Source: Patescibacteria group bacterium | GTDB lineage: Bacteria > Patescibacteriota > Patescibacteriia > PEXW01 | Length of the DNA: 51,416 nucleotides | NCBI GenBank assembly: GCA_038065015.1 | Contig: JBBTRU010000001.1 | Coordinates: forward strand, 1 to 51,416 | Direction of reading: 5' to 3' | Shown: piece by piece, positions 1 through 51,416 of the stretch | How positions within the stretch are numbered: position 1 is the stretch's first letter | Layout of the letters: the number at the start of each line of letters is the position of its first letter | The notes under the pieces: generated by a model | Seen by the model: only the letters and a program-made list of their open reading frames with translations | Told to the model about the DNA's origin: nothing | Databases searched by the model: none | Position numbers and translations under genes: made by a program

Positions 1-896
1 ATTGCGTAAATCATATCCGCGGGTACTTGGCTGTTCTGCAAACTCGTTATCAGGCTGCCGTACTGGGTGCGAACCCCGGTGGTACCATCCAGCCAGTCAC
101 GCGTGAGTGTAGCCGCACCAATGGCTGCGCCCCGCGCCCCATCTGAAACTTCACCTTCGGCAAAGACTTGCTCGATAGGTTTCACCGGCTTGAGCGTGAG
201 ACTGGTGAACTTGACCAACTTGGGGCTAATGGTAAGCAGCAACAGGTAGGCCGACAACGCCAGGATGACCCCGATAATAGCCGAGCTGATGGTCTCTTTT
301 GCTTCCTGAATTTTCCCGCGGTCGCCAGCGGCCAGCACCCAGCGCAGGCCGCCATACATTGTCATGACTGTTGCCAAAATGCCAATAGCACCCACCATGA
401 ACACGTAGAGCGCGGCAATGTACTCGCCCAGGGTATTGCCGGTAATAATAATGCTCTCGCCGGCAATAAACTTTGAGCCTGGCAACGTGAGCTGGGGTTT
501 AAACGCAATACCCACTGGAGCCGGTTGGGCCTGCTCGCTGCGGCAAGAGAGCGCCGTGCACGGCAATGTCGAAGGGCTGCTAAAGGCCGTGGTGCACGCT
601 CCCGAAGCCGTCGGTTGCTCACACATGCCGTTGAAGAGCACACAGCACTGCGTGGTTGCGGCAGCCACGGTCGGGCAAGTACAACTCGTCGCATAAACTC
701 CTGCATAACTGGCGCAAATTTTATCCTGCGTCCAGCCCCCGGGTGGCGGCTCGCCCGCCGGGGCTATGAGCTCCGCATCGGTAAAGCACTTGTTGGGTGT
801 GGTAACCGAAATGTTGCAGCAGCCCGCCTCTGCACGCAACGGCACCAGGATGCTTGTCAAAAACAGCAGACTGAGCAGGACAGATCGAATCTTCAC
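1..896 (-). CDS. Cys-rich secreted protein with VirB2/TrbC-like pilin membrane hairpin (start in window, 3' end beyond left edge)
   Basis: Absent from the ORF track because there is no stop in the window. My reverse-strand translation from GTG (896-894) gives VKIRSVLLSLLFLTSILVPLRAEA (signal peptide), then GCCNISVTTPNKC..TQCCVLFNGMCEQ..LPCTALSC. It continues GEYIAALYVFMVGAIGILATVMTMYGGLRWVLAAGDRGKIQEAKETISSAIIGVILALSAYLLLLTISPKLV. That stretch is colinear with GAYIGGLYKFFSGAIGIIATVMIFYGGIKWVAAAGNPSKIKEAKEAIFSALIAVVISLGSYMLLYVINPNLV of ORF 2805..4118. The frame stays open to position 1. The GTG overlaps the upstream stop (GTGA). Confidence 0.5.
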   Translation of the reverse strand, partial: MKIRSVLLSLLFLTSILVPLRAEAGCCNISVTTPNKCFTDAELIAPAGEPPPGGWTQDKICASYAGVYATSCTCPTVAAATTQCCVLFNGMCEQPTASGACTTAFSSPSTLPCTALSCRSEQAQPAPVGIAFKPQLTLPGSKFIAGESIIITGNTLGEYIAALYVFMVGAIGILATVMTMYGGLRWVLAAGDRGKIQEAKETISSAIIGVILALSAYLLLLTISPKLVKFTSLTLKPVKPIEQVFAEGEVSDGARGAAIGAATLTRDWLDGTTGVRTQYGSLITSLQNSQVPADMIYA

Positions 897-1507
897 AAGT
901 GCTTTTGGATTACCTGCCGAAGGTCAGCATCTTCGACTAACCCAGTAATCTGCTCGTCATTGACGAACATGGTCGGCACTTCTTGAATGCCAAGTCGTTT
1001 GCCTTCCGCAATAGCCGCATTCACGCGAGCCACGGCTTGGCCGCTCTCCAGGCACTGCTGTAGCTGCGCGGCATTGGTCCCGCTCTGCTGCGCCAGCACT
1101 TCTAGCGAGATGGTTGCAAGCTCGGTCTGGTGGTCGAAAAGCGTATCATGCATTTGCCAGAATTCGCCCTGGTCTTGGGCACAGCGGGCAATCTGCGAAG
1201 CGCGGTTGCTATTGGGGTGCAAGGGTAACGGAAAATCTTTAAACACCAAACGCACGTCATTTTGGTACGCACCAAGTGCAGACTTCAAAATTTGCACTTC
1301 GGCCTTGCAGAACTCGCACTCGAAATCGGTAAACACCACCAGCGTTACCTTACCGCGTTCGGCCCCAATTTTTGGGTCGGTGCTCTCCACCCGCGGCCGC
1401 ACCGCAGCAGTGCTGCCCGCGCCAAGCAGCGAGAGGCCATAGGTAACTATAATAAGCACGGCAAAACCGCCGATGATCGACAGAAGGACATTCTCGTGCC
1501 GCGTCAT
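893..1507 (-). CDS. DsbA-family thiol:disulfide oxidoreductase, membrane anchored
   Basis: 204 aa. N-terminal TM (LLSIIGGFAVLIIVTYGL). Thioredoxin-fold CxxC site in VVFTDFECEFCKAEV. Typical DsbA-like remainder (FKDFPLPLHPNS..ARCAQDQGEFWQMHD..VPTMFVN). Confidence 0.8.
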   Translation of the reverse strand: MTRHENVLLSIIGGFAVLIIVTYGLSLLGAGSTAAVRPRVESTDPKIGAERGKVTLVVFTDFECEFCKAEVQILKSALGAYQNDVRLVFKDFPLPLHPNSNRASQIARCAQDQGEFWQMHDTLFDHQTELATISLEVLAQQSGTNAAQLQQCLESGQAVARVNAAIAEGKRLGIQEVPTMFVNDEQITGLVEDADLRQVIQKHL

Positions 1508-1510
1508 AGG

Positions 1511-2770
1511 CTAGCGAATTTTCAGCGTCAGCACGCGGCCGGTGGGTGCGTCGGTGAAGTAGAGCGTCCGCTCGTCGGGCGAGAGGGTCATGTTGACGGC
1601 CGAGAAACGCCGGCTACCGTCGGTGCCCACCGGGTTGGCCAGCAAGGTTTTCGAACCTGTCGTCAGGTCCACCACATAGAAGCTATCGGGCGCGCTGGCC
1701 GCCTGGTCGCGATAAATACCGCTGCCCGAAGGGAGCGTACCGGCGTCGGGCACGGCACAGTAGAGTGTTGTACCGGCTTTGCTAAACGTGCATTTATCCG
1801 ACCACGTGGCCAAATCGAGCGGCCGGTTGTTAGCGCCTATGGTATCGCCGTTGGCGTCTACTATGTGCAAGCTAGGGTTGTAGCTAGAGCCGGCGGAGTA
1901 CGTGCTATACAGCATGCGCTGGCCGTCAGGCGACCACGACCCCTCGAACCCACGGCCGTCGGTGACCGCGGACTTAAAGTTCTCGCCGTTCTTGCCCACG
2001 AAGAATACTTCTTGCTTCGAGCCATCCAACCCCGGGCTGTACGTTGCCACCACCTGGTTGTTCGGCGACCACTGTACTGCAACCTTGCTGCCGTTCTCGC
2101 CCAACGGCTCGATAGGGGTAATATTCGTGCCGTCCGGGCTACTCACCACCAAAAACCGGTCGGCAACATTCGTGGCATTGTACTTAAACGCAATTTGCCC
2201 GCCGGCCGGGGCAAAGCTAAAGTCGTCGCCTTGCTTGGGCAGGGTGGCTTGCTTCTTGGTGTCGAAGTTGTAGTAGACCTTGGAATCGTCCGGGAAGCTG
2301 ACAATGACTTCGTTCTTCTGGCCCGACCACACCACTTCTTCGGCCTCGGGAAACTTGACTGTGGAGAGCGGAACGACATTGCCATTAGCGTCGAGCTTGT
2401 AGAACTGGCCGGTGGCTTTGTCGTAGTAACGCAGGTTGCCGCTGCTGTCGATGACGATGTCGCTGGCATTGCCAGAGACGAGCGTACCCACAGTCGTATC
2501 GCCGCCGCCCGCAACGCTGCTGGGCGCGGTGTTCGTCACCCCTGTGCCTCGATTGATATTCGAAGCATTTACGTTTGGCAGAACGCCATTAACATTCGTG
2601 GCTCGGTTTACATTGCCATTCAGGTCGGGTAGCGAGCCATTGAGATTGCCGTTCTGGTTGCCGTTAACGTTACCCGCTGGGCTGCTGCGGAAGAACGAAA
2701 TGTACAGCAAAAAGCCCAGGACAAGGACGCCGAGGACGAATGCAACAATGAGAATTATGCGACGGTTCAT
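1511..2770 (-). CDS. Membrane-anchored TolB-like beta-propeller (PD40/WD40-like repeats)
   Basis: 419 aa. N-terminal TM (IILIVAFVLGVLVLGFLLYISFF) followed by an Asn-rich linker (NVNGNQNGNLNG..NVNASNIN). Recurring PD40-type strands: VVSSPDGTNITPI, WSPNNQVVATYSP, WSPDGQRMLYSTYS, TLSPDERTLYFTD. Confidence 0.65.
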   Translation of the reverse strand: MNRRIILIVAFVLGVLVLGFLLYISFFRSSPAGNVNGNQNGNLNGSLPDLNGNVNRATNVNGVLPNVNASNINRGTGVTNTAPSSVAGGGDTTVGTLVSGNASDIVIDSSGNLRYYDKATGQFYKLDANGNVVPLSTVKFPEAEEVVWSGQKNEVIVSFPDDSKVYYNFDTKKQATLPKQGDDFSFAPAGGQIAFKYNATNVADRFLVVSSPDGTNITPIEPLGENGSKVAVQWSPNNQVVATYSPGLDGSKQEVFFVGKNGENFKSAVTDGRGFEGSWSPDGQRMLYSTYSAGSSYNPSLHIVDANGDTIGANNRPLDLATWSDKCTFSKAGTTLYCAVPDAGTLPSGSGIYRDQAASAPDSFYVVDLTTGSKTLLANPVGTDGSRRFSAVNMTLSPDERTLYFTDAPTGRVLTLKIR

Positions 2771-2804
2771 GCCTTATATTCTACACGATTTTCTATATCT
2801 CTGC

Positions 2805-4118
2805 CTATTCTGAAACGTGGCACGTCAGGTCTACAGCAGTTGCGGTTGTTGCGTTTGCTGTTGCTTTCATGCAGCAAATACCACGAACTTGTAAGGCCTG
2901 AAATAATCCTTTTTCTTTTCGCCACTCGCACTGGGAGGTAATAATTTTTCCAGTTGATGCAAGCGTCCCATCGTAAATTTCTTCAGCCGCGGATGCATCG
3001 TAACAACTGCCCGATACGCCGGTAAATTGAATGGATGGATTTACCTTTGTTCCAAAATTAATCGAACCAGTAGCATCTGGTTCTTGGGCCCGACGGCACG
3101 CCTCGCCGCCAACACGCACCGGAAAGTCCGATGGACAAGTGAGTACTGGCCAAGATTTGCAATAGTCAGTCACGGTCACATCGCCACATTCAGTTAAACC
3201 ACCAGCGGCATACCAGCTGCACTGGCGAGAACCCGGTTGGCTCAAAGGTGCACAGAGTACATCATGACGCCCCAAGCCGACATTTGCCAACGTATCATCC
3301 ACCTGCTCGCACGCCAAAATTTTATCCATGCAGCCGTATTTTGTGCCATTCACAGGATCAGAACGCAAGAATGTTTGCCCACTCAGTCCATCACGAAAAT
3401 CACTCCCAAGGCCGCAAGTCTTGGTCGTATCTGCACATACCGTTCCACGACACGTGGCCGCACCCGTGCTCCCAGCGGTGTACGGGTATTCTGTTCCGCA
3501 AAGCGGTTGCGTGTCACCACCAAGTTCTATTGGATACCCGCACGCTCCTGCGCCAGATCCGCAATCAGCATCTAACGTGCACTTCGTGCCGGCTTTCGCA
3601 CCGCTCAAGCACGTCCGCGATGTCGGACAGGTTGCAAAACGCTGTTCAATCGGTTTTACCACAGTCAATGACGGCGGACGAAGGTTAACCAGATTGGGGT
3701 TGATGACGTACAGCAACATGTACGACCCCAGCGAAATGACCACCGCGATGAGCGCGGAAAAAATTGCTTCTTTGGCCTCTTTAATTTTGCTGGGGTTGCC
3801 GGCCGCGGCCACCCACTTAATGCCCCCGTAAAAAATCATGACCGTGGCAATAATGCCAATGGCCCCGGAGAAAAATTTATACAGACCGCCAATGTACGCG
3901 CCCATGTCCTGAATGTAGTCGCGTGTTGCACCGGCACTATCGGTGCAGGTCGTGGTGACGCCGGGAATAGGCACGGCAACGCTAATCCACTTTTGCTCAA
4001 TATCGCTCAATACCACCCCGGTGGGGAGTTTGGAACACGTGAACGCAGCCTGGGTAGACCCGGCGGCGAAAAGGCCGATGAGGAGTATGAGTATGAAAAG
4101 TGTTCGTCGCATAGGCAT
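2805..4118 (-). CDS. VirB2/TrbC-like pilin-domain protein with ~270 aa Cys-rich C-terminal extension
   Basis: 437 aa. Signal peptide (LFILILLIGLFAAGSTQA). Two hydrophobic helices flank the conserved WVAAAGNPSKIKEAKEAI loop, the layout of T4SS pilins. About 22 Cys follow in the C-terminal part (ATCPTSRTCLSG..KCTLDADCGSGAGACGY..). Paralogue of the partial ORF 1..896. Confidence 0.55.
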   Translation of the reverse strand: MPMRRTLFILILLIGLFAAGSTQAAFTCSKLPTGVVLSDIEQKWISVAVPIPGVTTTCTDSAGATRDYIQDMGAYIGGLYKFFSGAIGIIATVMIFYGGIKWVAAAGNPSKIKEAKEAIFSALIAVVISLGSYMLLYVINPNLVNLRPPSLTVVKPIEQRFATCPTSRTCLSGAKAGTKCTLDADCGSGAGACGYPIELGGDTQPLCGTEYPYTAGSTGAATCRGTVCADTTKTCGLGSDFRDGLSGQTFLRSDPVNGTKYGCMDKILACEQVDDTLANVGLGRHDVLCAPLSQPGSRQCSWYAAGGLTECGDVTVTDYCKSWPVLTCPSDFPVRVGGEACRRAQEPDATGSINFGTKVNPSIQFTGVSGSCYDASAAEEIYDGTLASTGKIITSQCEWRKEKGLFQALQVRGICCMKATANATTATAVDLTCHVSE

Positions 4119-4849
4119 TAAAAAGTGCCGCTCGCCCCTGCCCCACCGGAACTACCGCCGGAAAAAAGGTCCCAAACGGCTTTTAACGCACCACTGGAAA
4201 GATCGAGAAATACCTGTGATTGGGTAATCGGATCCGCGGTAATAATCCACACAATGAACATGAGGAAGAACACAATAATTGCCAGGATGGTGAGAATGAC
4301 GAATGCAGCGGCCAGGTGAGAGATGAACACGCCAATGCCGACCAGACCCAGGCTGTACTTTGGAAAAATGACTATACCTTTCATGCGCAGCGGCACGATT
4401 GCTGCCATGATGCGCATAAAAAAAATGCTTAGGAAGAGCCACGGCGAAACAATTATTTCTAAAGCGAGCGCATTGCCAATGAGCTCGGACTGAAAACTGT
4501 TCAAAACCCGGGTGTAGGCGGCATTCGCTTTGGCCAGGGCCTGGCCCGAGGCTACTGCTTGAGCCGCCTGCTTACGCATTTCACCAATGTGCCGCAACCG
4601 GGCAATTGGACCCGAGTCATTCTGGCCAGCCGCTGCCTGGGCTGGGCCGGCATCCTGCGATAATGCTGGCGCCCCGGCGGTCTGGAGCGAAGAGTTGCTA
4701 TTGATGCTATCTAAACTCGTGCCCAAGCCCGAGGCTTGCCGCCGGATGTACTCCCCTGCGTCGGGCTGCTGGGCTTGCCGCTGCGCAAAAGTATCCGCGT
4801 AGAGTGCGCGCTGCTGCTGGGCTTCGAGGGTGGAGGCCGAATCGGCCAT
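4118..4849 (-). CDS. Polytopic membrane protein, function unknown (T4SS-like operon member)
   Basis: 243 aa. Hydrophilic Q/A-rich N-terminal ~130 aa, then 3-4 TM helices (IVSPWLFLSIFFMRIMAAIV, LGLVGIGVFISHLAAAFVILTILAIIVFFLMFIVWII). Gly/Ser tail. Its stop region overlaps the start of the next gene. Confidence 0.55.
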   Translation of the reverse strand: MADSASTLEAQQQRALYADTFAQRQAQQPDAGEYIRRQASGLGTSLDSINSNSSLQTAGAPALSQDAGPAQAAAGQNDSGPIARLRHIGEMRKQAAQAVASGQALAKANAAYTRVLNSFQSELIGNALALEIIVSPWLFLSIFFMRIMAAIVPLRMKGIVIFPKYSLGLVGIGVFISHLAAAFVILTILAIIVFFLMFIVWIITADPITQSQVFLDLSSGALKAVWDLFSGGSSGGAGASGTF

Positions 4850-4857
4850 AGGTGTGT

Positions 4858-5457
4858 TTACTGCTTAGCCCCCCAGGCCAAACGCCAAACTTTCCACGCC
4901 CCGTCCAGGCGCTGGAAGCTTAGGGTAATATCCTGGAAGTACGTGGTGGATTCCGTGCTGCTGCCCGACGTTTCGGTGCGCTGCAGAGTCACGCGCACTT
5001 CGGCCGTGCCGTCGTTTTCATCAAACGCCTCGACGTTAACAATCCGCGGTTCCGACGTAAAACCGGTGTACAGGGAGGTGTCGGCACGCTTGGCCTGCTC
5101 TACGCCTACGAACGCCTCCTGCTGGGCCTTAAGGGCCGGGGCCATGAGCGGGTACAAGCTGGTAATATTCTCAAAGCTGTTCTGGTTCGAGAAGCTGCCG
5201 TAAATGCTGGCAAAGCTCCGCGCCGTGCTCTCCACAATTGCCCGGGCCGTCAGGGCGCTGCCGTTAACCGCGGTGTTGCTGTTGCCGGCCTGATTGGTGT
5301 TGAGCACAACGGTGTTCACGTTGGGCAGGTTGCCGTTGGTGTTGCTGGCATTCGTGTTCGAATTGGCATCGCGGCGCTGCAGGAAGAAAAACACCCCCAG
5401 CGCCAGCAAGGCGAGGAGCAGAGCACCGGCAATAATGAGGAGGATGCGTCGGGACAT
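4858..5457 (-). CDS. Bitopic membrane protein, candidate VirB8 analogue (N-terminal TM + small alpha/beta domain)
   Basis: 199 aa. TM (ILLIIAGALLLALLALGVFFFL), Asn-rich linker, then ~130 aa of helices followed by strands (AEVRVTLQRTE..YFQDITLSFQRLDGAWKVWRL). This is compatible with an NTF2-like fold. It lies directly downstream of VirB4. The functional call rests on architecture only. Confidence 0.4.
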   Translation of the reverse strand: MSRRILLIIAGALLLALLALGVFFFLQRRDANSNTNASNTNGNLPNVNTVVLNTNQAGNSNTAVNGSALTARAIVESTARSFASIYGSFSNQNSFENITSLYPLMAPALKAQQEAFVGVEQAKRADTSLYTGFTSEPRIVNVEAFDENDGTAEVRVTLQRTETSGSSTESTTYFQDITLSFQRLDGAWKVWRLAWGAKQ

Positions 5458-5469
5458 AGGGCGGTGGGG

Positions 5470-7368
5470 TTAGGAGCCGGGTTGGCTGGTCTCGTTGAAT
5501 TCTTTCTTGGCGGCTTCAATTTCCAGCAGCTGGCGCGGGTCCGAGGTAATAATTTGATCTTCGGTGTACGAAGCTACAACTTTAATGGCCGCGTGCTTGG
5601 GCCCGGCAAAGAAAATGCCTTCACCCACCGCGGCTTCGAGCAGCAGGTATTTCTCCCCTTGCGTGAGCAAAAAGGTCTTGGCCACCATGTCCACCCCGGC
5701 CGGCGATTGCTTCATAAGCAGCTGCAAGGCGGAGTTCGTAACAATGGCCTGGCCGTACGGGCTGCGCAAAAAGTCGTTCACATCCTGCGTGATGGTGGTA
5801 ACCCCCAGGTAGTACTTGCGGCAGCGTTTGACCAGGGCGTAAATAAACCGCGCCGAGTCTTCGTTCTGCATCAGCCACCAGGCTTCGTCAATTACCAGGA
5901 TGCGCTTCTTGAGGCTGGAGCGCACCACATTCCAGATGTACGAAACAATGATAGAAATGCCAATGGGTCGCAGCTCGTCTTCCAGATCGCGGACCGAGAA
6001 CGTGACGAGCTGGTTGGTGAGCTCGATATTCGTGGGGCTATTGAAGAGCCCGGCAAACGTGCCTTCGGTGTACTTCTTCAGGCGCTCCACAATCCCTTCC
6101 GCCCCCACCATGCCGGCCAGTACCTCTTGGAAATCCGCCATCAGCGGCGGCTCCACTTTGGTCAAATCGCTCTCGGCGGTTATGTCTTTCTTGTTGTAGG
6201 TTTCAATAAGTCCGCGGTCGATAATGGAATCTTCTTCTGGAGAGAGCGCGCCCAGCATAAGGCGCAGCATGCTCTTAAGCGTGATAACCGCAGCGCGAAT
6301 AATGTCGGCCGGCTTCTCGGCGCCGCCCACGGGCCGCGGCAAGTCGAAGGGGTTTATCTTGGAATCCGAATTGAGCGAGATGTTAATGTACGTCCCGCCC
6401 ACGGCATCCGAGAGGTACTTGTACTCGCGTTCGGGGTCGATGACGATAACATCCGTACCCACCATGAGCGAGCGCAAGATTTCGAGCTTTACCGCGTAGC
6501 TCTTGCCCGCGCCCGACGTGGCGAAGACCACGAAGTTAGCATTCTGCAAGCTAAACCGGTCAAAGAGAATGAGCGAGTTGTTGTGCCGGTTAATGCCGTA
6601 GAGAATGCCGTTGTCCGAAGACACATCCGAAGAAATGAACGGGAAGCTGCTGGCGGCGGGCGAGGAATTCATGTTAAAGCTCACCTGGATTTCATCCTTG
6701 CCAATGGGCAGGGTGGAGTTGAACCCCTGCTCGGCCTGGTAGAGCACGCGCTTGCTAAACACCAGCTTCTGGCCGAACATGGCCTCGACCTTGTCCGAGA
6801 GCTTGTCCAGCTGGTCTTTGGCGTCGGCGTACAGGGTAACGTACAAGGCCACCTGGAAGAATTTCTCCGTCCCTTGCGTCAGGTTATCGCGCAGTTGCTC
6901 GATGTCTCGCAGCGCAGTTTCTCGAATGGGATCGCGCGGGGCGCCCTTCTCGGCATCAGAGAGAATTTGCGCTTCGAGTTGGCCGACCTTGTTGCGGAGT
7001 TGCTTGAGCACGACTTCGGACCCGACCGGGTAGAAGAACATGGCCACATCCAAAGGCACGTTGAGGTTGATGATGGGCGCAAACCAGCCCACGGCAATGT
7101 AGCGCGGGTAGGTAACCACGAACATGGTGCGCGCCAGCTTGCCGCCAATTTCCACTTCCTTGGGCGAAATTTTAAACGAGGCGGGCGCAATAAAGTCCCG
7201 CACCGAAACCACGCCGCGGCGGTAGATGCGCTCGGCTTCGAGCAGCTCGCGCTTGCGTTGCAGCTCCATAGCGGCCGCTTGCTGCTGCTCTTCTTGCGAG
7301 AGCATTTGCATGGGCAACGGGGTTTCCGCTGGTTGCGACTTTGGCTTACGTGATAAGTTGATTGCCAT
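5470..7368 (-). CDS. virB4: VirB4/TrsE/ConE-family T4SS ATPase (central and ATPase domains)
   Basis: 632 aa. Gram-positive-type VirB4 middle region (VRDFIAPASFKISPKEVEIGGKLARTMFVVTYPRYIAVGWFAPII). Walker A FATSGAGKSY. Walker B RILVIDEAWWLM. C-terminal YYLGVTTITQDVNDF motif. Confidence 0.85.
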   Translation of the reverse strand: MAINLSRKPKSQPAETPLPMQMLSQEEQQQAAAMELQRKRELLEAERIYRRGVVSVRDFIAPASFKISPKEVEIGGKLARTMFVVTYPRYIAVGWFAPIINLNVPLDVAMFFYPVGSEVVLKQLRNKVGQLEAQILSDAEKGAPRDPIRETALRDIEQLRDNLTQGTEKFFQVALYVTLYADAKDQLDKLSDKVEAMFGQKLVFSKRVLYQAEQGFNSTLPIGKDEIQVSFNMNSSPAASSFPFISSDVSSDNGILYGINRHNNSLILFDRFSLQNANFVVFATSGAGKSYAVKLEILRSLMVGTDVIVIDPEREYKYLSDAVGGTYINISLNSDSKINPFDLPRPVGGAEKPADIIRAAVITLKSMLRLMLGALSPEEDSIIDRGLIETYNKKDITAESDLTKVEPPLMADFQEVLAGMVGAEGIVERLKKYTEGTFAGLFNSPTNIELTNQLVTFSVRDLEDELRPIGISIIVSYIWNVVRSSLKKRILVIDEAWWLMQNEDSARFIYALVKRCRKYYLGVTTITQDVNDFLRSPYGQAIVTNSALQLLMKQSPAGVDMVAKTFLLTQGEKYLLLEAAVGEGIFFAGPKHAAIKVVASYTEDQIITSDPRQLLEIEAAKKEFNETSQPGS

Positions 7369-8048
7369 TAGCGTTCAATAGTGACGTTATCTACGCCGCC
7401 GACTTTTTCCTGGTCAGAGGTTTGGGGGTTGTAGGTAGTGTAGAACAGTTCAATGAGCCCCTGCGTGTCCAGCGGGATTGCCTTGAGCCCCAAGCTCGAG
7501 AGGCCGTCGGCGACAAAGTCTACCCGCTTTAGCAATTCTTCGCGGTACTCGTCGAAACGTTTTTGCTTAATGTGGATGACGTTAGTCGGCGAGAGCACGC
7601 CCGCCAAGCGCTTGAAAAAGCCTTGCCGCTTGTTTGACCCCGGCTGGTAGGGCACCACCACGTAGAAATGTTTTGACATAATATCGGCCAGCTCCACCAG
7701 CTCGCGCACGTAGGTAATGTACTCTTGCGTCTGCATCTTCAGCAGTTCGTTCGACTGCGTCTTCTCGATGAGCTTGAGATTTTCCAAGTACGGATCGATA
7801 TTGAGTTTGCGGGACTGTATAACAATCTGCAGCGGAAAATCCAGCGTGTTGAGAAACTGCGTGTACGCCTGGATGACCGCGGCTTGCTCTTCGTCCGACT
7901 TCAAGGCAAAATTCATGGACGAAACCAGGAGCACCGAACGGATGGTGCCGTTGCGCAGGATAACCACGTCATCTTTAATCTCCCACACGTCCATAAACTT
8001 CTGGGCGGAAGGGGCTTTGAGCTTGGGTTGGCGGGATTGGTCGGCCAT
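7368..8048 (-). CDS. VirB4 N-terminal-domain-like protein (separate ORF; split VirB4)
   Basis: 226 aa. FMDVWEIKDDVVILRNGTIRSVLLVSSMNFALKSDEEQAAVIQAYTQFLNTLDFPLQIVIQSRK resembles, from memory, the first ~200 aa of Gram-positive VirB4 homologues (PINF-L-S-EEQ type). Its stop overlaps the ATG of 5470..7368 (TAATG). 226+632 aa is about the size of single-chain homologues. Confidence 0.5.
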   Translation of the reverse strand: MADQSRQPKLKAPSAQKFMDVWEIKDDVVILRNGTIRSVLLVSSMNFALKSDEEQAAVIQAYTQFLNTLDFPLQIVIQSRKLNIDPYLENLKLIEKTQSNELLKMQTQEYITYVRELVELADIMSKHFYVVVPYQPGSNKRQGFFKRLAGVLSPTNVIHIKQKRFDEYREELLKRVDFVADGLSSLGLKAIPLDTQGLIELFYTTYNPQTSDQEKVGGVDNVTIER

Positions 8049-8051
8049 ATG

Positions 8052-8519
8052 CTACTGCTTGAGCGAACCAGCCACGATGTCGCCTTCTTCGGTGTACGCT
8101 CCGCCCGTATCGACGACCAGGGATAGTTCGGTAAGGCGGGAGGCAGTGAGTGCTTGCTTGGTGGCCATGGGTGCCTTGGGCTTGGCGGCCGGCGGGGCGG
8201 CAAAACGGTATTCGTATTCCGTGTCTTCCTTGTGCCAGAGGCGCAGCTTGGGCAGGCGCGTGGTTTGCAAAATTGAGAGAATAAAATAGTGGAACGGCCG
8301 GCCGTTAATTTTTACAAAGGCGAGCAGGAACATGAAGCCGGACCAGAAAATAAACAGGAAAATAAAAGTGAGCATGCTGAAAATTTTCAACTGCAAGAAA
8401 GACATAATGCCCCAGAACAAAATGAGGATGAACTGGCGAACCGTGAAGGGTCCTAAAATTTTATCCTCGACATCGATAAATTGTGGAACAACGAACTGCA
8501 TCATACGAATTGCAGGCAA
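8052..8519 (-). CDS. PrgI-family (VirB3-like) small membrane protein
   Basis: 155 aa. N-terminal VPQFIDVEDKILGPFTVRQFILILFWGIMSF followed by a second TM, the pattern of the PrgI family. It sits directly upstream of VirB4, as in Gram-positive T4SS. Confidence 0.6.
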   Translation of the reverse strand: MPAIRMMQFVVPQFIDVEDKILGPFTVRQFILILFWGIMSFLQLKIFSMLTFIFLFIFWSGFMFLLAFVKINGRPFHYFILSILQTTRLPKLRLWHKEDTEYEYRFAAPPAAKPKAPMATKQALTASRLTELSLVVDTGGAYTEEGDIVAGSLKQ

Positions 8520-8522
8520 GGC

Positions 8523-9899
8523 TTAGTAACGGAATTGGCGCATGAGCGCCCCGATCGCTTCGAATTCTTCGGGGGTGAGCGTGGGCGTGTGCTGCACTTT
8601 CAGCAAGTCTATAATTTCGGCTACTTCTTCTTTGCGTTCCATGGCCATTTGCCCCAGCTGCAGGTAGGCCTTAAACGTGGGTGACTGGCGGAATGCCGCA
8701 ATGCCGGCGGCCCGCTGGGCAAACGAATCGCGCGTGAGGGCGTCCATTTCTTCGGCAATCTTGCCGATGCGCGCACCCGCGCTGTCGCCCAGGCGGCGAA
8801 AATCATCCAAAGAAAGGTTGCCAAGGACTTCCACCGGGCCCATTACACGTGATGGCGCGCGCACATCGGTAACCATTTCGCGGTAGCTGGGTTCGGGCCG
8901 GGCGGTCATGGCCGCCGGGCGCGGCGCAGCCGGGCGAGCAACAGGCGTGCTTGCCGGCCGAACCATTGCGGCAGGCGCTTGCATTGGCCGCAACCACGGC
9001 GGTGGCGCCACTGAAGGTTTGGGGGCAACCGGGGCGGTGGCGGCCTTTACTGCTATTACTGGCTTTTGTACGGATTCCCTCCCACCTGTGGGGGGAGCCG
9101 AAGGCGGGTGCGACCCATCGGAAGCACCCTGGTCGGGGAGAGGGGCCGGCATCGCTGGCGGTGGCGTTGACTTGACCACAACCTTTGGCCCGCCCGCCAT
9201 CGGCTGTGCCTTAGGCGTTGCCGGGCGTGGCCTTCGATGGAGCTCTTCCACAATTTTTTCAAGTTCATTCACTATCCGGCTGGCGCGCGCCTCGTCAAAA
9301 CCCATGCCGCCAATTTTCAACGAGCGCTGTAGCATGTCCGTAGTCTCGCGCTTATCCCGCACATCCACCAGCCGCGCCTCGACAATTTTCTGCAAGCGCT
9401 TTCGCTGCATGTCGTCCAAGGTCAGCTTCTCTAGCTGGATAAACTTGGCCGTGACCTGCTCGGGGTTGGTGTCTACTAATGGCGGCGGCGCACTCTGCAG
9501 GGCGGCAGCGTGTTGGGCAATGTCCTGGTGGTCATCCGGATGCACCAGGTATTGCGAGGCGCCCGCCTGCGGTTGCAAAGGCATTTTTGGCACCTCGGCA
9601 GTGAGTACGTCTTTAACATCCGGCACGTCGAGCAAGTGGAACTTAAAAAACAAATCGTCCAGCATGTGCTTGGCCAGCTCTTTGCCTTTGCCGGCCGGCA
9701 CTTTGTACTGCAACTCCAGCACTTCATCCAGTTTTGCCGGGTCTACCTCTTGCACCATTACGCGCATAACCAGCTCGGCCAAGTTGACGCTGTAATCTTT
9801 CTCCAAGGTATCCAGCATACGCATAGCCGCAGGATCGGAGGCGCTAGCCTTCGCGGCATCGGGGAGCTTTTGAAATTTGAGGAGGAGGCTATCGGGCAT
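8523..9899 (-). CDS. Soluble Pro/Ala-rich protein, function unknown; contains a repeat-derived segment
   Basis: 458 aa with no TM or signal peptide. Central P/A-rich region (PATPKAQPMAGGPKVVVKSTPPPAMPAPLP..APPPWLRPMQAPAAMVRPASTPVARPAAPRPAA). Nucleotides ~9077..9135 are a copy of an intergenic repeat. Confidence 0.6.
   Translation of the reverse strand: MPDSLLLKFQKLPDAAKASASDPAAMRMLDTLEKDYSVNLAELVMRVMVQEVDPAKLDEVLELQYKVPAGKGKELAKHMLDDLFFKFHLLDVPDVKDVLTAEVPKMPLQPQAGASQYLVHPDDHQDIAQHAAALQSAPPPLVDTNPEQVTAKFIQLEKLTLDDMQRKRLQKIVEARLVDVRDKRETTDMLQRSLKIGGMGFDEARASRIVNELEKIVEELHRRPRPATPKAQPMAGGPKVVVKSTPPPAMPAPLPDQGASDGSHPPSAPPTGGRESVQKPVIAVKAATAPVAPKPSVAPPPWLRPMQAPAAMVRPASTPVARPAAPRPAAMTARPEPSYREMVTDVRAPSRVMGPVEVLGNLSLDDFRRLGDSAGARIGKIAEEMDALTRDSFAQRAAGIAAFRQSPTFKAYLQLGQMAMERKEEVAEIIDLLKVQHTPTLTPEEFEAIGALMRQFRY
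9077..9135. repeat. GC-rich repeat (family 3), in-frame copy inside ORF 8523..9899
   Basis: tccctcccacctgtggggggagccgaaggcgggtgcgacccatcggaagcaccctgg matches the reverse complement of 46021..46075 (ctctcccaccttggggggagccgtaggcgggtgcgacccatcgggagcgcccagg). There are only a few mismatches and one 1-nt indel. Confidence 0.6.
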
Positions 9900-9907
9900 T
9901 TTTGTGA

Positions 9908-12900
9908 TTAAATATTTTCGTCGCTGCCACCACCGGTACCACTGAACATGTTCTGCAAGCTGCCAAACTCGCTCTTGAACTCTTCGGCATTCCCGTCCCG
10001 CACGTGCTTTTCCATGCTGCCAATGTGCTTCTGGATTTCCGAACGACCCAGGTCGCTGAGTTTCTCGGATTTCTGTATTTCGGCAGCGTTATTCTTGATG
10101 TAACTCATAAGACCGCGCCAGACAATGCTGTTCTTGAGTGCGCTGTCCAAGACGTCGGCGGTTATCCCGGTTAGTTTACCACGAATTTCCGGCGGGGCGG
10201 ACTTGAAGACTTGCTGGATGTTCTGGGTGACGTTGGTAATGTTGGTGACGTTTGCTGCCGTCACGTCGGGTTCTTCAATAATGTCTCCCGTACCCCTTGT
10301 ACGGCCAGCAGCGCGCGTGGAAGTTTTGACGGTACGTTGAGACTGCGTAGATTCCTCTTTGGTCGCCACCGCTTGCTGTAATGCTGCTTGCTTTTCTGCA
10401 GTATTTTTACGTGCCGCCTCGGCCTTGGCCCGGGTCGGCTCCAGCTCGGCCTGCTCTTTGGCAATATCGTTGCGGTACGCCCCCATAAGCGTGTATGCAT
10501 TATCACGCTCGGCCTTACTCTTGGTACGGTCGTTATACGCAGCCTCATTCTTAGCATAATTATCCTGCAAACTCTTCAGCTTGGCATCTTTCTGTTTTCG
10601 GATGTTGGCATATTCCTGCTCGGCTTTTGCCTGCTCTTGCTGGGCAGCCTGGAATTCGTCTTTCTTTACCGACGTATCCATAACCTTCTGGGATTGCAAA
10701 ATACGCTCGCGCTGTTCATCCCTGACTTTTTCGTCTTCCCGACGGCGCTGCAACGGCGCGCCAACAAAATTCTTAACGCCTTGCCAGGCCTCACCGGCAT
10801 CCGCCCGCAATTTTCGGCCTGCCCCGGCTGCAGGCGGAACCACTACGTCTTCGAGTGCAGCTTCGTCTTTGGCGGTAAGTTTGAGGTCCACTCCTTTTGC
10901 TTCGGCCTTGGCTTTAAGCGCTAACGCCAAACCTGACTTGAGCTTCACAGCATCGGGCGATGTATCGGCCCAGCGACCTTGGTTGACCAAGCCCTTGGCC
11001 AAGTATTCATCAAACGCACGGTCTTCGCTCATCCCGGCGTGGTCAGACCGGTTGCGCTGGTCAGCAACAATTTCCTGGAATTCCTCGGGCGTAAATTGCG
11101 ACTTCATGGCTGCGCGGATAGAGCCATCATCATCCATGGCATCCAACTGCTTGTGCATGGCTTCTTCGGCCAGAATATTGCGCGCCGCCCCGCCCGACCG
11201 ATCAGCATTGATAAAGGTAATATCCTCGAGCTTCGATGGATCCTGTAACCGAGCTTGCGTTGCGCGCAAGGTGTTTTTCCGTGTTTGCAATGCAGCGCGT
11301 TGGGCTTCAATATCCTTGAGTTTTTCTGGGTCTGCCTGTGCCGGCGTCATCGGTCGGCCCGAGGCATCGAGCAGTTTACCAGCAGGCGTCTGCAATTGCT
11401 TTTCCTGCTGTGTGAGCTCAGCGAGCTCCGACTCTATCGAATCAACATCCCCTTGGATTTGCTGGTTGAGCACCCCGGCAATGCGCTTGATGGATTCTGG
11501 ATTACGCGTGTACCCGCCAGCAGTCGCTTTTACGCCTGCTTGGTTAAGCAAACCTTCACTTACGGCGAGGGTGTTTGACTTACCACTGTTGAACTTGCCC
11601 AAGCTGGTAATTTCGCTAGCGCCAGCCTTACCAGCTGCCAAGCGGTCCAGCACGCGCTGCTGCTGCCGCGCATTCTGCTGGTACTGTTGCTTGCTATAGT
11701 ACTTGCTTGGGTCGGCAATGTACTCGGCGCTTTTTTCAAATTCTTCTCCGTGCTGCGTGCGGAGTGCCTCGGTGCGTTGCTGCCGCTGATGATCAATGTC
11801 TTCTTGGGCAAGCACTTCGTCATCGGTATAGCGGCTGCCACGGGTAGCACCACCTCGGGCATTATCAATTGCCTCTTGCATTGATTGATTAACGTCAGAA
11901 TCAAATTTACTTTTATATTTGTCATTACGAAGACGTTCATCAAGTACGGGTAGTCCAACGCTTTTCATTACCGGGTCATCCCAATCTGATTTTTGCATGT
12001 CATTAAAATCAGCAAAGCTCATGCTCTTTATCTGATCGCGAAGCTTATTCTCGTAAAATGTACGCTCATCACCTGTGCTTGAGGATGCACGTACTGCCAG
12101 TAGGCCGGGGCTTTTCTTAAACAAATCTTTACGCCCCTTCAGTCCATCAGAGTCAATCGCCGATTCTGTAAACTCTCCAGGCTCACCACCAACTTTTGGC
12201 TTCTTCGAATAACCAATGTGTGCTTCATAGGCCGAAAGAATTTGCATCTTCTCTTCATTGGAGTAGCCGGCGAGCCCATGGGTCTTCATGGCATTCTCCA
12301 TAGCAGCCTTTTGGTACCCGCGGCCAGAAAGTGTTGCGGGATTCCCGAGGAGAATATCTCGCTCACCCTGTCCTTCTAAGAATTTCGCTGATGCGGCGTC
12401 CTTATCCTCCGACTTCATTCGTTGCTGTCGCAAAACGGCCTGCTGCTTTCGTGCGGCACCTTGGATTCCCAAAAAGTTCATTTTAGAGGCTAAACCCAGT
12501 GCTCCTTCACCCACACGGTACGCCGTAGGTTTTACCAAATCTGCTGCCCGCCCACCGGCAAATCCACCAAGTTTCTTCGCAATATTAAACGGCGCCATTG
12601 CACCGGCGGCGCCCAGGCGGTTAATATTCCCCATCCACTTACCGGCCACGTTACCGGCCACACCGCCGGCTTTGGTAGCCTGTTGTAACCCGGCCACCAG
12701 CATGCCCACGGCAACAATGTAATTAATAATTGAAGCAGTGGTCGTCGCCGCTCCCGCAAAGACCGGCTTATCCTGCGCGCCAGTTTGCTGGCTGGCAATC
12801 GTATCTTTAATTTGCACGTCGGGGAGTATGGTCGTATTCGAAAATGAAATGACGGTGAGCGCCAGCCACAAGAAAAAAGCGATAACCGGCCCTTTAATAA

Positions 12901-13699
12901 GCTGGTTCGAAAAATCCCGCCACCAGCTGCCCCACCAGCTGCCTAAGGAACCGGGCAGCACCGCCACCATGTAGGCCGTGGGCGCCAGGACAATGTAGAT
13001 CCAGAGCATGACAATGCGCTGGGCCAACAGCACCACGAAGATGCCCACCACCACCAGGGCAATGAACAGCATGACTACCGCAACGAATACCGAACCGAGC
13101 ACGGAGAGCGGGTTTATATCGCCACCCTGCGCACTTATATCTTGGGAAAAACTGACAATTTTATCAATGCCAAAGCCTTTCGTCAGGTTGCCGGCGGCCA
13201 TGTCTTTAAAGGCGTTGACAAAAGTGAGCATGACCACCTGCGAAAGGTCGATGAAGAATGCAGCAATGGTTTTGGAGAAGTTTATCAAGATGGCCATCAT
13301 AATGAGCTTCCGCAGCATGCTGGTGTAGCGGTACTCCTGAATTTGGAACACCGTACCAATAGATATCAGCAGCAAAGCCACAATGAAGAACATGTTGGCC
13401 ACATCGCGCGTCACTGCCCAGCCGGTCTGCACGGCCGGGGCATTGATGAAGTCGTTGTACTGCGCTATCCACACCAAAATATCTATAAACTTAATAAGCA
13501 AGCTGCCGAGAACATTCAGGATTATCGTCAGGAACCAGCTCACTATGGACACCACGCCATTGCCGAGTGCCGAAAGTGCCTGCGCGTGTGCGCCGGCCGG
13601 CCAGATGGCCACAATCGCGATTATCCCAACGCACAGCACCACCCCCTGGCGGGGATGTGCTTTAAGGTGCTGCCAGAATTTTCGAAAGGAAAAACTCAT
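9908..13699 (-). CDS. VirB6/TrbL-like polytopic membrane protein with ~900 aa coiled-coil C-terminal tail
   Basis: 1263 aa. The first ~350 aa hold 6-8 TM helices (WFLTIILNVLGSLLIKFIDILVWI, MFFIVALLLISIG, LIMMAILINFSKTIAAFFIDLSQVVMLTF, VFVAVVMLFIALVVVGIFVVLLAQRIVMLWIYIVLAP, GPVIAFFLWLALTVISF). The remainder is K/E/Q/A-rich, heptad-like sequence. The functional call rests on topology and operon position. Confidence 0.55.
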   Translation of the reverse strand: MSFSFRKFWQHLKAHPRQGVVLCVGIIAIVAIWPAGAHAQALSALGNGVVSIVSWFLTIILNVLGSLLIKFIDILVWIAQYNDFINAPAVQTGWAVTRDVANMFFIVALLLISIGTVFQIQEYRYTSMLRKLIMMAILINFSKTIAAFFIDLSQVVMLTFVNAFKDMAAGNLTKGFGIDKIVSFSQDISAQGGDINPLSVLGSVFVAVVMLFIALVVVGIFVVLLAQRIVMLWIYIVLAPTAYMVAVLPGSLGSWWGSWWRDFSNQLIKGPVIAFFLWLALTVISFSNTTILPDVQIKDTIASQQTGAQDKPVFAGAATTTASIINYIVAVGMLVAGLQQATKAGGVAGNVAGKWMGNINRLGAAGAMAPFNIAKKLGGFAGGRAADLVKPTAYRVGEGALGLASKMNFLGIQGAARKQQAVLRQQRMKSEDKDAASAKFLEGQGERDILLGNPATLSGRGYQKAAMENAMKTHGLAGYSNEEKMQILSAYEAHIGYSKKPKVGGEPGEFTESAIDSDGLKGRKDLFKKSPGLLAVRASSSTGDERTFYENKLRDQIKSMSFADFNDMQKSDWDDPVMKSVGLPVLDERLRNDKYKSKFDSDVNQSMQEAIDNARGGATRGSRYTDDEVLAQEDIDHQRQQRTEALRTQHGEEFEKSAEYIADPSKYYSKQQYQQNARQQQRVLDRLAAGKAGASEITSLGKFNSGKSNTLAVSEGLLNQAGVKATAGGYTRNPESIKRIAGVLNQQIQGDVDSIESELAELTQQEKQLQTPAGKLLDASGRPMTPAQADPEKLKDIEAQRAALQTRKNTLRATQARLQDPSKLEDITFINADRSGGAARNILAEEAMHKQLDAMDDDGSIRAAMKSQFTPEEFQEIVADQRNRSDHAGMSEDRAFDEYLAKGLVNQGRWADTSPDAVKLKSGLALALKAKAEAKGVDLKLTAKDEAALEDVVVPPAAGAGRKLRADAGEAWQGVKNFVGAPLQRRREDEKVRDEQRERILQSQKVMDTSVKKDEFQAAQQEQAKAEQEYANIRKQKDAKLKSLQDNYAKNEAAYNDRTKSKAERDNAYTLMGAYRNDIAKEQAELEPTRAKAEAARKNTAEKQAALQQAVATKEESTQSQRTVKTSTRAAGRTRGTGDIIEEPDVTAANVTNITNVTQNIQQVFKSAPPEIRGKLTGITADVLDSALKNSIVWRGLMSYIKNNAAEIQKSEKLSDLGRSEIQKHIGSMEKHVRDGNAEEFKSEFGSLQNMFSGTGGGSDENI

Positions 13700-16600
13700 T
13701 AGCGAATAATCACAATGTCATCCGGTAGCGGTTCCCAGTAAGAACTCTGCGTTGATGGGAACGAGTACGAGTATGGCGCGTTCGGGTTCACGCACCGCCC
13801 ACCATTGCACCAATCCCAGTTATCCTGAATTTGCACACGTGGACGAGCGATGCAGTACTCCTTTCCAGCAACCGCCTGGTTAAAATCTGGAGAAAACTTG
13901 TCACCATATTTACCGGTGCCTTTATCGAAGCATTGACCAGTACCTTGCCCAAAAAGATAGACATGTGTAAAAGAATGGGGGTCAGCGGCATTGCTGCGAG
14001 GAGCAAAATTCCATCGAATAATCTCATCGCTATTACTATCACCATCCCAGTCGATTGCAATATTTTTCATGGGTAATTGCTCCTTATCTACGATGCTATT
14101 AAACTGGAGTTGTATAAGCTCGCCAGCACCAATAATAGTTACGCCAGATTCACGGTTTCCGACTTTTACACTTTCCACCAAGGGCGGAATACCACAATAG
14201 GCATTCGTGAGTGCTACTTGATTCGAGGACACTACATTTGCCTTGGCACGATCGTACACACCGCCACAAGCGGGCATTGTAAGGTAGTTATCCCGCCAAC
14301 CGGTTATGCGTGAATCTGTAGCGGTAATATCGACGTAGGTTTGCGTAGCTTCATCTAGCTGCCAAGCGCCGTAGACATTCGCGAAAAGCAGTTTCAAATA
14401 TGCGATACCTGTACTGGTTGCCTTGTTTGTGACAAATGCACCACCGCCTACATTTTGTGTTGAACCATAATCACATTTTTCCCCAGCAGTGCCACACTGC
14501 GCATCAGTGGTGCAGGCCTGACTTACTTTACTACCAGTCTGGCATACCTTGGCTGTACCGGCCCCAATACAGAAGCCCTTTGCTGCCGTACAGGTTGCGA
14601 TTTCGGCAAGTGTATTGCACGCGCTACCTGTGATACTGCAAATACGGCGCGAGCAATTACCGCCTGCGGCACAACCATAGACGCTGCTTGCGCGCACGTC
14701 TTGAGTTGCGCTCATCACATACACACCTTGCTTACCAGGTTCAACCGTATTATCACGAGTATCCCACTGCCCAGGATCTTCCAGGTGCAATTCTGGTGGC
14801 ACTATCGCGCCATACGGAGCTGTATCCTGTGAAGCCAGGTAACGTAAATCTGGCAGTGGGTAAGACTGACTACTCGTCCGATTCGACCAACTTGCATTAG
14901 TCCCGCCAGGTTGAACCACTTGGGCCACAACTTGGCAAATATCTCGTACTATAAAACGTATATCAAGCTTATAGTGGCCACCGCCACCAGAAGCATCGCA
15001 CATCCCAAAGTTAATTGTTGCGGTTCTTGTATTGGGATCAGCTGGCCATTGTACGCGCAATCCCCAAAGGTTGGTGTTGTCGTCGCTACCATCCCAGTCA
15101 TCGCAACCACTTGCATTAAACGCTGGACTCATGCCCGACCAAGTAAATGGCATATTACATTTTCTATCGCTCGCCGAGCCTTGGCCACCACAACCTGCGA
15201 CAAACCAAGCAGGGGTTGTTCCACTGCTTGCTGGGCAATTATCTGCATCGCAATAGTACTGCCCACTGGTACGATTCATTGTGAGAACAGTACCATTACC
15301 TGGGTGCCAATCACCATCTGCTGCAGACACTACTGCCTGTATAGTTTCCACTTGATTGAGTGAGTACCCATTGACAGTATACGACCAAGTTGCGCCCTCA
15401 TCTTCGGTTTCTTCCACAGTCCGCATGCTAATATTTGCACCCCGGCCGGCTGATTGTAAGCACATGTACAATGGATTTTGCCCACTATACCCCGCGGCTT
15501 CCACCCGGCCAAAAATATTTCGTTCGCCTGCGAGTAAATCAATGGGATACCAGCTCAAACACCCGGTGGGATTGCGCGGGTCTGGTTCCAAGCAGTACCC
15601 TTGCCAACCGTCGAAACGTTTTCCAGTATCATCCTGATAACCACACGAAAGTGCTGTTGAATTTGGGTACGCACGGCAAGAACGAGCAATATATGCATCA
15701 TTACTTAACTGACCGGTAATGCCGCTCGTTGTAGCGGGCAGTGGATCGTCCACGTTGAGGACAGGCAGCACAGAAACATCATCAATCGCTATTGCCGTAC
15801 GATTGTTACTGGGTACTAAGAAGTACACCATACCCGTGCTTTGATCGAAAGGCTGGTGCGTGCTATTCCCATTATTATCAAACGCAGTGTTCCCCTGGGC
15901 CTGTGTAGCGTTAGCACTTAACGTGAGCGGGCCAATGACGAAACGCTGCCACTGGGTGGTGGGCTTAACATTACCGTACCATGCATTGGTCGAGATGATC
16001 CCAGCAGTGGCACTGGAAGCTATACCTGCACTAATTTTCGTGTCGGTCAGTAATCGGTCTGGGCTCTGGACGTAACGAATGTTAAATGAGAGCACATACG
16101 TACGGTCGGGGGTCAAGCGGTTTGCCATGGCTGCAGTGGTGGTACGAATAACGGTCGGACGGGATCCACCAATTGATGGGGTGGCTTGCAGGAAAGGATT
16201 CACAGTCACGGGTGCGGTCGTATTGCCAACAGCTAAGGTTTGACTGGTCGTGAGAGCGAGCACACTACCATCGGTAGTTGAATCGGCTTGCAAAGTCCAT
16301 CCGCTCTCACTTAAAATTTTTGATTTATTAAACGTACCGTTCAGCACGTCATCGGCCACGGCCACGCCGTCGTTGCCCACTTGCGGGGCCACCCCGAACA
16401 AATACTTGCCATTGAGAATTTGATTCCCCGCCCATTGCAAACCGGCCAGCACCAAGCCGCTCTTGTTGCGCAGGTCTTCCCGGCTGTAGGCGGCCGTGTT
16501 GCCCGTAAAGTTCATGGGCTTGCACACGCCGGCGCCGCAATCCGCATCTACCACGCAGGTTTGCTTCGCATTGTTGCTGCAGCGCATTTCGTCTACAAAG

Positions 16601-19600
16601 TGGTTGCACTGGCCGCTGGGGCTAAAACTGTCGCAGGTGGCTAGGCCGAGGGTAAGATTTTCTTTTTGGCCATTCGGCTTGGTGCTTTCGATGGTGGTAG
16701 TTGGCGTTAGCCACTGGCTGCACTGCCGGTCGCGCTGCACTTTTAGCAGCACGTTACTGTCGCACAGTTCGGGGTGGTCGGCGCAGGCGGCCGGGCTGCC
16801 CGTGGCATCCGGATCGGTCGGCGAACCGCCGATGGGGCTCTGGTCGACATCGTAGGCCAGTGTCGCATTCGAAAGATCGTTGAAGAGTCGGCAGCCTTGC
16901 TTGTCGCCCACCTGGCCGTTGCAGCTGGTGGAATCTACGCTCTGCCGAATAACCGACGTGTTGGTGGTGCTGTTGACTTGCAGGTTATCCAGCCAGTAGC
17001 CGGTGGTGCCGCCCACTGCGCCGGCAATGACATTGCAAGTGACGGCATTACCCGAGAAGAACCGACCGCTAACCCGGAGCGCTGCCGTGTCGCCAAAGCG
17101 GTCGGCCGGAATGCGAAGGGTGGTGCTAGTATTATCGTTAAACAAGCTGCCATCGGGCGAGCTCACCGGCGCATCGCCGCCCTGCGCATTTTTGCAGCTC
17201 ACCAGGCCCAGCCGAAAGTCCTCAGTCATTGCCGCGCTGCCCTTGGCCACGTCGGCACTTACCACGTAGTACGCGTTCGCATCCAGGCTCACGGTTTGCG
17301 TAAAGGTGCCCTGGTTGGTAATAATTGCGCGCACCGCTTGCGAGCCGTTGTTGGGGACGTAGGCCTGCAGGCTCGCACTGACGCCACTCCAGCCTTGGGG
17401 CAGGCTGCCGTTGGCAACTTCGAAATTTCCATTGGTTGTCAAACTGGCGCCGGTGCCAAGTGGGTCCAAGAAGTTACCGCAGCCGTTTTGCTCGGCGGGA
17501 CAGAGTCCGGCGTAGCCGCCATTAGGCACCGCGGGCGGGATGTTGTTGAGCTCGCGCACCGGGCAGGGCGTATCCGTGCCAGCAATGTACCAACCCGCGG
17601 ACTTGTTGCCCGAAACATCGCGGTAGCTGCAGACTTTGCTGCCCGGGTTGCGGAAATAGGCATTGCCGCCTTCGGACAAAGTGTACTCCTCGCAGAACAG
17701 CGCTCCGCGGCCGCACATAATAGTGGTATAGGTGTCGGGGTTATCCCGCAGGTACACGGTTTCCATATTTTGCAGCTTGCCGCTGGCATCGAAATTCTCT
17801 TTGCCCAAGGCGCGGCAACCCTTCTCCTCGGCGCGGCAGGCTTTGGTCGGGTCGTTTACCCAGAATTCCACTTCGTCGGCATCGGTGTCGACTTTGTCGC
17901 CGGGGTACGGGTTGCTGCTAAACGGCGTGCCATCAGAAAGGAACTTGGTAAGCGCAGTAACATCCCCAACGTTGACATTCCCATCGGCATTCGTATCACC
18001 CGCTTCTAACGGGAAGGGCTTTGGGCCGCCAGAGAACATGTAGGCCGCTAGGTAATTAATGTCGGCGCTATCCACCTTGCCGCTGCCGTCTACGTCGCCG
18101 CGCTGGCTGGGGAAGGTAACGCTGGATGCAAACGCATCGGTAGAATTTTTAGTGTTGATGAGTGCCTCGCACCCCACCACTTCGGACTTGCAGAGTTTGC
18201 TAAAGCCGGAGTACGTGTTTACCACGTTGCTGCGGTTGCGGTATTCCTGGCAGCCTTCGAAGCCACCACACGCCGTCTGGCTGGCTTTAATGCGGTAGGT
18301 GCTGTCCGAAATCTCGGTGAGCACAAGGTTATCTATGTAGAAATCTGCACCCAGTACCGACAGGACATTGGTGCCTGCGGTTGCGAAGCTAACGTTCGTG
18401 GGTCCCAGGGTGTAGGCGTTCCAATCTGTCCTCACCGACACGGTACCCATAGACACGGCACTGCCGTTTTGCAAACGGGCTTCCACATCTACATTGGCAC
18501 CGGTATTACTCTTGGCCCAGAACGCCAGGACGTAGCTCTTACCCTGCACCAAGGGCTGGTTGGTTGCCTGGGCATTGGTGGTGACGTGCAAAGAATGCCC
18601 GCCAAAGGTTATGCTCTCGGTGGTGGGGTTAGTTGGATTGCCACTGACCACCCACGGGCTGGACGAGCCGTTTTCAAATTCGCTCTTGAGAATTGTACGG
18701 GTGTTGCTGCCGGTGTTGCCCACATACTCGCGGCAACCCACAGCCGCGGCCGAGCAGGAAAGGGATTTTGTGGCATCGGCGTAGTACACGTTGCTATCCA
18801 CGGTGTTGCGGTAGGGGTGGCAGTCAGCAGTGCCTTCGATAAGGCGCGAGCGCAAGCGGTAGTACACATTGCTTGGATTGAGATCATCGTAGTACTGGCC
18901 GCAGTCTGGATCGGTGCCAAAGGTCGCCTGGCAGTCGATAACTGCTGTTTGCGGGCTGGTGTTGTCTACGCAGTTGAGCGGCAAGGTCTGCCCGGTGTCC
19001 AGGTTGGTACACGGGCCGCTCCCCGCATTACTCTGCTTCAGGCGGTACTGTTTTAACTGGTAGCCGGATTCATTGTCGCCCACCCAGGAATAGTAGTTTT
19101 TCAAGCCCGGGTCGTTGGGCTGCACGCAGAGTTGGAGCTTGGTAAACTGCGCTTTGCCTTCGCCGCCCTGCGCCACCTGGTCTAGGTTGGTATACGCCTC
19201 GCAACCCACATCGGTAGCAGTGCACTGCGTACCGGTTTTGGCAATGAAAGAGACGAGCGGCTGGCAGTCTGCAGGGTTATTACTGCAAGCTGATGCCAGA
19301 GTTGGATCGCACGATGTAAACTTCGTCGGGAGGTCGCTCTTGCAGTAAAACCCGGTGCGCGTGTCGTGCGCTTTCAGCACCCCGGTGGTGGGCTGCTCGC
19401 GGAACGTGGCGCAGCCGGCTTTGTCGGCCGGGCAGCTAATGCCGCCCTTGGCTGGCACGGCTGTACCGCCCGCCGTCGGGGTGAACAAATCGCAACCCAC
19501 ATCCGCGGCAGTACATTTGGAAATAAACTTGCTGCATGCCGGCGGGTCCGTTGCCACATTGCCCGTACAGGCCAGGCCGTCGGCCGGCCGCTTGAGGTGC

Positions 19601-22600
19601 ACCTGGTTTACCGCGCCATAGTCTTTGTAGTCCGTCAGTTGGCTGCCCTCTTCTACCTGCACGTTATCCAGTACGTACGTGCACGTGTCGGTTGGCTCGA
19701 AGATAAGCGAGAAATTGATTTCGGTTCGCGTGCTGTCCACGGTGGTGGTGTAGCTGTACCGCTGCCAGTCCGGGGTAATGGTTAGGGCCGGAGCCGCGCC
19801 AAGCCAGCCGCCCGCCCCCAGCTGCGTCAACGGCGAGCAAGACGCGCCTTCGGATTTTGCGTAGAAAGAGGTGGTAAACGTTCGGCCGCCAATGGGCGTG
19901 CCTGTGTAGATGGTGGTGGTAAACTTCTGGGCGCTCGGTGTGCAGTCGGGCAAATATTGCAACCGCGCGGCCTGGCTGCCGCCGAACGCCAGGGACGAGG
20001 CAAAAGTCTGCGCCCCGCAGGTGTGCGTGCCATTCCCCGTTAGCCAGCCGCTAAAGTTAGCATTACCGGCCGGGTTGACCACCGTGGACTGCTCGAAGCC
20101 GCCATTGCCCGCCAGGTTGGTACCGGTAGTCATGCGCAAAAACTGCGTGCAGCCCTCGGCATTTGCGTCGCACTCCTGGGCATCGCGGTCAAAGCGCTTG
20201 GTCGCCGTCGGCAGCGTAGCATCCGTACACGACCACTTGCCGGCCGTGTAGTCGTAAGTAGTGCAGTACTGCTGGCAACCGGCATTATCCGCACCGCAAC
20301 TGTTGGGCTGTAGTGTATTCTGCAGGTAGCTCACGCTCTGGCCGCCACTGTCGGTGTAGGTCTGGCAGGATGCGTACACGTTGTTGCAGCTCTGGCCGTT
20401 GAAACGCCAAGTGTCTTTTTCTTCGGTGCAGGTGCCAAACTGCTTGCACGTGCCGTCGTCGTTTTCCAATACGCAGGTGCGTTCGTCCACGCAGGCTTCG
20501 CGGCGCTGGATTTGCTCTTGCCGGGGTGTAATGAAGGCGCAGGTGGCGAGCGCAACAGCACCATCGTCCCGCTTCTTCACGCACAGTCCCTGGCCAGGCG
20601 GGTCGGTATCATATTGCGCAATACATGGTGTGCTTGGGTCCAGTGGATCGGTCGTGCATTTACATTCCTTGCCCACATTCGCATCGGAGTCGCTATTGCA
20701 ATACCGCTTAGCATAATCAATATTCTTCCGGCCGCCTTCATCGCCGTCCTCATCCACAAATTCCTGCGAGATAATATCCGAAGAAAAACCCGTGCGTAAG
20801 CAAATATTCTCTGGCGATTTCAGCACCCAGGTGGGATCAATGAGGCGGTAGTAGGGCGAGTCGGGGTTGTCGAACTGCTGCACGATTGCGCCCAGGTTTA
20901 CGTTTTGCCGCTCGAAATCTCTTATGTACTGGGCGGCCAGATCCCAACCCACCGGGAGTACTCGATACTTGCGCAAAATCTTTAAGCTACGGAACGGGTA
21001 GCCGCTGCGGAAGTCTGGCTCGCGGCCGTTTGCATCGAAGCCGAACACTTTTTGGTCCGAGAGCAACTTGCGGTCCAGGGCTTGCTGCACAGTCAGGTGC
21101 TCTTCCACGGCCTGGCGAAAAGACGAATCAATCACGCAATTATTTGCAGACACCAAACCTAATGTTGTTGCGGAAACATTGGTCACATCCACTGGGCAAG
21201 CACTAAGGTCATTGAGAATATCTATGCCACCCCCCGTACCAAGGTTTACTTGGCCCAAGCTGGCAAATCGCTCTTTGGCCGCCGCCACACCGCCCGAGGA
21301 ACTGCTAATGATTCCGCCATTACCAAACTGTAAACTTTTGGCCTTCGGGTCTACTATGCCTTTGCTGAAAATGCGCTCAATGAGCTTGTTCGTGAGCGTG
21401 TTAGTAAAAATGCCAAACGCATCCGCAATGGGCGATCCGGTTTGCGTGGTTTCACTCTTGGAGGCATTCTGCGTGCTCAAGCCTTCTTCAGTGGTTTTCT
21501 TGGTGAGGAATGATGGAGTTTTAATTGCCCCGCTAATGAGCGCCTTAATTGGCAACGCTCCGCCAAAGAGTTGCGTATCTTTCTCTTTTTTTTCTGCTTC
21601 GACTTTTTTTTCTTGGGCTTCGTCGTAGAGGGTCAAAAACTGCCCAAGCGGATTTTCGGTGGGTTTAAAAATTTTTGGGAGGTCGCCTTTTTCAAAAGCT
21701 TGCTGCAGCGATGCGCCGGTCGCTTGTCTGGAGCCAAGGGGCGTGCCAACCGAAATGCTGCTCTGGGCAAGACCGCTCTGTATATTGTCGCCAATTGCAC
21801 TAAGTGTGCAAGAGGTGGTACGCCGAGTTTTGGCGCTGGTACACTTGTTGATACATAGTTTTAGGTTCGCGTCGGCTTGAGAACCCATTTGCACTACATC
21901 TTTAATTTTATTCCTGCATTCATTCATGGTTTTTATACATAAAAAACCATCACCGCATGCACTGCAATAGGACCAAATCGTCGGCGTTTTTTCCCGTGCT
22001 TCATTCCCACCGTAATTCATTGGTGGATCCCAGGCTGCGTCAGGATGTTCTCGACATGACGCTGCTCCTGTACTTGGGTCGGTGTACCACTCACAGCGTC
22101 CGAGATTCTGCGTCCAGGCATCCGCATCACATTCTGATTTTAAAGAAGTTGCGGCACACCGTGCGCCTTCTCTTGTAGTTATATCGCTAATGAGTGCCTC
22201 AAAAGCCGACAGCTCTGCACCTAGATTCCTTAAATTGTCAGACTTTCCCCCCTCGACAAGTTCTAACTGATCACTATAATTTTTTTGGCAATTTTCCTGG
22301 CAGAAGTTCGGATCCAGGTTAACGCGCAAGGCAATATCAATGTTCAGCTTGGCAAAGCCCGGGTCGCACATGCTCACGCCAAACTGCTCTTTAGAGAGCG
22401 TATCCAAAAAGTCACCGGCCGCGGCATTGCCCAGGTTTTTAAAGTAATTCGGATCCGTAATAAAAAGTGGGCCTTGCCCTTTTGCGCCCGAGGCTATCCA
22501 CGTTGCGGTATCTTCAGCAATCTTGCCTAAAAACACTCGCATAGCGTTTTTAAACGCAGCATCGCCTGCTTTCTTGTATAAATTCTTGGCTAGTTCTGCA

Positions 22601-22836
22601 GTTTTATCAGCAATATAACGCCCCGCATCAACAATATTCCTTACAATACGCTCCACCAGAGAGCCCGGATCACTAACGACGAATTGCGCGTTCGCCGGCA
22701 CTGGTCGAATAAGCGCGGCGGCAAGACCAACTACGAGTAGCACGCTCGCTACACCTGTTACAAAGGCACGTTGAGGCGACGTTGCCTTACGTTGGCGATG
22801 AAATATTGAGAAAAATTTTCTGCGCTTAGGAGCCAT
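13699..22836 (-). CDS. Giant Cys-rich surface protein: N-terminal anchor, four CBM4_9-like modules, internal dockerin
   Basis: The ORF is open 13699..22908 (3069 codons). The ATG at 22836 (MAPKRRKFFSIF) is preferred because it cuts the overlap with the upstream gene to 11 nt. One TM/signal anchor (VASVLLVVGLAAALIRPVPANA). Module signatures and the dockerin are detailed in the findings. The stop overlaps the next ATG (TAATG). Confidence 0.8.
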   Translation of the reverse strand: MAPKRRKFFSIFHRQRKATSPQRAFVTGVASVLLVVGLAAALIRPVPANAQFVVSDPGSLVERIVRNIVDAGRYIADKTAELAKNLYKKAGDAAFKNAMRVFLGKIAEDTATWIASGAKGQGPLFITDPNYFKNLGNAAAGDFLDTLSKEQFGVSMCDPGFAKLNIDIALRVNLDPNFCQENCQKNYSDQLELVEGGKSDNLRNLGAELSAFEALISDITTREGARCAATSLKSECDADAWTQNLGRCEWYTDPSTGAASCREHPDAAWDPPMNYGGNEAREKTPTIWSYCSACGDGFLCIKTMNECRNKIKDVVQMGSQADANLKLCINKCTSAKTRRTTSCTLSAIGDNIQSGLAQSSISVGTPLGSRQATGASLQQAFEKGDLPKIFKPTENPLGQFLTLYDEAQEKKVEAEKKEKDTQLFGGALPIKALISGAIKTPSFLTKKTTEEGLSTQNASKSETTQTGSPIADAFGIFTNTLTNKLIERIFSKGIVDPKAKSLQFGNGGIISSSSGGVAAAKERFASLGQVNLGTGGGIDILNDLSACPVDVTNVSATTLGLVSANNCVIDSSFRQAVEEHLTVQQALDRKLLSDQKVFGFDANGREPDFRSGYPFRSLKILRKYRVLPVGWDLAAQYIRDFERQNVNLGAIVQQFDNPDSPYYRLIDPTWVLKSPENICLRTGFSSDIISQEFVDEDGDEGGRKNIDYAKRYCNSDSDANVGKECKCTTDPLDPSTPCIAQYDTDPPGQGLCVKKRDDGAVALATCAFITPRQEQIQRREACVDERTCVLENDDGTCKQFGTCTEEKDTWRFNGQSCNNVYASCQTYTDSGGQSVSYLQNTLQPNSCGADNAGCQQYCTTYDYTAGKWSCTDATLPTATKRFDRDAQECDANAEGCTQFLRMTTGTNLAGNGGFEQSTVVNPAGNANFSGWLTGNGTHTCGAQTFASSLAFGGSQAARLQYLPDCTPSAQKFTTTIYTGTPIGGRTFTTSFYAKSEGASCSPLTQLGAGGWLGAAPALTITPDWQRYSYTTTVDSTRTEINFSLIFEPTDTCTYVLDNVQVEEGSQLTDYKDYGAVNQVHLKRPADGLACTGNVATDPPACSKFISKCTAADVGCDLFTPTAGGTAVPAKGGISCPADKAGCATFREQPTTGVLKAHDTRTGFYCKSDLPTKFTSCDPTLASACSNNPADCQPLVSFIAKTGTQCTATDVGCEAYTNLDQVAQGGEGKAQFTKLQLCVQPNDPGLKNYYSWVGDNESGYQLKQYRLKQSNAGSGPCTNLDTGQTLPLNCVDNTSPQTAVIDCQATFGTDPDCGQYYDDLNPSNVYYRLRSRLIEGTADCHPYRNTVDSNVYYADATKSLSCSAAAVGCREYVGNTGSNTRTILKSEFENGSSSPWVVSGNPTNPTTESITFGGHSLHVTTNAQATNQPLVQGKSYVLAFWAKSNTGANVDVEARLQNGSAVSMGTVSVRTDWNAYTLGPTNVSFATAGTNVLSVLGADFYIDNLVLTEISDSTYRIKASQTACGGFEGCQEYRNRSNVVNTYSGFSKLCKSEVVGCEALINTKNSTDAFASSVTFPSQRGDVDGSGKVDSADINYLAAYMFSGGPKPFPLEAGDTNADGNVNVGDVTALTKFLSDGTPFSSNPYPGDKVDTDADEVEFWVNDPTKACRAEEKGCRALGKENFDASGKLQNMETVYLRDNPDTYTTIMCGRGALFCEEYTLSEGGNAYFRNPGSKVCSYRDVSGNKSAGWYIAGTDTPCPVRELNNIPPAVPNGGYAGLCPAEQNGCGNFLDPLGTGASLTTNGNFEVANGSLPQGWSGVSASLQAYVPNNGSQAVRAIITNQGTFTQTVSLDANAYYVVSADVAKGSAAMTEDFRLGLVSCKNAQGGDAPVSSPDGSLFNDNTSTTLRIPADRFGDTAALRVSGRFFSGNAVTCNVIAGAVGGTTGYWLDNLQVNSTTNTSVIRQSVDSTSCNGQVGDKQGCRLFNDLSNATLAYDVDQSPIGGSPTDPDATGSPAACADHPELCDSNVLLKVQRDRQCSQWLTPTTTIESTKPNGQKENLTLGLATCDSFSPSGQCNHFVDEMRCSNNAKQTCVVDADCGAGVCKPMNFTGNTAAYSREDLRNKSGLVLAGLQWAGNQILNGKYLFGVAPQVGNDGVAVADDVLNGTFNKSKILSESGWTLQADSTTDGSVLALTTSQTLAVGNTTAPVTVNPFLQATPSIGGSRPTVIRTTTAAMANRLTPDRTYVLSFNIRYVQSPDRLLTDTKISAGIASSATAGIISTNAWYGNVKPTTQWQRFVIGPLTLSANATQAQGNTAFDNNGNSTHQPFDQSTGMVYFLVPSNNRTAIAIDDVSVLPVLNVDDPLPATTSGITGQLSNDAYIARSCRAYPNSTALSCGYQDDTGKRFDGWQGYCLEPDPRNPTGCLSWYPIDLLAGERNIFGRVEAAGYSGQNPLYMCLQSAGRGANISMRTVEETEDEGATWSYTVNGYSLNQVETIQAVVSAADGDWHPGNGTVLTMNRTSGQYYCDADNCPASSGTTPAWFVAGCGGQGSASDRKCNMPFTWSGMSPAFNASGCDDWDGSDDNTNLWGLRVQWPADPNTRTATINFGMCDASGGGGHYKLDIRFIVRDICQVVAQVVQPGGTNASWSNRTSSQSYPLPDLRYLASQDTAPYGAIVPPELHLEDPGQWDTRDNTVEPGKQGVYVMSATQDVRASSVYGCAAGGNCSRRICSITGSACNTLAEIATCTAAKGFCIGAGTAKVCQTGSKVSQACTTDAQCGTAGEKCDYGSTQNVGGGAFVTNKATSTGIAYLKLLFANVYGAWQLDEATQTYVDITATDSRITGWRDNYLTMPACGGVYDRAKANVVSSNQVALTNAYCGIPPLVESVKVGNRESGVTIIGAGELIQLQFNSIVDKEQLPMKNIAIDWDGDSNSDEIIRWNFAPRSNAADPHSFTHVYLFGQGTGQCFDKGTGKYGDKFSPDFNQAVAGKEYCIARPRVQIQDNWDWCNGGRCVNPNAPYSYSFPSTQSSYWEPLPDDIVIIR
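17929..18099 (-). other. Dockerin (type I-like, two Ca-binding segments) embedded at aa ~1604-1660 of the giant protein
   Basis: GDVDGSGKVDSADINYLAAYMFSGGPKPFPLEAGDTNADGNVNVGDVTALTKFLSDG. This is a duplicated D-x-[DN]-x-[DS]-G-x-V-[DN]-x-x-D loop-helix pattern. Confidence 0.75.
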
Positions 22837-23626
22837 TCGTGTTCGTATTTTCTTTGAGCGCTTCTTGGAGGGCTTGGTCGTAGACGGCGCGCAGGGTGGC
22901 GTCGTCATAGCTGTTCAAGGTGGTTTCGTCCACGCCGCCAGACTTGAGGAACTCGCGAATTTCCGGAATCGTCAGGTTTTTGAGCTGGTCTACCGTTAGT
23001 GAGCTATTGGTTGCGGTTGCCGTATTTGCATTGGCAGTAGTATTCGTATTCGTGGCTTCGCTGGCAACGACATCCTGATAGTTTTTGAGTAAGGTTGCAT
23101 CGTCAATGGCGTCTACTTCGGCTTGGGAAACCCCGGCAGCCAAGAGTGCTTCGCGCAATTGCTGTGGGGTTACCGTGCTCGTGCCGGCTACCGGGGCAGT
23201 ATTCGTAGTTTCGTTGCCAGCCGCGGCATTGGTGTTGCTTATAACCCCGCAGGTCTGGCCGGCTGGGCAGTTGGGGTTGGTGTTGCTGTCTACTTCTTGT
23301 TTGTCGGTCTGGCCGTCGCTATCCGAATCCGCAATGTAGGGGCTGGTATTGTAGCTGTAGAGCTCGTCGTAGTCGGTTAAACCGTCTTTATCGGTATCTT
23401 TAGCCTGCAAGGCCAACAACTCGGTATTCTGCGGCTGCGTATCCCGCTGCAATTGCGCCCGACCCGCAACAGTGAAAGGCTGCTTGAGGTTGCTACGGAG
23501 TTGAAACCCACCCAGGACCAAAGCTGAGATCCCTAGCCCAAAAATCAGCCACGCTAACCGCTGCTTGCGCTGTTTTTGCTCCGGATCACGTGGTTGCACG
23601 TCCCCGTTCGCTGGTTCGTTTTCCAT
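22826..23626 (-). CDS. Membrane-anchored protein with thrombospondin type 3 (Ca-binding) repeats
   Basis: 266 aa. TM (LAWLIFGLGISALVLGGF). TSP3-like DTDKDGLTDYDE and DSDSDGQTDKQEVDSNTNP. T/N-rich low complexity follows. First gene of the operon. Confidence 0.6.
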   Translation of the reverse strand: MENEPANGDVQPRDPEQKQRKQRLAWLIFGLGISALVLGGFQLRSNLKQPFTVAGRAQLQRDTQPQNTELLALQAKDTDKDGLTDYDELYSYNTSPYIADSDSDGQTDKQEVDSNTNPNCPAGQTCGVISNTNAAAGNETTNTAPVAGTSTVTPQQLREALLAAGVSQAEVDAIDDATLLKNYQDVVASEATNTNTTANANTATATNSSLTVDQLKNLTIPEIREFLKSGGVDETTLNSYDDATLRAVYDQALQEALKENTNTNGS

Positions 23627-23738
23627 GTTTCGGTATTTTGGTCTCGGCTAACTTTGCTAATTCACAGCAAGCTTTGGATAGACCAAAGTGTAGCAGAAAA
23701 ATACGCTAATGTCAAAACATATTCTGGGGAGTACGTCA

Positions 23739-23780
23739 ACCCAGCACCACTTTCGCCAGCTGGCGAAAGTGGTGCTGGGT
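23739..23780. repeat. Perfect 42-nt palindrome (21-bp arms)
   Basis: acccagcaccactttcgccag|ctggcgaaagtggtgctgggt, centred on CAGCTG and flanked by tcaaccc on both sides. It lies in the rsmA / T4SS-operon intergenic region. Confidence 0.9.
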
Positions 23781-23790
23781 CAACCCTCAT

Positions 23791-23931
23791 TGTCATTGCG
23801 AGTCCCGCAGCAGCGGGACGAAGCAATCTCCCTGTTAACTCTAGCCTAGGCATAACCAAAACAAGATTGCCCCGCCTCCCGAAGTCTCGTACGGCGGGCA
23901 GGCGCGCTCCCGTAGCTCGCTCGCAATGACA
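23791..23931. mobile_element. MITE-like palindromic element, family 1 (12-nt terminal inverted repeats TGTCATTGCGAG)
   Basis: tgtcattgcgag at 23791-23802 and ctcgcaatgaca at 23920-23931. Internal hairpins are cccgcagcagcggg and ccccgcct..ggcgggcagg. It is homologous, in opposite orientation, to 30164..30284 through shared blocks tgtcattgcgagt, ctgttaa, acaagattgc-cccgcct, cggcgggcagg and ctcgcaatgaca. No transposase is present. Confidence 0.55.
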
Positions 23932-24044
23932 GTTGGGGTGGTAGGTGAGGGTGTGGCGGCGAGTATAGTGAACGTGGTGTGGGTACGCGTTGTCTTCACC
24001 ACGCACCCTCACCCATACTCGACGCACGAACCCAGACCACGTAC

Positions 24045-24899
24045 CTATACCAGACCCGCCAACCCCCGCCACTGCTCCAGGGTTAATTCCTGGGCGCGGA
24101 CCGTAGGTTTTAACCCCAGCGCAACAATATTTTCGACAATTTCGGGTCGTGATTTTCGCAAACCCGCGCTCAAGGCATTGCCTAGGGTCTTGCGGCGGCC
24201 GGCAAAGCCCATTTTTGCCAAATGAAAAATTGCCGAGCGGGTTTCGGCATCAAAAAGCGGTTTGGGGTGACGCTCCACGTGCAATATTGCCGATTCCACT
24301 TTTGGGGCGGGCCAAAAGGCTTCGGCCGGCACTACTGCACACACCATGGGCGTGCCAAACATTTGCACGCTTAGTGCGAGCAAGCTCATATCTCCTGGTT
24401 CGGCGGCGACCCGCTCGGCAACTTCGCGCTGCACCAGCACGGTCAGGCTTCGTGGGGCATCCGGCGTGTCGAGAAAGCGCTGCAGAAAATGCGAGGTAAG
24501 GTGGTACGGAAGGTTCGCTACTACTTTGTACGGTGCGGTCGCGCTGCTGAAGTGGCTGCGTAGTGCGGCTATCGGCGTGCGCATGACGTCGGCATGCACC
24601 AAGGTGACGTTGCTTAAACTTTTCGTGACTTCCCGAAGCAACGGCAGTAAGTGGTCGTCAATTTCCACCGCGACGACTTTGCCAGCGTGCGCTGCAAGCA
24701 CTTGGGTGAGTACACCCGTGCCCGCCCCGACTTCGATGACATTATCATTTTTCGTAAGCTGGCTGGCCGCAATCATTTCTTCCAGCACGTCGGGTTCCAA
24801 AAGAAAATTCTGGCTTAACTTTTTATCGGGCCGGATGCAAAATTGCTGCAGCAAGTGCTGCAGCGTGCGAAAATCTGTCAGGTCGTATTGCTGGGTCAT
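24045..24899 (-). CDS. rsmA: 16S rRNA (adenine1518/1519-N6)-dimethyltransferase RsmA/KsgA
   Basis: KKLSQNFLLEPDVLEEMI, SAM-binding VIEVGAGTGVLTQVLA, VANLPYHLTS. The start is moved to the ATG at 24899 (MTQQYDL), which removes the overlap with the upstream MFS gene. Confidence 0.85.
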   Translation of the reverse strand: MTQQYDLTDFRTLQHLLQQFCIRPDKKLSQNFLLEPDVLEEMIAASQLTKNDNVIEVGAGTGVLTQVLAAHAGKVVAVEIDDHLLPLLREVTKSLSNVTLVHADVMRTPIAALRSHFSSATAPYKVVANLPYHLTSHFLQRFLDTPDAPRSLTVLVQREVAERVAAEPGDMSLLALSVQMFGTPMVCAVVPAEAFWPAPKVESAILHVERHPKPLFDAETRSAIFHLAKMGFAGRRKTLGNALSAGLRKSRPEIVENIVALGLKPTVRAQELTLEQWRGLAGLV

Positions 24900-24915
24900 G
24901 TTTGCGGGCGGACGG

Positions 24916-26073
24916 TCATCGAAACAAAAAATAGAAAAGGGTAAAACCAGCACCTAGTATAAAGGCAACGGTGAAGGGTGGGTACACCAGTGCTAGGCCA
25001 GCTAAAAGCAAGCCAGCGAGTACTTTGCCAAAGGACAAACCCTGCTCAAGAAGTATCGAACGACCGATATCGTTTTTTTCTTGTAATGCGCGTTCATAAG
25101 CAACATCTGATGAGGTCACCCACGATATGTTCTGGCTAAGTTGCCCGGCTACAGCGCTACTAAAAACCGCGGGTACGGTATGTATCCATGGCCGGGTGAG
25201 CCAAGTCAGTAAGGCTAGGCCAGCCCCTGCGCGCAAGGTAAATCGCCATTTACCCCGATCAAAGTACTTGCCAATAATAAGGGTTACGAATGCAGTGAAT
25301 AAAGTTGCCAAAGTCATTAATCCACCAAGGCGTTCGATTGTAACAAACGAAATTGAAAGGTAAATCGGCCATATGTAAACATGCAGAAGTGATTCACCGA
25401 AACCAAAGTATGACAGGGTAGTCCGTCGGTGCCAGTGGCTCCAGGGCAGCTTAAAAAGCTCACGATAACTCTGCGTCTCGCGAATAGGTGGCACCGGAGT
25501 AAACAGCAGGGGTAAACTTGCTATGAAAATAACCACTGCTCCAATAGTAAAAAGTGTCGTGTACCCGAAGGAGGTAATCACTAAGCCCCCAATGACTGGG
25601 CCAATAATGTACATGATGGACGAAAGCGCATATAATCCGGAAAATTCTCGACCTCGTTCTCCGGACTTGGAAGCACGGATAAAATCCGTATGAAAACCCG
25701 GCCAATAAAAAGTTTTCTGCAGAGCAAAAAAAATAGGCGCTACCCACATCATGAACGGTAAATTTGGAGTCAACATTAACGTTACATAGTACCCCACTAA
25801 AAATAGGGTGCTCAGTGCGATTGCCCTTGGTGGGCCAAAACGACCAACAAATTTTCCACCAAAAGGGATAAGAACGATATACAGCAGATATACGGTTACA
25901 TAAAAAAAGGCTATCCGAGATACGGAATACCCTTGGCGATACAGAAATACCGGTTCGAATAGTATCATCATTGCCAGGGCAAATTCCTGTAAAGCTACAA
26001 AAATGTAAAGCGCGCCCAACGGACGACCTAGCGATTTATGTAAGTAGTGTGGAAAATGATCAATAAGTCGCAT
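24916..26073 (-). CDS. MFS-type transporter
   Basis: 385 aa with ~10-12 TM helices throughout and an MFS-like loop (GGKFVGRFGPPRA). GC is visibly lower than in neighbouring genes. Confidence 0.65.
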   Translation of the reverse strand: MRLIDHFPHYLHKSLGRPLGALYIFVALQEFALAMMILFEPVFLYRQGYSVSRIAFFYVTVYLLYIVLIPFGGKFVGRFGPPRAIALSTLFLVGYYVTLMLTPNLPFMMWVAPIFFALQKTFYWPGFHTDFIRASKSGERGREFSGLYALSSIMYIIGPVIGGLVITSFGYTTLFTIGAVVIFIASLPLLFTPVPPIRETQSYRELFKLPWSHWHRRTTLSYFGFGESLLHVYIWPIYLSISFVTIERLGGLMTLATLFTAFVTLIIGKYFDRGKWRFTLRAGAGLALLTWLTRPWIHTVPAVFSSAVAGQLSQNISWVTSSDVAYERALQEKNDIGRSILLEQGLSFGKVLAGLLLAGLALVYPPFTVAFILGAGFTLFYFLFR

Positions 26074-26074
26074 A

Positions 26075-26635
26075 TTAAAAAAATATGTGCTGAATTCTAT
26101 CTACCGCATGCTTATAAGGAGTACGGGAAATATGCTTGATGGCACGTTGTTCGGTTTCTTGGTAGGTACGGGGTAAAATGGTTACTACCGTTTGAGCCGC
26201 CCAGCCAAGACGCGTGGTTTTCCGTCGTCCATAGGGTTGCTTTGGCAGCAATAAGCCCAACCGGTAAAGGTCCCAAAGCGCAATCAAGTAAGCGCAAGGG
26301 TATTTCCCATGCATGCGTACATGTTCGTTAATAGAACGGCTTTCAGATGCCTGAAGGTCAGGCTGTAATAATTCGTGCAGATGTGGTAAATCCGACTCAT
26401 GCATAACCACATCCGGGTTGAGACCTGCCATATTCAATCGCTGAACGTACGCATCTTCATCAAGGTTGGTATTTTTCGGATTGTACTCATCAACGAGTAC
26501 CGTTAAAATGCAATTCGGTTGTCCAATACCGTTAACAAACTTTTTTGCCTCAAGGACGCCAAGCTCCTGATCACGACCGAATTGCTGATCTGCGTAAATA
26601 TGAGCGTATTCAATATTATACTTTACCTGTTGCAT
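26075..26635 (-). CDS. Hypothetical protein
   Basis: 186 aa ORF packed 1 nt from the MFS gene. I recognise no motif. It lies in the low-GC segment. Confidence 0.5.
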   Translation of the reverse strand: MQQVKYNIEYAHIYADQQFGRDQELGVLEAKKFVNGIGQPNCILTVLVDEYNPKNTNLDEDAYVQRLNMAGLNPDVVMHESDLPHLHELLQPDLQASESRSINEHVRMHGKYPCAYLIALWDLYRLGLLLPKQPYGRRKTTRLGWAAQTVVTILPRTYQETEQRAIKHISRTPYKHAVDRIQHIFF

Positions 26636-26694
26636 AACTGACTATAGTGTTGGGTAAATATGCCCAGCCAAATTGGTGCGGAACGTTTTGAACA

Positions 26695-27336
26695 TTAGCG
26701 ATGTTTCGCTTTAGCAATTTTTCCCAGCTGCACGCGCACGCTGCCCTGCCGCAAGATAACCGGCGGCGTTACCGAAAGATCGACAATGGTGGAAGGCGGT
26801 TCTTCGGGAATTTCACCCGCATCCAGCACGAAGTCTGGCTGGATTGGCTGCTGCTCGAAGTGCCGCACCACTTCCTGCCCCACGTAAAAAACGCCGGCGC
26901 CCGAAAGATTCGCGCTGGTACAGGTAATGGGCCTACCCAGGCCGCTCACCAAAGTTTGGGCAATCGGCTGGTTTGCCTGGCGGATACCGAGCGTAGGCTT
27001 GCCAAGCGTGAGCGCGCTCGGCAGTGTATTGGTGTGCGGCAAAATGAGCGTGACTGGCCCTGGCCAGTAGCTCTTGATAAAGGTGTGCGCGGCATCACTT
27101 ATCTGCACGTACTTCTTCGCCATAGTAATGCCGGTGACCAGCACCGGCAGGGCCTTCTGCGCGCGGTGCTTCATAACGAAGAGCTTGCCAATGGCTTCCT
27201 CGTTCGTTGCGTCAACAGCCAAGCCATATGCGGTATCGGTTGGGTACACCACCACGCCCCCGGCCATGAGCACCGCCAAAGCTTGCCGGATGAAAACCGG
27301 ATTAGGTTTTTTCGCATTAATGGCAACAATTTGCAT
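26695..27336 (-). CDS. tsaC: L-threonylcarbamoyladenylate synthase (TsaC/YrdC/Sua5 family)
   Basis: VVVYPTDTAYGLAVDATNEEAIGKLFVMKHRAQKALPVLV, YWPGPVTLIL, GIRQANQPIAQTLV..PITCTSANLSGAG. Confidence 0.85.
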   Translation of the reverse strand: MQIVAINAKKPNPVFIRQALAVLMAGGVVVYPTDTAYGLAVDATNEEAIGKLFVMKHRAQKALPVLVTGITMAKKYVQISDAAHTFIKSYWPGPVTLILPHTNTLPSALTLGKPTLGIRQANQPIAQTLVSGLGRPITCTSANLSGAGVFYVGQEVVRHFEQQPIQPDFVLDAGEIPEEPPSTIVDLSVTPPVILRQGSVRVQLGKIAKAKHR

Positions 27337-27343
27337 AGGCGGG

Positions 27344-27865
27344 TTACAAGGCGAGGTAGTGCTTGGCGGGTTGTGTGGTCAAATCCCAATCCACCGATTT
27401 GGTTTCAACGCCATACTTTTCGCGAAGAGCAAGCTCCACGTTCGCAATGGCATCTTGCAGGTGGAGGCCGGCGCGCTCGGCAACGGCCGTACTCACCGCC
27501 TGTAAAATCTGGTCGCGTCGTTCTGCCGATGCATAGCCCGTCGCGAGGTTGGCGCGCACCAGCAGCCAGATGAGATCGTACAGCATTTGCTCAACATCGG
27601 CGGTAACTACCAATGAGAGCGGCGCTGGCACACTTGTTCCATCGGCAATGAGGTAGATAGGTATCGTGTGCTGGGCCGCCGTCCAGGGAAAGCCGGTCAC
27701 CTGCGGGATTGCGTCCAGGATAGGCCCGATCGCATCGTAGAATACCCGTTCGAATACTTCGCCTCGAAAAATGAGTTCCTGCCAGGCTTCTTTAAATGCC
27801 GCTGGGCCCCGGTACAGCCGCTCGGCGTAATCGTGGTTGTAGATGAGATCGGCCTGCGGGGTCAT
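27344..27865 (-). CDS. Hypothetical protein
   Basis: The ORF is open 27344..27967. The ATG at 27865 (MTPQADLIYNHDY) is preferred because it avoids overlap with the DUF559 gene. No motif recognised. Confidence 0.5.
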   Translation of the reverse strand: MTPQADLIYNHDYAERLYRGPAAFKEAWQELIFRGEVFERVFYDAIGPILDAIPQVTGFPWTAAQHTIPIYLIADGTSVPAPLSLVVTADVEQMLYDLIWLLVRANLATGYASAERRDQILQAVSTAVAERAGLHLQDAIANVELALREKYGVETKSVDWDLTTQPAKHYLAL

Positions 27866-27887
27866 GCTCGTACTGTAGCAAGTCTGT

Positions 27888-28238
27888 CTATTTGCTGCGA
27901 GTGAGTTGTGCAAGTATCGTTTCAACAATACCCTCAATGTTGGTTTCAACCTCGTTACTCCACACACGTATCACCTTCCAATCTTGTGCCTGAAACCAGG
28001 CATCTCGTTCTGCATCGTATTTCTGTTGGCTTGGCATTGCGTGTCCTCCGCCATCTACTTCAATAATCAGGCGTTTACCGGGCGCAGCAAAGTCGGCAAT
28101 GTATGGCCCCACTGGATATTGCCGAAAGAATTTTACGCCATTCAAGCGTTTTGCCCTAAGGTGTTGCCATAACTTGGTTTCAGAGGGTGTTTGACGTCTT
28201 CGTAAGGAACGAGCGCGTTGAGTAAAAATTGCGGCCAT
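27888..28238 (-). CDS. DUF559 (Vsr-like endonuclease fold) protein
   Basis: RARSLRRRQTPSETKLWQHLRAKRLNGVKFFRQYPVGPYIADFAAPGKRLIIEVDGGGH...ERDAWFQAQDWKVIRVWSNEV is the DUF559 pattern. The start is set at ATG 28238 (MAAIFTQ). The 43 upstream codons in the track ORF are translated hairpin repeats. Confidence 0.75.
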   Translation of the reverse strand: MAAIFTQRARSLRRRQTPSETKLWQHLRAKRLNGVKFFRQYPVGPYIADFAAPGKRLIIEVDGGGHAMPSQQKYDAERDAWFQAQDWKVIRVWSNEVETNIEGIVETILAQLTRSK

Positions 28239-28371
28239 ATAAACTCTTTTCTCCTCTCCCTCGTTCCCTCCCCTACACGAGGGGAGGGAGGTGATAGTAA
28301 TGTCTTTACCGAATAGAGCTTCCTCCCTCTCCCCCTTGTGGGAGAGGGTTGGGGAGAGGGGTGGCAATGAT
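28239..28371. repeat. Cluster of CCCTCYCC/GGRGAGGG hairpins (family 2), directly 3' of the leuS stop
   Basis: ccctcccct-acacg-aggggaggg (28266-28288, 9-bp stem) and ccctctcc-cccttgtg-ggagaggg (28325-28348, 8-bp stem), plus ggggagagggg. Same motif family as 45955..46330 and 29634..29690. Confidence 0.7.
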
Positions 28372-30993
28372 TTACACCACGATACTCACCAACTTCCCTT
28401 TCACCACGATAATCTTCTTTGGGGTTTTGCCGTCCAGCCAGTGCTGAATTTTTTCAGACGCCAGAGCTTTGGCTTGCAGATCTTCCGCGCGGGTACCCGA
28501 AGCGACGGTGAACTTGTCGCGTACTTTTCCGTTAATTTGGACCACTACTTCCACATTTTCTGCCACGACTTTCGACGCATCGAAGCTTGGCCACTCCTGG
28601 TCGTGTACCTGATCTTTGTGGCCAAGCTGCACCCACAGCTCTTGCGCCAAGTGCGGGGCGAAAGGCGAGAGCAAGGTGATAAAAATTACAAACTCTTTCT
28701 TCGAAACAGACTCCCAAGTTGTAGCTGCGTTTACCCACTTCATAAAGTTGCTCACCGCTGTGTTCAAAGAGAACGATGCAATATCCTCGCCAATGTGTTT
28801 GACGAGTGCATGCGTCTCGCGATGCAAAGTATCACCAGGTGTTACCTTGTCTTGTAATTGCCATACCTTCTCGAGGAAACGCCGCACGCCCACAATCCCG
28901 CGCGTGCTCCAGGGCTTGGCGTCTTCCAGCGGCCCCATGAACATTTCGAACATGCGCAAGCTATCCGCACCGTACTCCCGCACAATGAGGTCGGGGGTAA
29001 TAACATTGCCGCGACTCTTGCTCATCTTCTGGCCGTCTTCGGCGAGTATCAACCCTTGGTTAATGAGCTTGGTAAACGGTTCATCGGGCAGGCTCTTTGG
29101 CACTACTTCAATATCGTGCAAGAACTTGTAGATGAAACGGGCATACAGCAAGTGCAACACGGCGTGCTCGGCCCCGCCAATATAGGTGTCTACCGGTAAC
29201 CAAGCTTTGAGTTTTTCCGGGTCGGCGAGTTGCTTAGCATTGTGCGGGTCGCAGTAGCGTAAGAAGTACCAGTTAGAACCCGCCCACTGCGGCATAGTGT
29301 TGGTCTCCCGTTTAGCTGGCCCGCCACATTTTGGACAGGTGGTGTTCACCCAACTCTTGATGCCGGCGAGCGGCGATTCTCCCGTGCCAGTGGGTTCGTA
29401 CTTTTCTACATCGGGCAGAACGACTGGCAGTTGTTCCTCGGGAACACCAACGATTCCGTCTTTTGGGCAATGCACCATCGGAATCGGCTCGCCCCAGTAG
29501 CGTTGGCGGCTGAACACCCAGTCGCGGAGCTTGTAGTTGGTGGCGGCTTTACCGTTGCCGGTTTTTTCTAACCAACCGACAATGGCTTTGCGGAATTCTT
29601 GCGAGGTGAGGCCTTCATACGGTCCGTCGTACGTCCCCTCCCTCTCTCCCTCCCCCCCTTGCAAAGGGGGGGCAGCAGGGGGGGTAACCATAATGCCCTC
29701 GCCTGTCCAGCACTCACTCTCTATATCACTGCCAAGGTGCCCCCATGCACCGGGGCTTGCAACCGGTTCAAGTGCATTTCTGGGCATTACTTTTGGCGGT
29801 TCAATAACTTTCTTTACAGGTAGCTTAAATTTCTTCGCAAACGCGTGGTCACGCTCGTCGTGCGCAGGCACGGCCATAATGGCCCCCGTGCCGTAGCTGA
29901 CCAGTACATAGTCCGCAATCCACACCGGGATTTTTTCATTGTTCACCGGGTTGATAGCGTAGGCACCGGTGAACACGCCGGTTTTTTCTTTGGCAAGCTC
30001 GGTGCGTTCCAAATCAGACTTCTGGCTCGCGTGCTTCTGGTACTTTTCTACGGCTTTCCGCTGCTCGTCAGTGGTGATTTGTGAAACAAGCGCGTGCTCG
30101 GGCGAGAGTACCATGTACGTCGCGCCGAAGAGCGTGTCGGGGCGGGTGGTGAAGACTTTAATATTGTCATTGCGAGGAGACCCGCTATTGCGGGACGACG
30201 ACCTGCCCGCCGCACTCGCCTGGGCGAGGCAGGCGGGAGCAATCTTGTCTTTGCTATTAACAGCAGGATTACTCGCAATGACAAACTGAACCTCCGCCCC
30301 CTCACTCTTCCCAATCCAGTTGCGTTGTGATTGCTTGATGCTCTCTGGCCAGTCCAGCTGGTCGAGATCATTCAGCAAGCGCTCGATGTACTTGGCGTCG
30401 GTAATCTTCACCAGCCACTGACGAATATTCTTTTTCTCGACGACGGTGCCGCAGCGGTCGCATTTGCCGCCGACGACTTCTTCATTGGCCAAACCGGTCT
30501 TGTCTTTGGGGCACCAGTTGATTGGCGCTTCGGCTTCGTACGCCAAACCGTGCTCAAAGAGCTTAAGGAAAATCCACTGCGTCCACTTGTAGTATTCCGG
30601 ATCGGTGGTGTTCACCTCCCGCGACCAGTCGTAACTAAAACCCAGGGACTGAATCTGACGTTTGAAATTGGCAATGTTCTTTTTGAGGGTGACGGTGGGG
30701 TGCGTACCGGTTTTGATGGCGTAGTTCTCGGCGGGCAAGCCAAAGGCATCCCAACCCATGGGGTGGAGCACTTGTTTGCCCTGCATCCGCAGGTACCGGC
30801 TGAAAATGTCGGACGCGGTGTAGCCCTCGGGATGGCCAACGTGCAGCCCGTCGCCCGAAGGGTACGGGAACATATCCAAAATGTATGCCTTAGCTTTGCC
30901 AGGCACAGCCGAAACAGTAAAAGCGCCCGAGCCGTACCAGATATCCTGCCACTTTTGCTCTACTTTTTTGTGGTCATAGTGCTCCTGGGCCAT
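28372..30993 (-). CDS. leuS: Leucine--tRNA ligase, carrying two repeat-derived in-frame insertions
   Basis: Class I signatures: PYPSGDGLHVGHPEGY (HIGH region), KMSKSRGN (KMSKS), TTRPDTLFGATYMVLSPEH (CP1/editing), YKLRDWVFSRQRYWGEPIPMVHC. The start is set at ATG 30993 (MAQEHYDHKKVEQKWQ). Confidence 0.95.
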   Translation of the reverse strand: MAQEHYDHKKVEQKWQDIWYGSGAFTVSAVPGKAKAYILDMFPYPSGDGLHVGHPEGYTASDIFSRYLRMQGKQVLHPMGWDAFGLPAENYAIKTGTHPTVTLKKNIANFKRQIQSLGFSYDWSREVNTTDPEYYKWTQWIFLKLFEHGLAYEAEAPINWCPKDKTGLANEEVVGGKCDRCGTVVEKKNIRQWLVKITDAKYIERLLNDLDQLDWPESIKQSQRNWIGKSEGAEVQFVIASNPAVNSKDKIAPACLAQASAAGRSSSRNSGSPRNDNIKVFTTRPDTLFGATYMVLSPEHALVSQITTDEQRKAVEKYQKHASQKSDLERTELAKEKTGVFTGAYAINPVNNEKIPVWIADYVLVSYGTGAIMAVPAHDERDHAFAKKFKLPVKKVIEPPKVMPRNALEPVASPGAWGHLGSDIESECWTGEGIMVTPPAAPPLQGGEGEREGTYDGPYEGLTSQEFRKAIVGWLEKTGNGKAATNYKLRDWVFSRQRYWGEPIPMVHCPKDGIVGVPEEQLPVVLPDVEKYEPTGTGESPLAGIKSWVNTTCPKCGGPAKRETNTMPQWAGSNWYFLRYCDPHNAKQLADPEKLKAWLPVDTYIGGAEHAVLHLLYARFIYKFLHDIEVVPKSLPDEPFTKLINQGLILAEDGQKMSKSRGNVITPDLIVREYGADSLRMFEMFMGPLEDAKPWSTRGIVGVRRFLEKVWQLQDKVTPGDTLHRETHALVKHIGEDIASFSLNTAVSNFMKWVNAATTWESVSKKEFVIFITLLSPFAPHLAQELWVQLGHKDQVHDQEWPSFDASKVVAENVEVVVQINGKVRDKFTVASGTRAEDLQAKALASEKIQHWLDGKTPKKIIVVKGKLVSIVV
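29634..29690. repeat. Family-2 GC-rich hairpin repeat inside the leuS reading frame
   Basis: tcccctccctctctccctcccccccttgcaaagggggggcagcagggggggtaacc. It is translated as VTPPAAPPLQGGEGEREGT between the conserved GEG and GLTSQEF..YKLRDW segments. Confidence 0.55.
30164..30284. mobile_element. Family-1 MITE-like element inserted in frame in leuS
   Basis: ttgtcattgcgag (30164-30176) and ctcgcaatgacaa (30272-30284) are 13-nt inverted termini. The interior is homologous to 23791..23931. It is translated as VIASNPAVNSKDKIAPACLAQASAAGRSSSRNSGSPRNDN, immediately before the conserved KVFTTRPDT. Confidence 0.6.
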
Positions 30994-31071
30994 GGGCTGC
31001 AGAATACCACGATTTTGCCACTGGAGCAAGCTACTTTTTGGCTAAGGTTAGCCTAAAAAACTCCAAAACCG

Positions 31072-31100
31072 TTGACAGCAAGAGGCTTGGATGCTACCTT
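31072..31100 (+). promoter_or_regulatory. Candidate sigma70-type promoter for the LysM/M23 gene
   Basis: TTGACA (31072-31077), a 17-nt spacer ending in TGc, then TACCTT (31095-31100). The -35 is perfect and the -10 is weak with an extended -10 TG. Confidence 0.3.
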
Positions 31101-31109
31101 TGAGACTCG

Positions 31110-31141
31110 AAAAATCTCTTGGTACATGCCGGAGATTTTTT
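31110..31141 (+). terminator. Terminator-like hairpin in the leader (possible attenuator)
   Basis: aaaaatctc-ttggtacatgccg-gagattttt followed by t. The stem is 9 bp, with an A-tract 5' and a T-tract 3'. It starts ~10 nt after the predicted -10, about 200 nt before the first possible start codon. Confidence 0.3.
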
Positions 31142-31337
31142 GCTATCTACCTCCTTACTGGTTGTGGCCCGGCCGATTTGCCCGTAGTGCCAGCCAACGC
31201 CCCGCGGAGGAACGAAAGTCACTTGTATTTCTACTCGGCTCACCCAACTCGCCATCCGCACAACCGTCTCGATACTTCGAGGCTTTGCCAAGCTCTTCGT
31301 CGGGCTGGGCCGAGTTCTCTGGTTTGTACTCTTACCG

Positions 31338-32543
31338 TTGCGCTGGATATTCCGGACGGTTATACCAGCAGTGGCGCGGCCACTCTACCGCGTGTACCGC
31401 TTGCTCCGCAGCGCACTCAATCGCATCCTCGCCCCGGCAAAAAACCGCTGGGCGTACTTTTTGCTGCATCGCAACACGGTCACCGGGGTTATTGCACTTA
31501 TGGCGCTGCTCATTGCCTTTAACAACGTGCAAGCGCGCGACCAGCAGAGCGAGACCATTGGCCAGCAGAGCCTCTTTGCCACATTCTTCCCCACGGACTT
31601 GGCCGAGGATGTGGAAATTGTGGAAGGGGCAGTTGCGCCAATCAACCACGAGGACAAACTCGCGCTTACGCCCACCAGCCAGCAAGCCCGGCCAGCACCC
31701 GATACCACGACGGACCAGGCAAACACTGCCGAGCAGCAACTGGCGCTTGGCATTGGCGGGAATGGTGACGACCAGGAAGAAGATGTGCGTTTCTACATCG
31801 TCGAAGGGGGCGACACCTTGAGCAGCATTGCCGTGCAATTCGGCATCTCAACCGATACTATCCAGTGGGAAAATAACCTTTCGGATACCGACTTTATTAA
31901 ACCCGGCCAAAAACTCACGATTTTGCCGGTAGACGGCGTCACGCACACTGTCAAAAAGGGCGATACAGTGGCATCGATAGCAAAAAAGTACAAAGCCGAG
32001 GATGAGAAAATTCTGGCCTACAATCGCTTAGCAAATGCCGAGGCACTCAACGAAGGGGAGGAACTTATAATTCCGGGTGGGGTTATCGAATCTGCTGCCC
32101 CACGCCAGGCGCCGCAGAACCCAACCTCGGCTACCCGACGTCTCGCGCTTTTCAATATTCCCCCGCCCGCGCGCAGCACCACGGGCAAACGAATGCAGTG
32201 GCCATCCTCGAGCCGCCGCATTAACCAGTATTTCAAGTTCCGCCACACCGGCATCGATATTGACGGCAACGTCGGCTCGCCGGTATATGCTGCCGACAGC
32301 GGCGTGGTGGAGAGCGTGACCTACGCCCGCTATGGCTACGGCTTCCACCTGGTTATTAACCACGGCGGCGGCCGCGAAACCCTGTACGCGCACAATGCAA
32401 AAATCTTCGTGCGCCCGGGCCAGTCGGTCAAACGCGGACAAAGCATTGCGGTCATTGGCCTCACTGGTCGAACGACTGGTGCGCACCTGCACTTCGAGGT
32501 TATCCAAAATGGCGCCAAGCGCAATCCGCTAAGCTACCTGTAG
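31338..32543 (+). CDS. Cell-wall hydrolase: 2x LysM + M23 (LytM) metallopeptidase
   Basis: TM (VTGVIALMALLIAF). LysM 1 YIVEGGDTLSSIAVQFGISTDTIQWENNL. LysM 2 HTVKKGDTVASIAKKYKAEDEKILAYNRL. M23 motifs HTGIDIDG and GAHLHFEV. The track start at 31338 is TTG; the true start is uncertain (in-frame GTG/TTG occur within the next ~60 nt). Confidence 0.85.
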   Translation: MRWIFRTVIPAVARPLYRVYRLLRSALNRILAPAKNRWAYFLLHRNTVTGVIALMALLIAFNNVQARDQQSETIGQQSLFATFFPTDLAEDVEIVEGAVAPINHEDKLALTPTSQQARPAPDTTTDQANTAEQQLALGIGGNGDDQEEDVRFYIVEGGDTLSSIAVQFGISTDTIQWENNLSDTDFIKPGQKLTILPVDGVTHTVKKGDTVASIAKKYKAEDEKILAYNRLANAEALNEGEELIIPGGVIESAAPRQAPQNPTSATRRLALFNIPPPARSTTGKRMQWPSSSRRINQYFKFRHTGIDIDGNVGSPVYAADSGVVESVTYARYGYGFHLVINHGGGRETLYAHNAKIFVRPGQSVKRGQSIAVIGLTGRTTGAHLHFEVIQNGAKRNPLSYL

Positions 32544-32627
32544 CAGCGGATGACAAATGGCCTTGAGCAAATCGCCTAGGGTAAAGGGCGAGGCATTTTC
32601 CATGCCCCATATGCTATAAGCTCTTGG

Positions 32628-33449
32628 CTAGGTCTTGCCCTGGCCCGGTAAAAACCGATGAATTTTTTTAATAATCTCGTCAATCGTCAAGTTAGACTTG
32701 ATGAGGTAATCATTGGCCCCCAGTGACTTGCCTTTTTGCACGTCCGAATCTTGCCCCAGGTTCGAGAGCAGGACAATGGGTACTTGCGAAACGACATTAT
32801 CACCCGACGCGCGCACTTGCTGCAAGACGTTGAACCCATCGAGGCCGGGCAAAATAACATCCAAAAGTACGATATCCGGTTTCACCGTTTGTATCTTGAG
32901 CAAGCCTTCGCGGCCGTCCACGGCCACGTGCACGTCGAAGCCCTCGCGTTTGAGTTTGGTGGTCATGAGTTCGCGGAGAAACTGATCGTCTTCCACCAGG
33001 AGTATCCGCACCCCGTTGGCATCTACCACGGACGGGTTGACCGCTGCAGACGGCGTGGGGGTTGGCGCGGCCGGGGCCTCGGGCAAGCGCAATACCTGTC
33101 GCACCTTGGTAACCACTTCTTCTGGCGTTATCTTGGCTTTGATAATGTAGTCCCGCGCGCCGAGGCTGGCGGCCTTGTCTATTTCTACGCCCTGGCCAGA
33201 ATTAGAAATAATAATAATCGGCGGTAAAGGCTTATTCTCGGCTCGCAGGGCGGTGAGGACGTCATACCCATTGAGCACGGGCATGACAATATCGAGGAGG
33301 ACGACATCGTGCTGCTGCGTGCGAAGTAATTCCAGGCCGGCCGCCCCGTCTGCCGCAGACCGGACGGTAAAGCCCTCGCTGGTGAACTTGCTCACCAGGA
33401 CGTCGCGGAGAATTGTCTCGTCTTCGATAATGGCAATGCTATAGGGCAT
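32628..33449 (-). CDS. Response regulator with two receiver (REC) domains and no output domain
   Basis: REC1 IAIIEDETILRDVL..HDVVLLDIVMPVLNGYDVL..IIISN..KAASLGARDYIIK. REC2 ILLVEDDQFLRELM..PDIVLLDVILPGLDGFNVL..VLLSN..GKSLGANDYLIK. Confidence 0.85.
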   Translation of the reverse strand: MPYSIAIIEDETILRDVLVSKFTSEGFTVRSAADGAAGLELLRTQQHDVVLLDIVMPVLNGYDVLTALRAENKPLPPIIIISNSGQGVEIDKAASLGARDYIIKAKITPEEVVTKVRQVLRLPEAPAAPTPTPSAAVNPSVVDANGVRILLVEDDQFLRELMTTKLKREGFDVHVAVDGREGLLKIQTVKPDIVLLDVILPGLDGFNVLQQVRASGDNVVSQVPIVLLSNLGQDSDVQKGKSLGANDYLIKSNLTIDEIIKKIHRFLPGQGKT

Positions 33450-34182
33450 AGGGGGGTGTGGAAGTGGGTCGAACAGTTTGCAAGTTCAGTGGCGGCAGGC
33501 GTGTGGGTCGGTGGTACGCAACCCCGAGAAAGATTGTGAGTAAGCCGGCTATGGAGAAAAAATCACCCAGCACGGCAACAATTTCGGTACTCGTGCGGAA
33601 GGTAATGACCGCCGAGAATGCCAGGAACGTGCTCCCGATGCCGATGGTGTAGGCCCGCACTCGGACAATATGGTTAGCTTTTGCCCGTGCACCCTGCCAT
33701 AGGAATAGAATGGCACCCGGAAGCAGAACGAGCAAGAACAAGGTGGCGGTATACAGCCCGGCACCTGCGCTGGGATTCCAGTTGGTAATACCGGTGCTGG
33801 TATCGACAATCGGTGCGGCCAGATCAACCAGGAGCAAAGCCACCGCCAGTGCTGCCAGGCAAAGGTACCCGGGGAAAAACCACCGGGTCACGCGTGGAAA
33901 GGTGTAGGCCAATACTACCCGTCCATAGAAAGCGTTAGCGAGTAAAAAGAATGCCACGCCAATGCCAAAGGCGTACCCTAAGAAGTCGGTATTCTGGCTA
34001 TCGAAAATGCGGGGTACGGTAAGAAAAAAATACGCCGCCGTGAGGGCGCTATACGTGTAGAAGAAGTACCGGACCATTCGGCTGCCCGGATCTTGGTGCA
34101 TGGCGCGTGCCAGCCGCATGGCTAGGTATACGCACACGCCAGCGTTGGCAAGGTCAACCAGGGTGGAAATGGGTAGGGCCAT
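33439..34182 (-). CDS. Polytopic (about 7 TM) membrane protein between kinase and regulator
   Basis: 247 aa, hydrophobic throughout. Its start lies 4 nt after the stop of the HK gene and its end overlaps the RR start by 11 nt. Confidence 0.55.
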   Translation of the reverse strand: MALPISTLVDLANAGVCVYLAMRLARAMHQDPGSRMVRYFFYTYSALTAAYFFLTVPRIFDSQNTDFLGYAFGIGVAFFLLANAFYGRVVLAYTFPRVTRWFFPGYLCLAALAVALLLVDLAAPIVDTSTGITNWNPSAGAGLYTATLFLLVLLPGAILFLWQGARAKANHIVRVRAYTIGIGSTFLAFSAVITFRTSTEIVAVLGDFFSIAGLLTIFLGVAYHRPTRLPPLNLQTVRPTSTPPYAL

Positions 34183-34185
34183 AGC

Positions 34186-35601
34186 TTAGTACTTCTGTAA
34201 CATTTGATCGATCGATTCCTGACTGGTGGCTTGCTGCTTGCGATGCCCCACGAGTGGCAGACTAATAAAGAAGGTGGTGCCGTTGCCTTCGTGGCTTTCA
34301 AACCAGATGCGGCCATGGTGCTTCTGCACAATACTGTACGAAATAAAGAGCCCCAAGCCCGTGCCCTCGGTCTGCATGCGGATGACGTTATCGCCGCGAA
34401 AAAACTTGGAAAAGACGTGCGTCTGCTGGTGCACGGGTATACCCACGCCCGTATCCTGAATGCTCAAAATCATTTCATCGTGTTCGGCCCTTACACGGAG
34501 CGAAATGGTGCCGCTGACCGGGGTGTACTTTAAAGCGTTATCGAGAAGATTCTGTATGGCCAGGTGCATTTTCTGCGCATCGATACGCACAATCGGTAGG
34601 GGTTGCTTGCCGGCGTCGTACAGAATTTTTATGCGCTTCTCTTCGGCCGTATGCTGCACTTCGTCAATGAGCTCATGGAGAATCGGGTCGAGCGGCTCCT
34701 CAACAAAAGTATACGAAAAACGATTCTCCTCTATACGCGAGACGTCAAGGAGATCGTTGATGAGCGTAATCATGCGCTCGTTGCTCTGGTAGCCCTTCGA
34801 AACCATGTCGGCCTGCTGCTTGTTGAGCGGGCCGGCATCTTCATCCATGAGCATTTTTAAAGACCACTTCACGGCCGACAGCGGCGTGCGTAGCTGGTGG
34901 CTGGCAACCGAAATGAATTCCGTTTTTAACTGGTCGAGTTCTTTCAGGTGCTGGTTTGCCGTCTGAAAAGCTTTGTTCGCGTTTACTAAATCCTCGTTGG
35001 TTTTGGCGAGCTGGGCTTCGACCGCCTGCAAACTGCGCACGACGTAGCCCGAGCGGTAGGTAGAAACGAGCATGAGCGTGACCAGGGTAACCCCGGTGGC
35101 GGCAATGAACGCAAAATTCTTGTGCAAATCTGGCGCAACATCAAAAGGCGCGTAATGGTTGAATATCCCCTGCTGCTCCAGGACGAAGAGAAAGGCAAAC
35201 ATGCCCGTGCCAATGAAGAAGTTTATTGGCCCGGCCCACTTCGAGAACTGCACGTTTGTGCCGACAATTTGCAGCAGGTACAGGGGCAGGAACACGCTAG
35301 TAATGCCGCCCGTGAAATGGACAATGGTGGTAATAACCGCCATGTCGATAACAATGCCCAGGTAGGGGAAGATATTGCTAATCTTCGGGCGGCTGTACAA
35401 AAAGCTGAACGCCAGGTTGAACCCCAGGGCCATAGCCACCGAGAAGAGTATGCCCGGCAAGAAAAAGTCTGCGCCAAATTGCGTCCCGGCCCACGAGAGG
35501 AGGACGACGATGAAGATGACCAGGTAGCGAATGATGACCGACCACTGCAAGCGCTTTCGGCGTTCCTGCTCTTCGAGCGCCAGCAAATCTTCAGGACGCA
35601 T
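34186..35601 (-). CDS. Membrane sensor histidine kinase
   Basis: N-terminal ~5-6 TM. H-box FISVASHQLRTPLSAVKW. N-box LLDNALKYTP. G1 IQDTGVGIP. G2 GTGLGLFISYSIV. Confidence 0.85.
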   Translation of the reverse strand: MRPEDLLALEEQERRKRLQWSVIIRYLVIFIVVLLSWAGTQFGADFFLPGILFSVAMALGFNLAFSFLYSRPKISNIFPYLGIVIDMAVITTIVHFTGGITSVFLPLYLLQIVGTNVQFSKWAGPINFFIGTGMFAFLFVLEQQGIFNHYAPFDVAPDLHKNFAFIAATGVTLVTLMLVSTYRSGYVVRSLQAVEAQLAKTNEDLVNANKAFQTANQHLKELDQLKTEFISVASHQLRTPLSAVKWSLKMLMDEDAGPLNKQQADMVSKGYQSNERMITLINDLLDVSRIEENRFSYTFVEEPLDPILHELIDEVQHTAEEKRIKILYDAGKQPLPIVRIDAQKMHLAIQNLLDNALKYTPVSGTISLRVRAEHDEMILSIQDTGVGIPVHQQTHVFSKFFRGDNVIRMQTEGTGLGLFISYSIVQKHHGRIWFESHEGNGTTFFISLPLVGHRKQQATSQESIDQMLQKY

Positions 35602-35629
35602 AGTGTTACTTTCTATTTTTGATATCTAT

Positions 35630-35658
35630 ATTCTAGCACATTTTTTCGGTTCTGTCAA
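35630..35658 (-). promoter_or_regulatory. Candidate sigma70-type promoter of the HK / membrane protein / REC-REC operon
   Basis: Minus strand: TTGACA-gaaccgaaaaaatgtgc-TAGAAT. The -35 is perfect, the spacer is 17 nt, and TGc gives an extended -10. It lies 28 nt upstream of the ATG at 35601. Confidence 0.5.
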
Positions 35659-35660
35659 AA

Positions 35661-37172
35661 CTACCCTTGACTCCGGTACTGCAACGCTTCGGCAACGTGC
35701 GCGAGCAGAATGCCTTCGCTCCCGGCCAAATCCGCAATGGTACGGCTCACTTTAAGCACGCGCACGTACCCGCGGGCCGAGAGGTGCAGCTGGTCGACGG
35801 CTTGGCGCAGCAGCGCCTGGCTGGCGGCATCTACCTGGCAGTATTTGGTGAGCAGTGCCTGCGACATGTGCGCATTGGTACGATTGTGGTGCTGTGCAAA
35901 ACGCTGCTCTTGCGTCGCCCGCGCTTGCACCACCCGGTCGCGTATGCTCGCAGAATTTTCTGCCAGCTTTCCATCCAGCCGCAGGGTGGCAAAATCCTGA
36001 CGCGGCACTTGGATGTGGAGGTCAATACGATCCAGTAATGGCCCGGACACCCGACGCTGGTAGCGGAGCAACTGGGCCGGGCTGCAGGCGCAGGCGCGCT
36101 TGGGATCGTTACGGTATCCGCACGGGCACGGGTTCTGGCTGGCCACCAGCATGCACTGTGCCGGAAAGCGCAAACTCTGCGCCGCCCGGGCCACGGTAAC
36201 CATGCCGTCCTCCAGGGGTTGGCGCAGCGCTTCCAGGGCTTGGCGCGGGAATTCTGGCAGTTCATCCAGGTAGAGCACGCCGTAGTGGGCCAGCGACACT
36301 TCGCCGGGTTTGGGTATAGAGCCCCCGCCGACGAGCGCCGCCGTAGACGTGGTGTGGTGCGGCGTGCGAAACGGCCGCCGCAACTGCAGCGGGGTTTCCG
36401 AATGGAGTGTGCCGCCAACGCTATGAATTGCCGTTACCTCCAAAGCTTCTGCATACGAGAGCGGCGGCAGGATGGAAGGCATGCTGCGGGCCAGTAGCGT
36501 TTTACCCGAACCCGGCGGGCCAACCAGCAGGACGTTGTGCCCGCCGGCCGCGGCAATTTCCATTGCGCGCTTGGCCTGCTGCTGGCCGCGCACCAGTGCA
36601 AAGTCGCTATCATCCTGCTGGGCGATGGCCGGTTGTGCAGCCGTGACAGCCTCGAGCGCGTGCGTTGCGGTAAGGTGTTGCACCAGCTGCTGCAGGGTCT
36701 GCGGGGCAAAGACCGTAAGCCCTTCCACCAGCGCGGCTTCGGGGCCATTCGCGGCCGGGACAATGGCAGTGCGGGAAGGCTGCTCTACAGCCGCCCGCGC
36801 CATTGGCAAGGCGCCGCGGACTGGACGGAGGGAGCCATCCAAACCTAGCTCGCCAATAAAGGTGAGTCCGGCACAGGGTTCGGCCGGCAGCTGGTGGGTT
36901 TGCACGAGCAGGGCAAGCGCAATGGGCAAATCGAAACCCGGCCCGGCTTTTTTTAAATCTGCGGGCGCAAGGTTTACGGTAACGTGGCCGCGCGGAAACG
37001 AGAAACCCGCGGCGCGAATGGCCGAACGCACGCGCTCGCGCGATTCTTGCACGGCCGTATCGGGCAAACCCACCACGAGAAATTTCGGCAAACCAAACTG
37101 GCTGTCAGCTTCTACAGAAACGGCACAGCCCTCCACGCCCAGCGTGGTGGCGGACAAAATTGTTGCAGACAT
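35661..37172 (-). CDS. comM: Mg-chelatase-like AAA+ protein YifB/ComM
   Basis: N-terminal Lon-protease-like domain (LGVEGCAVSVEADSQFGLPKFLVVGLPDTAVQESRERVRSAI..DLPIALALL). Walker A LLVGPPGSGKTLLA. Walker B VLYLDELPEF. The start is set at ATG 37172 (MSATILS); the upstream 57 codons of the track ORF look non-coding. Confidence 0.9.
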   Translation of the reverse strand: MSATILSATTLGVEGCAVSVEADSQFGLPKFLVVGLPDTAVQESRERVRSAIRAAGFSFPRGHVTVNLAPADLKKAGPGFDLPIALALLVQTHQLPAEPCAGLTFIGELGLDGSLRPVRGALPMARAAVEQPSRTAIVPAANGPEAALVEGLTVFAPQTLQQLVQHLTATHALEAVTAAQPAIAQQDDSDFALVRGQQQAKRAMEIAAAGGHNVLLVGPPGSGKTLLARSMPSILPPLSYAEALEVTAIHSVGGTLHSETPLQLRRPFRTPHHTTSTAALVGGGSIPKPGEVSLAHYGVLYLDELPEFPRQALEALRQPLEDGMVTVARAAQSLRFPAQCMLVASQNPCPCGYRNDPKRACACSPAQLLRYQRRVSGPLLDRIDLHIQVPRQDFATLRLDGKLAENSASIRDRVVQARATQEQRFAQHHNRTNAHMSQALLTKYCQVDAASQALLRQAVDQLHLSARGYVRVLKVSRTIADLAGSEGILLAHVAEALQYRSQG

Positions 37173-37197
37173 GGGAACGTGGACGAATGCACGCGGT

Positions 37198-37240
37198 CTC
37201 CCCGCCTGCCTTCGCCTAGTGCTAGGCAGTGGCGGGCAGG
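37198..37240. repeat. Partial family-1 hairpin module (CCCGCCTGCC..GGCGGGCAGG)
   Basis: ctccccgcctgccttcgcctagtgctaggcagtggcgggcagg parallels ctcccgcctgcctcgcccaggcgagtgcggcgggcagg of the leuS element (reverse strand). It lies in the lspA-comM intergenic region. Confidence 0.45.
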
Positions 37241-37275
37241 AAAGCGCGGGCAAACGCCGATTGTGGTCATCCTGC

Positions 37276-37740
37276 TTACTGCGGGATTTCCGGACGAGTG
37301 CGCCCTTTGGGCACAAACGAGAGAATGAGCACGACCGTTCCAAGGGTTATCAGCCAATCGCCGAGGTTGGCCGTCGTGGGCCAGAAGTCGAACTTGAGGA
37401 AATCGCGAACGTAGCCGAACTCCAGACGGTCGAGGAGATTTGACGCTGCCCCGCAAATAATGGCCAGTGCCGACACCCAGCGGGCGGTAGCACCGGTACG
37501 ATACGCACCCCAGGCAATAGCTGTCACCACCAGTAGCAGCAGGGCAATGAGAAAAAGGGTGAACGGCCCGGGGAGGCCGATGCCAAATGCAATGCCCGTG
37601 TTCGTGGTGGGCGCGCTCTGCAGTAATCCTGGAATAATAGTCTGGGGCGCATGGGCAAAAGCCAGCGTGCGGGTAATGCGATCCGCAACGAAGAGGGCCA
37701 GGGTGCCCCCGGTCCACAGCCAGAATACTCGGCGGAACAT
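37276..37740 (-). CDS. lspA: Lipoprotein signal peptidase (signal peptidase II)
   Basis: 154 aa, 4 TM, with NTGIAFGI, GAASNLLDRLEFGYVRDFL and ANLGDWLI motifs. Confidence 0.85.
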   Translation of the reverse strand: MFRRVFWLWTGGTLALFVADRITRTLAFAHAPQTIIPGLLQSAPTTNTGIAFGIGLPGPFTLFLIALLLLVVTAIAWGAYRTGATARWVSALAIICGAASNLLDRLEFGYVRDFLKFDFWPTTANLGDWLITLGTVVLILSFVPKGRTRPEIPQ

Positions 37741-37741
37741 C

Positions 37742-38122
37742 TTAGGCTTGCGCCCGCGCTTTCTTCACGCAGTCGATGCAGGTGGTTGCCGACGGGACGA
37801 GCTCTAGGCGTTTAGCCTCAATGGGCTTGCCGCAAGTCTGGCAAATACCGTAGGTACCGTCAGCCACGTGCTTCAATGCACTCTGCACTTGGCTTATCGA
37901 CTGCTCCAGATTTTTCTCCATGGACAGCTTATCCTGGAAATCCGAAACTTCAGCGGCGTTCTCCTCATCCTTGCTCCCGTACTCGTCCCACAAGGCTTTC
38001 CCCTTGTCGACGATCATCCCCAGGCGGGATGTGAGACGGTCGTACTCTTTCAAGAGCCGATTCTTCACATCGCCCAGGAAGGCGAGGCGTCCGCGGGTAG
38101 GTTGAGGGGTTGGCTGGGCCAT
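37742..38122 (-). CDS. DksA/TraR-family C4 zinc-finger protein
   Basis: 126 aa. Coiled-coil N-terminus and CQTCGKPIEAKRLELVPSATTCIDC. The stop lies 1 nt from the lspA start. Confidence 0.8.
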   Translation of the reverse strand: MAQPTPQPTRGRLAFLGDVKNRLLKEYDRLTSRLGMIVDKGKALWDEYGSKDEENAAEVSDFQDKLSMEKNLEQSISQVQSALKHVADGTYGICQTCGKPIEAKRLELVPSATTCIDCVKKARAQA

Positions 38123-38215
38123 ACGAAAAATCCAAATAGCTTGGACACTTGGACGTGCTCAATCTCTTGTCGCTAGCACTATAGCAGGCCCCTTTCGAGC
38201 AGGCAAGGACGGCCT

Positions 38216-38326
38216 TTACAGCTTCGGGCCAAAGCTGGCTGCCAGCACGCCGGCGAAAACGGCAAAAACCGCCAACCAGCTGACGGCGATGCGAATACTC
38301 TGCTGCGGGGTGCGGACAGTCTGCAT
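38216..38326 (-). CDS. Possible 36-aa hydrophobic peptide
   Basis: ATG at 38326. Hand translation is MQTVRTPQQSIRIAVSWLAVFAVFAGVLAASFGPKL, with TAA at 38218-38216. It lies 32 nt downstream of a good promoter-like motif. It is below the size cut-off of the ORF track and has no other support. Confidence 0.25.
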   Translation of the reverse strand: MQTVRTPQQSIRIAVSWLAVFAVFAGVLAASFGPKL

Positions 38327-38358
38327 AGTTTTTACTTTTTCTTTTATTTTCTATATGC

Positions 38359-38387
38359 AGTATAGCGCATTTGCACAAAAAATGCAA
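38359..38387 (-). promoter_or_regulatory. Candidate sigma70-type promoter (small ORF / dksA-like / lspA)
   Basis: Minus strand: TTGCAT-tttttgtgcaaatgcgc-TATACT, with a 17-nt spacer. It lies 23 nt downstream of the cohesin gene stop. Confidence 0.4.
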
Positions 38388-38409
38388 GCGCAAACGTGTT
38401 CTGGATTGT

Positions 38410-40158
38410 CTACTTCCGTTGTTTCTTGCGTTTTATCTTCTTCACCTGCCGGTCGACCAAATCGTCTATGCGCTTGCGCACTTGGGTAATATCTTTTCGA
38501 ATTTGCTCGTGGGTGGCGGCTTGCATGGACCGTTCGGTGACGCTCGACCGGATAGCGCCAACAATATCTTTCTCCAAGCTCGACTGCAGCCGGTCAATTT
38601 CCTGGTTTATCTGGTCTTCGGCGGTAGTAAGATCAAAACTCTCGGCGCGCTGCCAGTGCCGAAAGCGCTCGTACAGAATGAGGAGCATAGCCAGCAATAG
38701 CAGAATGATGACCAGCAAAAAAATGACCAGGCTCACCGAAGGTACCAGAAAGCCAAAAAGCTGCACGGTAGTGCCCAACGTGTGCATGGTAGCCGGAACC
38801 GACGGTGGGCTTTCAATGCCCTGGCGGTTGATGGCTATCGCCGTAAGGGTGTGGTCGCCCGGCGCGAGGAATGGTTTAAAGGTGTAGCGCCACAGCGTGT
38901 GGCCATCGGGAATCGTTATCCGAGGTGCCGAATCAATGCGGTAGGTGTCGCTGCGAAAACGCGCACTCTCTTTCCCGTCAATGAGGAGAATAATGGTATC
39001 GCCCTGCAGGGTAAGGCCCTCAACCGGCAATTCTGCAAAAAGCGTGAGTTTCTTCGGCACGGAGGTCAGGCGGGGGGCCGGACTGCCTTCGACATTGAAC
39101 TGGCCAATTGCTTCGCGAATGTTCCCGGCGGCATCAATGGCCCGCAGGGTAAACTGGTGTATGCCCGACTTCTGCGTTTCCATGACGTGCGGGCTGGTGA
39201 CGTTGGTAAACTCCTGCGTGTCGAGTGCGAGCATGTACCGCGCCACGCCACTGCCGCTATCCGTTGCTTCAAAAACCAGGCGGTAGGTGGGCGTGCTCGC
39301 ATCCGGTACGGCATTCACCTGCGGGGTAAAACTTTCGGGCGGCTTGGTATCCACGCGTATGCGCAGGTGTGCGGCACTCGACCAGCCGGCACTGTACTTG
39401 GCCCGCAAGTGGAAGTACCACACGCCATCCGCCACGTCGTCGTATTGCCGCGTGCCGCTATTTTCCTCTAGGTTTTCATCGGGTACGGTGCTGGCATTCT
39501 GGTCGAGCAGGTAGCTCACGCCCTGTATACCGGTTGGCTTTGTCCAAGTGAAAACACTATCGTTGAGGTTGTACCAAACACTCGCATCGGGGTGCGTCGA
39601 AGACCGAACAACGGGTGTCGGCGTGCCCGGCGTGGGGGTGGGCGGCGGTACGGTGGGTTCCGCGGCTTGGGCTGCACCAATGCTCAAGGTCACGCTGCCA
39701 TAGGCGGTAAGAATGTTCGTGCCCAAACCGTCGTTGGCCAAAATCGTGCCCGAGGCATAGGTGAGGGCGGCTTTGCCCTCGGCCTTGGCTTTAAAGGTTA
39801 TGGTAATAATGCTGCGGCCCGTGCCTTTGTACCCCGGGGAGGGTAAGCCGCCACCAAACGTCACCGTGCCGTTGCTATTTGAGTACGCCGGCTCGGTAGT
39901 CCAGTACGAGAAGAGACTCCCCTTACTCACGCTGGTTACCTGCAGCTTGTCCGCCGGGAAACTCACCTTGCCCTGGCTGGCATTCATGGCTTGGTCGTTG
40001 CTGCGCGCGATAACCGAAACCGTCGTGGTCTTGCCAACGGTAAGGTTCGTTGCTGCAGCCGACAGGCCAAGGGTTGCAGCACTCGCACTTTGCCCGAACC
40101 AGAACGCAAAACCGAAAGTGAGGAGCGCGACCAAGGCTACACGGAAGGGGCGTGGCAT
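38410..40158 (-). CDS. Cohesin-domain protein, C-terminally membrane anchored (paralogue 3)
   Basis: The start is set at ATG 40158 (MPRPFRVALVALLTFGFAF), 3 nt after the upstream stop. Signal peptide. Cohesin-like module (LTVGKTTTVSVIARSNDQAMNASQGKVSFPADKLQVTSVSKGSLFSYWTTEPAYSNSNGTVTFGGGLPSPGYKGTGRSIITITFKAKAEGKAALTYASGTILANDGLGTNIL). The STHPDASVWY..WYFHLRAK module follows, then Ig-like repeats, a TM (LVPSVSLVIFLLVIILLLLAMLLIL) and a basic coiled-coil tail. Confidence 0.65.
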   Translation of the reverse strand: MPRPFRVALVALLTFGFAFWFGQSASAATLGLSAAATNLTVGKTTTVSVIARSNDQAMNASQGKVSFPADKLQVTSVSKGSLFSYWTTEPAYSNSNGTVTFGGGLPSPGYKGTGRSIITITFKAKAEGKAALTYASGTILANDGLGTNILTAYGSVTLSIGAAQAAEPTVPPPTPTPGTPTPVVRSSTHPDASVWYNLNDSVFTWTKPTGIQGVSYLLDQNASTVPDENLEENSGTRQYDDVADGVWYFHLRAKYSAGWSSAAHLRIRVDTKPPESFTPQVNAVPDASTPTYRLVFEATDSGSGVARYMLALDTQEFTNVTSPHVMETQKSGIHQFTLRAIDAAGNIREAIGQFNVEGSPAPRLTSVPKKLTLFAELPVEGLTLQGDTIILLIDGKESARFRSDTYRIDSAPRITIPDGHTLWRYTFKPFLAPGDHTLTAIAINRQGIESPPSVPATMHTLGTTVQLFGFLVPSVSLVIFLLVIILLLLAMLLILYERFRHWQRAESFDLTTAEDQINQEIDRLQSSLEKDIVGAIRSSVTERSMQAATHEQIRKDITQVRKRIDDLVDRQVKKIKRKKQRK

Positions 40159-40160
40159 GG

Positions 40161-41534
40161 CTACTTCGGGGGTGGCTGCGGGCCAGAATCCTGCTGGTGC
40201 CGGGCCTCGGCGGCAATCGAGGCTTCGAACTCGCGGGCAACTTGAATAGTCTTGGCCAATTCGGATTCTTTGGCGAGAGTTGCGCGTTCGAGCTTTACCA
40301 TATCGTGGATAACATCCACCGGCCGGCGGCGCCAGCGCAAAATGAGCCACACCGCTAGCACGAGCGCGAGCACGCCCAAGCTAATGATGGCAATATTCGT
40401 AATGTAGGTGTTCCGCAACAACGGGTTGCGCTTAATAACCGGCTCGGTTTCGGGGGCGTGGACGGTAAAGAGAATTTTCCCGTCTGTCGAATTTCCGGCC
40501 TGGTCAAAGGCGCGAACAATGACTTCGTACTCACCCACCGAGACTTCGGGCAAACGCACCGGGCTGGTCTGCTCCACGAAAAACGGCGTGGTTTGGTTTG
40601 GATCTTTTAGGGCTTGCGTTTGCATTTCGTAGTGCTCGATGCCAGACATGGCGTCGGTGGTAAGAAACTTTAACTCGGGACGCTTGCCCGGCTCCGGATT
40701 TTGCGGGTCTATGCTGGGTGTAAAGCCGGCCGGGGCCACGCTATCAATAAGCACCGGGTAGTGGCTGGTGCCGCCCCAACTAGTCACTTTGGCGCGCACA
40801 TGGAAGTACCAGCGGCCGTCTTTATCGGCTGACACCTCGGCGGTGCGATTGACCGTCGCATCCGCGCGTTCGGGCGGGGTGGTGCGCGGGTTCTGGTCGA
40901 AAACGTAACTATAGCCAGTGGCATTGATAATGGCTTCCCACGCAAATTGGGCCGACCGGTTCTGGTACCAGGCGTTCTGGTCGGGATGGGAGGCAGACGA
41001 AACAATCGGCCCTTCGGGTGCGGCCAAGCTCAACGTATACGTGGCGTCGCCACGGGAAGTGAGGATATCTGTCCCCTGCCCGTCATTGAGAAGAATTTGT
41101 GAAGTGCTCTGAAAAGAGAGCTTCGCCGACCCAGCTGACGTGGCCCGAAAGGTGATCGTACTAATAATCCCGGCATCGGTTTTAATACCCGGGTTCGGTA
41201 ACCCGCCCTGGAACGATATCGTGCCCGCGGTGTTGGAGTACGCCGGCTGGTTAACCCAAATGGAAATAAAAGAGGTGCCCGCGCTCGGGTTGACCACTTG
41301 CATGCGGTTAGCCGGGAATTTTATATCAACTTTGGCGGCATTAATAGACTTGCCGCCGGTATTGAGCATGATGGATACGTTGAACGTACTCCCAACGGTA
41401 AAACTCCCGCTTGCCGGACCAAAGAGCAAACTTGCGCCTTCGAGGGCACGGCTCGGTGCGGGAGCGACGCTGGCAACCAGAACCGCGAGCGCGAGACCAA
41501 AGAAAAATCTTGGTATGTGATGTTTAACCTCCAT
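40161..41534 (-). CDS. Cohesin-domain protein, C-terminally membrane anchored (paralogue 2)
   Basis: 457 aa. Signal peptide. Cohesin-like module (FTVGSTFNVSIMLNTGGKSINAAKVDIKFPANRMQVVNPSAGTSFISIWVNQPAYSNTAGTISFQGGLPNPGIKTDAGIISTITFRATSAGSAKLSFQSTSQILLNDGQGTDIL). ASHPDQNAWY..GRWYFHVRAK module. TM (ITNIAIISLGVLALVLAVWLIL). Confidence 0.65.
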   Translation of the reverse strand: MEVKHHIPRFFFGLALAVLVASVAPAPSRALEGASLLFGPASGSFTVGSTFNVSIMLNTGGKSINAAKVDIKFPANRMQVVNPSAGTSFISIWVNQPAYSNTAGTISFQGGLPNPGIKTDAGIISTITFRATSAGSAKLSFQSTSQILLNDGQGTDILTSRGDATYTLSLAAPEGPIVSSASHPDQNAWYQNRSAQFAWEAIINATGYSYVFDQNPRTTPPERADATVNRTAEVSADKDGRWYFHVRAKVTSWGGTSHYPVLIDSVAPAGFTPSIDPQNPEPGKRPELKFLTTDAMSGIEHYEMQTQALKDPNQTTPFFVEQTSPVRLPEVSVGEYEVIVRAFDQAGNSTDGKILFTVHAPETEPVIKRNPLLRNTYITNIAIISLGVLALVLAVWLILRWRRRPVDVIHDMVKLERATLAKESELAKTIQVAREFEASIAAEARHQQDSGPQPPPK

Positions 41535-41564
41535 ACAGCCTAGTATAGCGCGTTTTTTCAGGGT

Positions 41565-42680
41565 CTACCTGCGCCGACGGACTATGTATACCGCCATCCC
41601 CGAACTCACCACCAGGATGCCGCCAATAATGAGAATGAGCAGGTGCGACGAGCGATCGGGCGCGAGACCAGAGCCGGCCAGGGTGACCGCCCGGGCATTG
41701 CCCGCCGCATCATAGGCTGTGACGACAATGGCCGCGCGCTGCTTCTGGTCGAGCAAGGTATAGGGGCTTGCAGCATTATCTGCAACCACGCTGCCTTCCT
41801 GCACGGTGTAACGGACAATATCCGAGGTTTCGTCCGTCGTTTGGAATACGAGCGCGAGCTTTCCCGGTATGACATCGCGGGTAAGCACCGGGGTAAACCC
41901 TTCGGGCATAACCGTGTCTACGAGTACGCGGCGAATGGCAACGGTCCGCCAGGCATCACCGGGCAATTTTTCGCGAAGAATAAAGTAGTGCGCCCCATCC
42001 TGCACGTCGGTGAATGTTGCTTCGGCCATCGCCGTGCCAAAGCGCTCATCCGGCAGGGCAGCGGGTTCGTCTGCCAGGAGGAAGGCGTAGAGCGCGTCTT
42101 TGGTGGGTGTCCAGGCCAGGGCCACGTTGCCGGCGTTGTACCAAGCATTCTCTTGCGGGTGGGTGCTCGAAACCAAACTTATGCTGCTATCGTTTACGCC
42201 CACGGTTACCGTGCTGGTTTCCGCCCGCAGCGGCGTGGCCGTGCCGAGGCCGTCGTTCAACCGCACGCTCGAAAGCACCGTATCCACGCCAATAGTCGTG
42301 GCGCCGAGCACCTTGGGCCGGAACACCAGCGAGAGGACGCGGCCGTTAATAACGTAGCTGCCGTTGGGCACGCCGCCGACGAAAGACACCACGCCCGCAA
42401 CCGCGTCGACCTTTGGCCCTTCGGCCCAGAGCGTCAGGAACGAACCGGCTTTCGACACGTCAACAACTTCGAGGGCGGTTGGATCGTACGTGATCTTGCC
42501 TTCCACGGCGTTCACCACTTGCGTTTCGCTGTTGAGCCGCACCTCCACAACCGCCAGCTGGTCTTGGGCCGCGTTTACCTTTGCCGGAATAACGGAAAGT
42601 ACTGCCGCCGTAGCACGGTGCTGTGCCAGCGTGAACGCGAGTATGGCGAGGGCAAAAATGGAAAATAATCGGTTGCGCAT
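41565..42680 (-). CDS. Cohesin-domain protein, C-terminally membrane anchored (paralogue 1)
   Basis: 371 aa. Signal peptide. Cohesin-like module (LAVVEVRLNSETQVVNAVEGKITYDPTALEVVDVSKAGSFLTLWAEGPKVDAVAGVVSFVGGVPNGSYVINGRVLSLVFRPKVLGATTIGVDTVLSSVRLNDGLGT). STHPQENAWY..GAHYFILREK module. TM (HLLILIIGGILVVSSGMAVYIV). Confidence 0.65.
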   Translation of the reverse strand: MRNRLFSIFALAILAFTLAQHRATAAVLSVIPAKVNAAQDQLAVVEVRLNSETQVVNAVEGKITYDPTALEVVDVSKAGSFLTLWAEGPKVDAVAGVVSFVGGVPNGSYVINGRVLSLVFRPKVLGATTIGVDTVLSSVRLNDGLGTATPLRAETSTVTVGVNDSSISLVSSTHPQENAWYNAGNVALAWTPTKDALYAFLLADEPAALPDERFGTAMAEATFTDVQDGAHYFILREKLPGDAWRTVAIRRVLVDTVMPEGFTPVLTRDVIPGKLALVFQTTDETSDIVRYTVQEGSVVADNAASPYTLLDQKQRAAIVVTAYDAAGNARAVTLAGSGLAPDRSSHLLILIIGGILVVSSGMAVYIVRRRR

Positions 42681-42691
42681 AGGTGTATGGG

Positions 42692-43549
42692 TTACTTCTG
42701 GCCAGTCCAGAAGTACAGCATAACGCTGAAATCAATAATATTCACGGTGGTGTCATGATTTATGTCTGCCCGGGCATTGGCAGGATTTTTTTGCAGCCAG
42801 TAGAAAAGCAGGATGCTGAAGTCAATAATATCCACATTCCCATCCTTGTTAATATCCGCATCAATGTACCCGGCATCCGGGTTCGTGATGCTCGCCACCG
42901 TAAATGCCACGCTGTTGCTGAACTCCGAAATGAGCCCTTCCGGGTCTTCGGCTTTGGACCGAGCCACGTGATCACCCGCCTTCAGGTCATCGGCAAAGAG
43001 CTGCTTGGTCCAGAGCCCGTCCGTGCCGGCTTTGGTGGTGTATTCCCGCTCGGTATCGGAAGCGACAAAAACGTGAACGTTGCTACTCGGGCTGGTAGCG
43101 CCAAACACCGTCACGGTTTCGCCAAAGGTGAGCGTCGTACGGTCGGCCACAATCGTCGGTCCCAAAAAAATCCCGGTTATCGTCACGGTCGTGCCGGTGG
43201 TAAGCGTTACCGTGAAGCTCGAAGTCGGGCTCTGGCGGCTCTGGCCATCCGTGGCAAAAATCCCAAAGGTGTACGTGCCGGCAGTCAGGCTCCCCACGGT
43301 AATATCAAAGCGCGCCTGCGGGTCGGCCGGTACTTGCACTGTGGTCACGCCGTCTTTTTGAATGGTGACGGTAGACGACGGGTAGGCTATACCTTTAAAA
43401 ATAACCGCGGTGGGCGGTGGTTCGGGCGGGATGGGACTCGGCACAGTTGCGGTTACCGAAATGTCTATGGCCTGCGCCGGCACCGCGGCAAGCAAAACAA
43501 AAATTGCCGCCAGGATTGCCAGTGTCCGGTACCAGCGGCCGGTACGCAT
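42692..43549 (-). CDS. Secreted Ig-like protein with C-terminal dockerin
   Basis: 285 aa. Signal peptide (LAILAAIFVLLAAVPAQA) and a beta-rich body. The C-terminal dockerin (DNA ~42707..42862) reads DADINKDGNVDIIDFSILLFYWLQKNPANARADINHDTTVNIIDFSVMLYFW. Confidence 0.75.
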   Translation of the reverse strand: MRTGRWYRTLAILAAIFVLLAAVPAQAIDISVTATVPSPIPPEPPPTAVIFKGIAYPSSTVTIQKDGVTTVQVPADPQARFDITVGSLTAGTYTFGIFATDGQSRQSPTSSFTVTLTTGTTVTITGIFLGPTIVADRTTLTFGETVTVFGATSPSSNVHVFVASDTEREYTTKAGTDGLWTKQLFADDLKAGDHVARSKAEDPEGLISEFSNSVAFTVASITNPDAGYIDADINKDGNVDIIDFSILLFYWLQKNPANARADINHDTTVNIIDFSVMLYFWTGQK

Positions 43550-43556
43550 GCACTTG

Positions 43557-44594
43557 CTAAACTATCCCCTTCGGCGGATTTTGGTTCTTCCCAGCCTGGG
43601 CTTTAGAAATAACCCACTTATTGTACCGCTTGATGAGGATGATGAGCAGCACCAGTAAAATGACGAAGCCTAGGCCCCACGCCAGCAGGACGTGCCAGGG
43701 GAACACCATAAACGTCGTGGTTGCCGTGGTCGCAACGCCGCCCGATTGTCCTGCGGTGAGCGCGAGGGTGGCCGTGTACTTGCCGAAGCCAAAGTTTGCC
43801 CGTTCGTTACTGTATTCTTCCCAGAACTTGGCCCAGGCATTACTGGCCGTTGCTAGTACTGTACCTTTCTCCCACGTTACATCGTAGCTGCGGGAAGACT
43901 TTGGCAAGGTCGAACGTTTCGTGGGGTTTACGGCAAGCGTAGCAGCGACTTTCTTGCCCATGCCCGTAATCGTCACGTTACCAGACGGTTTCAAGTGAAT
44001 GTTCCCAGTGTTCTGGTAGTCAATGGTAAAGCTCACCGGCATGCGGTTCGTCCGAGATACGGTAGTGAATGTGGAAATTGCGGCAGACTCCACAACATCA
44101 CCTTCAATACGTACCAGCAATAACGTACCAATGCCTTGCGTAATAGCAACTTGCGGCTTGTCTGTACCCGTGGTCGGCGGCTTGGAAGAGAAAGCAACAA
44201 TACCATAGTGCCCGCCCGGGGCGGCATCGGCCGGCACATTCACGGTGATGGTTACTTCTTTTCGCCCTTGCGGTTCCAGAATTATTGGTGCGGGATCCAG
44301 CTTTACCCAGGTGGCGATATCTTCTTTAGGTACTGTAAAATCATAAACCGGTATGCCTTCTTCCGACCCAGAAGTGAAGGTAGTGGCGTCTAAGAATAGC
44401 TCTTGCTTGGTCGCGCCTTCGTTGTAGAGCTTGACGACAAACTCGGCCTGGTTGCCAGGTTGAACGGTGAACTCGATGGAGGGCGGGCTAATGGTGAGCG
44501 CCTTTGCGGGCAACGCCCCGCTCAAGAGGCCAACAATGCCGAATGCAGCGGCGAGGATTCCAGAGAAAATGAATTTATTTTGCTTTCTAGCCAT
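43557..44594 (-). CDS. Cell-surface protein, DUF916/CscA-like architecture (signal peptide, beta-sandwich body, C-terminal TM + basic tail)
   Basis: 345 aa. LTISPPSIEFTVQPGNQAEFVVKLYNEGATKQ..WVKLDPAPIILEPQGRKEVTITVNVPADAAPGGHYGIVAFS. C-terminal TM (VLLAWGLGFVILLVLLIILI) then KRYNKW. The assignment rests on architecture and motif resemblance only. Confidence 0.4.
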   Translation of the reverse strand: MARKQNKFIFSGILAAAFGIVGLLSGALPAKALTISPPSIEFTVQPGNQAEFVVKLYNEGATKQELFLDATTFTSGSEEGIPVYDFTVPKEDIATWVKLDPAPIILEPQGRKEVTITVNVPADAAPGGHYGIVAFSSKPPTTGTDKPQVAITQGIGTLLLVRIEGDVVESAAISTFTTVSRTNRMPVSFTIDYQNTGNIHLKPSGNVTITGMGKKVAATLAVNPTKRSTLPKSSRSYDVTWEKGTVLATASNAWAKFWEEYSNERANFGFGKYTATLALTAGQSGGVATTATTTFMVFPWHVLLAWGLGFVILLVLLIILIKRYNKWVISKAQAGKNQNPPKGIV

Positions 44595-44728
44595 AGGTTT
44601 GTCTAGTCAAAACTACCCCCATACTATAGCACATTCTTGGTTGGTTCCCTATCGTGACGAAGGACAAATACCTGGAGTGCCCATTATGAGGCCTTCAGGC
44701 AATGTCCATAATATTCACGCCAAGTACG

Positions 44729-45880
44729 TTAAAAAGTACCGGTGGCGATGTAGGTAATTGTTGTAGTGTATGCACCAGCACCAGTCGACCCAACAATGTT
44801 TGCCAATGCGCTCACGGTTAATGTTTCCGTATTCGTAGCAACGGCTTCAGAAATGAGCGTGGTTGTCGTGCTGGCCACGTAATTGAAACTCGCGGTGGCA
44901 TCTCTTTCGTATCCACTTGTGGGAGTTGAATCACCGTCTGTGCTAACACTAATACCAAAGGTGGCGGTAGTACCGGGTGCGCCATCACTATCATTGGTTG
45001 TGCTGTTATTCGGAATCGTGCTTGGACCGCCTAGTGATGCACCATTGTAAGTCACGGCCCAACCAGACGCAGCGTTTGTCGCAACCGTCATTGTGTGGGC
45101 TGCATCAGGAATGGTCGTACCATTTGGGGCAGCAGATCCGGTTGTTCCAGTCGCCCAACGGGCATTTGCTGTGGTTAGTGTACCGAATCCAATTGTATTA
45201 TCATCAACGGTAAAAGTAATCGAGGGGTCAACTGTGGCCGTCACTGCAACCTGTTCATCAGTGATAATTGAGATTGAACCTGACCCGCTATCATCGGTTG
45301 CACCCAGTTCAGTGGTAATGTCCACATCATAGTTGCCGGCAGTACCGTTTGTTATTGTGCTGGTTGACCCACCCCCACCCGAGGTCGCACCATCACCGGC
45401 AATAAGTTTTACGCAACGGCCAGCGGTAACTTCGCCACTTGTTGCATCGGTCGGGGCCGTAAGGGTAATAGCCTGGCCCGTTACATCAACACCCCAGGTC
45501 GCAGCAGCTGCGGTCAGTGACAGGGTTTTATCCACGTAGGTTAATCCACCATTGAGACACGTACCGTTTGCAGTCGAAACCTCAAAGTCAAAGTTGACGG
45601 CAGCTTCGGCAGCCAAAACTACACCAGAATCAAAGGTGTAGGTAATCGTATCGGTAGATGCATCTACGCCAGTTGGAATCGTATGGTAAATGTTGACGCT
45701 CGTGGCAGCGATACTGGCCTTAACACGCTTTTGCTCCCATGAAATCTGCCCTAGGGTAGCGGCCTGTGCTGGATTAATAGGCGTAAGAAAAGCCAGCAAG
45801 GCAAATATTGCAACAACGGCTACGGCTTTGCGAGCCGGTCCATGCTTGGTCAGCAATGCGATGATGGTTTTCATAGCCAT
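44729..45880 (-). CDS. Secreted surface protein with WxL-like C-terminal domain
   Basis: 383 aa. Signal peptide (VAIFALLAFLTPINPAQA). The C-terminal ~170 aa (SITFTVDDNTIGFGTL..AASGWAVTYNGASL..GAYTTTITYIATGTF) is colinear with the C-terminus of ORF 46335..51416. GC and codon usage are lower than in neighbours. Confidence 0.45.
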   Translation of the reverse strand: MAMKTIIALLTKHGPARKAVAVVAIFALLAFLTPINPAQAATLGQISWEQKRVKASIAATSVNIYHTIPTGVDASTDTITYTFDSGVVLAAEAAVNFDFEVSTANGTCLNGGLTYVDKTLSLTAAAATWGVDVTGQAITLTAPTDATSGEVTAGRCVKLIAGDGATSGGGGSTSTITNGTAGNYDVDITTELGATDDSGSGSISIITDEQVAVTATVDPSITFTVDDNTIGFGTLTTANARWATGTTGSAAPNGTTIPDAAHTMTVATNAASGWAVTYNGASLGGPSTIPNNSTTNDSDGAPGTTATFGISVSTDGDSTPTSGYERDATASFNYVASTTTTLISEAVATNTETLTVSALANIVGSTGAGAYTTTITYIATGTF

Positions 45881-45918
45881 TCGGGGCTAAAGTAAGGGTT
45901 TTTATTACGACTGAAAAT

Positions 45919-45947
45919 AGTATAGCACGGATTACGAAAAAAGGCAA
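45919..45947 (-). promoter_or_regulatory. Candidate sigma70-type promoter of the 383-aa surface protein gene
   Basis: Minus strand: TTGCCT-tttttcgtaatccgtgc-TATACT, with a 17-nt spacer and a TGc extended -10. It lies 38 nt upstream of the ATG at 45880. Confidence 0.4.
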
Positions 45948-45954
45948 ACCTAGG

Positions 45955-46330
45955 CTACGCCCCTCTCTCGCCCTTCCTGCCCGCCATTGCTAACGCTCAG
46001 GCGTTGCAGGCGGGCGGGCACCTGGGCGCTCCCGATGGGTCGCACCCGCCTACGGCTCCCCCCAAGGTGGGAGAGTGATGAAAAGTGTTAACCCCCCCTC
46101 TCCCTCGGGAGAGGTACGGGTGAGGGGATGACGAGTGTGGCTCTGTCACACCTCCCCTTAGTCCCCTCCTTCGTAAGGAGGGGATAATTTCTAAGCATCC
46201 TCCCCTGCGAGTGGAGAGGATGTTCTAAGGTCTCCCTCTCCGCTTGGGGAGAGGGACCAAGGGAGAGGGGTTCAAAGAAAAATATCCCCTCCTCTCGGAG
46301 GAGGGGTGGCCAAAGGCCGGGGTGGTATTA
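45955..46330. repeat. Array of non-identical GC-rich hairpins (families 1-3), directly 3' of the giant gene stop
   Basis: cctgcccgcc..aacgc-tcag-gcgtt..ggcgggcggg (about 45977-46018). Family-3 unit at 46021-46075. cctctcc-ctcg-ggagagg (~46097-46114). cccctcctt-cgt-aaggagggg (46163-46183). catcctcccc-tgcgag-tggagaggatg (46196-46222). tccctctcc-gcttgg-ggagaggga (46233-46256). cccctcctc-tcg-gaggagggg (46286-46306). Confidence 0.75.
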
Positions 46331-46334
46331 TTTT

Positions 46335-49300
46335 CTAGAACGTCCCCGTGACAATGTACGTCACGGCGGTGCTGTACGCGCCAGGCAGCGTGGTTGCAGC
46401 AATGTTGCAAATGTAATACACGCTGGCCGTTTCGGTGGTGGGCGTGGCCGTGGCTTTAGAAAGCAGCGGCGTGGTTGTACTCGGTACAAACGAGTAGTTG
46501 TTGCTGGCTTGCTGGTTGGCCGACGGGATAGTGCCGCTGCCGTTTGTGGTAATCGCCAGGGCAAATTGCTTGCTGTTGGGCGTACCATCGGCATCGCCGG
46601 TGAACGTGGCCGCGGTAATCGTTTCTGGGCCGACCAGGTTAGCGCCATTGTAGCTAAGGGCGTAGCCTTCAAATGCGCTGGTGGTAATAGCTAGGGTGTG
46701 GGCGGCCACGGCGCTAGCCGAACCCGTTGCCCCGGCATTGGCCCAGGTGGCGGCCGTGGAAGAGAGCGTACCAAACCCGACTGCCACATCGTTAATAACA
46801 AAGGTGAGGGTGTGGATATTCCAGCAGTCGTTGCCGCCAATGTCGTGGCTCGTGCCGTCGCTGGCGTCAATGTCTGGAGCTTGGCCGCAGGCGTTAGAGT
46901 CTTTTACTTCTGTATACGTTACCGCCCGCGTACCCGCCACGTTCACATTCCACTGCGTGCCGCCGGTGGAACTGCGCAAAGCCACGCGCGTACCAGTGGC
47001 TTGGCCATTGAGGGTAAGATTTTGCAACGTGTACGTGCCACCGGCCAAGAAGCGCAGCTTGGTACTGGCCGTGCTGGCGTTAAAGGTGCTGGCTGTATCC
47101 AGTGCTGCAGCAAAGATGACGGACGGTGAAGTCACCGGATCCGATCCCGAAGCATTGGTAATGATGAGGTTGTTAAACCGGTCATTGGCGCCCGTGAGTT
47201 GGCCATCTACGGTCTGCTGGCTGCCGCCATCCAGCGTGACTGTGCCACTGCCGTCGGTGAAGTCGCCGTTGTTGGTCCAGTTACCCGCGACGTTGAATGC
47301 CGCCGTGGATGAAGCCTGCAGTGTCGTGCCAGCGCCAATCGTCACGGCGCCGTTGACGTCTATAATCCGATCGTTGGTTTCGTTATCAACTATCAAGGAC
47401 GTGCCGCCATTAGTGGTAGACAGCGTATTTGCCACAATGGTTTGGCCAGTACCCGTGGCATTGAACGTGATTGTGGGCGTGCCGGATGAGGCCGTGAACG
47501 TAAGGTTGTAGAACGTCCAGTTGGTACCCACGGCCACGTTGGTGCCAAAGCTCTTGCTGGCACTCACACTCTGCGTGAAAGTATTGGTGCCAGCACTGTT
47601 CATGGTAATGGTGCCGCAGGTGGTAAGGCACTGCACGTTGCCATTCACCGTGACATTGGCTGTGCCGGCAGCCGTATTAAACGTACCCGCAGTCATAATG
47701 AGGTCATTCGTTACCGTCAGGGTATTCGTCAGTGGCGACCACGCCCCGCCCGAACCGTTGAACGTAACGTTGTAAAAATTCGATGCGCCATTATTTATGG
47801 TGTGGCCCGTGTCGGTTGCCGTGAACGTGGCGGTGGAGGTGTCGTACGTAAAAGTGTTGCTGTTCAACCAGTTGCCCCCAACGCTGATGGCATTTGCGTC
47901 GGCGGTCCAAACGCCCACGTTTTCCACGTGGTTTGTGGTTACGTCAGCGCCACCGGCTGATGCCGGACGGAACGTATCGCCAGACGCAACGTAGAGCTCT
48001 TCCTGCGAAGACTGTACTTCTGTATCAACGGTGAGGTCGTTGCCCGCGCTGACTTCCCAGAAAACGTCGTCATCGCCGCTGGCAACCGAGTTGTCATATT
48101 GGCCAATGTCCGCATTGGTAAGCGTCTGGTCGTCCACGCTGCCAATGGTGAAGTGTTCTTTGAAAAGTGTCACGCCGGTTATATCGCCCGTGCCGTCATA
48201 CTTGGCCACTGCCCCGGCCCGGTCGGCCATGGTGGCCGCCGCGTCTATCCATATGGTTACAATCTGTCCAGAGGTTACCGACACGCCAGAGATATCCCAG
48301 GTGCCGGCAATGCTGGTATCTTCCTGGGCTTGGACAGACCCGTTGACCGCAACTTTCACAGTGCCAACGTCGGTGCAGTCCGTGCTTTGGTCATAGGCGT
48401 CGCACGTGCCAGAAATAGTTATACCGCAGGTGGCACCGGCGCTCACGCTCCAGTTGGTGTTGCCGCCGCCGGTTTCGGTGGAAAAAGTGGCACAGAACGC
48501 GGCACCGGTATTATTAGAATCCGATACCTGCACGTACGTGACCGCTGCCGCCGTGGGATTGATAGTCCACTGGGTTGGCGAGCTGGATGACTCGAGGGTA
48601 ATTTTCTTCCCCGAGAATCCAGTAATCGTCCACGTACCCGACACGGTCTGGGTGGTACTGGCAGTGAAGCGGAGGGTGCGGCCGGCCGCATTCGCCGACG
48701 TGGACGCGTTGAAATTATTGAAGGTTGTGCTGCCCGAAAGCAGTTGCGTCGAAGCATCGGCACCGTCGAAGGTGACGGTTCCGCTGCGGGCAGTGAACCC
48801 GCCAGAGTTTGCCCAGTTCCCGGCCACGTCAAGGTTGTAGTTTGAGCCCGACTTCGCGTCGAGGGTTGCGCTGGCGCCAATGGTCACGTTGCCGCCGACC
48901 CCATTTGAACCCGTCAGATCGCCCGAGAGGTCATAGGTTTCCGCGCCAGCCACCTCCAAATTGTTGTACGTCGTGGTGGCGACGTTCACATTCCCCCCGG
49001 AATTCGTTGCTGTGTATTTCACCGTGGAATTGCTATTGGGCGTAAGCGTACCAGTCACCGTGAATACAGTAGCCGTCGCTCCGGCCTTCGCCAGCATCAA
49101 TGTGTAGCCACTGCTCGCCAGGTCCAGGGTATCGCCAGTCTGAATGTCTGCACTATCCCCAGTCATACTGGATGCGAGTGTCACTTTATCATTAGCGCCC
49201 ACACCGCTGGTTTTGTTGAAGACGACGGTGCCAATATTCTGCGGAGTGCCGGTGCTATCGGTGTAGGTCGCGGCCGTGGTGCCATCGAAGGTCCAGGTGC

Positions 49301-51416
49301 CGGTCCCTTTCATCACACTACCGGCTGACGCAATGGAAACATTCTTCGCAACATTCACATTCGGGTCGTTCGTATCAATATCCAGCGCCCCGTCGGTGAG
49401 TGTGAGGTTGCCAGCCACAATCAAATTGCCAGAGATAATACAATCATCGTTGCTTGTGCCGGCATTCTTACATTCGAAGTTATAGAAAGTCTGGCCGTTG
49501 GTAATTATAGTCTCGTGGGCATTCGTGGCGGCCGTGCTATTCATGAACACCGTCGAGTTCGTGTACGCCGTAAGCGTACCCGACATGGTCCAGTTGCCGC
49601 CCACGTCCATAATGGTGCCGTCACCTTCGTTACTCCCGCCGCTGTCCGTTAGGTCGAGCGTACAGGTACCCTGGCAATCTACGTGGTGGGTTACCGTCAC
49701 GTCGTAGCCCTTGGTATTCAAGGTGTCGGTGGTGTGAATGTTTAAGTTCTCGACGCTGGTATCGCTCGAAAGCGTCACCGTGCTGGGGCTTTGGCCAATT
49801 TGCAGGGTGCCCAGATTCTGCTTAGTTGCATTCGAGTCCGTGTAGGTCATGGTCGTTCCATCCAGGATGAAGACACCCGAGCCGCTGGCTTTGGTAAACG
49901 TGCCGCCGCTAGCAATGCTCACCGTAGCGCCTGTAAGAACGACGTTCACATTGGCGCCTTGCTGGAAAGTGGCACCGTTGGCAATGGAGTAGGCACCATC
50001 TGCTTGCATGGCAGTGGAGTTCGTCACCGTGCCCGTGCCCGAAACCGCAACGGCGTTGAACGACGAGCTGCCGTTGAGCGTGCCGGAGAGCGTCTGCGTG
50101 CCGGTACCGTTGAAAGTTACCGTACCGCTGCTGTGCGTGAACGTCCCGTTGTTGGTGTAATCGCCCTTAAGGTTAAGCGCGCCGCTACTAGGCGCAGTGA
50201 GGGTATTCCCCGTGCCAATGGTGGTTGCCCCACCGACCGTAAAGGTCGGGTTGTTCGTAACCATATCTATAGTGACTGTTCCGGTGCTCGTTTTGGTCAG
50301 GCTCAAGGCACCACTTAAGGTCACCGTTCCCAAGTTTACCGTCAGGGTGCGATTGGTAGCGCCGGTGTTGTACGCTTCTACATCCCCGTAGTCTGCCCGT
50401 GCGCTCAAAGTCTGCGCCGCATTGGTCATGTCCATGCGCAAGATGAGCACGGCGGCAAGCGTACCCGAAGTTGGGAATGCCGTGCCGCTCTGGTACGTGA
50501 GCCGGCCCGGACCGTTGAGCGTACCGCTAAGGGTGAGCGTGGCACCGGTGTGCGTAAGGGTGCGCCCGCTATTTATGGTGAGTGCATCACTGGCCGCAAT
50601 ATCCAACGTGTTTGAAACTATAAGATCGGAAGTTTGCAAAGTAATAGTACCGGCCGAGCTGGGATTAATGGTGAGGCTATTGAGCGTGAACCCGCCTCCG
50701 GTAATATTGTTGGACGTGCCGGTCATCGTCACCGTGGACGTGCCCGGGGTCACGGTACCGCCGAGCACGAGGTTGCCGTTCACAGTGTGCGTGGCATTGG
50801 CCAGGGTAATGGTTCCGGAGAGCGTGAGATTTTGCAGGGTTTTACCAGCACTCGTTAAAGTCTTGCCCGCACCGTTCATGACCAGCGTATTCCCGGCTGC
50901 CGCGGTCAGGGCCCAACAATTGGTCATCGTAAAGTCCCCCCCAATGGTCCAGGTGTTCGTGCCGGTAATAACTGTTGCCCCGTTCTCTATAGGAATGGTG
51001 CAGGAAAAATTTCCTAACGCTGTGAAAGGCAAATTATTCGTGGCCCCGGTGAGTATGGGGTCAATACTAACATTCCCAACGGTCACGTTCCCGTCCGCGT
51101 AGAACTCGCCCAGCGTATAGGTGGGAATACCAAGCCCCGTCGGGTTGAAGGTGACGTGGTGGTAGTAGTTGCTCGCCGAGGTGGTCGTCCCCACGGTGGC
51201 ACTCGTAATGTTACTGTAGTTGAACGTGGACGTACTACCCGTGAGCCGGCCATTGTTCACAAATGGCGCACCCGTGGCCTTGAGCTGCCAGGTCTTGCTG
51301 CCCGCATTGAGGTACGTGTAGTACGTGGCATCCGTCGTGGTGGTGAGCACGCCGTTAATGGTCATGCCCCCGACACCCAAGGCTGTGGTCGTCTTATCCG
51401 CGCCAGCACCGGTAAT
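46335..51416 (-). CDS. Giant T/G/N/S-rich beta-helix-type surface protein with WxL-like C-terminal domain (5' end beyond right edge)
   Basis: The frame is open from the stop at 46335 to the last base of the window; upstream of the track's TTG 'M' it reads ITGAGADKTTTA in frame, so >1,693 aa. Degenerate ~20-25 aa G-x-T-[LV]-T/N-x-G repeats run throughout. Two longer modules end in W-x-[IV]-N..V-[TS]-Y-x-x-V-x-D-S-N. The C-terminal 170 aa (LTFVINDVAVGFGTL..FEGYALSYNGANL..GAYSTAVTYIVTGTF) are shared with ORF 44729..45880. Confidence 0.7.
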   Translation of the reverse strand: MTGAGADKTTTALGVGGMTINGVLTTTTDATYYTYLNAGSKTWQLKATGAPFVNNGRLTGSTSTFNYSNITSATVGTTTSASNYYHHVTFNPTGLGIPTYTLGEFYADGNVTVGNVSIDPILTGATNNLPFTALGNFSCTIPIENGATVITGTNTWTIGGDFTMTNCWALTAAAGNTLVMNGAGKTLTSAGKTLQNLTLSGTITLANATHTVNGNLVLGGTVTPGTSTVTMTGTSNNITGGGFTLNSLTINPSSAGTITLQTSDLIVSNTLDIAASDALTINSGRTLTHTGATLTLSGTLNGPGRLTYQSGTAFPTSGTLAAVLILRMDMTNAAQTLSARADYGDVEAYNTGATNRTLTVNLGTVTLSGALSLTKTSTGTVTIDMVTNNPTFTVGGATTIGTGNTLTAPSSGALNLKGDYTNNGTFTHSSGTVTFNGTGTQTLSGTLNGSSSFNAVAVSGTGTVTNSTAMQADGAYSIANGATFQQGANVNVVLTGATVSIASGGTFTKASGSGVFILDGTTMTYTDSNATKQNLGTLQIGQSPSTVTLSSDTSVENLNIHTTDTLNTKGYDVTVTHHVDCQGTCTLDLTDSGGSNEGDGTIMDVGGNWTMSGTLTAYTNSTVFMNSTAATNAHETIITNGQTFYNFECKNAGTSNDDCIISGNLIVAGNLTLTDGALDIDTNDPNVNVAKNVSIASAGSVMKGTGTWTFDGTTAATYTDSTGTPQNIGTVVFNKTSGVGANDKVTLASSMTGDSADIQTGDTLDLASSGYTLMLAKAGATATVFTVTGTLTPNSNSTVKYTATNSGGNVNVATTTYNNLEVAGAETYDLSGDLTGSNGVGGNVTIGASATLDAKSGSNYNLDVAGNWANSGGFTARSGTVTFDGADASTQLLSGSTTFNNFNASTSANAAGRTLRFTASTTQTVSGTWTITGFSGKKITLESSSSPTQWTINPTAAAVTYVQVSDSNNTGAAFCATFSTETGGGNTNWSVSAGATCGITISGTCDAYDQSTDCTDVGTVKVAVNGSVQAQEDTSIAGTWDISGVSVTSGQIVTIWIDAAATMADRAGAVAKYDGTGDITGVTLFKEHFTIGSVDDQTLTNADIGQYDNSVASGDDDVFWEVSAGNDLTVDTEVQSSQEELYVASGDTFRPASAGGADVTTNHVENVGVWTADANAISVGGNWLNSNTFTYDTSTATFTATDTGHTINNGASNFYNVTFNGSGGAWSPLTNTLTVTNDLIMTAGTFNTAAGTANVTVNGNVQCLTTCGTITMNSAGTNTFTQSVSASKSFGTNVAVGTNWTFYNLTFTASSGTPTITFNATGTGQTIVANTLSTTNGGTSLIVDNETNDRIIDVNGAVTIGAGTTLQASSTAAFNVAGNWTNNGDFTDGSGTVTLDGGSQQTVDGQLTGANDRFNNLIITNASGSDPVTSPSVIFAAALDTASTFNASTASTKLRFLAGGTYTLQNLTLNGQATGTRVALRSSTGGTQWNVNVAGTRAVTYTEVKDSNACGQAPDIDASDGTSHDIGGNDCWNIHTLTFVINDVAVGFGTLSSTAATWANAGATGSASAVAAHTLAITTSAFEGYALSYNGANLVGPETITAATFTGDADGTPNSKQFALAITTNGSGTIPSANQQASNNYSFVPSTTTPLLSKATATPTTETASVYYICNIAATTLPGAYSTAVTYIVTGTF

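Follow-up and report, generated by a model that had tools for sequence, protein, structure and literature searches.

Three membrane-anchored cohesins and a secreted dockerin protein lie side by side in the genome of an ultrasmall bacterium (Patescibacteria), which raises the question of what such a non-covalent joint might hold together there. We analyzed a stretch of 51,416 nucleotides, referred to as the window, and found that a conserved pilus operon ends, on its 3' side, in the four dockerin/cohesin genes, which are not the stand-alone display system of the original prediction. We propose, with a probability of roughly 0.6, that positions 38410-51416, and sequence beyond the window's end, make up a Pam-type (CPR) pilus operon working by donor-strand exchange, in which the dockerin protein terminates the pilus and a cohesin-dockerin joint replaces a TM anchor. 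The literature we searched contains no report of a cohesin-dockerin pair anchoring a pilus.

Membrane-anchored cohesins and the neighboring dockerin protein

The three cohesin paralogues, C1 (371 aa; 41565..42680), C2 (457 aa; 40161..41534), and C3 (582 aa; 38410..40158), are all encoded on the minus strand. Pfam, an AF2 model, and Foldseek agree with the original prediction on their core architecture of signal peptide, cohesin, conserved motif module, and TM helix. However, there is a third beta domain (OmpL47/Big_13-like) after the motif module, C3 has a fourth Ig domain, and the cytoplasmic tail expected on all three is nearly missing from C1. C1 consists of a signal peptide, the cohesin (approximately residues 25-159), an FnIII-like motif domain, an Ig domain, a TM helix, and an RRRR tail. 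C2 comprises a signal peptide, the cohesin (33-167), two FnIII/Ig domains, a TM helix (376-403), and a cytoplasmic helix (405-448), and C3 a signal peptide, the cohesin, two FnIII/Ig domains, an extra Big_13-type Ig domain, a TM helix, and a charged cytoplasmic helix of ~90 aa. All three paralogues share the S-x-x-H-P...W-Y and Y-F-x-x-R-x-K motifs without variation. C3 starts at the ATG at 40158, 2 nt past the preceding stop; a 646-aa GTG ORF was rejected as an over-extension.

The Pfam Cohesin scores are 33.1 bits for C2 and 31.0 bits for C3, while C1 (22.6 bits; orthogroup rank 1) lies just below the cut-off of 24.1 bits. As predicted, the ~140-aa module models as a cohesin: the C2 model (pLDDT 89.9), with a signal helix, three beta domains, and the TM and cytoplasmic helices, matches type I cohesins, as in the complexes 2vn5, 6kgf, and 4uyp, with TM scores of 0.70-0.77 and an rmsd of 2.5-3.3 Å. 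C2 is also the best-conserved paralogue, with 75-90% identity to close orthologues. C1-C3 represent old orthogroups in a fixed order, and no further cohesin was found within the window. These results support genuine cohesins by fold, tethered, as had been proposed, via a TM helix and not SLH or sortase signals.

The adjacent dockerin protein (285 aa; 42692..43549, minus strand), a candidate pilus terminator/anchor adaptor, contains a signal peptide (residues 1-27), a donor-like strand (I28-V36, IDISVTATV; nt 43442-43468) followed by a Pro-rich linker, two Ig domains (48-218), and a type I dockerin (231-283; nt 42701-42859). The double-segment dockerin expected at its end is present: Dockerin_1 scores 32.9 bits against a cut-off of 22.9, the two Ca-loop/helix segments, DINKDGNVDIIDFSILL and DINHDTTVNIIDFSVML, are near-identical, and the type I dockerins 2vn5/2vn6 are the top PDB sequence matches. 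Pfam also finds a Big_13 Ig domain in this protein, a type common to it and to the extra domain of C3.

A pilin donor strand and the upstream pilus genes

Once mature, the dockerin protein begins with IDISVTATV, a copy of the donor strand QVAVTATV (Q210-V217; nt 45230-45253) in the linker of a Pam-type pilin encoded nearby (383 aa; 44729..45880, minus strand), which has a signal peptide, an N-domain, the linker/donor strand, and a C-terminal acceptor domain. In the AF2 model of the dockerin protein (pLDDT 90.9), residues 22-47 form an unpaired coil in the monomer. The strand ranks among the best-conserved parts of the family, and across 62 homologues V36 is invariant and A34 nearly so. The window pilin matches NF058581 (CPR_Pam_pilin_C) with E 1.2e-11 and 44.9 bits, below the NCBIfam cut-off of 55; the same model matches 29/33 pilin family members (best E 9e-29), and PamT matches 14.

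Upstream of the pilin gene, a giant beta-helix-like surface protein (>1693 aa; 46335..51416, minus strand) runs off the window. Its last ~165 aa (46335-46850, minus strand) form a Pam-pilin C-terminal acceptor domain, which is 42% identical to that of the pilin (E 2e-30) and is detected by our local PILC HMM at residues 1536-1693. No VTATV strand precedes this domain in any locus, and the giant, lacking a donor strand, is therefore a candidate tip adhesin. The intergenic region between the two genes (45881..46334, minus strand) holds a terminator-like hairpin 3' of the giant gene (46286-46306), a promoter-like site ahead of the pilin gene (45919-45947), and a CCCCTCC/GGAGGGG palindrome array, all three being consensus matches only.

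Between pilin and dockerin genes lies a candidate membrane-anchored pilin chaperone (PamC/D-like, WxLIP-like; 345 aa; 43557..44594, minus strand) with a signal peptide, two Ig-like domains, and a C-terminal TM helix. This assignment draws on weak profile matches (E 0.03 to 5e-4): the protein matches Pfam WxLIP_PGBD at E 5e-4, 36/55 family members match it too (best E 1e-7), and the top PDB match of the family profile is EfmWxLIP1 (9i25/9i1y, E 0.03). The NCBIfam Pam chaperone and PamR models gave no match to these proteins. From the chaperone gene through C3, intergenic gaps are only 2-30 nt.

Conservation of the operon and of the proposed terminator slot

In a cohesin-seeded set of 78 Patescibacteria genome loci, the common gene order is giant, pilin, chaperone, dockerin protein, and two to three cohesins. 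Of 71 related loci, 70 have a dockerin gene immediately ahead of the first cohesin gene, and farther upstream lie a chaperone-like gene in 53/64, a Pam-type pilin gene in 43/53, and a giant with PILC in 31/43. Because of this near-constant adjacency, the dockerin protein is almost certainly the cohesins' partner, as originally predicted. It is not mere cargo for display, however, since it bears a pilin donor strand and occupies the terminator/anchor slot.

In nearly every locus, the N-terminal strand of the dockerin protein is the pilin linker strand, with a mean similarity score of 18.0 against 9.1 for shuffled sequence. Covariation of the strand pairs by locus is weak (own 18.0 versus cross-locus 16.7; 140/5000 permutations reach the observed value). 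Dockerin-protein orthologues of 437-458 aa, and fusions in four loci (L024, L035, L047, and L081), place a pilin N-domain and strand ahead of Ig-Ig-dockerin; they look like pilins with the acceptor domain replaced.

In an independent, pilin-seeded locus set, the gene after the chaperone encodes the dockerin protein in 26 cases, whereas in six it encodes a PamR-like protein with a signal peptide, strand, Ig, and C-terminal TM helix. No cohesins were detected in those six loci. One such protein (L089) shares homology with residues 18-222 of the dockerin protein (E 1e-18) and ends in a TM helix instead; another (L145) has the strand YSTTATVPSP. A minority of dockerin-cohesin modules lack detectable Pam pilins and carry other N-terminal modules, so the dockerin-cohesin pair appears to be a general anchor rather than one confined to pili.

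The dockerin protein most likely caps the pilus base and plugs into membrane-anchored cohesin sockets. Sec would export all operon products, and the fibre would begin with the giant, which has only the pilin acceptor domain, as tip adhesin. Pilins would then join at the base, aided by the TM-anchored chaperone-like protein, with the linker strand QVAVTATV entering the C-terminal domain of the previous subunit. The dockerin protein starts, once mature, with this same strand and lacks an acceptor domain, and it could therefore cap the last pilin and halt growth. We infer that its Ca-binding dockerin plugs into the cohesin on the three-domain stalk of at least one of C1-C3; in a bacterium that has no outer membrane, this would tie the pilus to the cytoplasmic membrane. 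Cohesin-dockerin binding would thus take over the job of the C-terminal TM helix in PamR-type terminators.

Alternative explanations and related systems

The display originally envisaged, in which TM cohesins of differing specificity present both the 285-aa protein and a T4SS-linked adhesin and so couple the two loci, seems unlikely, although it is compatible with pilus anchoring. That adhesin (3069 aa; 13699-22908, minus strand) contains an internal type I dockerin (residues 1604-1657; 17938..18099, minus strand; Dockerin_1 31.6 bits) next to a CBM_4_9. Both dockerins are canonical, and a motif scan across all ORFs of the window revealed no third, in line with the prediction. Two syntenic T4SS loci (L083 and L084) retain the giant's dockerin, as do the nine top-ranking homologous giants, and it therefore probably has a partner; the two dockerins have different helix residues, consistent with binding to different cohesins, and the window offers no other cohesin. 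However, only ~13 of the ~147 homologous giants among those listed have the dockerin (absent from ~90%), and it escapes a local HMM for the operon dockerin. The module itself sits in pilus operons and its dockerin protein bears the pilin strand. The suggested partitioning of three sockets between two dockerins remains tentative, given that C1-C3 are old, co-conserved orthogroups and even lineages with 2-5 cohesins carry just one dockerin gene next to them.

The conservation of two to three distinct cohesin proteins falls outside what pilus termination and anchoring explain. The co-conservation of three distinct subunits and their long cytoplasmic helices point to a hetero-oligomeric machine, no role has been assigned to the motif domain (SxTHP..WY, WYFHxRAK), and the cohesin genes are closely linked to that of the chaperone. 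The cohesin proteins might then be an usher-like scaffold in polymerization, with the dockerin protein as adaptor or initiator and not final anchor. We consider this quite improbable, as sampled Pam operons with a TM-anchored terminator have no cohesin proteins, which makes cohesins dispensable for polymerization as such, and a donor strand without acceptor follows terminator logic.

A cellulosome-like system displaying degradative enzymes encoded elsewhere is very improbable: it would suit the cohesin and dockerin domains and the CBM_4_9, and our evidence covers the window alone, but Pfam scans of the pilus and T4SS-linked loci found no glycoside hydrolase or cellulosomal context, as predicted, each protein has one cohesin, unlike a multi-cohesin scaffoldin, the gene that invariably accompanies them encodes only Ig domains besides its dockerin, and Patescibacteria have reduced metabolism.

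The closest known system to the pilus operon proposed here is the Pam pilus of Candidatus Mycosynbacter amalyticus (Troman et al., bioRxiv 10.64898/2026.03.03.709456), modeled with an acceptor-only tip, TM-anchored chaperones, and a terminator, PamR, made of an N-terminal strand and a TM helix. Both systems have the same pilin C-domain family (NF058581/NF058579 matches), a linker strand given to the neighbor's C-domain, an acceptor-only tip subunit, chaperone-like proteins with a C-terminal TM helix, Sec-exported parts without an outer-membrane usher, and a terminator with an N-terminal strand. Here, however, the proposed terminator carries a C-terminal dockerin in place of the TM helix and is followed by two to three TM-anchored cohesins, the proposed tip is an adhesin of giant size (>1693 aa), and the lineages are Kerfeldbacteria/Parcubacteria-type, not Saccharimonadia/Microgenomatia. 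Neither "dockerin" nor "cohesin" occurs in that paper.

WxL clusters of Firmicutes encode small WxL, large WxL, and WxLIP (DUF916+DUF3324+TM) proteins (PMC10599100). They likewise pair a large and a small protein with a common C-terminal domain beside a two-Ig-domain TM protein, which the chaperone-like family weakly resembles, but they have no dockerin or cohesin genes, and descriptions of their WxL proteins place them on peptidoglycan rather than in pili. Chaperone-usher pili (Pap/Fim; class 5 CFA/I) are also donor-strand polymers with an acceptor-only tip and a donor-only, PapH-like terminator, and the pilin strand aligns with the CfaB donor strand in 2hb0 (VSVTATVDP and NITVTASVDP; E 0.87, not significant). 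In contrast to these pili, the operon here has a two-domain pilin, a membrane-tethered chaperone, and neither outer membrane nor usher.

The best Foldseek match of C2 is 2w1n, the cohesin+FnIII module of C. perfringens GH84C, where cohesin-dockerin pairing also serves outside cellulose degradation; GH84C-type pairs build secreted toxin/glycosidase complexes, whereas the cohesins here span the membrane and are encoded in a pilus operon. Anchoring scaffoldins of cellulosomes (C. thermocellum SdbA/OlpB) similarly hold a dockerin-bearing structure at a cell-bound cohesin through a Ca-dependent, non-covalent joint. They differ in their SLH/sortase attachment, here a TM helix and FnIII stalk, in the one cohesin per protein found here, and in their cargo of enzymes, here proposed to be a pilus. 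The two symmetric segments of the operon dockerin resemble dual-binding type I dockerins, while its recognition positions are hydrophobic (I-I/DFS), where Ser-Thr is usual.

Cohesins and dockerin encoded in a putative pilus operon

Patescibacteria (CPR) lead a host-attached life in which surface appendages play a central part. We read the locus, with a probability of roughly 60%, as a Pam-type pilus anchored by a cohesin-dockerin pair, a reading that varies two things already known, the Pam pilus and anchoring by cohesin-dockerin pairs. Pam, described only in 2026, is a pilus specific to CPR that assembles through donor-strand exchange: its two-domain pilins each supply the C-domain of the next subunit with the strand that links their own domains, its tip protein has the acceptor domain only, its chaperones bear a TM helix, and its terminator PamR combines an N-terminal strand with a TM helix (10.64898/2026.03.03.709456). 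Neither cohesin nor dockerin is mentioned in that preprint, and in the literature searched we found no paper that connects either module with the anchoring of pili or with surface systems of CPR.

Three minus-strand paralogues, C1 (41565-42680, 371 aa), C2 (40161-41534, 457 aa) and C3 (38410-40158, 582 aa), share a layout of signal peptide, cohesin, motif-bearing beta domain, Ig/OmpL47-like domain, TM helix and tail, the motifs S-x-T-H-P..W-Y and W-Y-F-H-x-R-A-K being invariant in the beta domain. The Cohesin profile PF00963 scores 33.1 bits in C2 and 31.0 bits in C3 (Pfam cut-off 24.1) and slightly under the cut-off, at 22.6 bits, in C1; it is present in most homologues. An AF2 model of C2 from 70 homologues (pLDDT 89.9) reproduces the layout from signal peptide to tail. 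Its first domain superposes on the type I cohesins 6kgf, 1g1k, 2vn5, 4uyp and 5nrm with TM 0.70-0.77 and an rmsd of 2.5-3.3 Å over ~150 columns, so that, in the model, it has their nine-strand jelly-roll fold. The original prediction that the ~140-aa modules are cohesins, to be given up if they did not model as such, thus stands. Overall, the C2 model comes closest to the cohesin+FnIII module found in C. perfringens GH84C. A PDB sequence search with a single cohesin protein found no cohesin, and the relationship was recovered only by profiles and fold comparison.

Within the window, C1-C3 are only 32-44% identical to one another, and they represent old orthogroups whose order is fixed across loci. 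Two nucleotides separate the C2 stop from the C3 start. The longest C3 ORF (38410-40350, 646 aa, GTG start) runs 190 nt into the preceding gene; translated from the ATG at 40158, the protein has a normal signal peptide and a length that fits the orthologues (580-583 aa). Long plus-strand ORFs at 36472-37443, 41643-42668 and 42683-43606, antisense to the coding sequence, are not supported by any family and seem to arise only from its GC-rich composition. In three related loci (L024 1686-2192, L075 5962-6471, L081 5790-6302), small genes for 168-170-aa proteins with a signal peptide and cohesin only, without a TM helix, sit between a pilin-dockerin fusion gene and the TM cohesin genes.

The dockerin protein (42692-43549, minus strand, 285 aa) comprises a signal peptide, Ig domains and a Dockerin_1 module (PF00404, 32.9 bits; cut-off 22.9). 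Type I dockerins are defined by two ~22-residue segments, each a DxNxDGxxxxxD Ca loop plus helix; here the loops can be read directly, the two segments are near-identical, and the helices are visible in the model at residues 241-249 and 271-282. The solved structures that it matches best are type I dockerins. Its stop lies 11 nt from the C1 start, in a tightly packed group of genes all on the minus strand.

These results bear out the observations behind the original prediction, including a secreted double-segment dockerin protein upstream of the cohesins and a second dockerin in the T4SS-linked giant. Its interpretation, a stand-alone display system of membrane cohesin sockets, holds in part; it missed the probable Pam-type pilus operon around them. 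For the window, a cellulosome can be dismissed because each protein carries one cohesin, with no multi-cohesin scaffoldin, and Pfam scans of the window found, as had been noted, no glycoside hydrolase.

Putative pilus genes and their conservation

The candidate pilin (44729-45880, minus strand) matches the NCBIfam model NF058581, 'Pam pilus system pilin subunit', with an E-value of 1.2e-11, but its 44.9 bits fall short of the curated cut-off (55); the same model is matched by 29 of 33 pilins from related loci (best E 9e-29). Pilin alignments retain the motif D-D-x-V-x-V-T-A-T-V-D-P, the linker or putative donor strand between N- and C-domains. A PDB sequence search with the pilin gave no match. 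In 2hb0, a structure of CfaE, the pilin family profile places the strand motif on the engineered donor strand from CfaB, a position that we find telling despite the weak E-value. The strand (45230-45253; consensus VSVTATVDP) is almost identical to NITVTASVDP of CfaB from E. coli CFA/I class 5 fimbriae, a likeness that could reflect convergence or deep homology.

The chaperone-like protein (43557-44594, minus strand) has a signal peptide, two Ig-like domains and a TM helix. Its sequence links are only weak, to WxLIP, and no NCBIfam Pam model matched it or the dockerin protein. From these WxLIP-type matches and its fitting architecture, we consider it a candidate PapD/FimC-like Pam chaperone (PamC/PamD). 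Its family (alignment A4) is a distant relative of WxLIP (DUF916/DUF3324+TM) from the WxL clusters of Firmicutes, which, like the window operon, combine a giant and a small protein with a common C-domain beside a two-Ig TM protein; a common ancestry of Pam pili and WxL clusters is conceivable.

The giant of the putative pilus operon (46335-51416+) ends in the pilin C-domain (42% identity, E 2e-30), and no donor strand was found in it, which is the logic of a tip adhesin. Between the giant and pilin genes, the 454-nt intergenic region 45881-46334 contains about six short GC-rich palindromes (CCCCTCC..GGAGGGG, CCCTCTCC..GGAGAGGG) of REP-like appearance, among them a hairpin followed by a T tail (46286-46306) that resembles a terminator. 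An Rfam search of the window found nothing.

Scanning a one-genome-per-species collection with the cohesin-protein family yielded at least 270 relatives, a spread of the gene module for which the anchor reading, if true, would account; the narrower alignments A3 and A8 seeded the collection scans. We kept 78 loci as Patescibacteria by record title or gene content, several titles being unreliable automated labels ('uncultured Gammaproteobacteria'), called their ORFs and searched these with HMMs from the window proteins. The commonest gene orders were giant-pilin-chaperone-dockerin-cohesin-cohesin-cohesin and giant-pilin-chaperone-chaperone-dockerin-cohesin-cohesin. A dockerin gene directly precedes the first cohesin gene in 70 of the 71 loci with enough sequence, and it is this adjacency that supports the predicted Ca-dependent dockerin binding by C1-C3. 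Further upstream, a chaperone-like gene occurs in 53 of 64 loci and a Pam-type pilin in 43 of 53. In a pilin-seeded scan, five loci (L093-L095, L101, L102) have a second pilin-chaperone pair downstream of the cohesin genes, in the order giant-pilin-(pilin)-chaperone-dockerin-cohesin-cohesin-pilin-chaperone.

For a minority of dockerin-cohesin modules no Pam genes could be detected and the dockerin proteins open with another N-terminal module, which suggests that the dockerin-cohesin module is a general anchor. In six such loci (L070, L076, L078, L044, L043, L079), with no detectable Pam pilins and often a giant gene upstream, most dockerin proteins have at their N-terminus a conserved module of ~55 aa (SSNF/Y..dPV..GG..S.SF....GQ..G.S.S..F..GGFLYFP), followed in several by an FnIII-like stretch and a poly-Gly linker. 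These loci may encode a second kind of appendage on the same anchor.

The dockerin protein as a candidate terminator

Cleavage of the dockerin protein's signal peptide after AQA gives the mature start IDISVTATV, followed by a Pro-rich linker; the pilin linker strand reads QVAVTATV-DPS. The two strands match in nearly every locus and track lineage variants, such as NDQVLVTATV beside SDQVAVTATV and TATVREF beside TATVQEW, with a mean similarity score of 18.0 compared with 9.1 for shuffled sequence; locus-specific covariation is marginal only. The strand is among the best-kept parts in 62 dockerin-protein homologues, and in the monomer model (pLDDT 90.9) it lies outside the first Ig domain as coil that pairs with no other strand. 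In longer dockerin proteins and in four fusions, a pilin N-domain and strand precede the Ig-Ig-dockerin part. Having a donor and no acceptor is the property of a terminator, and we propose from sequence that the dockerin protein is the pilus terminator, its strand being predicted to insert into a pilin.

An independent metagenome scan, seeded with pilins rather than cohesins, bears on the gene slot after the chaperone. In 26 distinct cases the slot holds a dockerin protein, and TM cohesin genes follow wherever the contig reaches far enough. In six others it holds a protein with a signal peptide, strand, Ig domain and C-terminal TM helix, and no cohesins were detected in those loci. In one of them (L089) the slot protein ends in a TM helix, and its homology to the window dockerin protein spans residues 18-222 (E 1e-18); other TM-ended slot proteins start with YSTTATVPSP or VAVAATVPSD. 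Dockerin plus TM cohesins thus substitute for a PamR-type TM helix, and this is the strongest argument for the pair as a pilus anchor.

Compared with PamR (N-terminal strand, tandem FnIII domains, C-terminal TM helix), the window dockerin protein is alike in its strand and two Ig/FnIII domains but ends in a dockerin and has no TM helix, so it is not itself a PamR. An RbmA/PamR-like fold was also considered and set aside: RbmA appears only at ranks 31-49, among many generic tandem Ig/FnIII proteins, and the match is thus not specific.

Cohesin-dockerin pairs are known mainly from cellulosomes, and for their very high mechanical strength. If the anchor reading is true, such a pair holds a pilus on a cell without an outer membrane and without a sortase signal, a new biological role beyond enzyme display, and the natural TM-anchored cohesins would offer parts from which to engineer surface display.

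The dockerin of the T4SS-linked giant

The neighbouring locus encodes a type IV secretion system of monoderm/CPR type, with profile matches to a VirB4-like ATPase (P-loop_TraG/AAA_10, 5470-7368), a PrgI-like protein (8052-8519) and a T4SS_pilin (2805-4118). Its 3069-aa giant (13699-22908) carries the second dockerin at residues 1604-1657 (Dockerin_1, 31.6 bits; cut-off 22.9). Among the matches listed by an exhaustive search, the 9 best homologous giants share the position of this dockerin, which about 13 of about 147 giants listed carry and most others lack. Two dockerin-bearing giants sit in the same T4SS synteny (L083, L084). A word-indexed search, with one homologue lacking the dockerin, had pointed to a lineage-specific insertion; the exhaustive search, with the 9 best giants and two syntenic loci, overturned that reading. 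Its retention in the closest giants and syntenic loci suggests that this dockerin is probably functional. The link that the original prediction drew between it and C1-C3 may exist; its helix residues (SADINYL, VGDVTAL) differ from those of the operon type (IIDFSILL).

We think it improbable that cohesin-dockerin pairs are the standard load-bearing surface socket of Patescibacteria, anchoring Pam-type pili in hundreds of species, with distinct paralogues docking different appendages (the pilus terminator on one, the T4SS-linked giant's dockerin on another). If true, host-attachment and DNA/protein-transfer machines would share one modular, Ca-dependent, possibly releasable anchoring platform.

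The syntenic neighbourhood in the window, L083 and L084 comprises Sua5, MFS, KsgA, a TSP3 protein, the giant, a 1263-aa protein, PrgI, a TraC-like protein, VirB4 and the T4SS pilin. In the T4SS-linked giant, Cys-rich repeats (C..GCxEY/ALINT) lie on either side of CBM_4_9 and the dockerin. Three listed proteins of 720-1107 aa (P0249, P0254, P0303) consist of 8-12 tandem dockerin modules resembling that of the giant.

Follow-up and report, generated by a model that had tools for sequence, protein, structure and literature searches.

The window analysed here, a 51,416-nucleotide stretch from a CPR (Patescibacteria) bacterium, carries on its minus strand genes for a giant surface protein, a 383-aa pilin, a 345-aa chaperone-like protein, a 285-aa dockerin protein and three cohesin or cohesin-like proteins (Table 1). 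The giant's reading frame runs to the window end with no in-frame stop, in line with the >1,693 aa of the sequence-only reading, and the complete protein has 3495 aa in the gene call for the same locus in GCA_964362715.1 (contig CAYIFJ010000016.1). At the N-terminus of its full-length orthologues lies a hydrophobic stretch, either signal or anchor. The passenger region of the giant gave no sequence match in Pfam, NCBIfam, PHROG or PDB. For the beta-helix named in the sequence-only reading, composition is the only pointer: Thr (19%), Gly (12%), Asn (9%) and Ser (9%) abound, charged residues make up 9.7%, and this suggests a solenoid fold. The hairpin past the giant gene and the promoter-like site before the pilin gene were obtained by consensus scan only.

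Table 1. Features of the putative pilus locus, in window coordinates.
Feature	Position	Strand	Evidence
Giant surface protein, 3' part, proposed tip adhesin	46335..51416	-	ORF open to window end, at least 1693 aa
Pam-pilin-type acceptor domain of giant, without preceding donor strand	46338..46811	-	NF058581 E=2e-9; 43% identity to that of pilin
Terminator-like hairpin directly past giant stop codon	46286..46306	-	9-bp stem, 7 GC pairs, then T run
Cassette of ~1.5 kb: terminator, intergenic region, nearly whole pilin gene	44780..46311	-	blastn gap against L073
Promoter-like site 5' of pilin gene	45919..45947	-	TTGCCT, 17-nt spacer, TATACT; TG precedes second hexamer
Pilin, 383 aa, proposed major subunit	44729..45880	-	NF058581 E=7.5e-13; AF2 model; homologues
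Donor-strand linker EQVAVTATVDP joining both pilin domains	45224..45256	-	Conservation in 35-sequence alignment
Pam-pilin C-terminal acceptor domain of pilin	44732..45223	-	NF058581; BLASTP to giant; alignment
Membrane-anchored chaperone-like protein, 345 aa, PamC/D-like, WxLIP homologue (DUF916-DUF3324-TM)	43557..44594	-	AF2; Foldseek; hhalign; PF06030
TM helix of 345-aa protein	~43629-43694	-	AF2 model
Dockerin protein, 285 aa, proposed pilus terminator/anchor adaptor	42692..43549	-	Dockerin_1 32.9 bits (cutoff 22.9); Big_13 34.5 bits
Donor-like strand IDISVTATV at mature N-terminus of 285-aa protein	43442..43468	-	Motif test in homologues
Type I dockerin of 285-aa protein	42719-42856	-	Dockerin_1
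Cohesin-like protein, 371 aa, C-terminal TM helix	41565..42680	-	Cohesin 22.6 bits, just below 24.1 cutoff; chaperone-dockerin protein-cohesin synteny
Cohesin protein, 457 aa, C-terminal TM helix	40161..41534	-	Cohesin 33.1 bits (cutoff 24.1)
Cohesin protein, 646-aa ORF (582 aa in gene call), C-terminal TM helix	38410..40350	-	Cohesin 30.8 bits, above cutoff

A colinear C-terminal domain common to the giant and the 383-aa protein had been noticed earlier, and BLASTP bore this out: the last ~160 aa align up to both C-termini with 72/166 identities (43%, E=5e-25). These were the only two copies that tblastn found in the window. The NCBIfam model NF058581 ('CPR_Pam_pilin_C') matched the domain in the 383-aa protein (E=7.5e-13, 48.8 bits) and in the giant (E=2e-9, 37.7 bits), both below the curated cutoff of 55 bits; a homologue that shares 49% identity with the pilin described here (locus L007) scored 83 bits, above this cutoff. 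At the sequence level these comparisons show membership of the shared domain in the family of Pam pilin C-terminal (acceptor) domains. The sequence-only reading had instead proposed a WxL domain, naming an unrelated fimbrial family as the contrary outcome, and a fimbrial-type acceptor domain is what was found. PF13731 (WxL) gave no match to it even at E<=10, hhalign against 19 verified WxL domains returned 1-2% probability with the last strand alone aligned, and WxL HMM scores were no higher than those of shuffled or reversed sequences. With no WxL signal in any of these tests, the WxL identity is not supported.

Pam pili are usher-free extracellular donor-strand-exchange threads of CPR bacteria, whose pilins consist of an N-terminal sandwich, a donated linker that is among their most conserved regions, and a truncated Ig-like C-terminal domain; their polymerisation has been seen by cryo-EM (Troman et al., bioRxiv 10.64898/2026.03.03.709456). 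Two NCBIfam models (NF058581 and NF058579) are tied to these pili, and structures of PamA and PamB are available (PDB 25PZ, 25QA). The 383-aa protein shows this full layout, with a signal peptide (residues 1-40), a beta-sandwich N-terminal domain (~41-208), a linker (209-219) and the C-terminal domain (220-383). Its AF2 model (pLDDT 87.1) has two all-beta domains with the unstructured linker between them, and Foldseek searches of the whole model against a PDB set lacking 25PZ and 25QA gave generic Ig-like matches only. Among the best conserved stretches of 35 aligned pilins are the linker and the first part of the C-terminal domain (consensus DDQVxVTATVDPTITF), and all 35 contain the donor motif. 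There are 251 pilin homologues, and every one with a named source comes from CPR/Patescibacteria or an unclassified 'bacterium'. Upstream of the acceptor domain of the giant, the donor motif was found in 0/24 giant ORFs from the fetched loci (a set that includes four assemblies of this same locus), its place being occupied by a Cys-containing junction, '..C..DA....N.CW'. Since the giant has an acceptor domain and no donor strand, it is probably a tip adhesin, a role to which motif absence and synteny both point.

The 345-aa protein had been described as a signal peptide, a beta-sandwich body and a C-terminal TM segment with a basic tail, and its AF2 model (mean pLDDT 83.8) agrees. An N-terminal signal helix is followed by two beta-sandwiches (~33-136 and 155-297) with a low-confidence loop between them (144-153), a helix (300-336) and the basic tail. 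The suggestion that it is a DUF916 protein also held. PF06030 (WxLIP_PGBD, i.e. DUF916) matched the window protein at 20.5 bits (E=5e-4), below its 27.3 cutoff. Of the 33 members of the family, it matched 23 at E<=0.01, with 9e-8 as the best value. A family profile run against PDB sequences had EfmWxLIP1 as top hit (E=3.4e-4), and an hhalign comparison with 11 bona fide WxLIP proteins returned a probability of 98.2% (E=5e-14) along 217 columns that take in both domains, with controls at <=1.3%. That alignment covers the PF11797 domain, for which Pfam itself gave no match; no NCBIfam model matched the protein. The best PDB folds by Foldseek were E. faecium WxLIP (9i25_C, E=8e-12, and 9i1y; both ~1e-11), and the top matches also included RbmA and three chaperones, CfaA, CsuC and CupB2 (E 3e-9 to 4e-7). 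The 345-aa protein is thus shown to be a two-Ig-domain, C-terminally membrane-anchored WxLIP homologue that shares its fold with chaperone-usher chaperones. PamC/D are described as chaperones that resemble PapD/FimC and carry a C-terminal TM helix (bioRxiv 10.64898/2026.03.03.709456), and by analogy with this description the protein would be a pilus assembly chaperone, one related to a system for surface proteins in Gram-positive gut bacteria. Against this, WxLIP is thought to retain WxL proteins at the surface and not to pass them on.

In the 285-aa protein a signal peptide and an N-terminal donor-like strand precede a Pro-rich spacer; two Ig-like domains follow, and then a type I dockerin that has two DxNxDGxIDxxD-like repeats. 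The motif [VIL]x[VIL][ST][AG]x[VI] lies between signal peptide and first Ig domain in 38/45 homologues, compared with a background of 1.9% of 70-aa windows (shuffles: mean 1.1, maximum 6 of 45; binomial P ~1e-58). The donor strands of pilins and dockerin proteins did not covary within loci (permutation p=0.19). Carrying the strand at its mature N-terminus and having no acceptor domain, this protein is proposed to cap the base of a fibre and stop its growth. That it would be a terminator which clips the pilus to the membrane through the TM-anchored cohesins is about an even call. No such role was found in the literature searched, and the Pam preprint names neither cohesin nor dockerin.

Gene order was compared across 78 related loci from GTDB species representatives. 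A chaperone homologue was present in 75, mostly 3' of the pilin gene(s), and a dockerin protein in 44, together with a cohesin in 43. In 40/78 loci the dockerin protein came immediately after the chaperone, and the order chaperone, dockerin protein, cohesin was kept in 38/78. In 22 of the 24 loci with a giant, the pilin came directly after it. The complete arrangement runs from the giant through pilin(s), chaperone(s) and dockerin protein to the TM-cohesins, and it is found repeatedly among CPR lineages.

The sharp contrast in third-position GC (GC3) reported for the two genes with the shared domain was reproduced, with 0.692 in the giant (0.708 in the domain) and 0.435 in the 383-aa gene (0.409 in the domain). 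Neighbouring genes have 0.61-0.72, so the 383-aa gene is the outlier. This dip is peculiar to this genome, the mean pilin-minus-neighbours difference over 64 loci being -0.017. Against the closest relative (L073), blastn aligned 47876-46312 and 44779-41698 and nothing in between. Identity to this relative is 86% for the C-terminal domain of the giant, 80% for the chaperone, 84% for the dockerin protein and 68-77% for the cohesins, and only 33% for the pilin. Judged from this alignment, the pilin cassette is a foreign allele swapped in for the former one, and replacement of the ~1.5-kb segment would account for the low GC3. Of the two explanations offered earlier, different histories is supported by the break against L073, and a difference in expression level is not needed.

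The NF058581 matches in two domains, the pilin layout, the chaperone and the gene order together indicate that the region is most probably a Pam-type pilus operon, recognised here from its genes alone. We infer the tip and terminator roles from whether a short motif is present and from synteny. All operon proteins would be exported by Sec, with the membrane-tethered chaperone covering the open groove of every acceptor domain. The giant, which can take a strand and cannot donate one, is proposed to nucleate the fibre and to come to lie at its distal tip as adhesin. The 383-aa pilins would then join at the base, each QVAVTATV linker entering the acceptor domain of the subunit before it, until the 285-aa protein closes the base and halts growth. 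Its C-terminal dockerin would enter the cohesin on one of the three proteins with a TM anchor and so fix the fibre to the membrane.

The Pam system of Ca. Mycosynbacter amalyticus shares with the window the pilin layout, a TM-anchored chaperone of PapD-like fold, the lack of an usher and, among named homologues, hosts that are CPR only. It has a linker-less tip, PamT, and a strand-donating terminator, PamR (bioRxiv 10.64898/2026.03.03.709456), for which the window offers the giant and the 285-aa protein as candidates. There are differences: both domains in the window fall short of the curated NCBIfam cutoff, one pilin gene stands in place of PamA, PamB and PamE, and the tip candidate has ~3500 aa whereas PamT is a single domain. 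Pam homologues are mostly from Saccharimonadia and Microgenomatia (bioRxiv 10.64898/2026.03.03.709456), while the named ones of the window are from Kerfeldbacteria, Nomurabacteria and Paceibacterota-type MAGs. Instead of a TM helix the terminator candidate has a dockerin, accompanied by three TM-anchored cohesins, so that dockerin-cohesin anchoring would take the place of the TM-anchored PamR; the neighbouring genes thus suggest a version of the Pam pilus fastened to the cell by a cohesin-dockerin clip. The donor-strand complementation and exchange logic is that of chaperone-usher pili (Pap, Fim, CFA/I, Csu), where the tip adhesin, a passenger plus a pilin domain, accepts without donating and a PapH-like terminator donates without accepting. 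Unlike these, the window system has no usher or outer membrane, its chaperone is membrane-tethered, the pilin donor strand is internal and anchoring is via cohesin and dockerin.

An arrangement without any pilus, in which the 345-aa protein is the permanent anchor of a Csc/WxL-type complex (Lactobacillales, Listeria) and its strand completes both C-terminal domains, is unlikely. It would fit the homology to WxLIP over both Ig-like domains with the common TM helix, the AF2 prediction that a Firmicute WxLIP strand fills the gap in the WxL sandwich (PMC10599100), and the habit of WxL clusters of joining two proteins with a common C-terminal beta domain, one small and the other large or giant, to one WxLIP (e.g. 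the 1671-aa WxL protein in L087). However, the shared domain has neither WxL signal nor the double Trp-x-Leu motif and matches the C-terminal domain of pilins that polymerise. The highly conserved donor strand of the pilin would be superfluous in a purely anchored protein, a donor-strand-only protein is conserved in the operon, and the host is CPR and not Firmicute, with no LPXTG CscD-like gene.

Less probable still is a cellulosome-like scaffold for polysaccharide capture, in which the shared domain would be no more than a common module, carbohydrate-binding or Ig-like, and the 345-aa protein an unrelated membrane protein. Pfam cutoffs are exceeded by the dockerin and by two of the three cohesins, CBM_4_9 and a dockerin occur together in another protein of the window, and a type I dockerin beside cohesins on cell-bound proteins recalls cellulosomal anchoring. 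Scaffoldins are held by SLH or sortase, though, whereas the window cohesins have C-terminal TM helices; the client is a pilus-strand adaptor and not an enzyme, the operon has no glycoside hydrolases or other enzymes, and a single dockerin faces three cohesins. The specific match to the Pam domain also argues against it, and it leaves unexplained why chaperone, dockerin protein and cohesin keep such tight synteny with pilins across CPR. The giant could also be displayed without a pilin stalk, the 285-aa strand filling its acceptor and docking it to cohesins while the pilin forms separate homopolymeric fibres. Pilin and dockerin protein carry the same donor motif, so either could fill the groove of the giant; moreover, a terminator-like hairpin ends the giant gene, the pilin has its own promoter-like site, and its cassette was apparently exchanged independently of the giant's C-terminal domain. 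We consider this rather unlikely, since giant and pilin adjoin in nearly all giant-bearing loci and the Pam model puts a linker-less acceptor protein at the fibre tip, although both displays are compatible and the present data do not separate them decisively. The window also encodes a 3069-aa dockerin protein elsewhere, and the cohesins may serve such other clients too.

We found that the region is made up of seven co-directional minus-strand genes, encoding a giant protein, a 383-aa pilin, a 345-aa chaperone, a 285-aa dockerin protein and three cohesin-type proteins. The best explanation, which we consider probable from the sequences and predicted models, is that a CPR bacterium here encodes a donor-strand pilus of the Pam type in one operon. 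The pilus kind itself is already known from a 2026 preprint and from NCBIfam models. To this known kind the locus type adds two things: a candidate for a giant tip adhesin, and a conserved module of cohesins and dockerin that includes a putative donor-strand adaptor.

Genes of the operon and sites within the pilin cassette
Feature	Position	Strand	Remark
Giant ORF	46335 to beyond 51416	-	open to window end
383-aa gene (pilin)	44729-45880	-	
345-aa gene (chaperone)	43557-44594	-	
285-aa gene (dockerin protein)	42692-43549	-	
Cohesin-type gene	41565-42680	-	
Cohesin-type gene	40161-41534	-	
Cohesin-type gene	38410-40350	-	
Terminator-like hairpin	46286-46306		in pilin cassette
Promoter-like site	45919-45947		in pilin cassette

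The giant and the pilin share a C-terminal domain, as the sequence-only reading had proposed. BLASTP aligned the two colinearly with 43% identity over 166 residues (E=5e-25), reaching both C-termini, and no third copy was found in the window. The whole giant had no match in Pfam or NCBIfam and the shared domain was detected only when scanned alone; for the passenger region, nothing came from PHROGs, from a sequence search of the PDB or from a search for tandem repeats, so the beta-helix label of the sequence-only reading gained no support. Complete giants begin with a hydrophobic signal or anchor segment. In another assembly of the same locus the gene call for the giant is 3495 aa long. When the assemblies were compared (L003 vs L002, both 1-9546), the giant was a single 3495-aa product in one and two genes (1965 + 1530 aa) in another that comes from the same site; a frameshift, a difference in assembly or genuine variation could lie behind this.

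Scanned alone, the pilin copy of the domain matched the NCBIfam model NF058581 (CPR_Pam_pilin_C) with 48.8 bits (E=7.5e-13) and the giant copy with 37.7 bits (E=2e-9); these matches are significant but fall short of the 55 bits set as curated cutoff. Because a full-length homologue in the related locus L007, which shares 49% identity with the window pilin, reaches 83 bits and so exceeds this cutoff, the assignment of the shared domain to the Pam pilin C-terminal family is probably sound. Pilins of about 480-500 aa with the linker ESVRVTATVDP were also seen (L075, L077, L079-L081, one of them a Collierbacteria MAG). They match NF058581 weakly, at 20-25 bits, so the model misses much of the family's diversity.

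The module had previously been taken for a distant analogue of the Firmicute WxL surface complexes. For comparison, 19 WxL and 11 WxLIP proteins were taken from plasmid-borne clusters of Lactococcus, Lactiplantibacillus, Listeria, Enterococcus, Vagococcus and Melissococcus. Neither copy of the domain matched PF13731 (WxL) in Pfam even at E<=10; ten of the 19 WxL proteins were checked in the same way, and each of them carried it. With hhalign, the shared domain reached a probability of 1.3-2.1% against the 19 WxL domains and the last strand alone was aligned. HMM scores in both directions were the same as those of shuffled or reversed decoys. With all three comparisons negative, a WxL identity of the shared domain is not supported by sequence. 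The three colinear motifs behind that proposal do exist and can be picked out by eye in single WxL proteins, but they score no higher than shuffled sequences and, as sequence, are not statistically separable from a T/S-rich beta-strand background. Dual Trp-x-Leu motifs are absent: at the corresponding positions the window pilin reads G-W-A-V and T-Y-I-A, and the pilin family consensus at the first of them carries Tyr (SGYAxTYNG).

The AF2 model of the pilin (pLDDT 87.1) has the two-domain Pam layout of N-terminal beta-sandwich, linker strand and C-terminal Ig-like domain, in which about ten strands fall in residues 44-206 and eight in 221-381, and the linker between them (207-220) is unstructured. 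The linker and first strand of the C-terminal domain, DDQVxVTATVDPTITFT, are among the best conserved stretches of a 35-sequence alignment with 40-64% overall identity, and the consensus of linker and C-terminal binding region is near invariant. The window pilin resembles Pam pilins in this strong linker conservation, as conservation there is reported to be highest in the donated linker and the C-terminal binding region (10.64898/2026.03.03.709456). A PDB sequence search with the pilin, as single sequence and as profile, returned no WxL, Pam or Pap/Fim chain. Foldseek with the full-length model gave generic Ig-like matches alone, because the two-domain arrangement dominates.

The 345-aa protein had been described as a signal peptide followed by a beta-sandwich body, a C-terminal TM segment and a basic tail. 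Its AF2 model (pLDDT 83.8) agrees: behind a signal helix stand two beta-sandwich domains, and the chain ends in a helix (300-336) and a basic tail. The operon encodes a PapD/FimC-like chaperone with a C-terminal TM helix. The further proposal that this is a DUF916/DUF3324 protein held for DUF916. The window chaperone scored 20.5 bits against PF06030 (WxLIP_PGBD, formerly DUF916; Pfam cutoff 27.3), and 23 of 33 chaperone family members matched it at E<=0.01. The best sequence match of the family profile in the PDB was EfmWxLIP1 (E=3.4e-4). Foldseek ranked E. faecium WxLIP (9i25_C, 9i1y) at the top, with E ~1e-11 and TM 0.57, followed by RbmA and then the chaperones CfaA, CsuC and CupB2; our literature search found no paper for PDB 9i25. 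Finally, hhalign of the CPR chaperone family with the 11 WxLIP proteins gave 98.2% (E=5e-14) over 217 columns spanning both domains, against <=1.3% in 12 control comparisons. PF11797 (DUF3324) itself had no Pfam match in the chaperone. Because five lines of evidence tie the chaperone to WxLIP, its WxLIP identity (PF06030, PF11797 and TM helix) holds at superfamily level.

To place the operon among related loci, one genome per GTDB species was scanned with the pilin alignment, yielding 78 loci, many of them cut by contig ends, so that all counts are lower bounds. Chaperone homologues were present in 75 of the 78, usually after the pilin gene or genes, and pilins in 65. Homologues of the 285-aa dockerin protein occurred in 44, together with cohesins in 43; the chaperone gene was directly followed by the dockerin gene in 40 loci, and the order chaperone, dockerin protein, cohesin was seen in 38. 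In 24 loci the shared domain forms the end of a protein of >600 aa, whose gene lies directly upstream of a pilin in 22.

We then looked for donor strands in these components. An 11-column matrix derived from the pilin linker was too specific, its 'DP' end lying in the acceptor domain, and a 7-residue core motif, [VIL]x[VIL][ST][AG]x[VI], was used. Of the 45 members of the 285-aa family, 38 carry it after the signal peptide and ahead of the first Ig domain, compared with 1.9% of background 70-aa windows and a mean of 1.1/45 in shuffles; two of the seven members counted as motif-less also carry it, the scan having misplaced the anchor. The strand reads IDISVTATV in the window protein and QVTVTATV, LNVSVSAIV or DLNISAQV in others. 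Behind it come a Pro/Gly-rich spacer, a pair of Ig-like domains and a type I dockerin. No donor motif precedes the C-terminal domain in any of the 24 giant ORFs of the loci examined (four of which are assemblies of the window's own locus), and a Cys-containing junction stands in its place. Covariation of pilin and adaptor strands within loci was not significant. The operon is thus composed, by motif content, of a putative acceptor-only giant, an acceptor-plus-donor pilin and a donor-only 285-aa protein.

By the logic of Pam and chaperone-usher pili, this distribution would make the giant the tip, the pilin the shaft and the 285-aa protein the terminator. The dockerin of the terminator would then fasten the fibre to the TM-anchored cohesins, replacing the TM helix of PamR. 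We infer these tip, terminator and anchor roles from motif presence or absence and from synteny. The dockerin matched Dockerin_1 with 32.9 bits (cutoff 22.9), and all three cohesin proteins end in a TM helix; two of them pass the Pfam cohesin cutoff of 24.1 (33.1 and 30.8 bits) and the third, at 22.6, is just under. No report tying cohesins or dockerins to CPR pili was found among the literature searched, and the Pam preprint mentions neither cohesin, dockerin nor WxL (10.64898/2026.03.03.709456). Elsewhere in the window a 3069-aa protein (13699-22908, minus strand) combines a CBM_4_9 module with an internal type I dockerin (residues 1604-1657). It is a potential second client of the three cohesins, so the cohesins may not be pilus-only.

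The closest described system is the Pam pilus of Ca. Mycosynbacter amalyticus, known from cryo-EM of one cultured species, in which the C-terminal domain of each subunit is filled by a neighbouring subunit's linker; the chaperones PamC and PamD are PapD/FimC-like and retain a C-terminal TM helix, PamT (the C-terminal domain alone, no linker) is the proposed tip, and PamR (an N-terminal strand plus TM helix) the proposed terminator and anchor (10.64898/2026.03.03.709456). Our operon differs in having no RbmA-like PamR terminator with a TM helix, as the strand-bearing 285-aa protein ends in a dockerin. Chaperone-usher pili use an outer-membrane usher, and no usher-like gene was found in the window. 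WxL/Csc clusters include a small LPXTG protein, CscD, while the operon is without an LPXTG gene; their hosts are Lactobacillales/Bacillales, while the other genes of the window and the named homologues point to a CPR bacterium. Like Pam, the pilin and chaperone appear restricted to CPR: among 251 pilin homologues (the best, from a Kerfeldbacteria MAG, 65% identical) and 269 chaperone homologues, every source-named one is from CPR/Patescibacteria or an unclassified 'bacterium'. Titles of related loci outside bulk submissions name Kerfeld-, Nomura-, Doudna-, Berkel- and Collierbacteria, Paceibacterota and Microgenomatus, the exception being L074, 'Deltaproteobacteria'. Many bulk-submitted MAGs with the operon are titled 'uncultured Gammaproteobacteria', 'Pseudomonadales' or 'Bdellovibrionales' (L014, L022, L026, L028, L030, L037, L046, L050 and others); these titles clash with the genes found there, and the records seem to be mislabelled.

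A second locus type has a pilin and three to four chaperone paralogues without a dockerin protein downstream of the chaperones (L006, L007, L009, L016, L031, L036, L048). Dockerin and cohesin genes lie upstream in two to three of these loci, and the two Doudnabacteria loci are included. In one paralogue class of this type the signal peptide is followed by a conserved 'LQVQGLGIDPFLIE'; this class may be the counterpart of PamR.

At the level of profiles and models, the homology of chaperone and WxLIP ties CPR pili to Firmicute WxL clusters. For Firmicutes, AF2 predicts that the WxL sandwich has a gap which is filled by a strand of WxLIP (PMC10599100), on the principle by which a chaperone complements a pilus subunit. 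Two Firmicute WxL clusters were seen to carry a 'pectate lyase-like adhesive domain' protein or a 1671-aa WxL protein next to WxLIP (L086 6904-8268; L087 6899-11914), so giant solenoid-type passengers on a C-terminal strand-complemented domain would occur in both systems. Pam pili and Firmicute WxL/WxLIP clusters may go back to a single ancient monoderm system, in which membrane-tethered chaperones worked with surface domains completed by a strand; common ancestry would imply that WxL clusters also work by donor-strand complementation or exchange. The joint reading, an adaptor-anchored Pam pilus together with common Pam/WxL ancestry, is tentative, and we put it somewhat below an even chance.

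CPR bacteria live as obligate epibionts, and little is known about the way they get to their hosts and hold on to them. The donor strand of the adaptor may, in many of their lineages, plug the last pilin and its dockerin plug into membrane-anchored cohesins, with a solenoid adhesin of several thousand residues at the distal end; a cohesin-dockerin pair may thus serve as a pilus anchor. If true, the Pam system reaches lineages beyond those stressed in the preprint, giant 'orphan' CPR surface proteins gain a concrete role as pilus-tip adhesins, and there is a testable anchor route from donor-strand adaptor through dockerin to TM cohesin. It could also explain cohesin and dockerin modules in non-cellulolytic CPR bacteria. 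The strong chaperone-WxLIP homology bears on the preprint's open question of Pam pilus origin and suggests a mechanistic re-reading of WxL clusters in enterococci, listeriae and lactobacilli. Such clusters matter for virulence and colonisation.

The sharp difference in third-position GC between giant and pilin genes, noticed in the sequence-only reading, was borne out on quantification: GC3 is 0.69 in the giant and 0.435 in the 383-aa gene, with 0.61-0.72 in the other genes. The dip is peculiar to this genome: pilin minus neighbours gives a mean GC3 difference of -0.017 across 64 related loci, and expression-linked codon bias as a general property of pilin genes was rejected. Of the two causes offered for the contrast, different histories is the supported one. 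Compared with L073, the closest sampled relative, amino acid identity is 86% for the giant C-terminal domain, 80% for the chaperone, 84% for the dockerin protein and 68-77% for the cohesins, but 33% for the pilin. Nucleotide similarity stops at 46312 and restarts at 44779, within the last ~16 pilin codons; between these points (window 44780-46311, L073 9783-11059) there is none, though both flanks are 72-79% identical. From this break it follows that a foreign allele has taken the place of a cassette of ~1.5 kb, comprising the terminator-like hairpin, the promoter-like site and the pilin gene. Among known pilins, those of Kerfeldbacteria stand closest to the new allele, and the downstream junction, in the conserved last strand of the pilin gene, is a plausible recombination site.

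In another part of the window (2805-7368, minus strand) we observed type IV secretion system-like genes, with T4SS_pilin (PF18895) in a 437-aa ORF and a TraG/VirB4-type P-loop ATPase in a 632-aa ORF. These agree with the conjugation-like T4SS reported for Patescibacteria.
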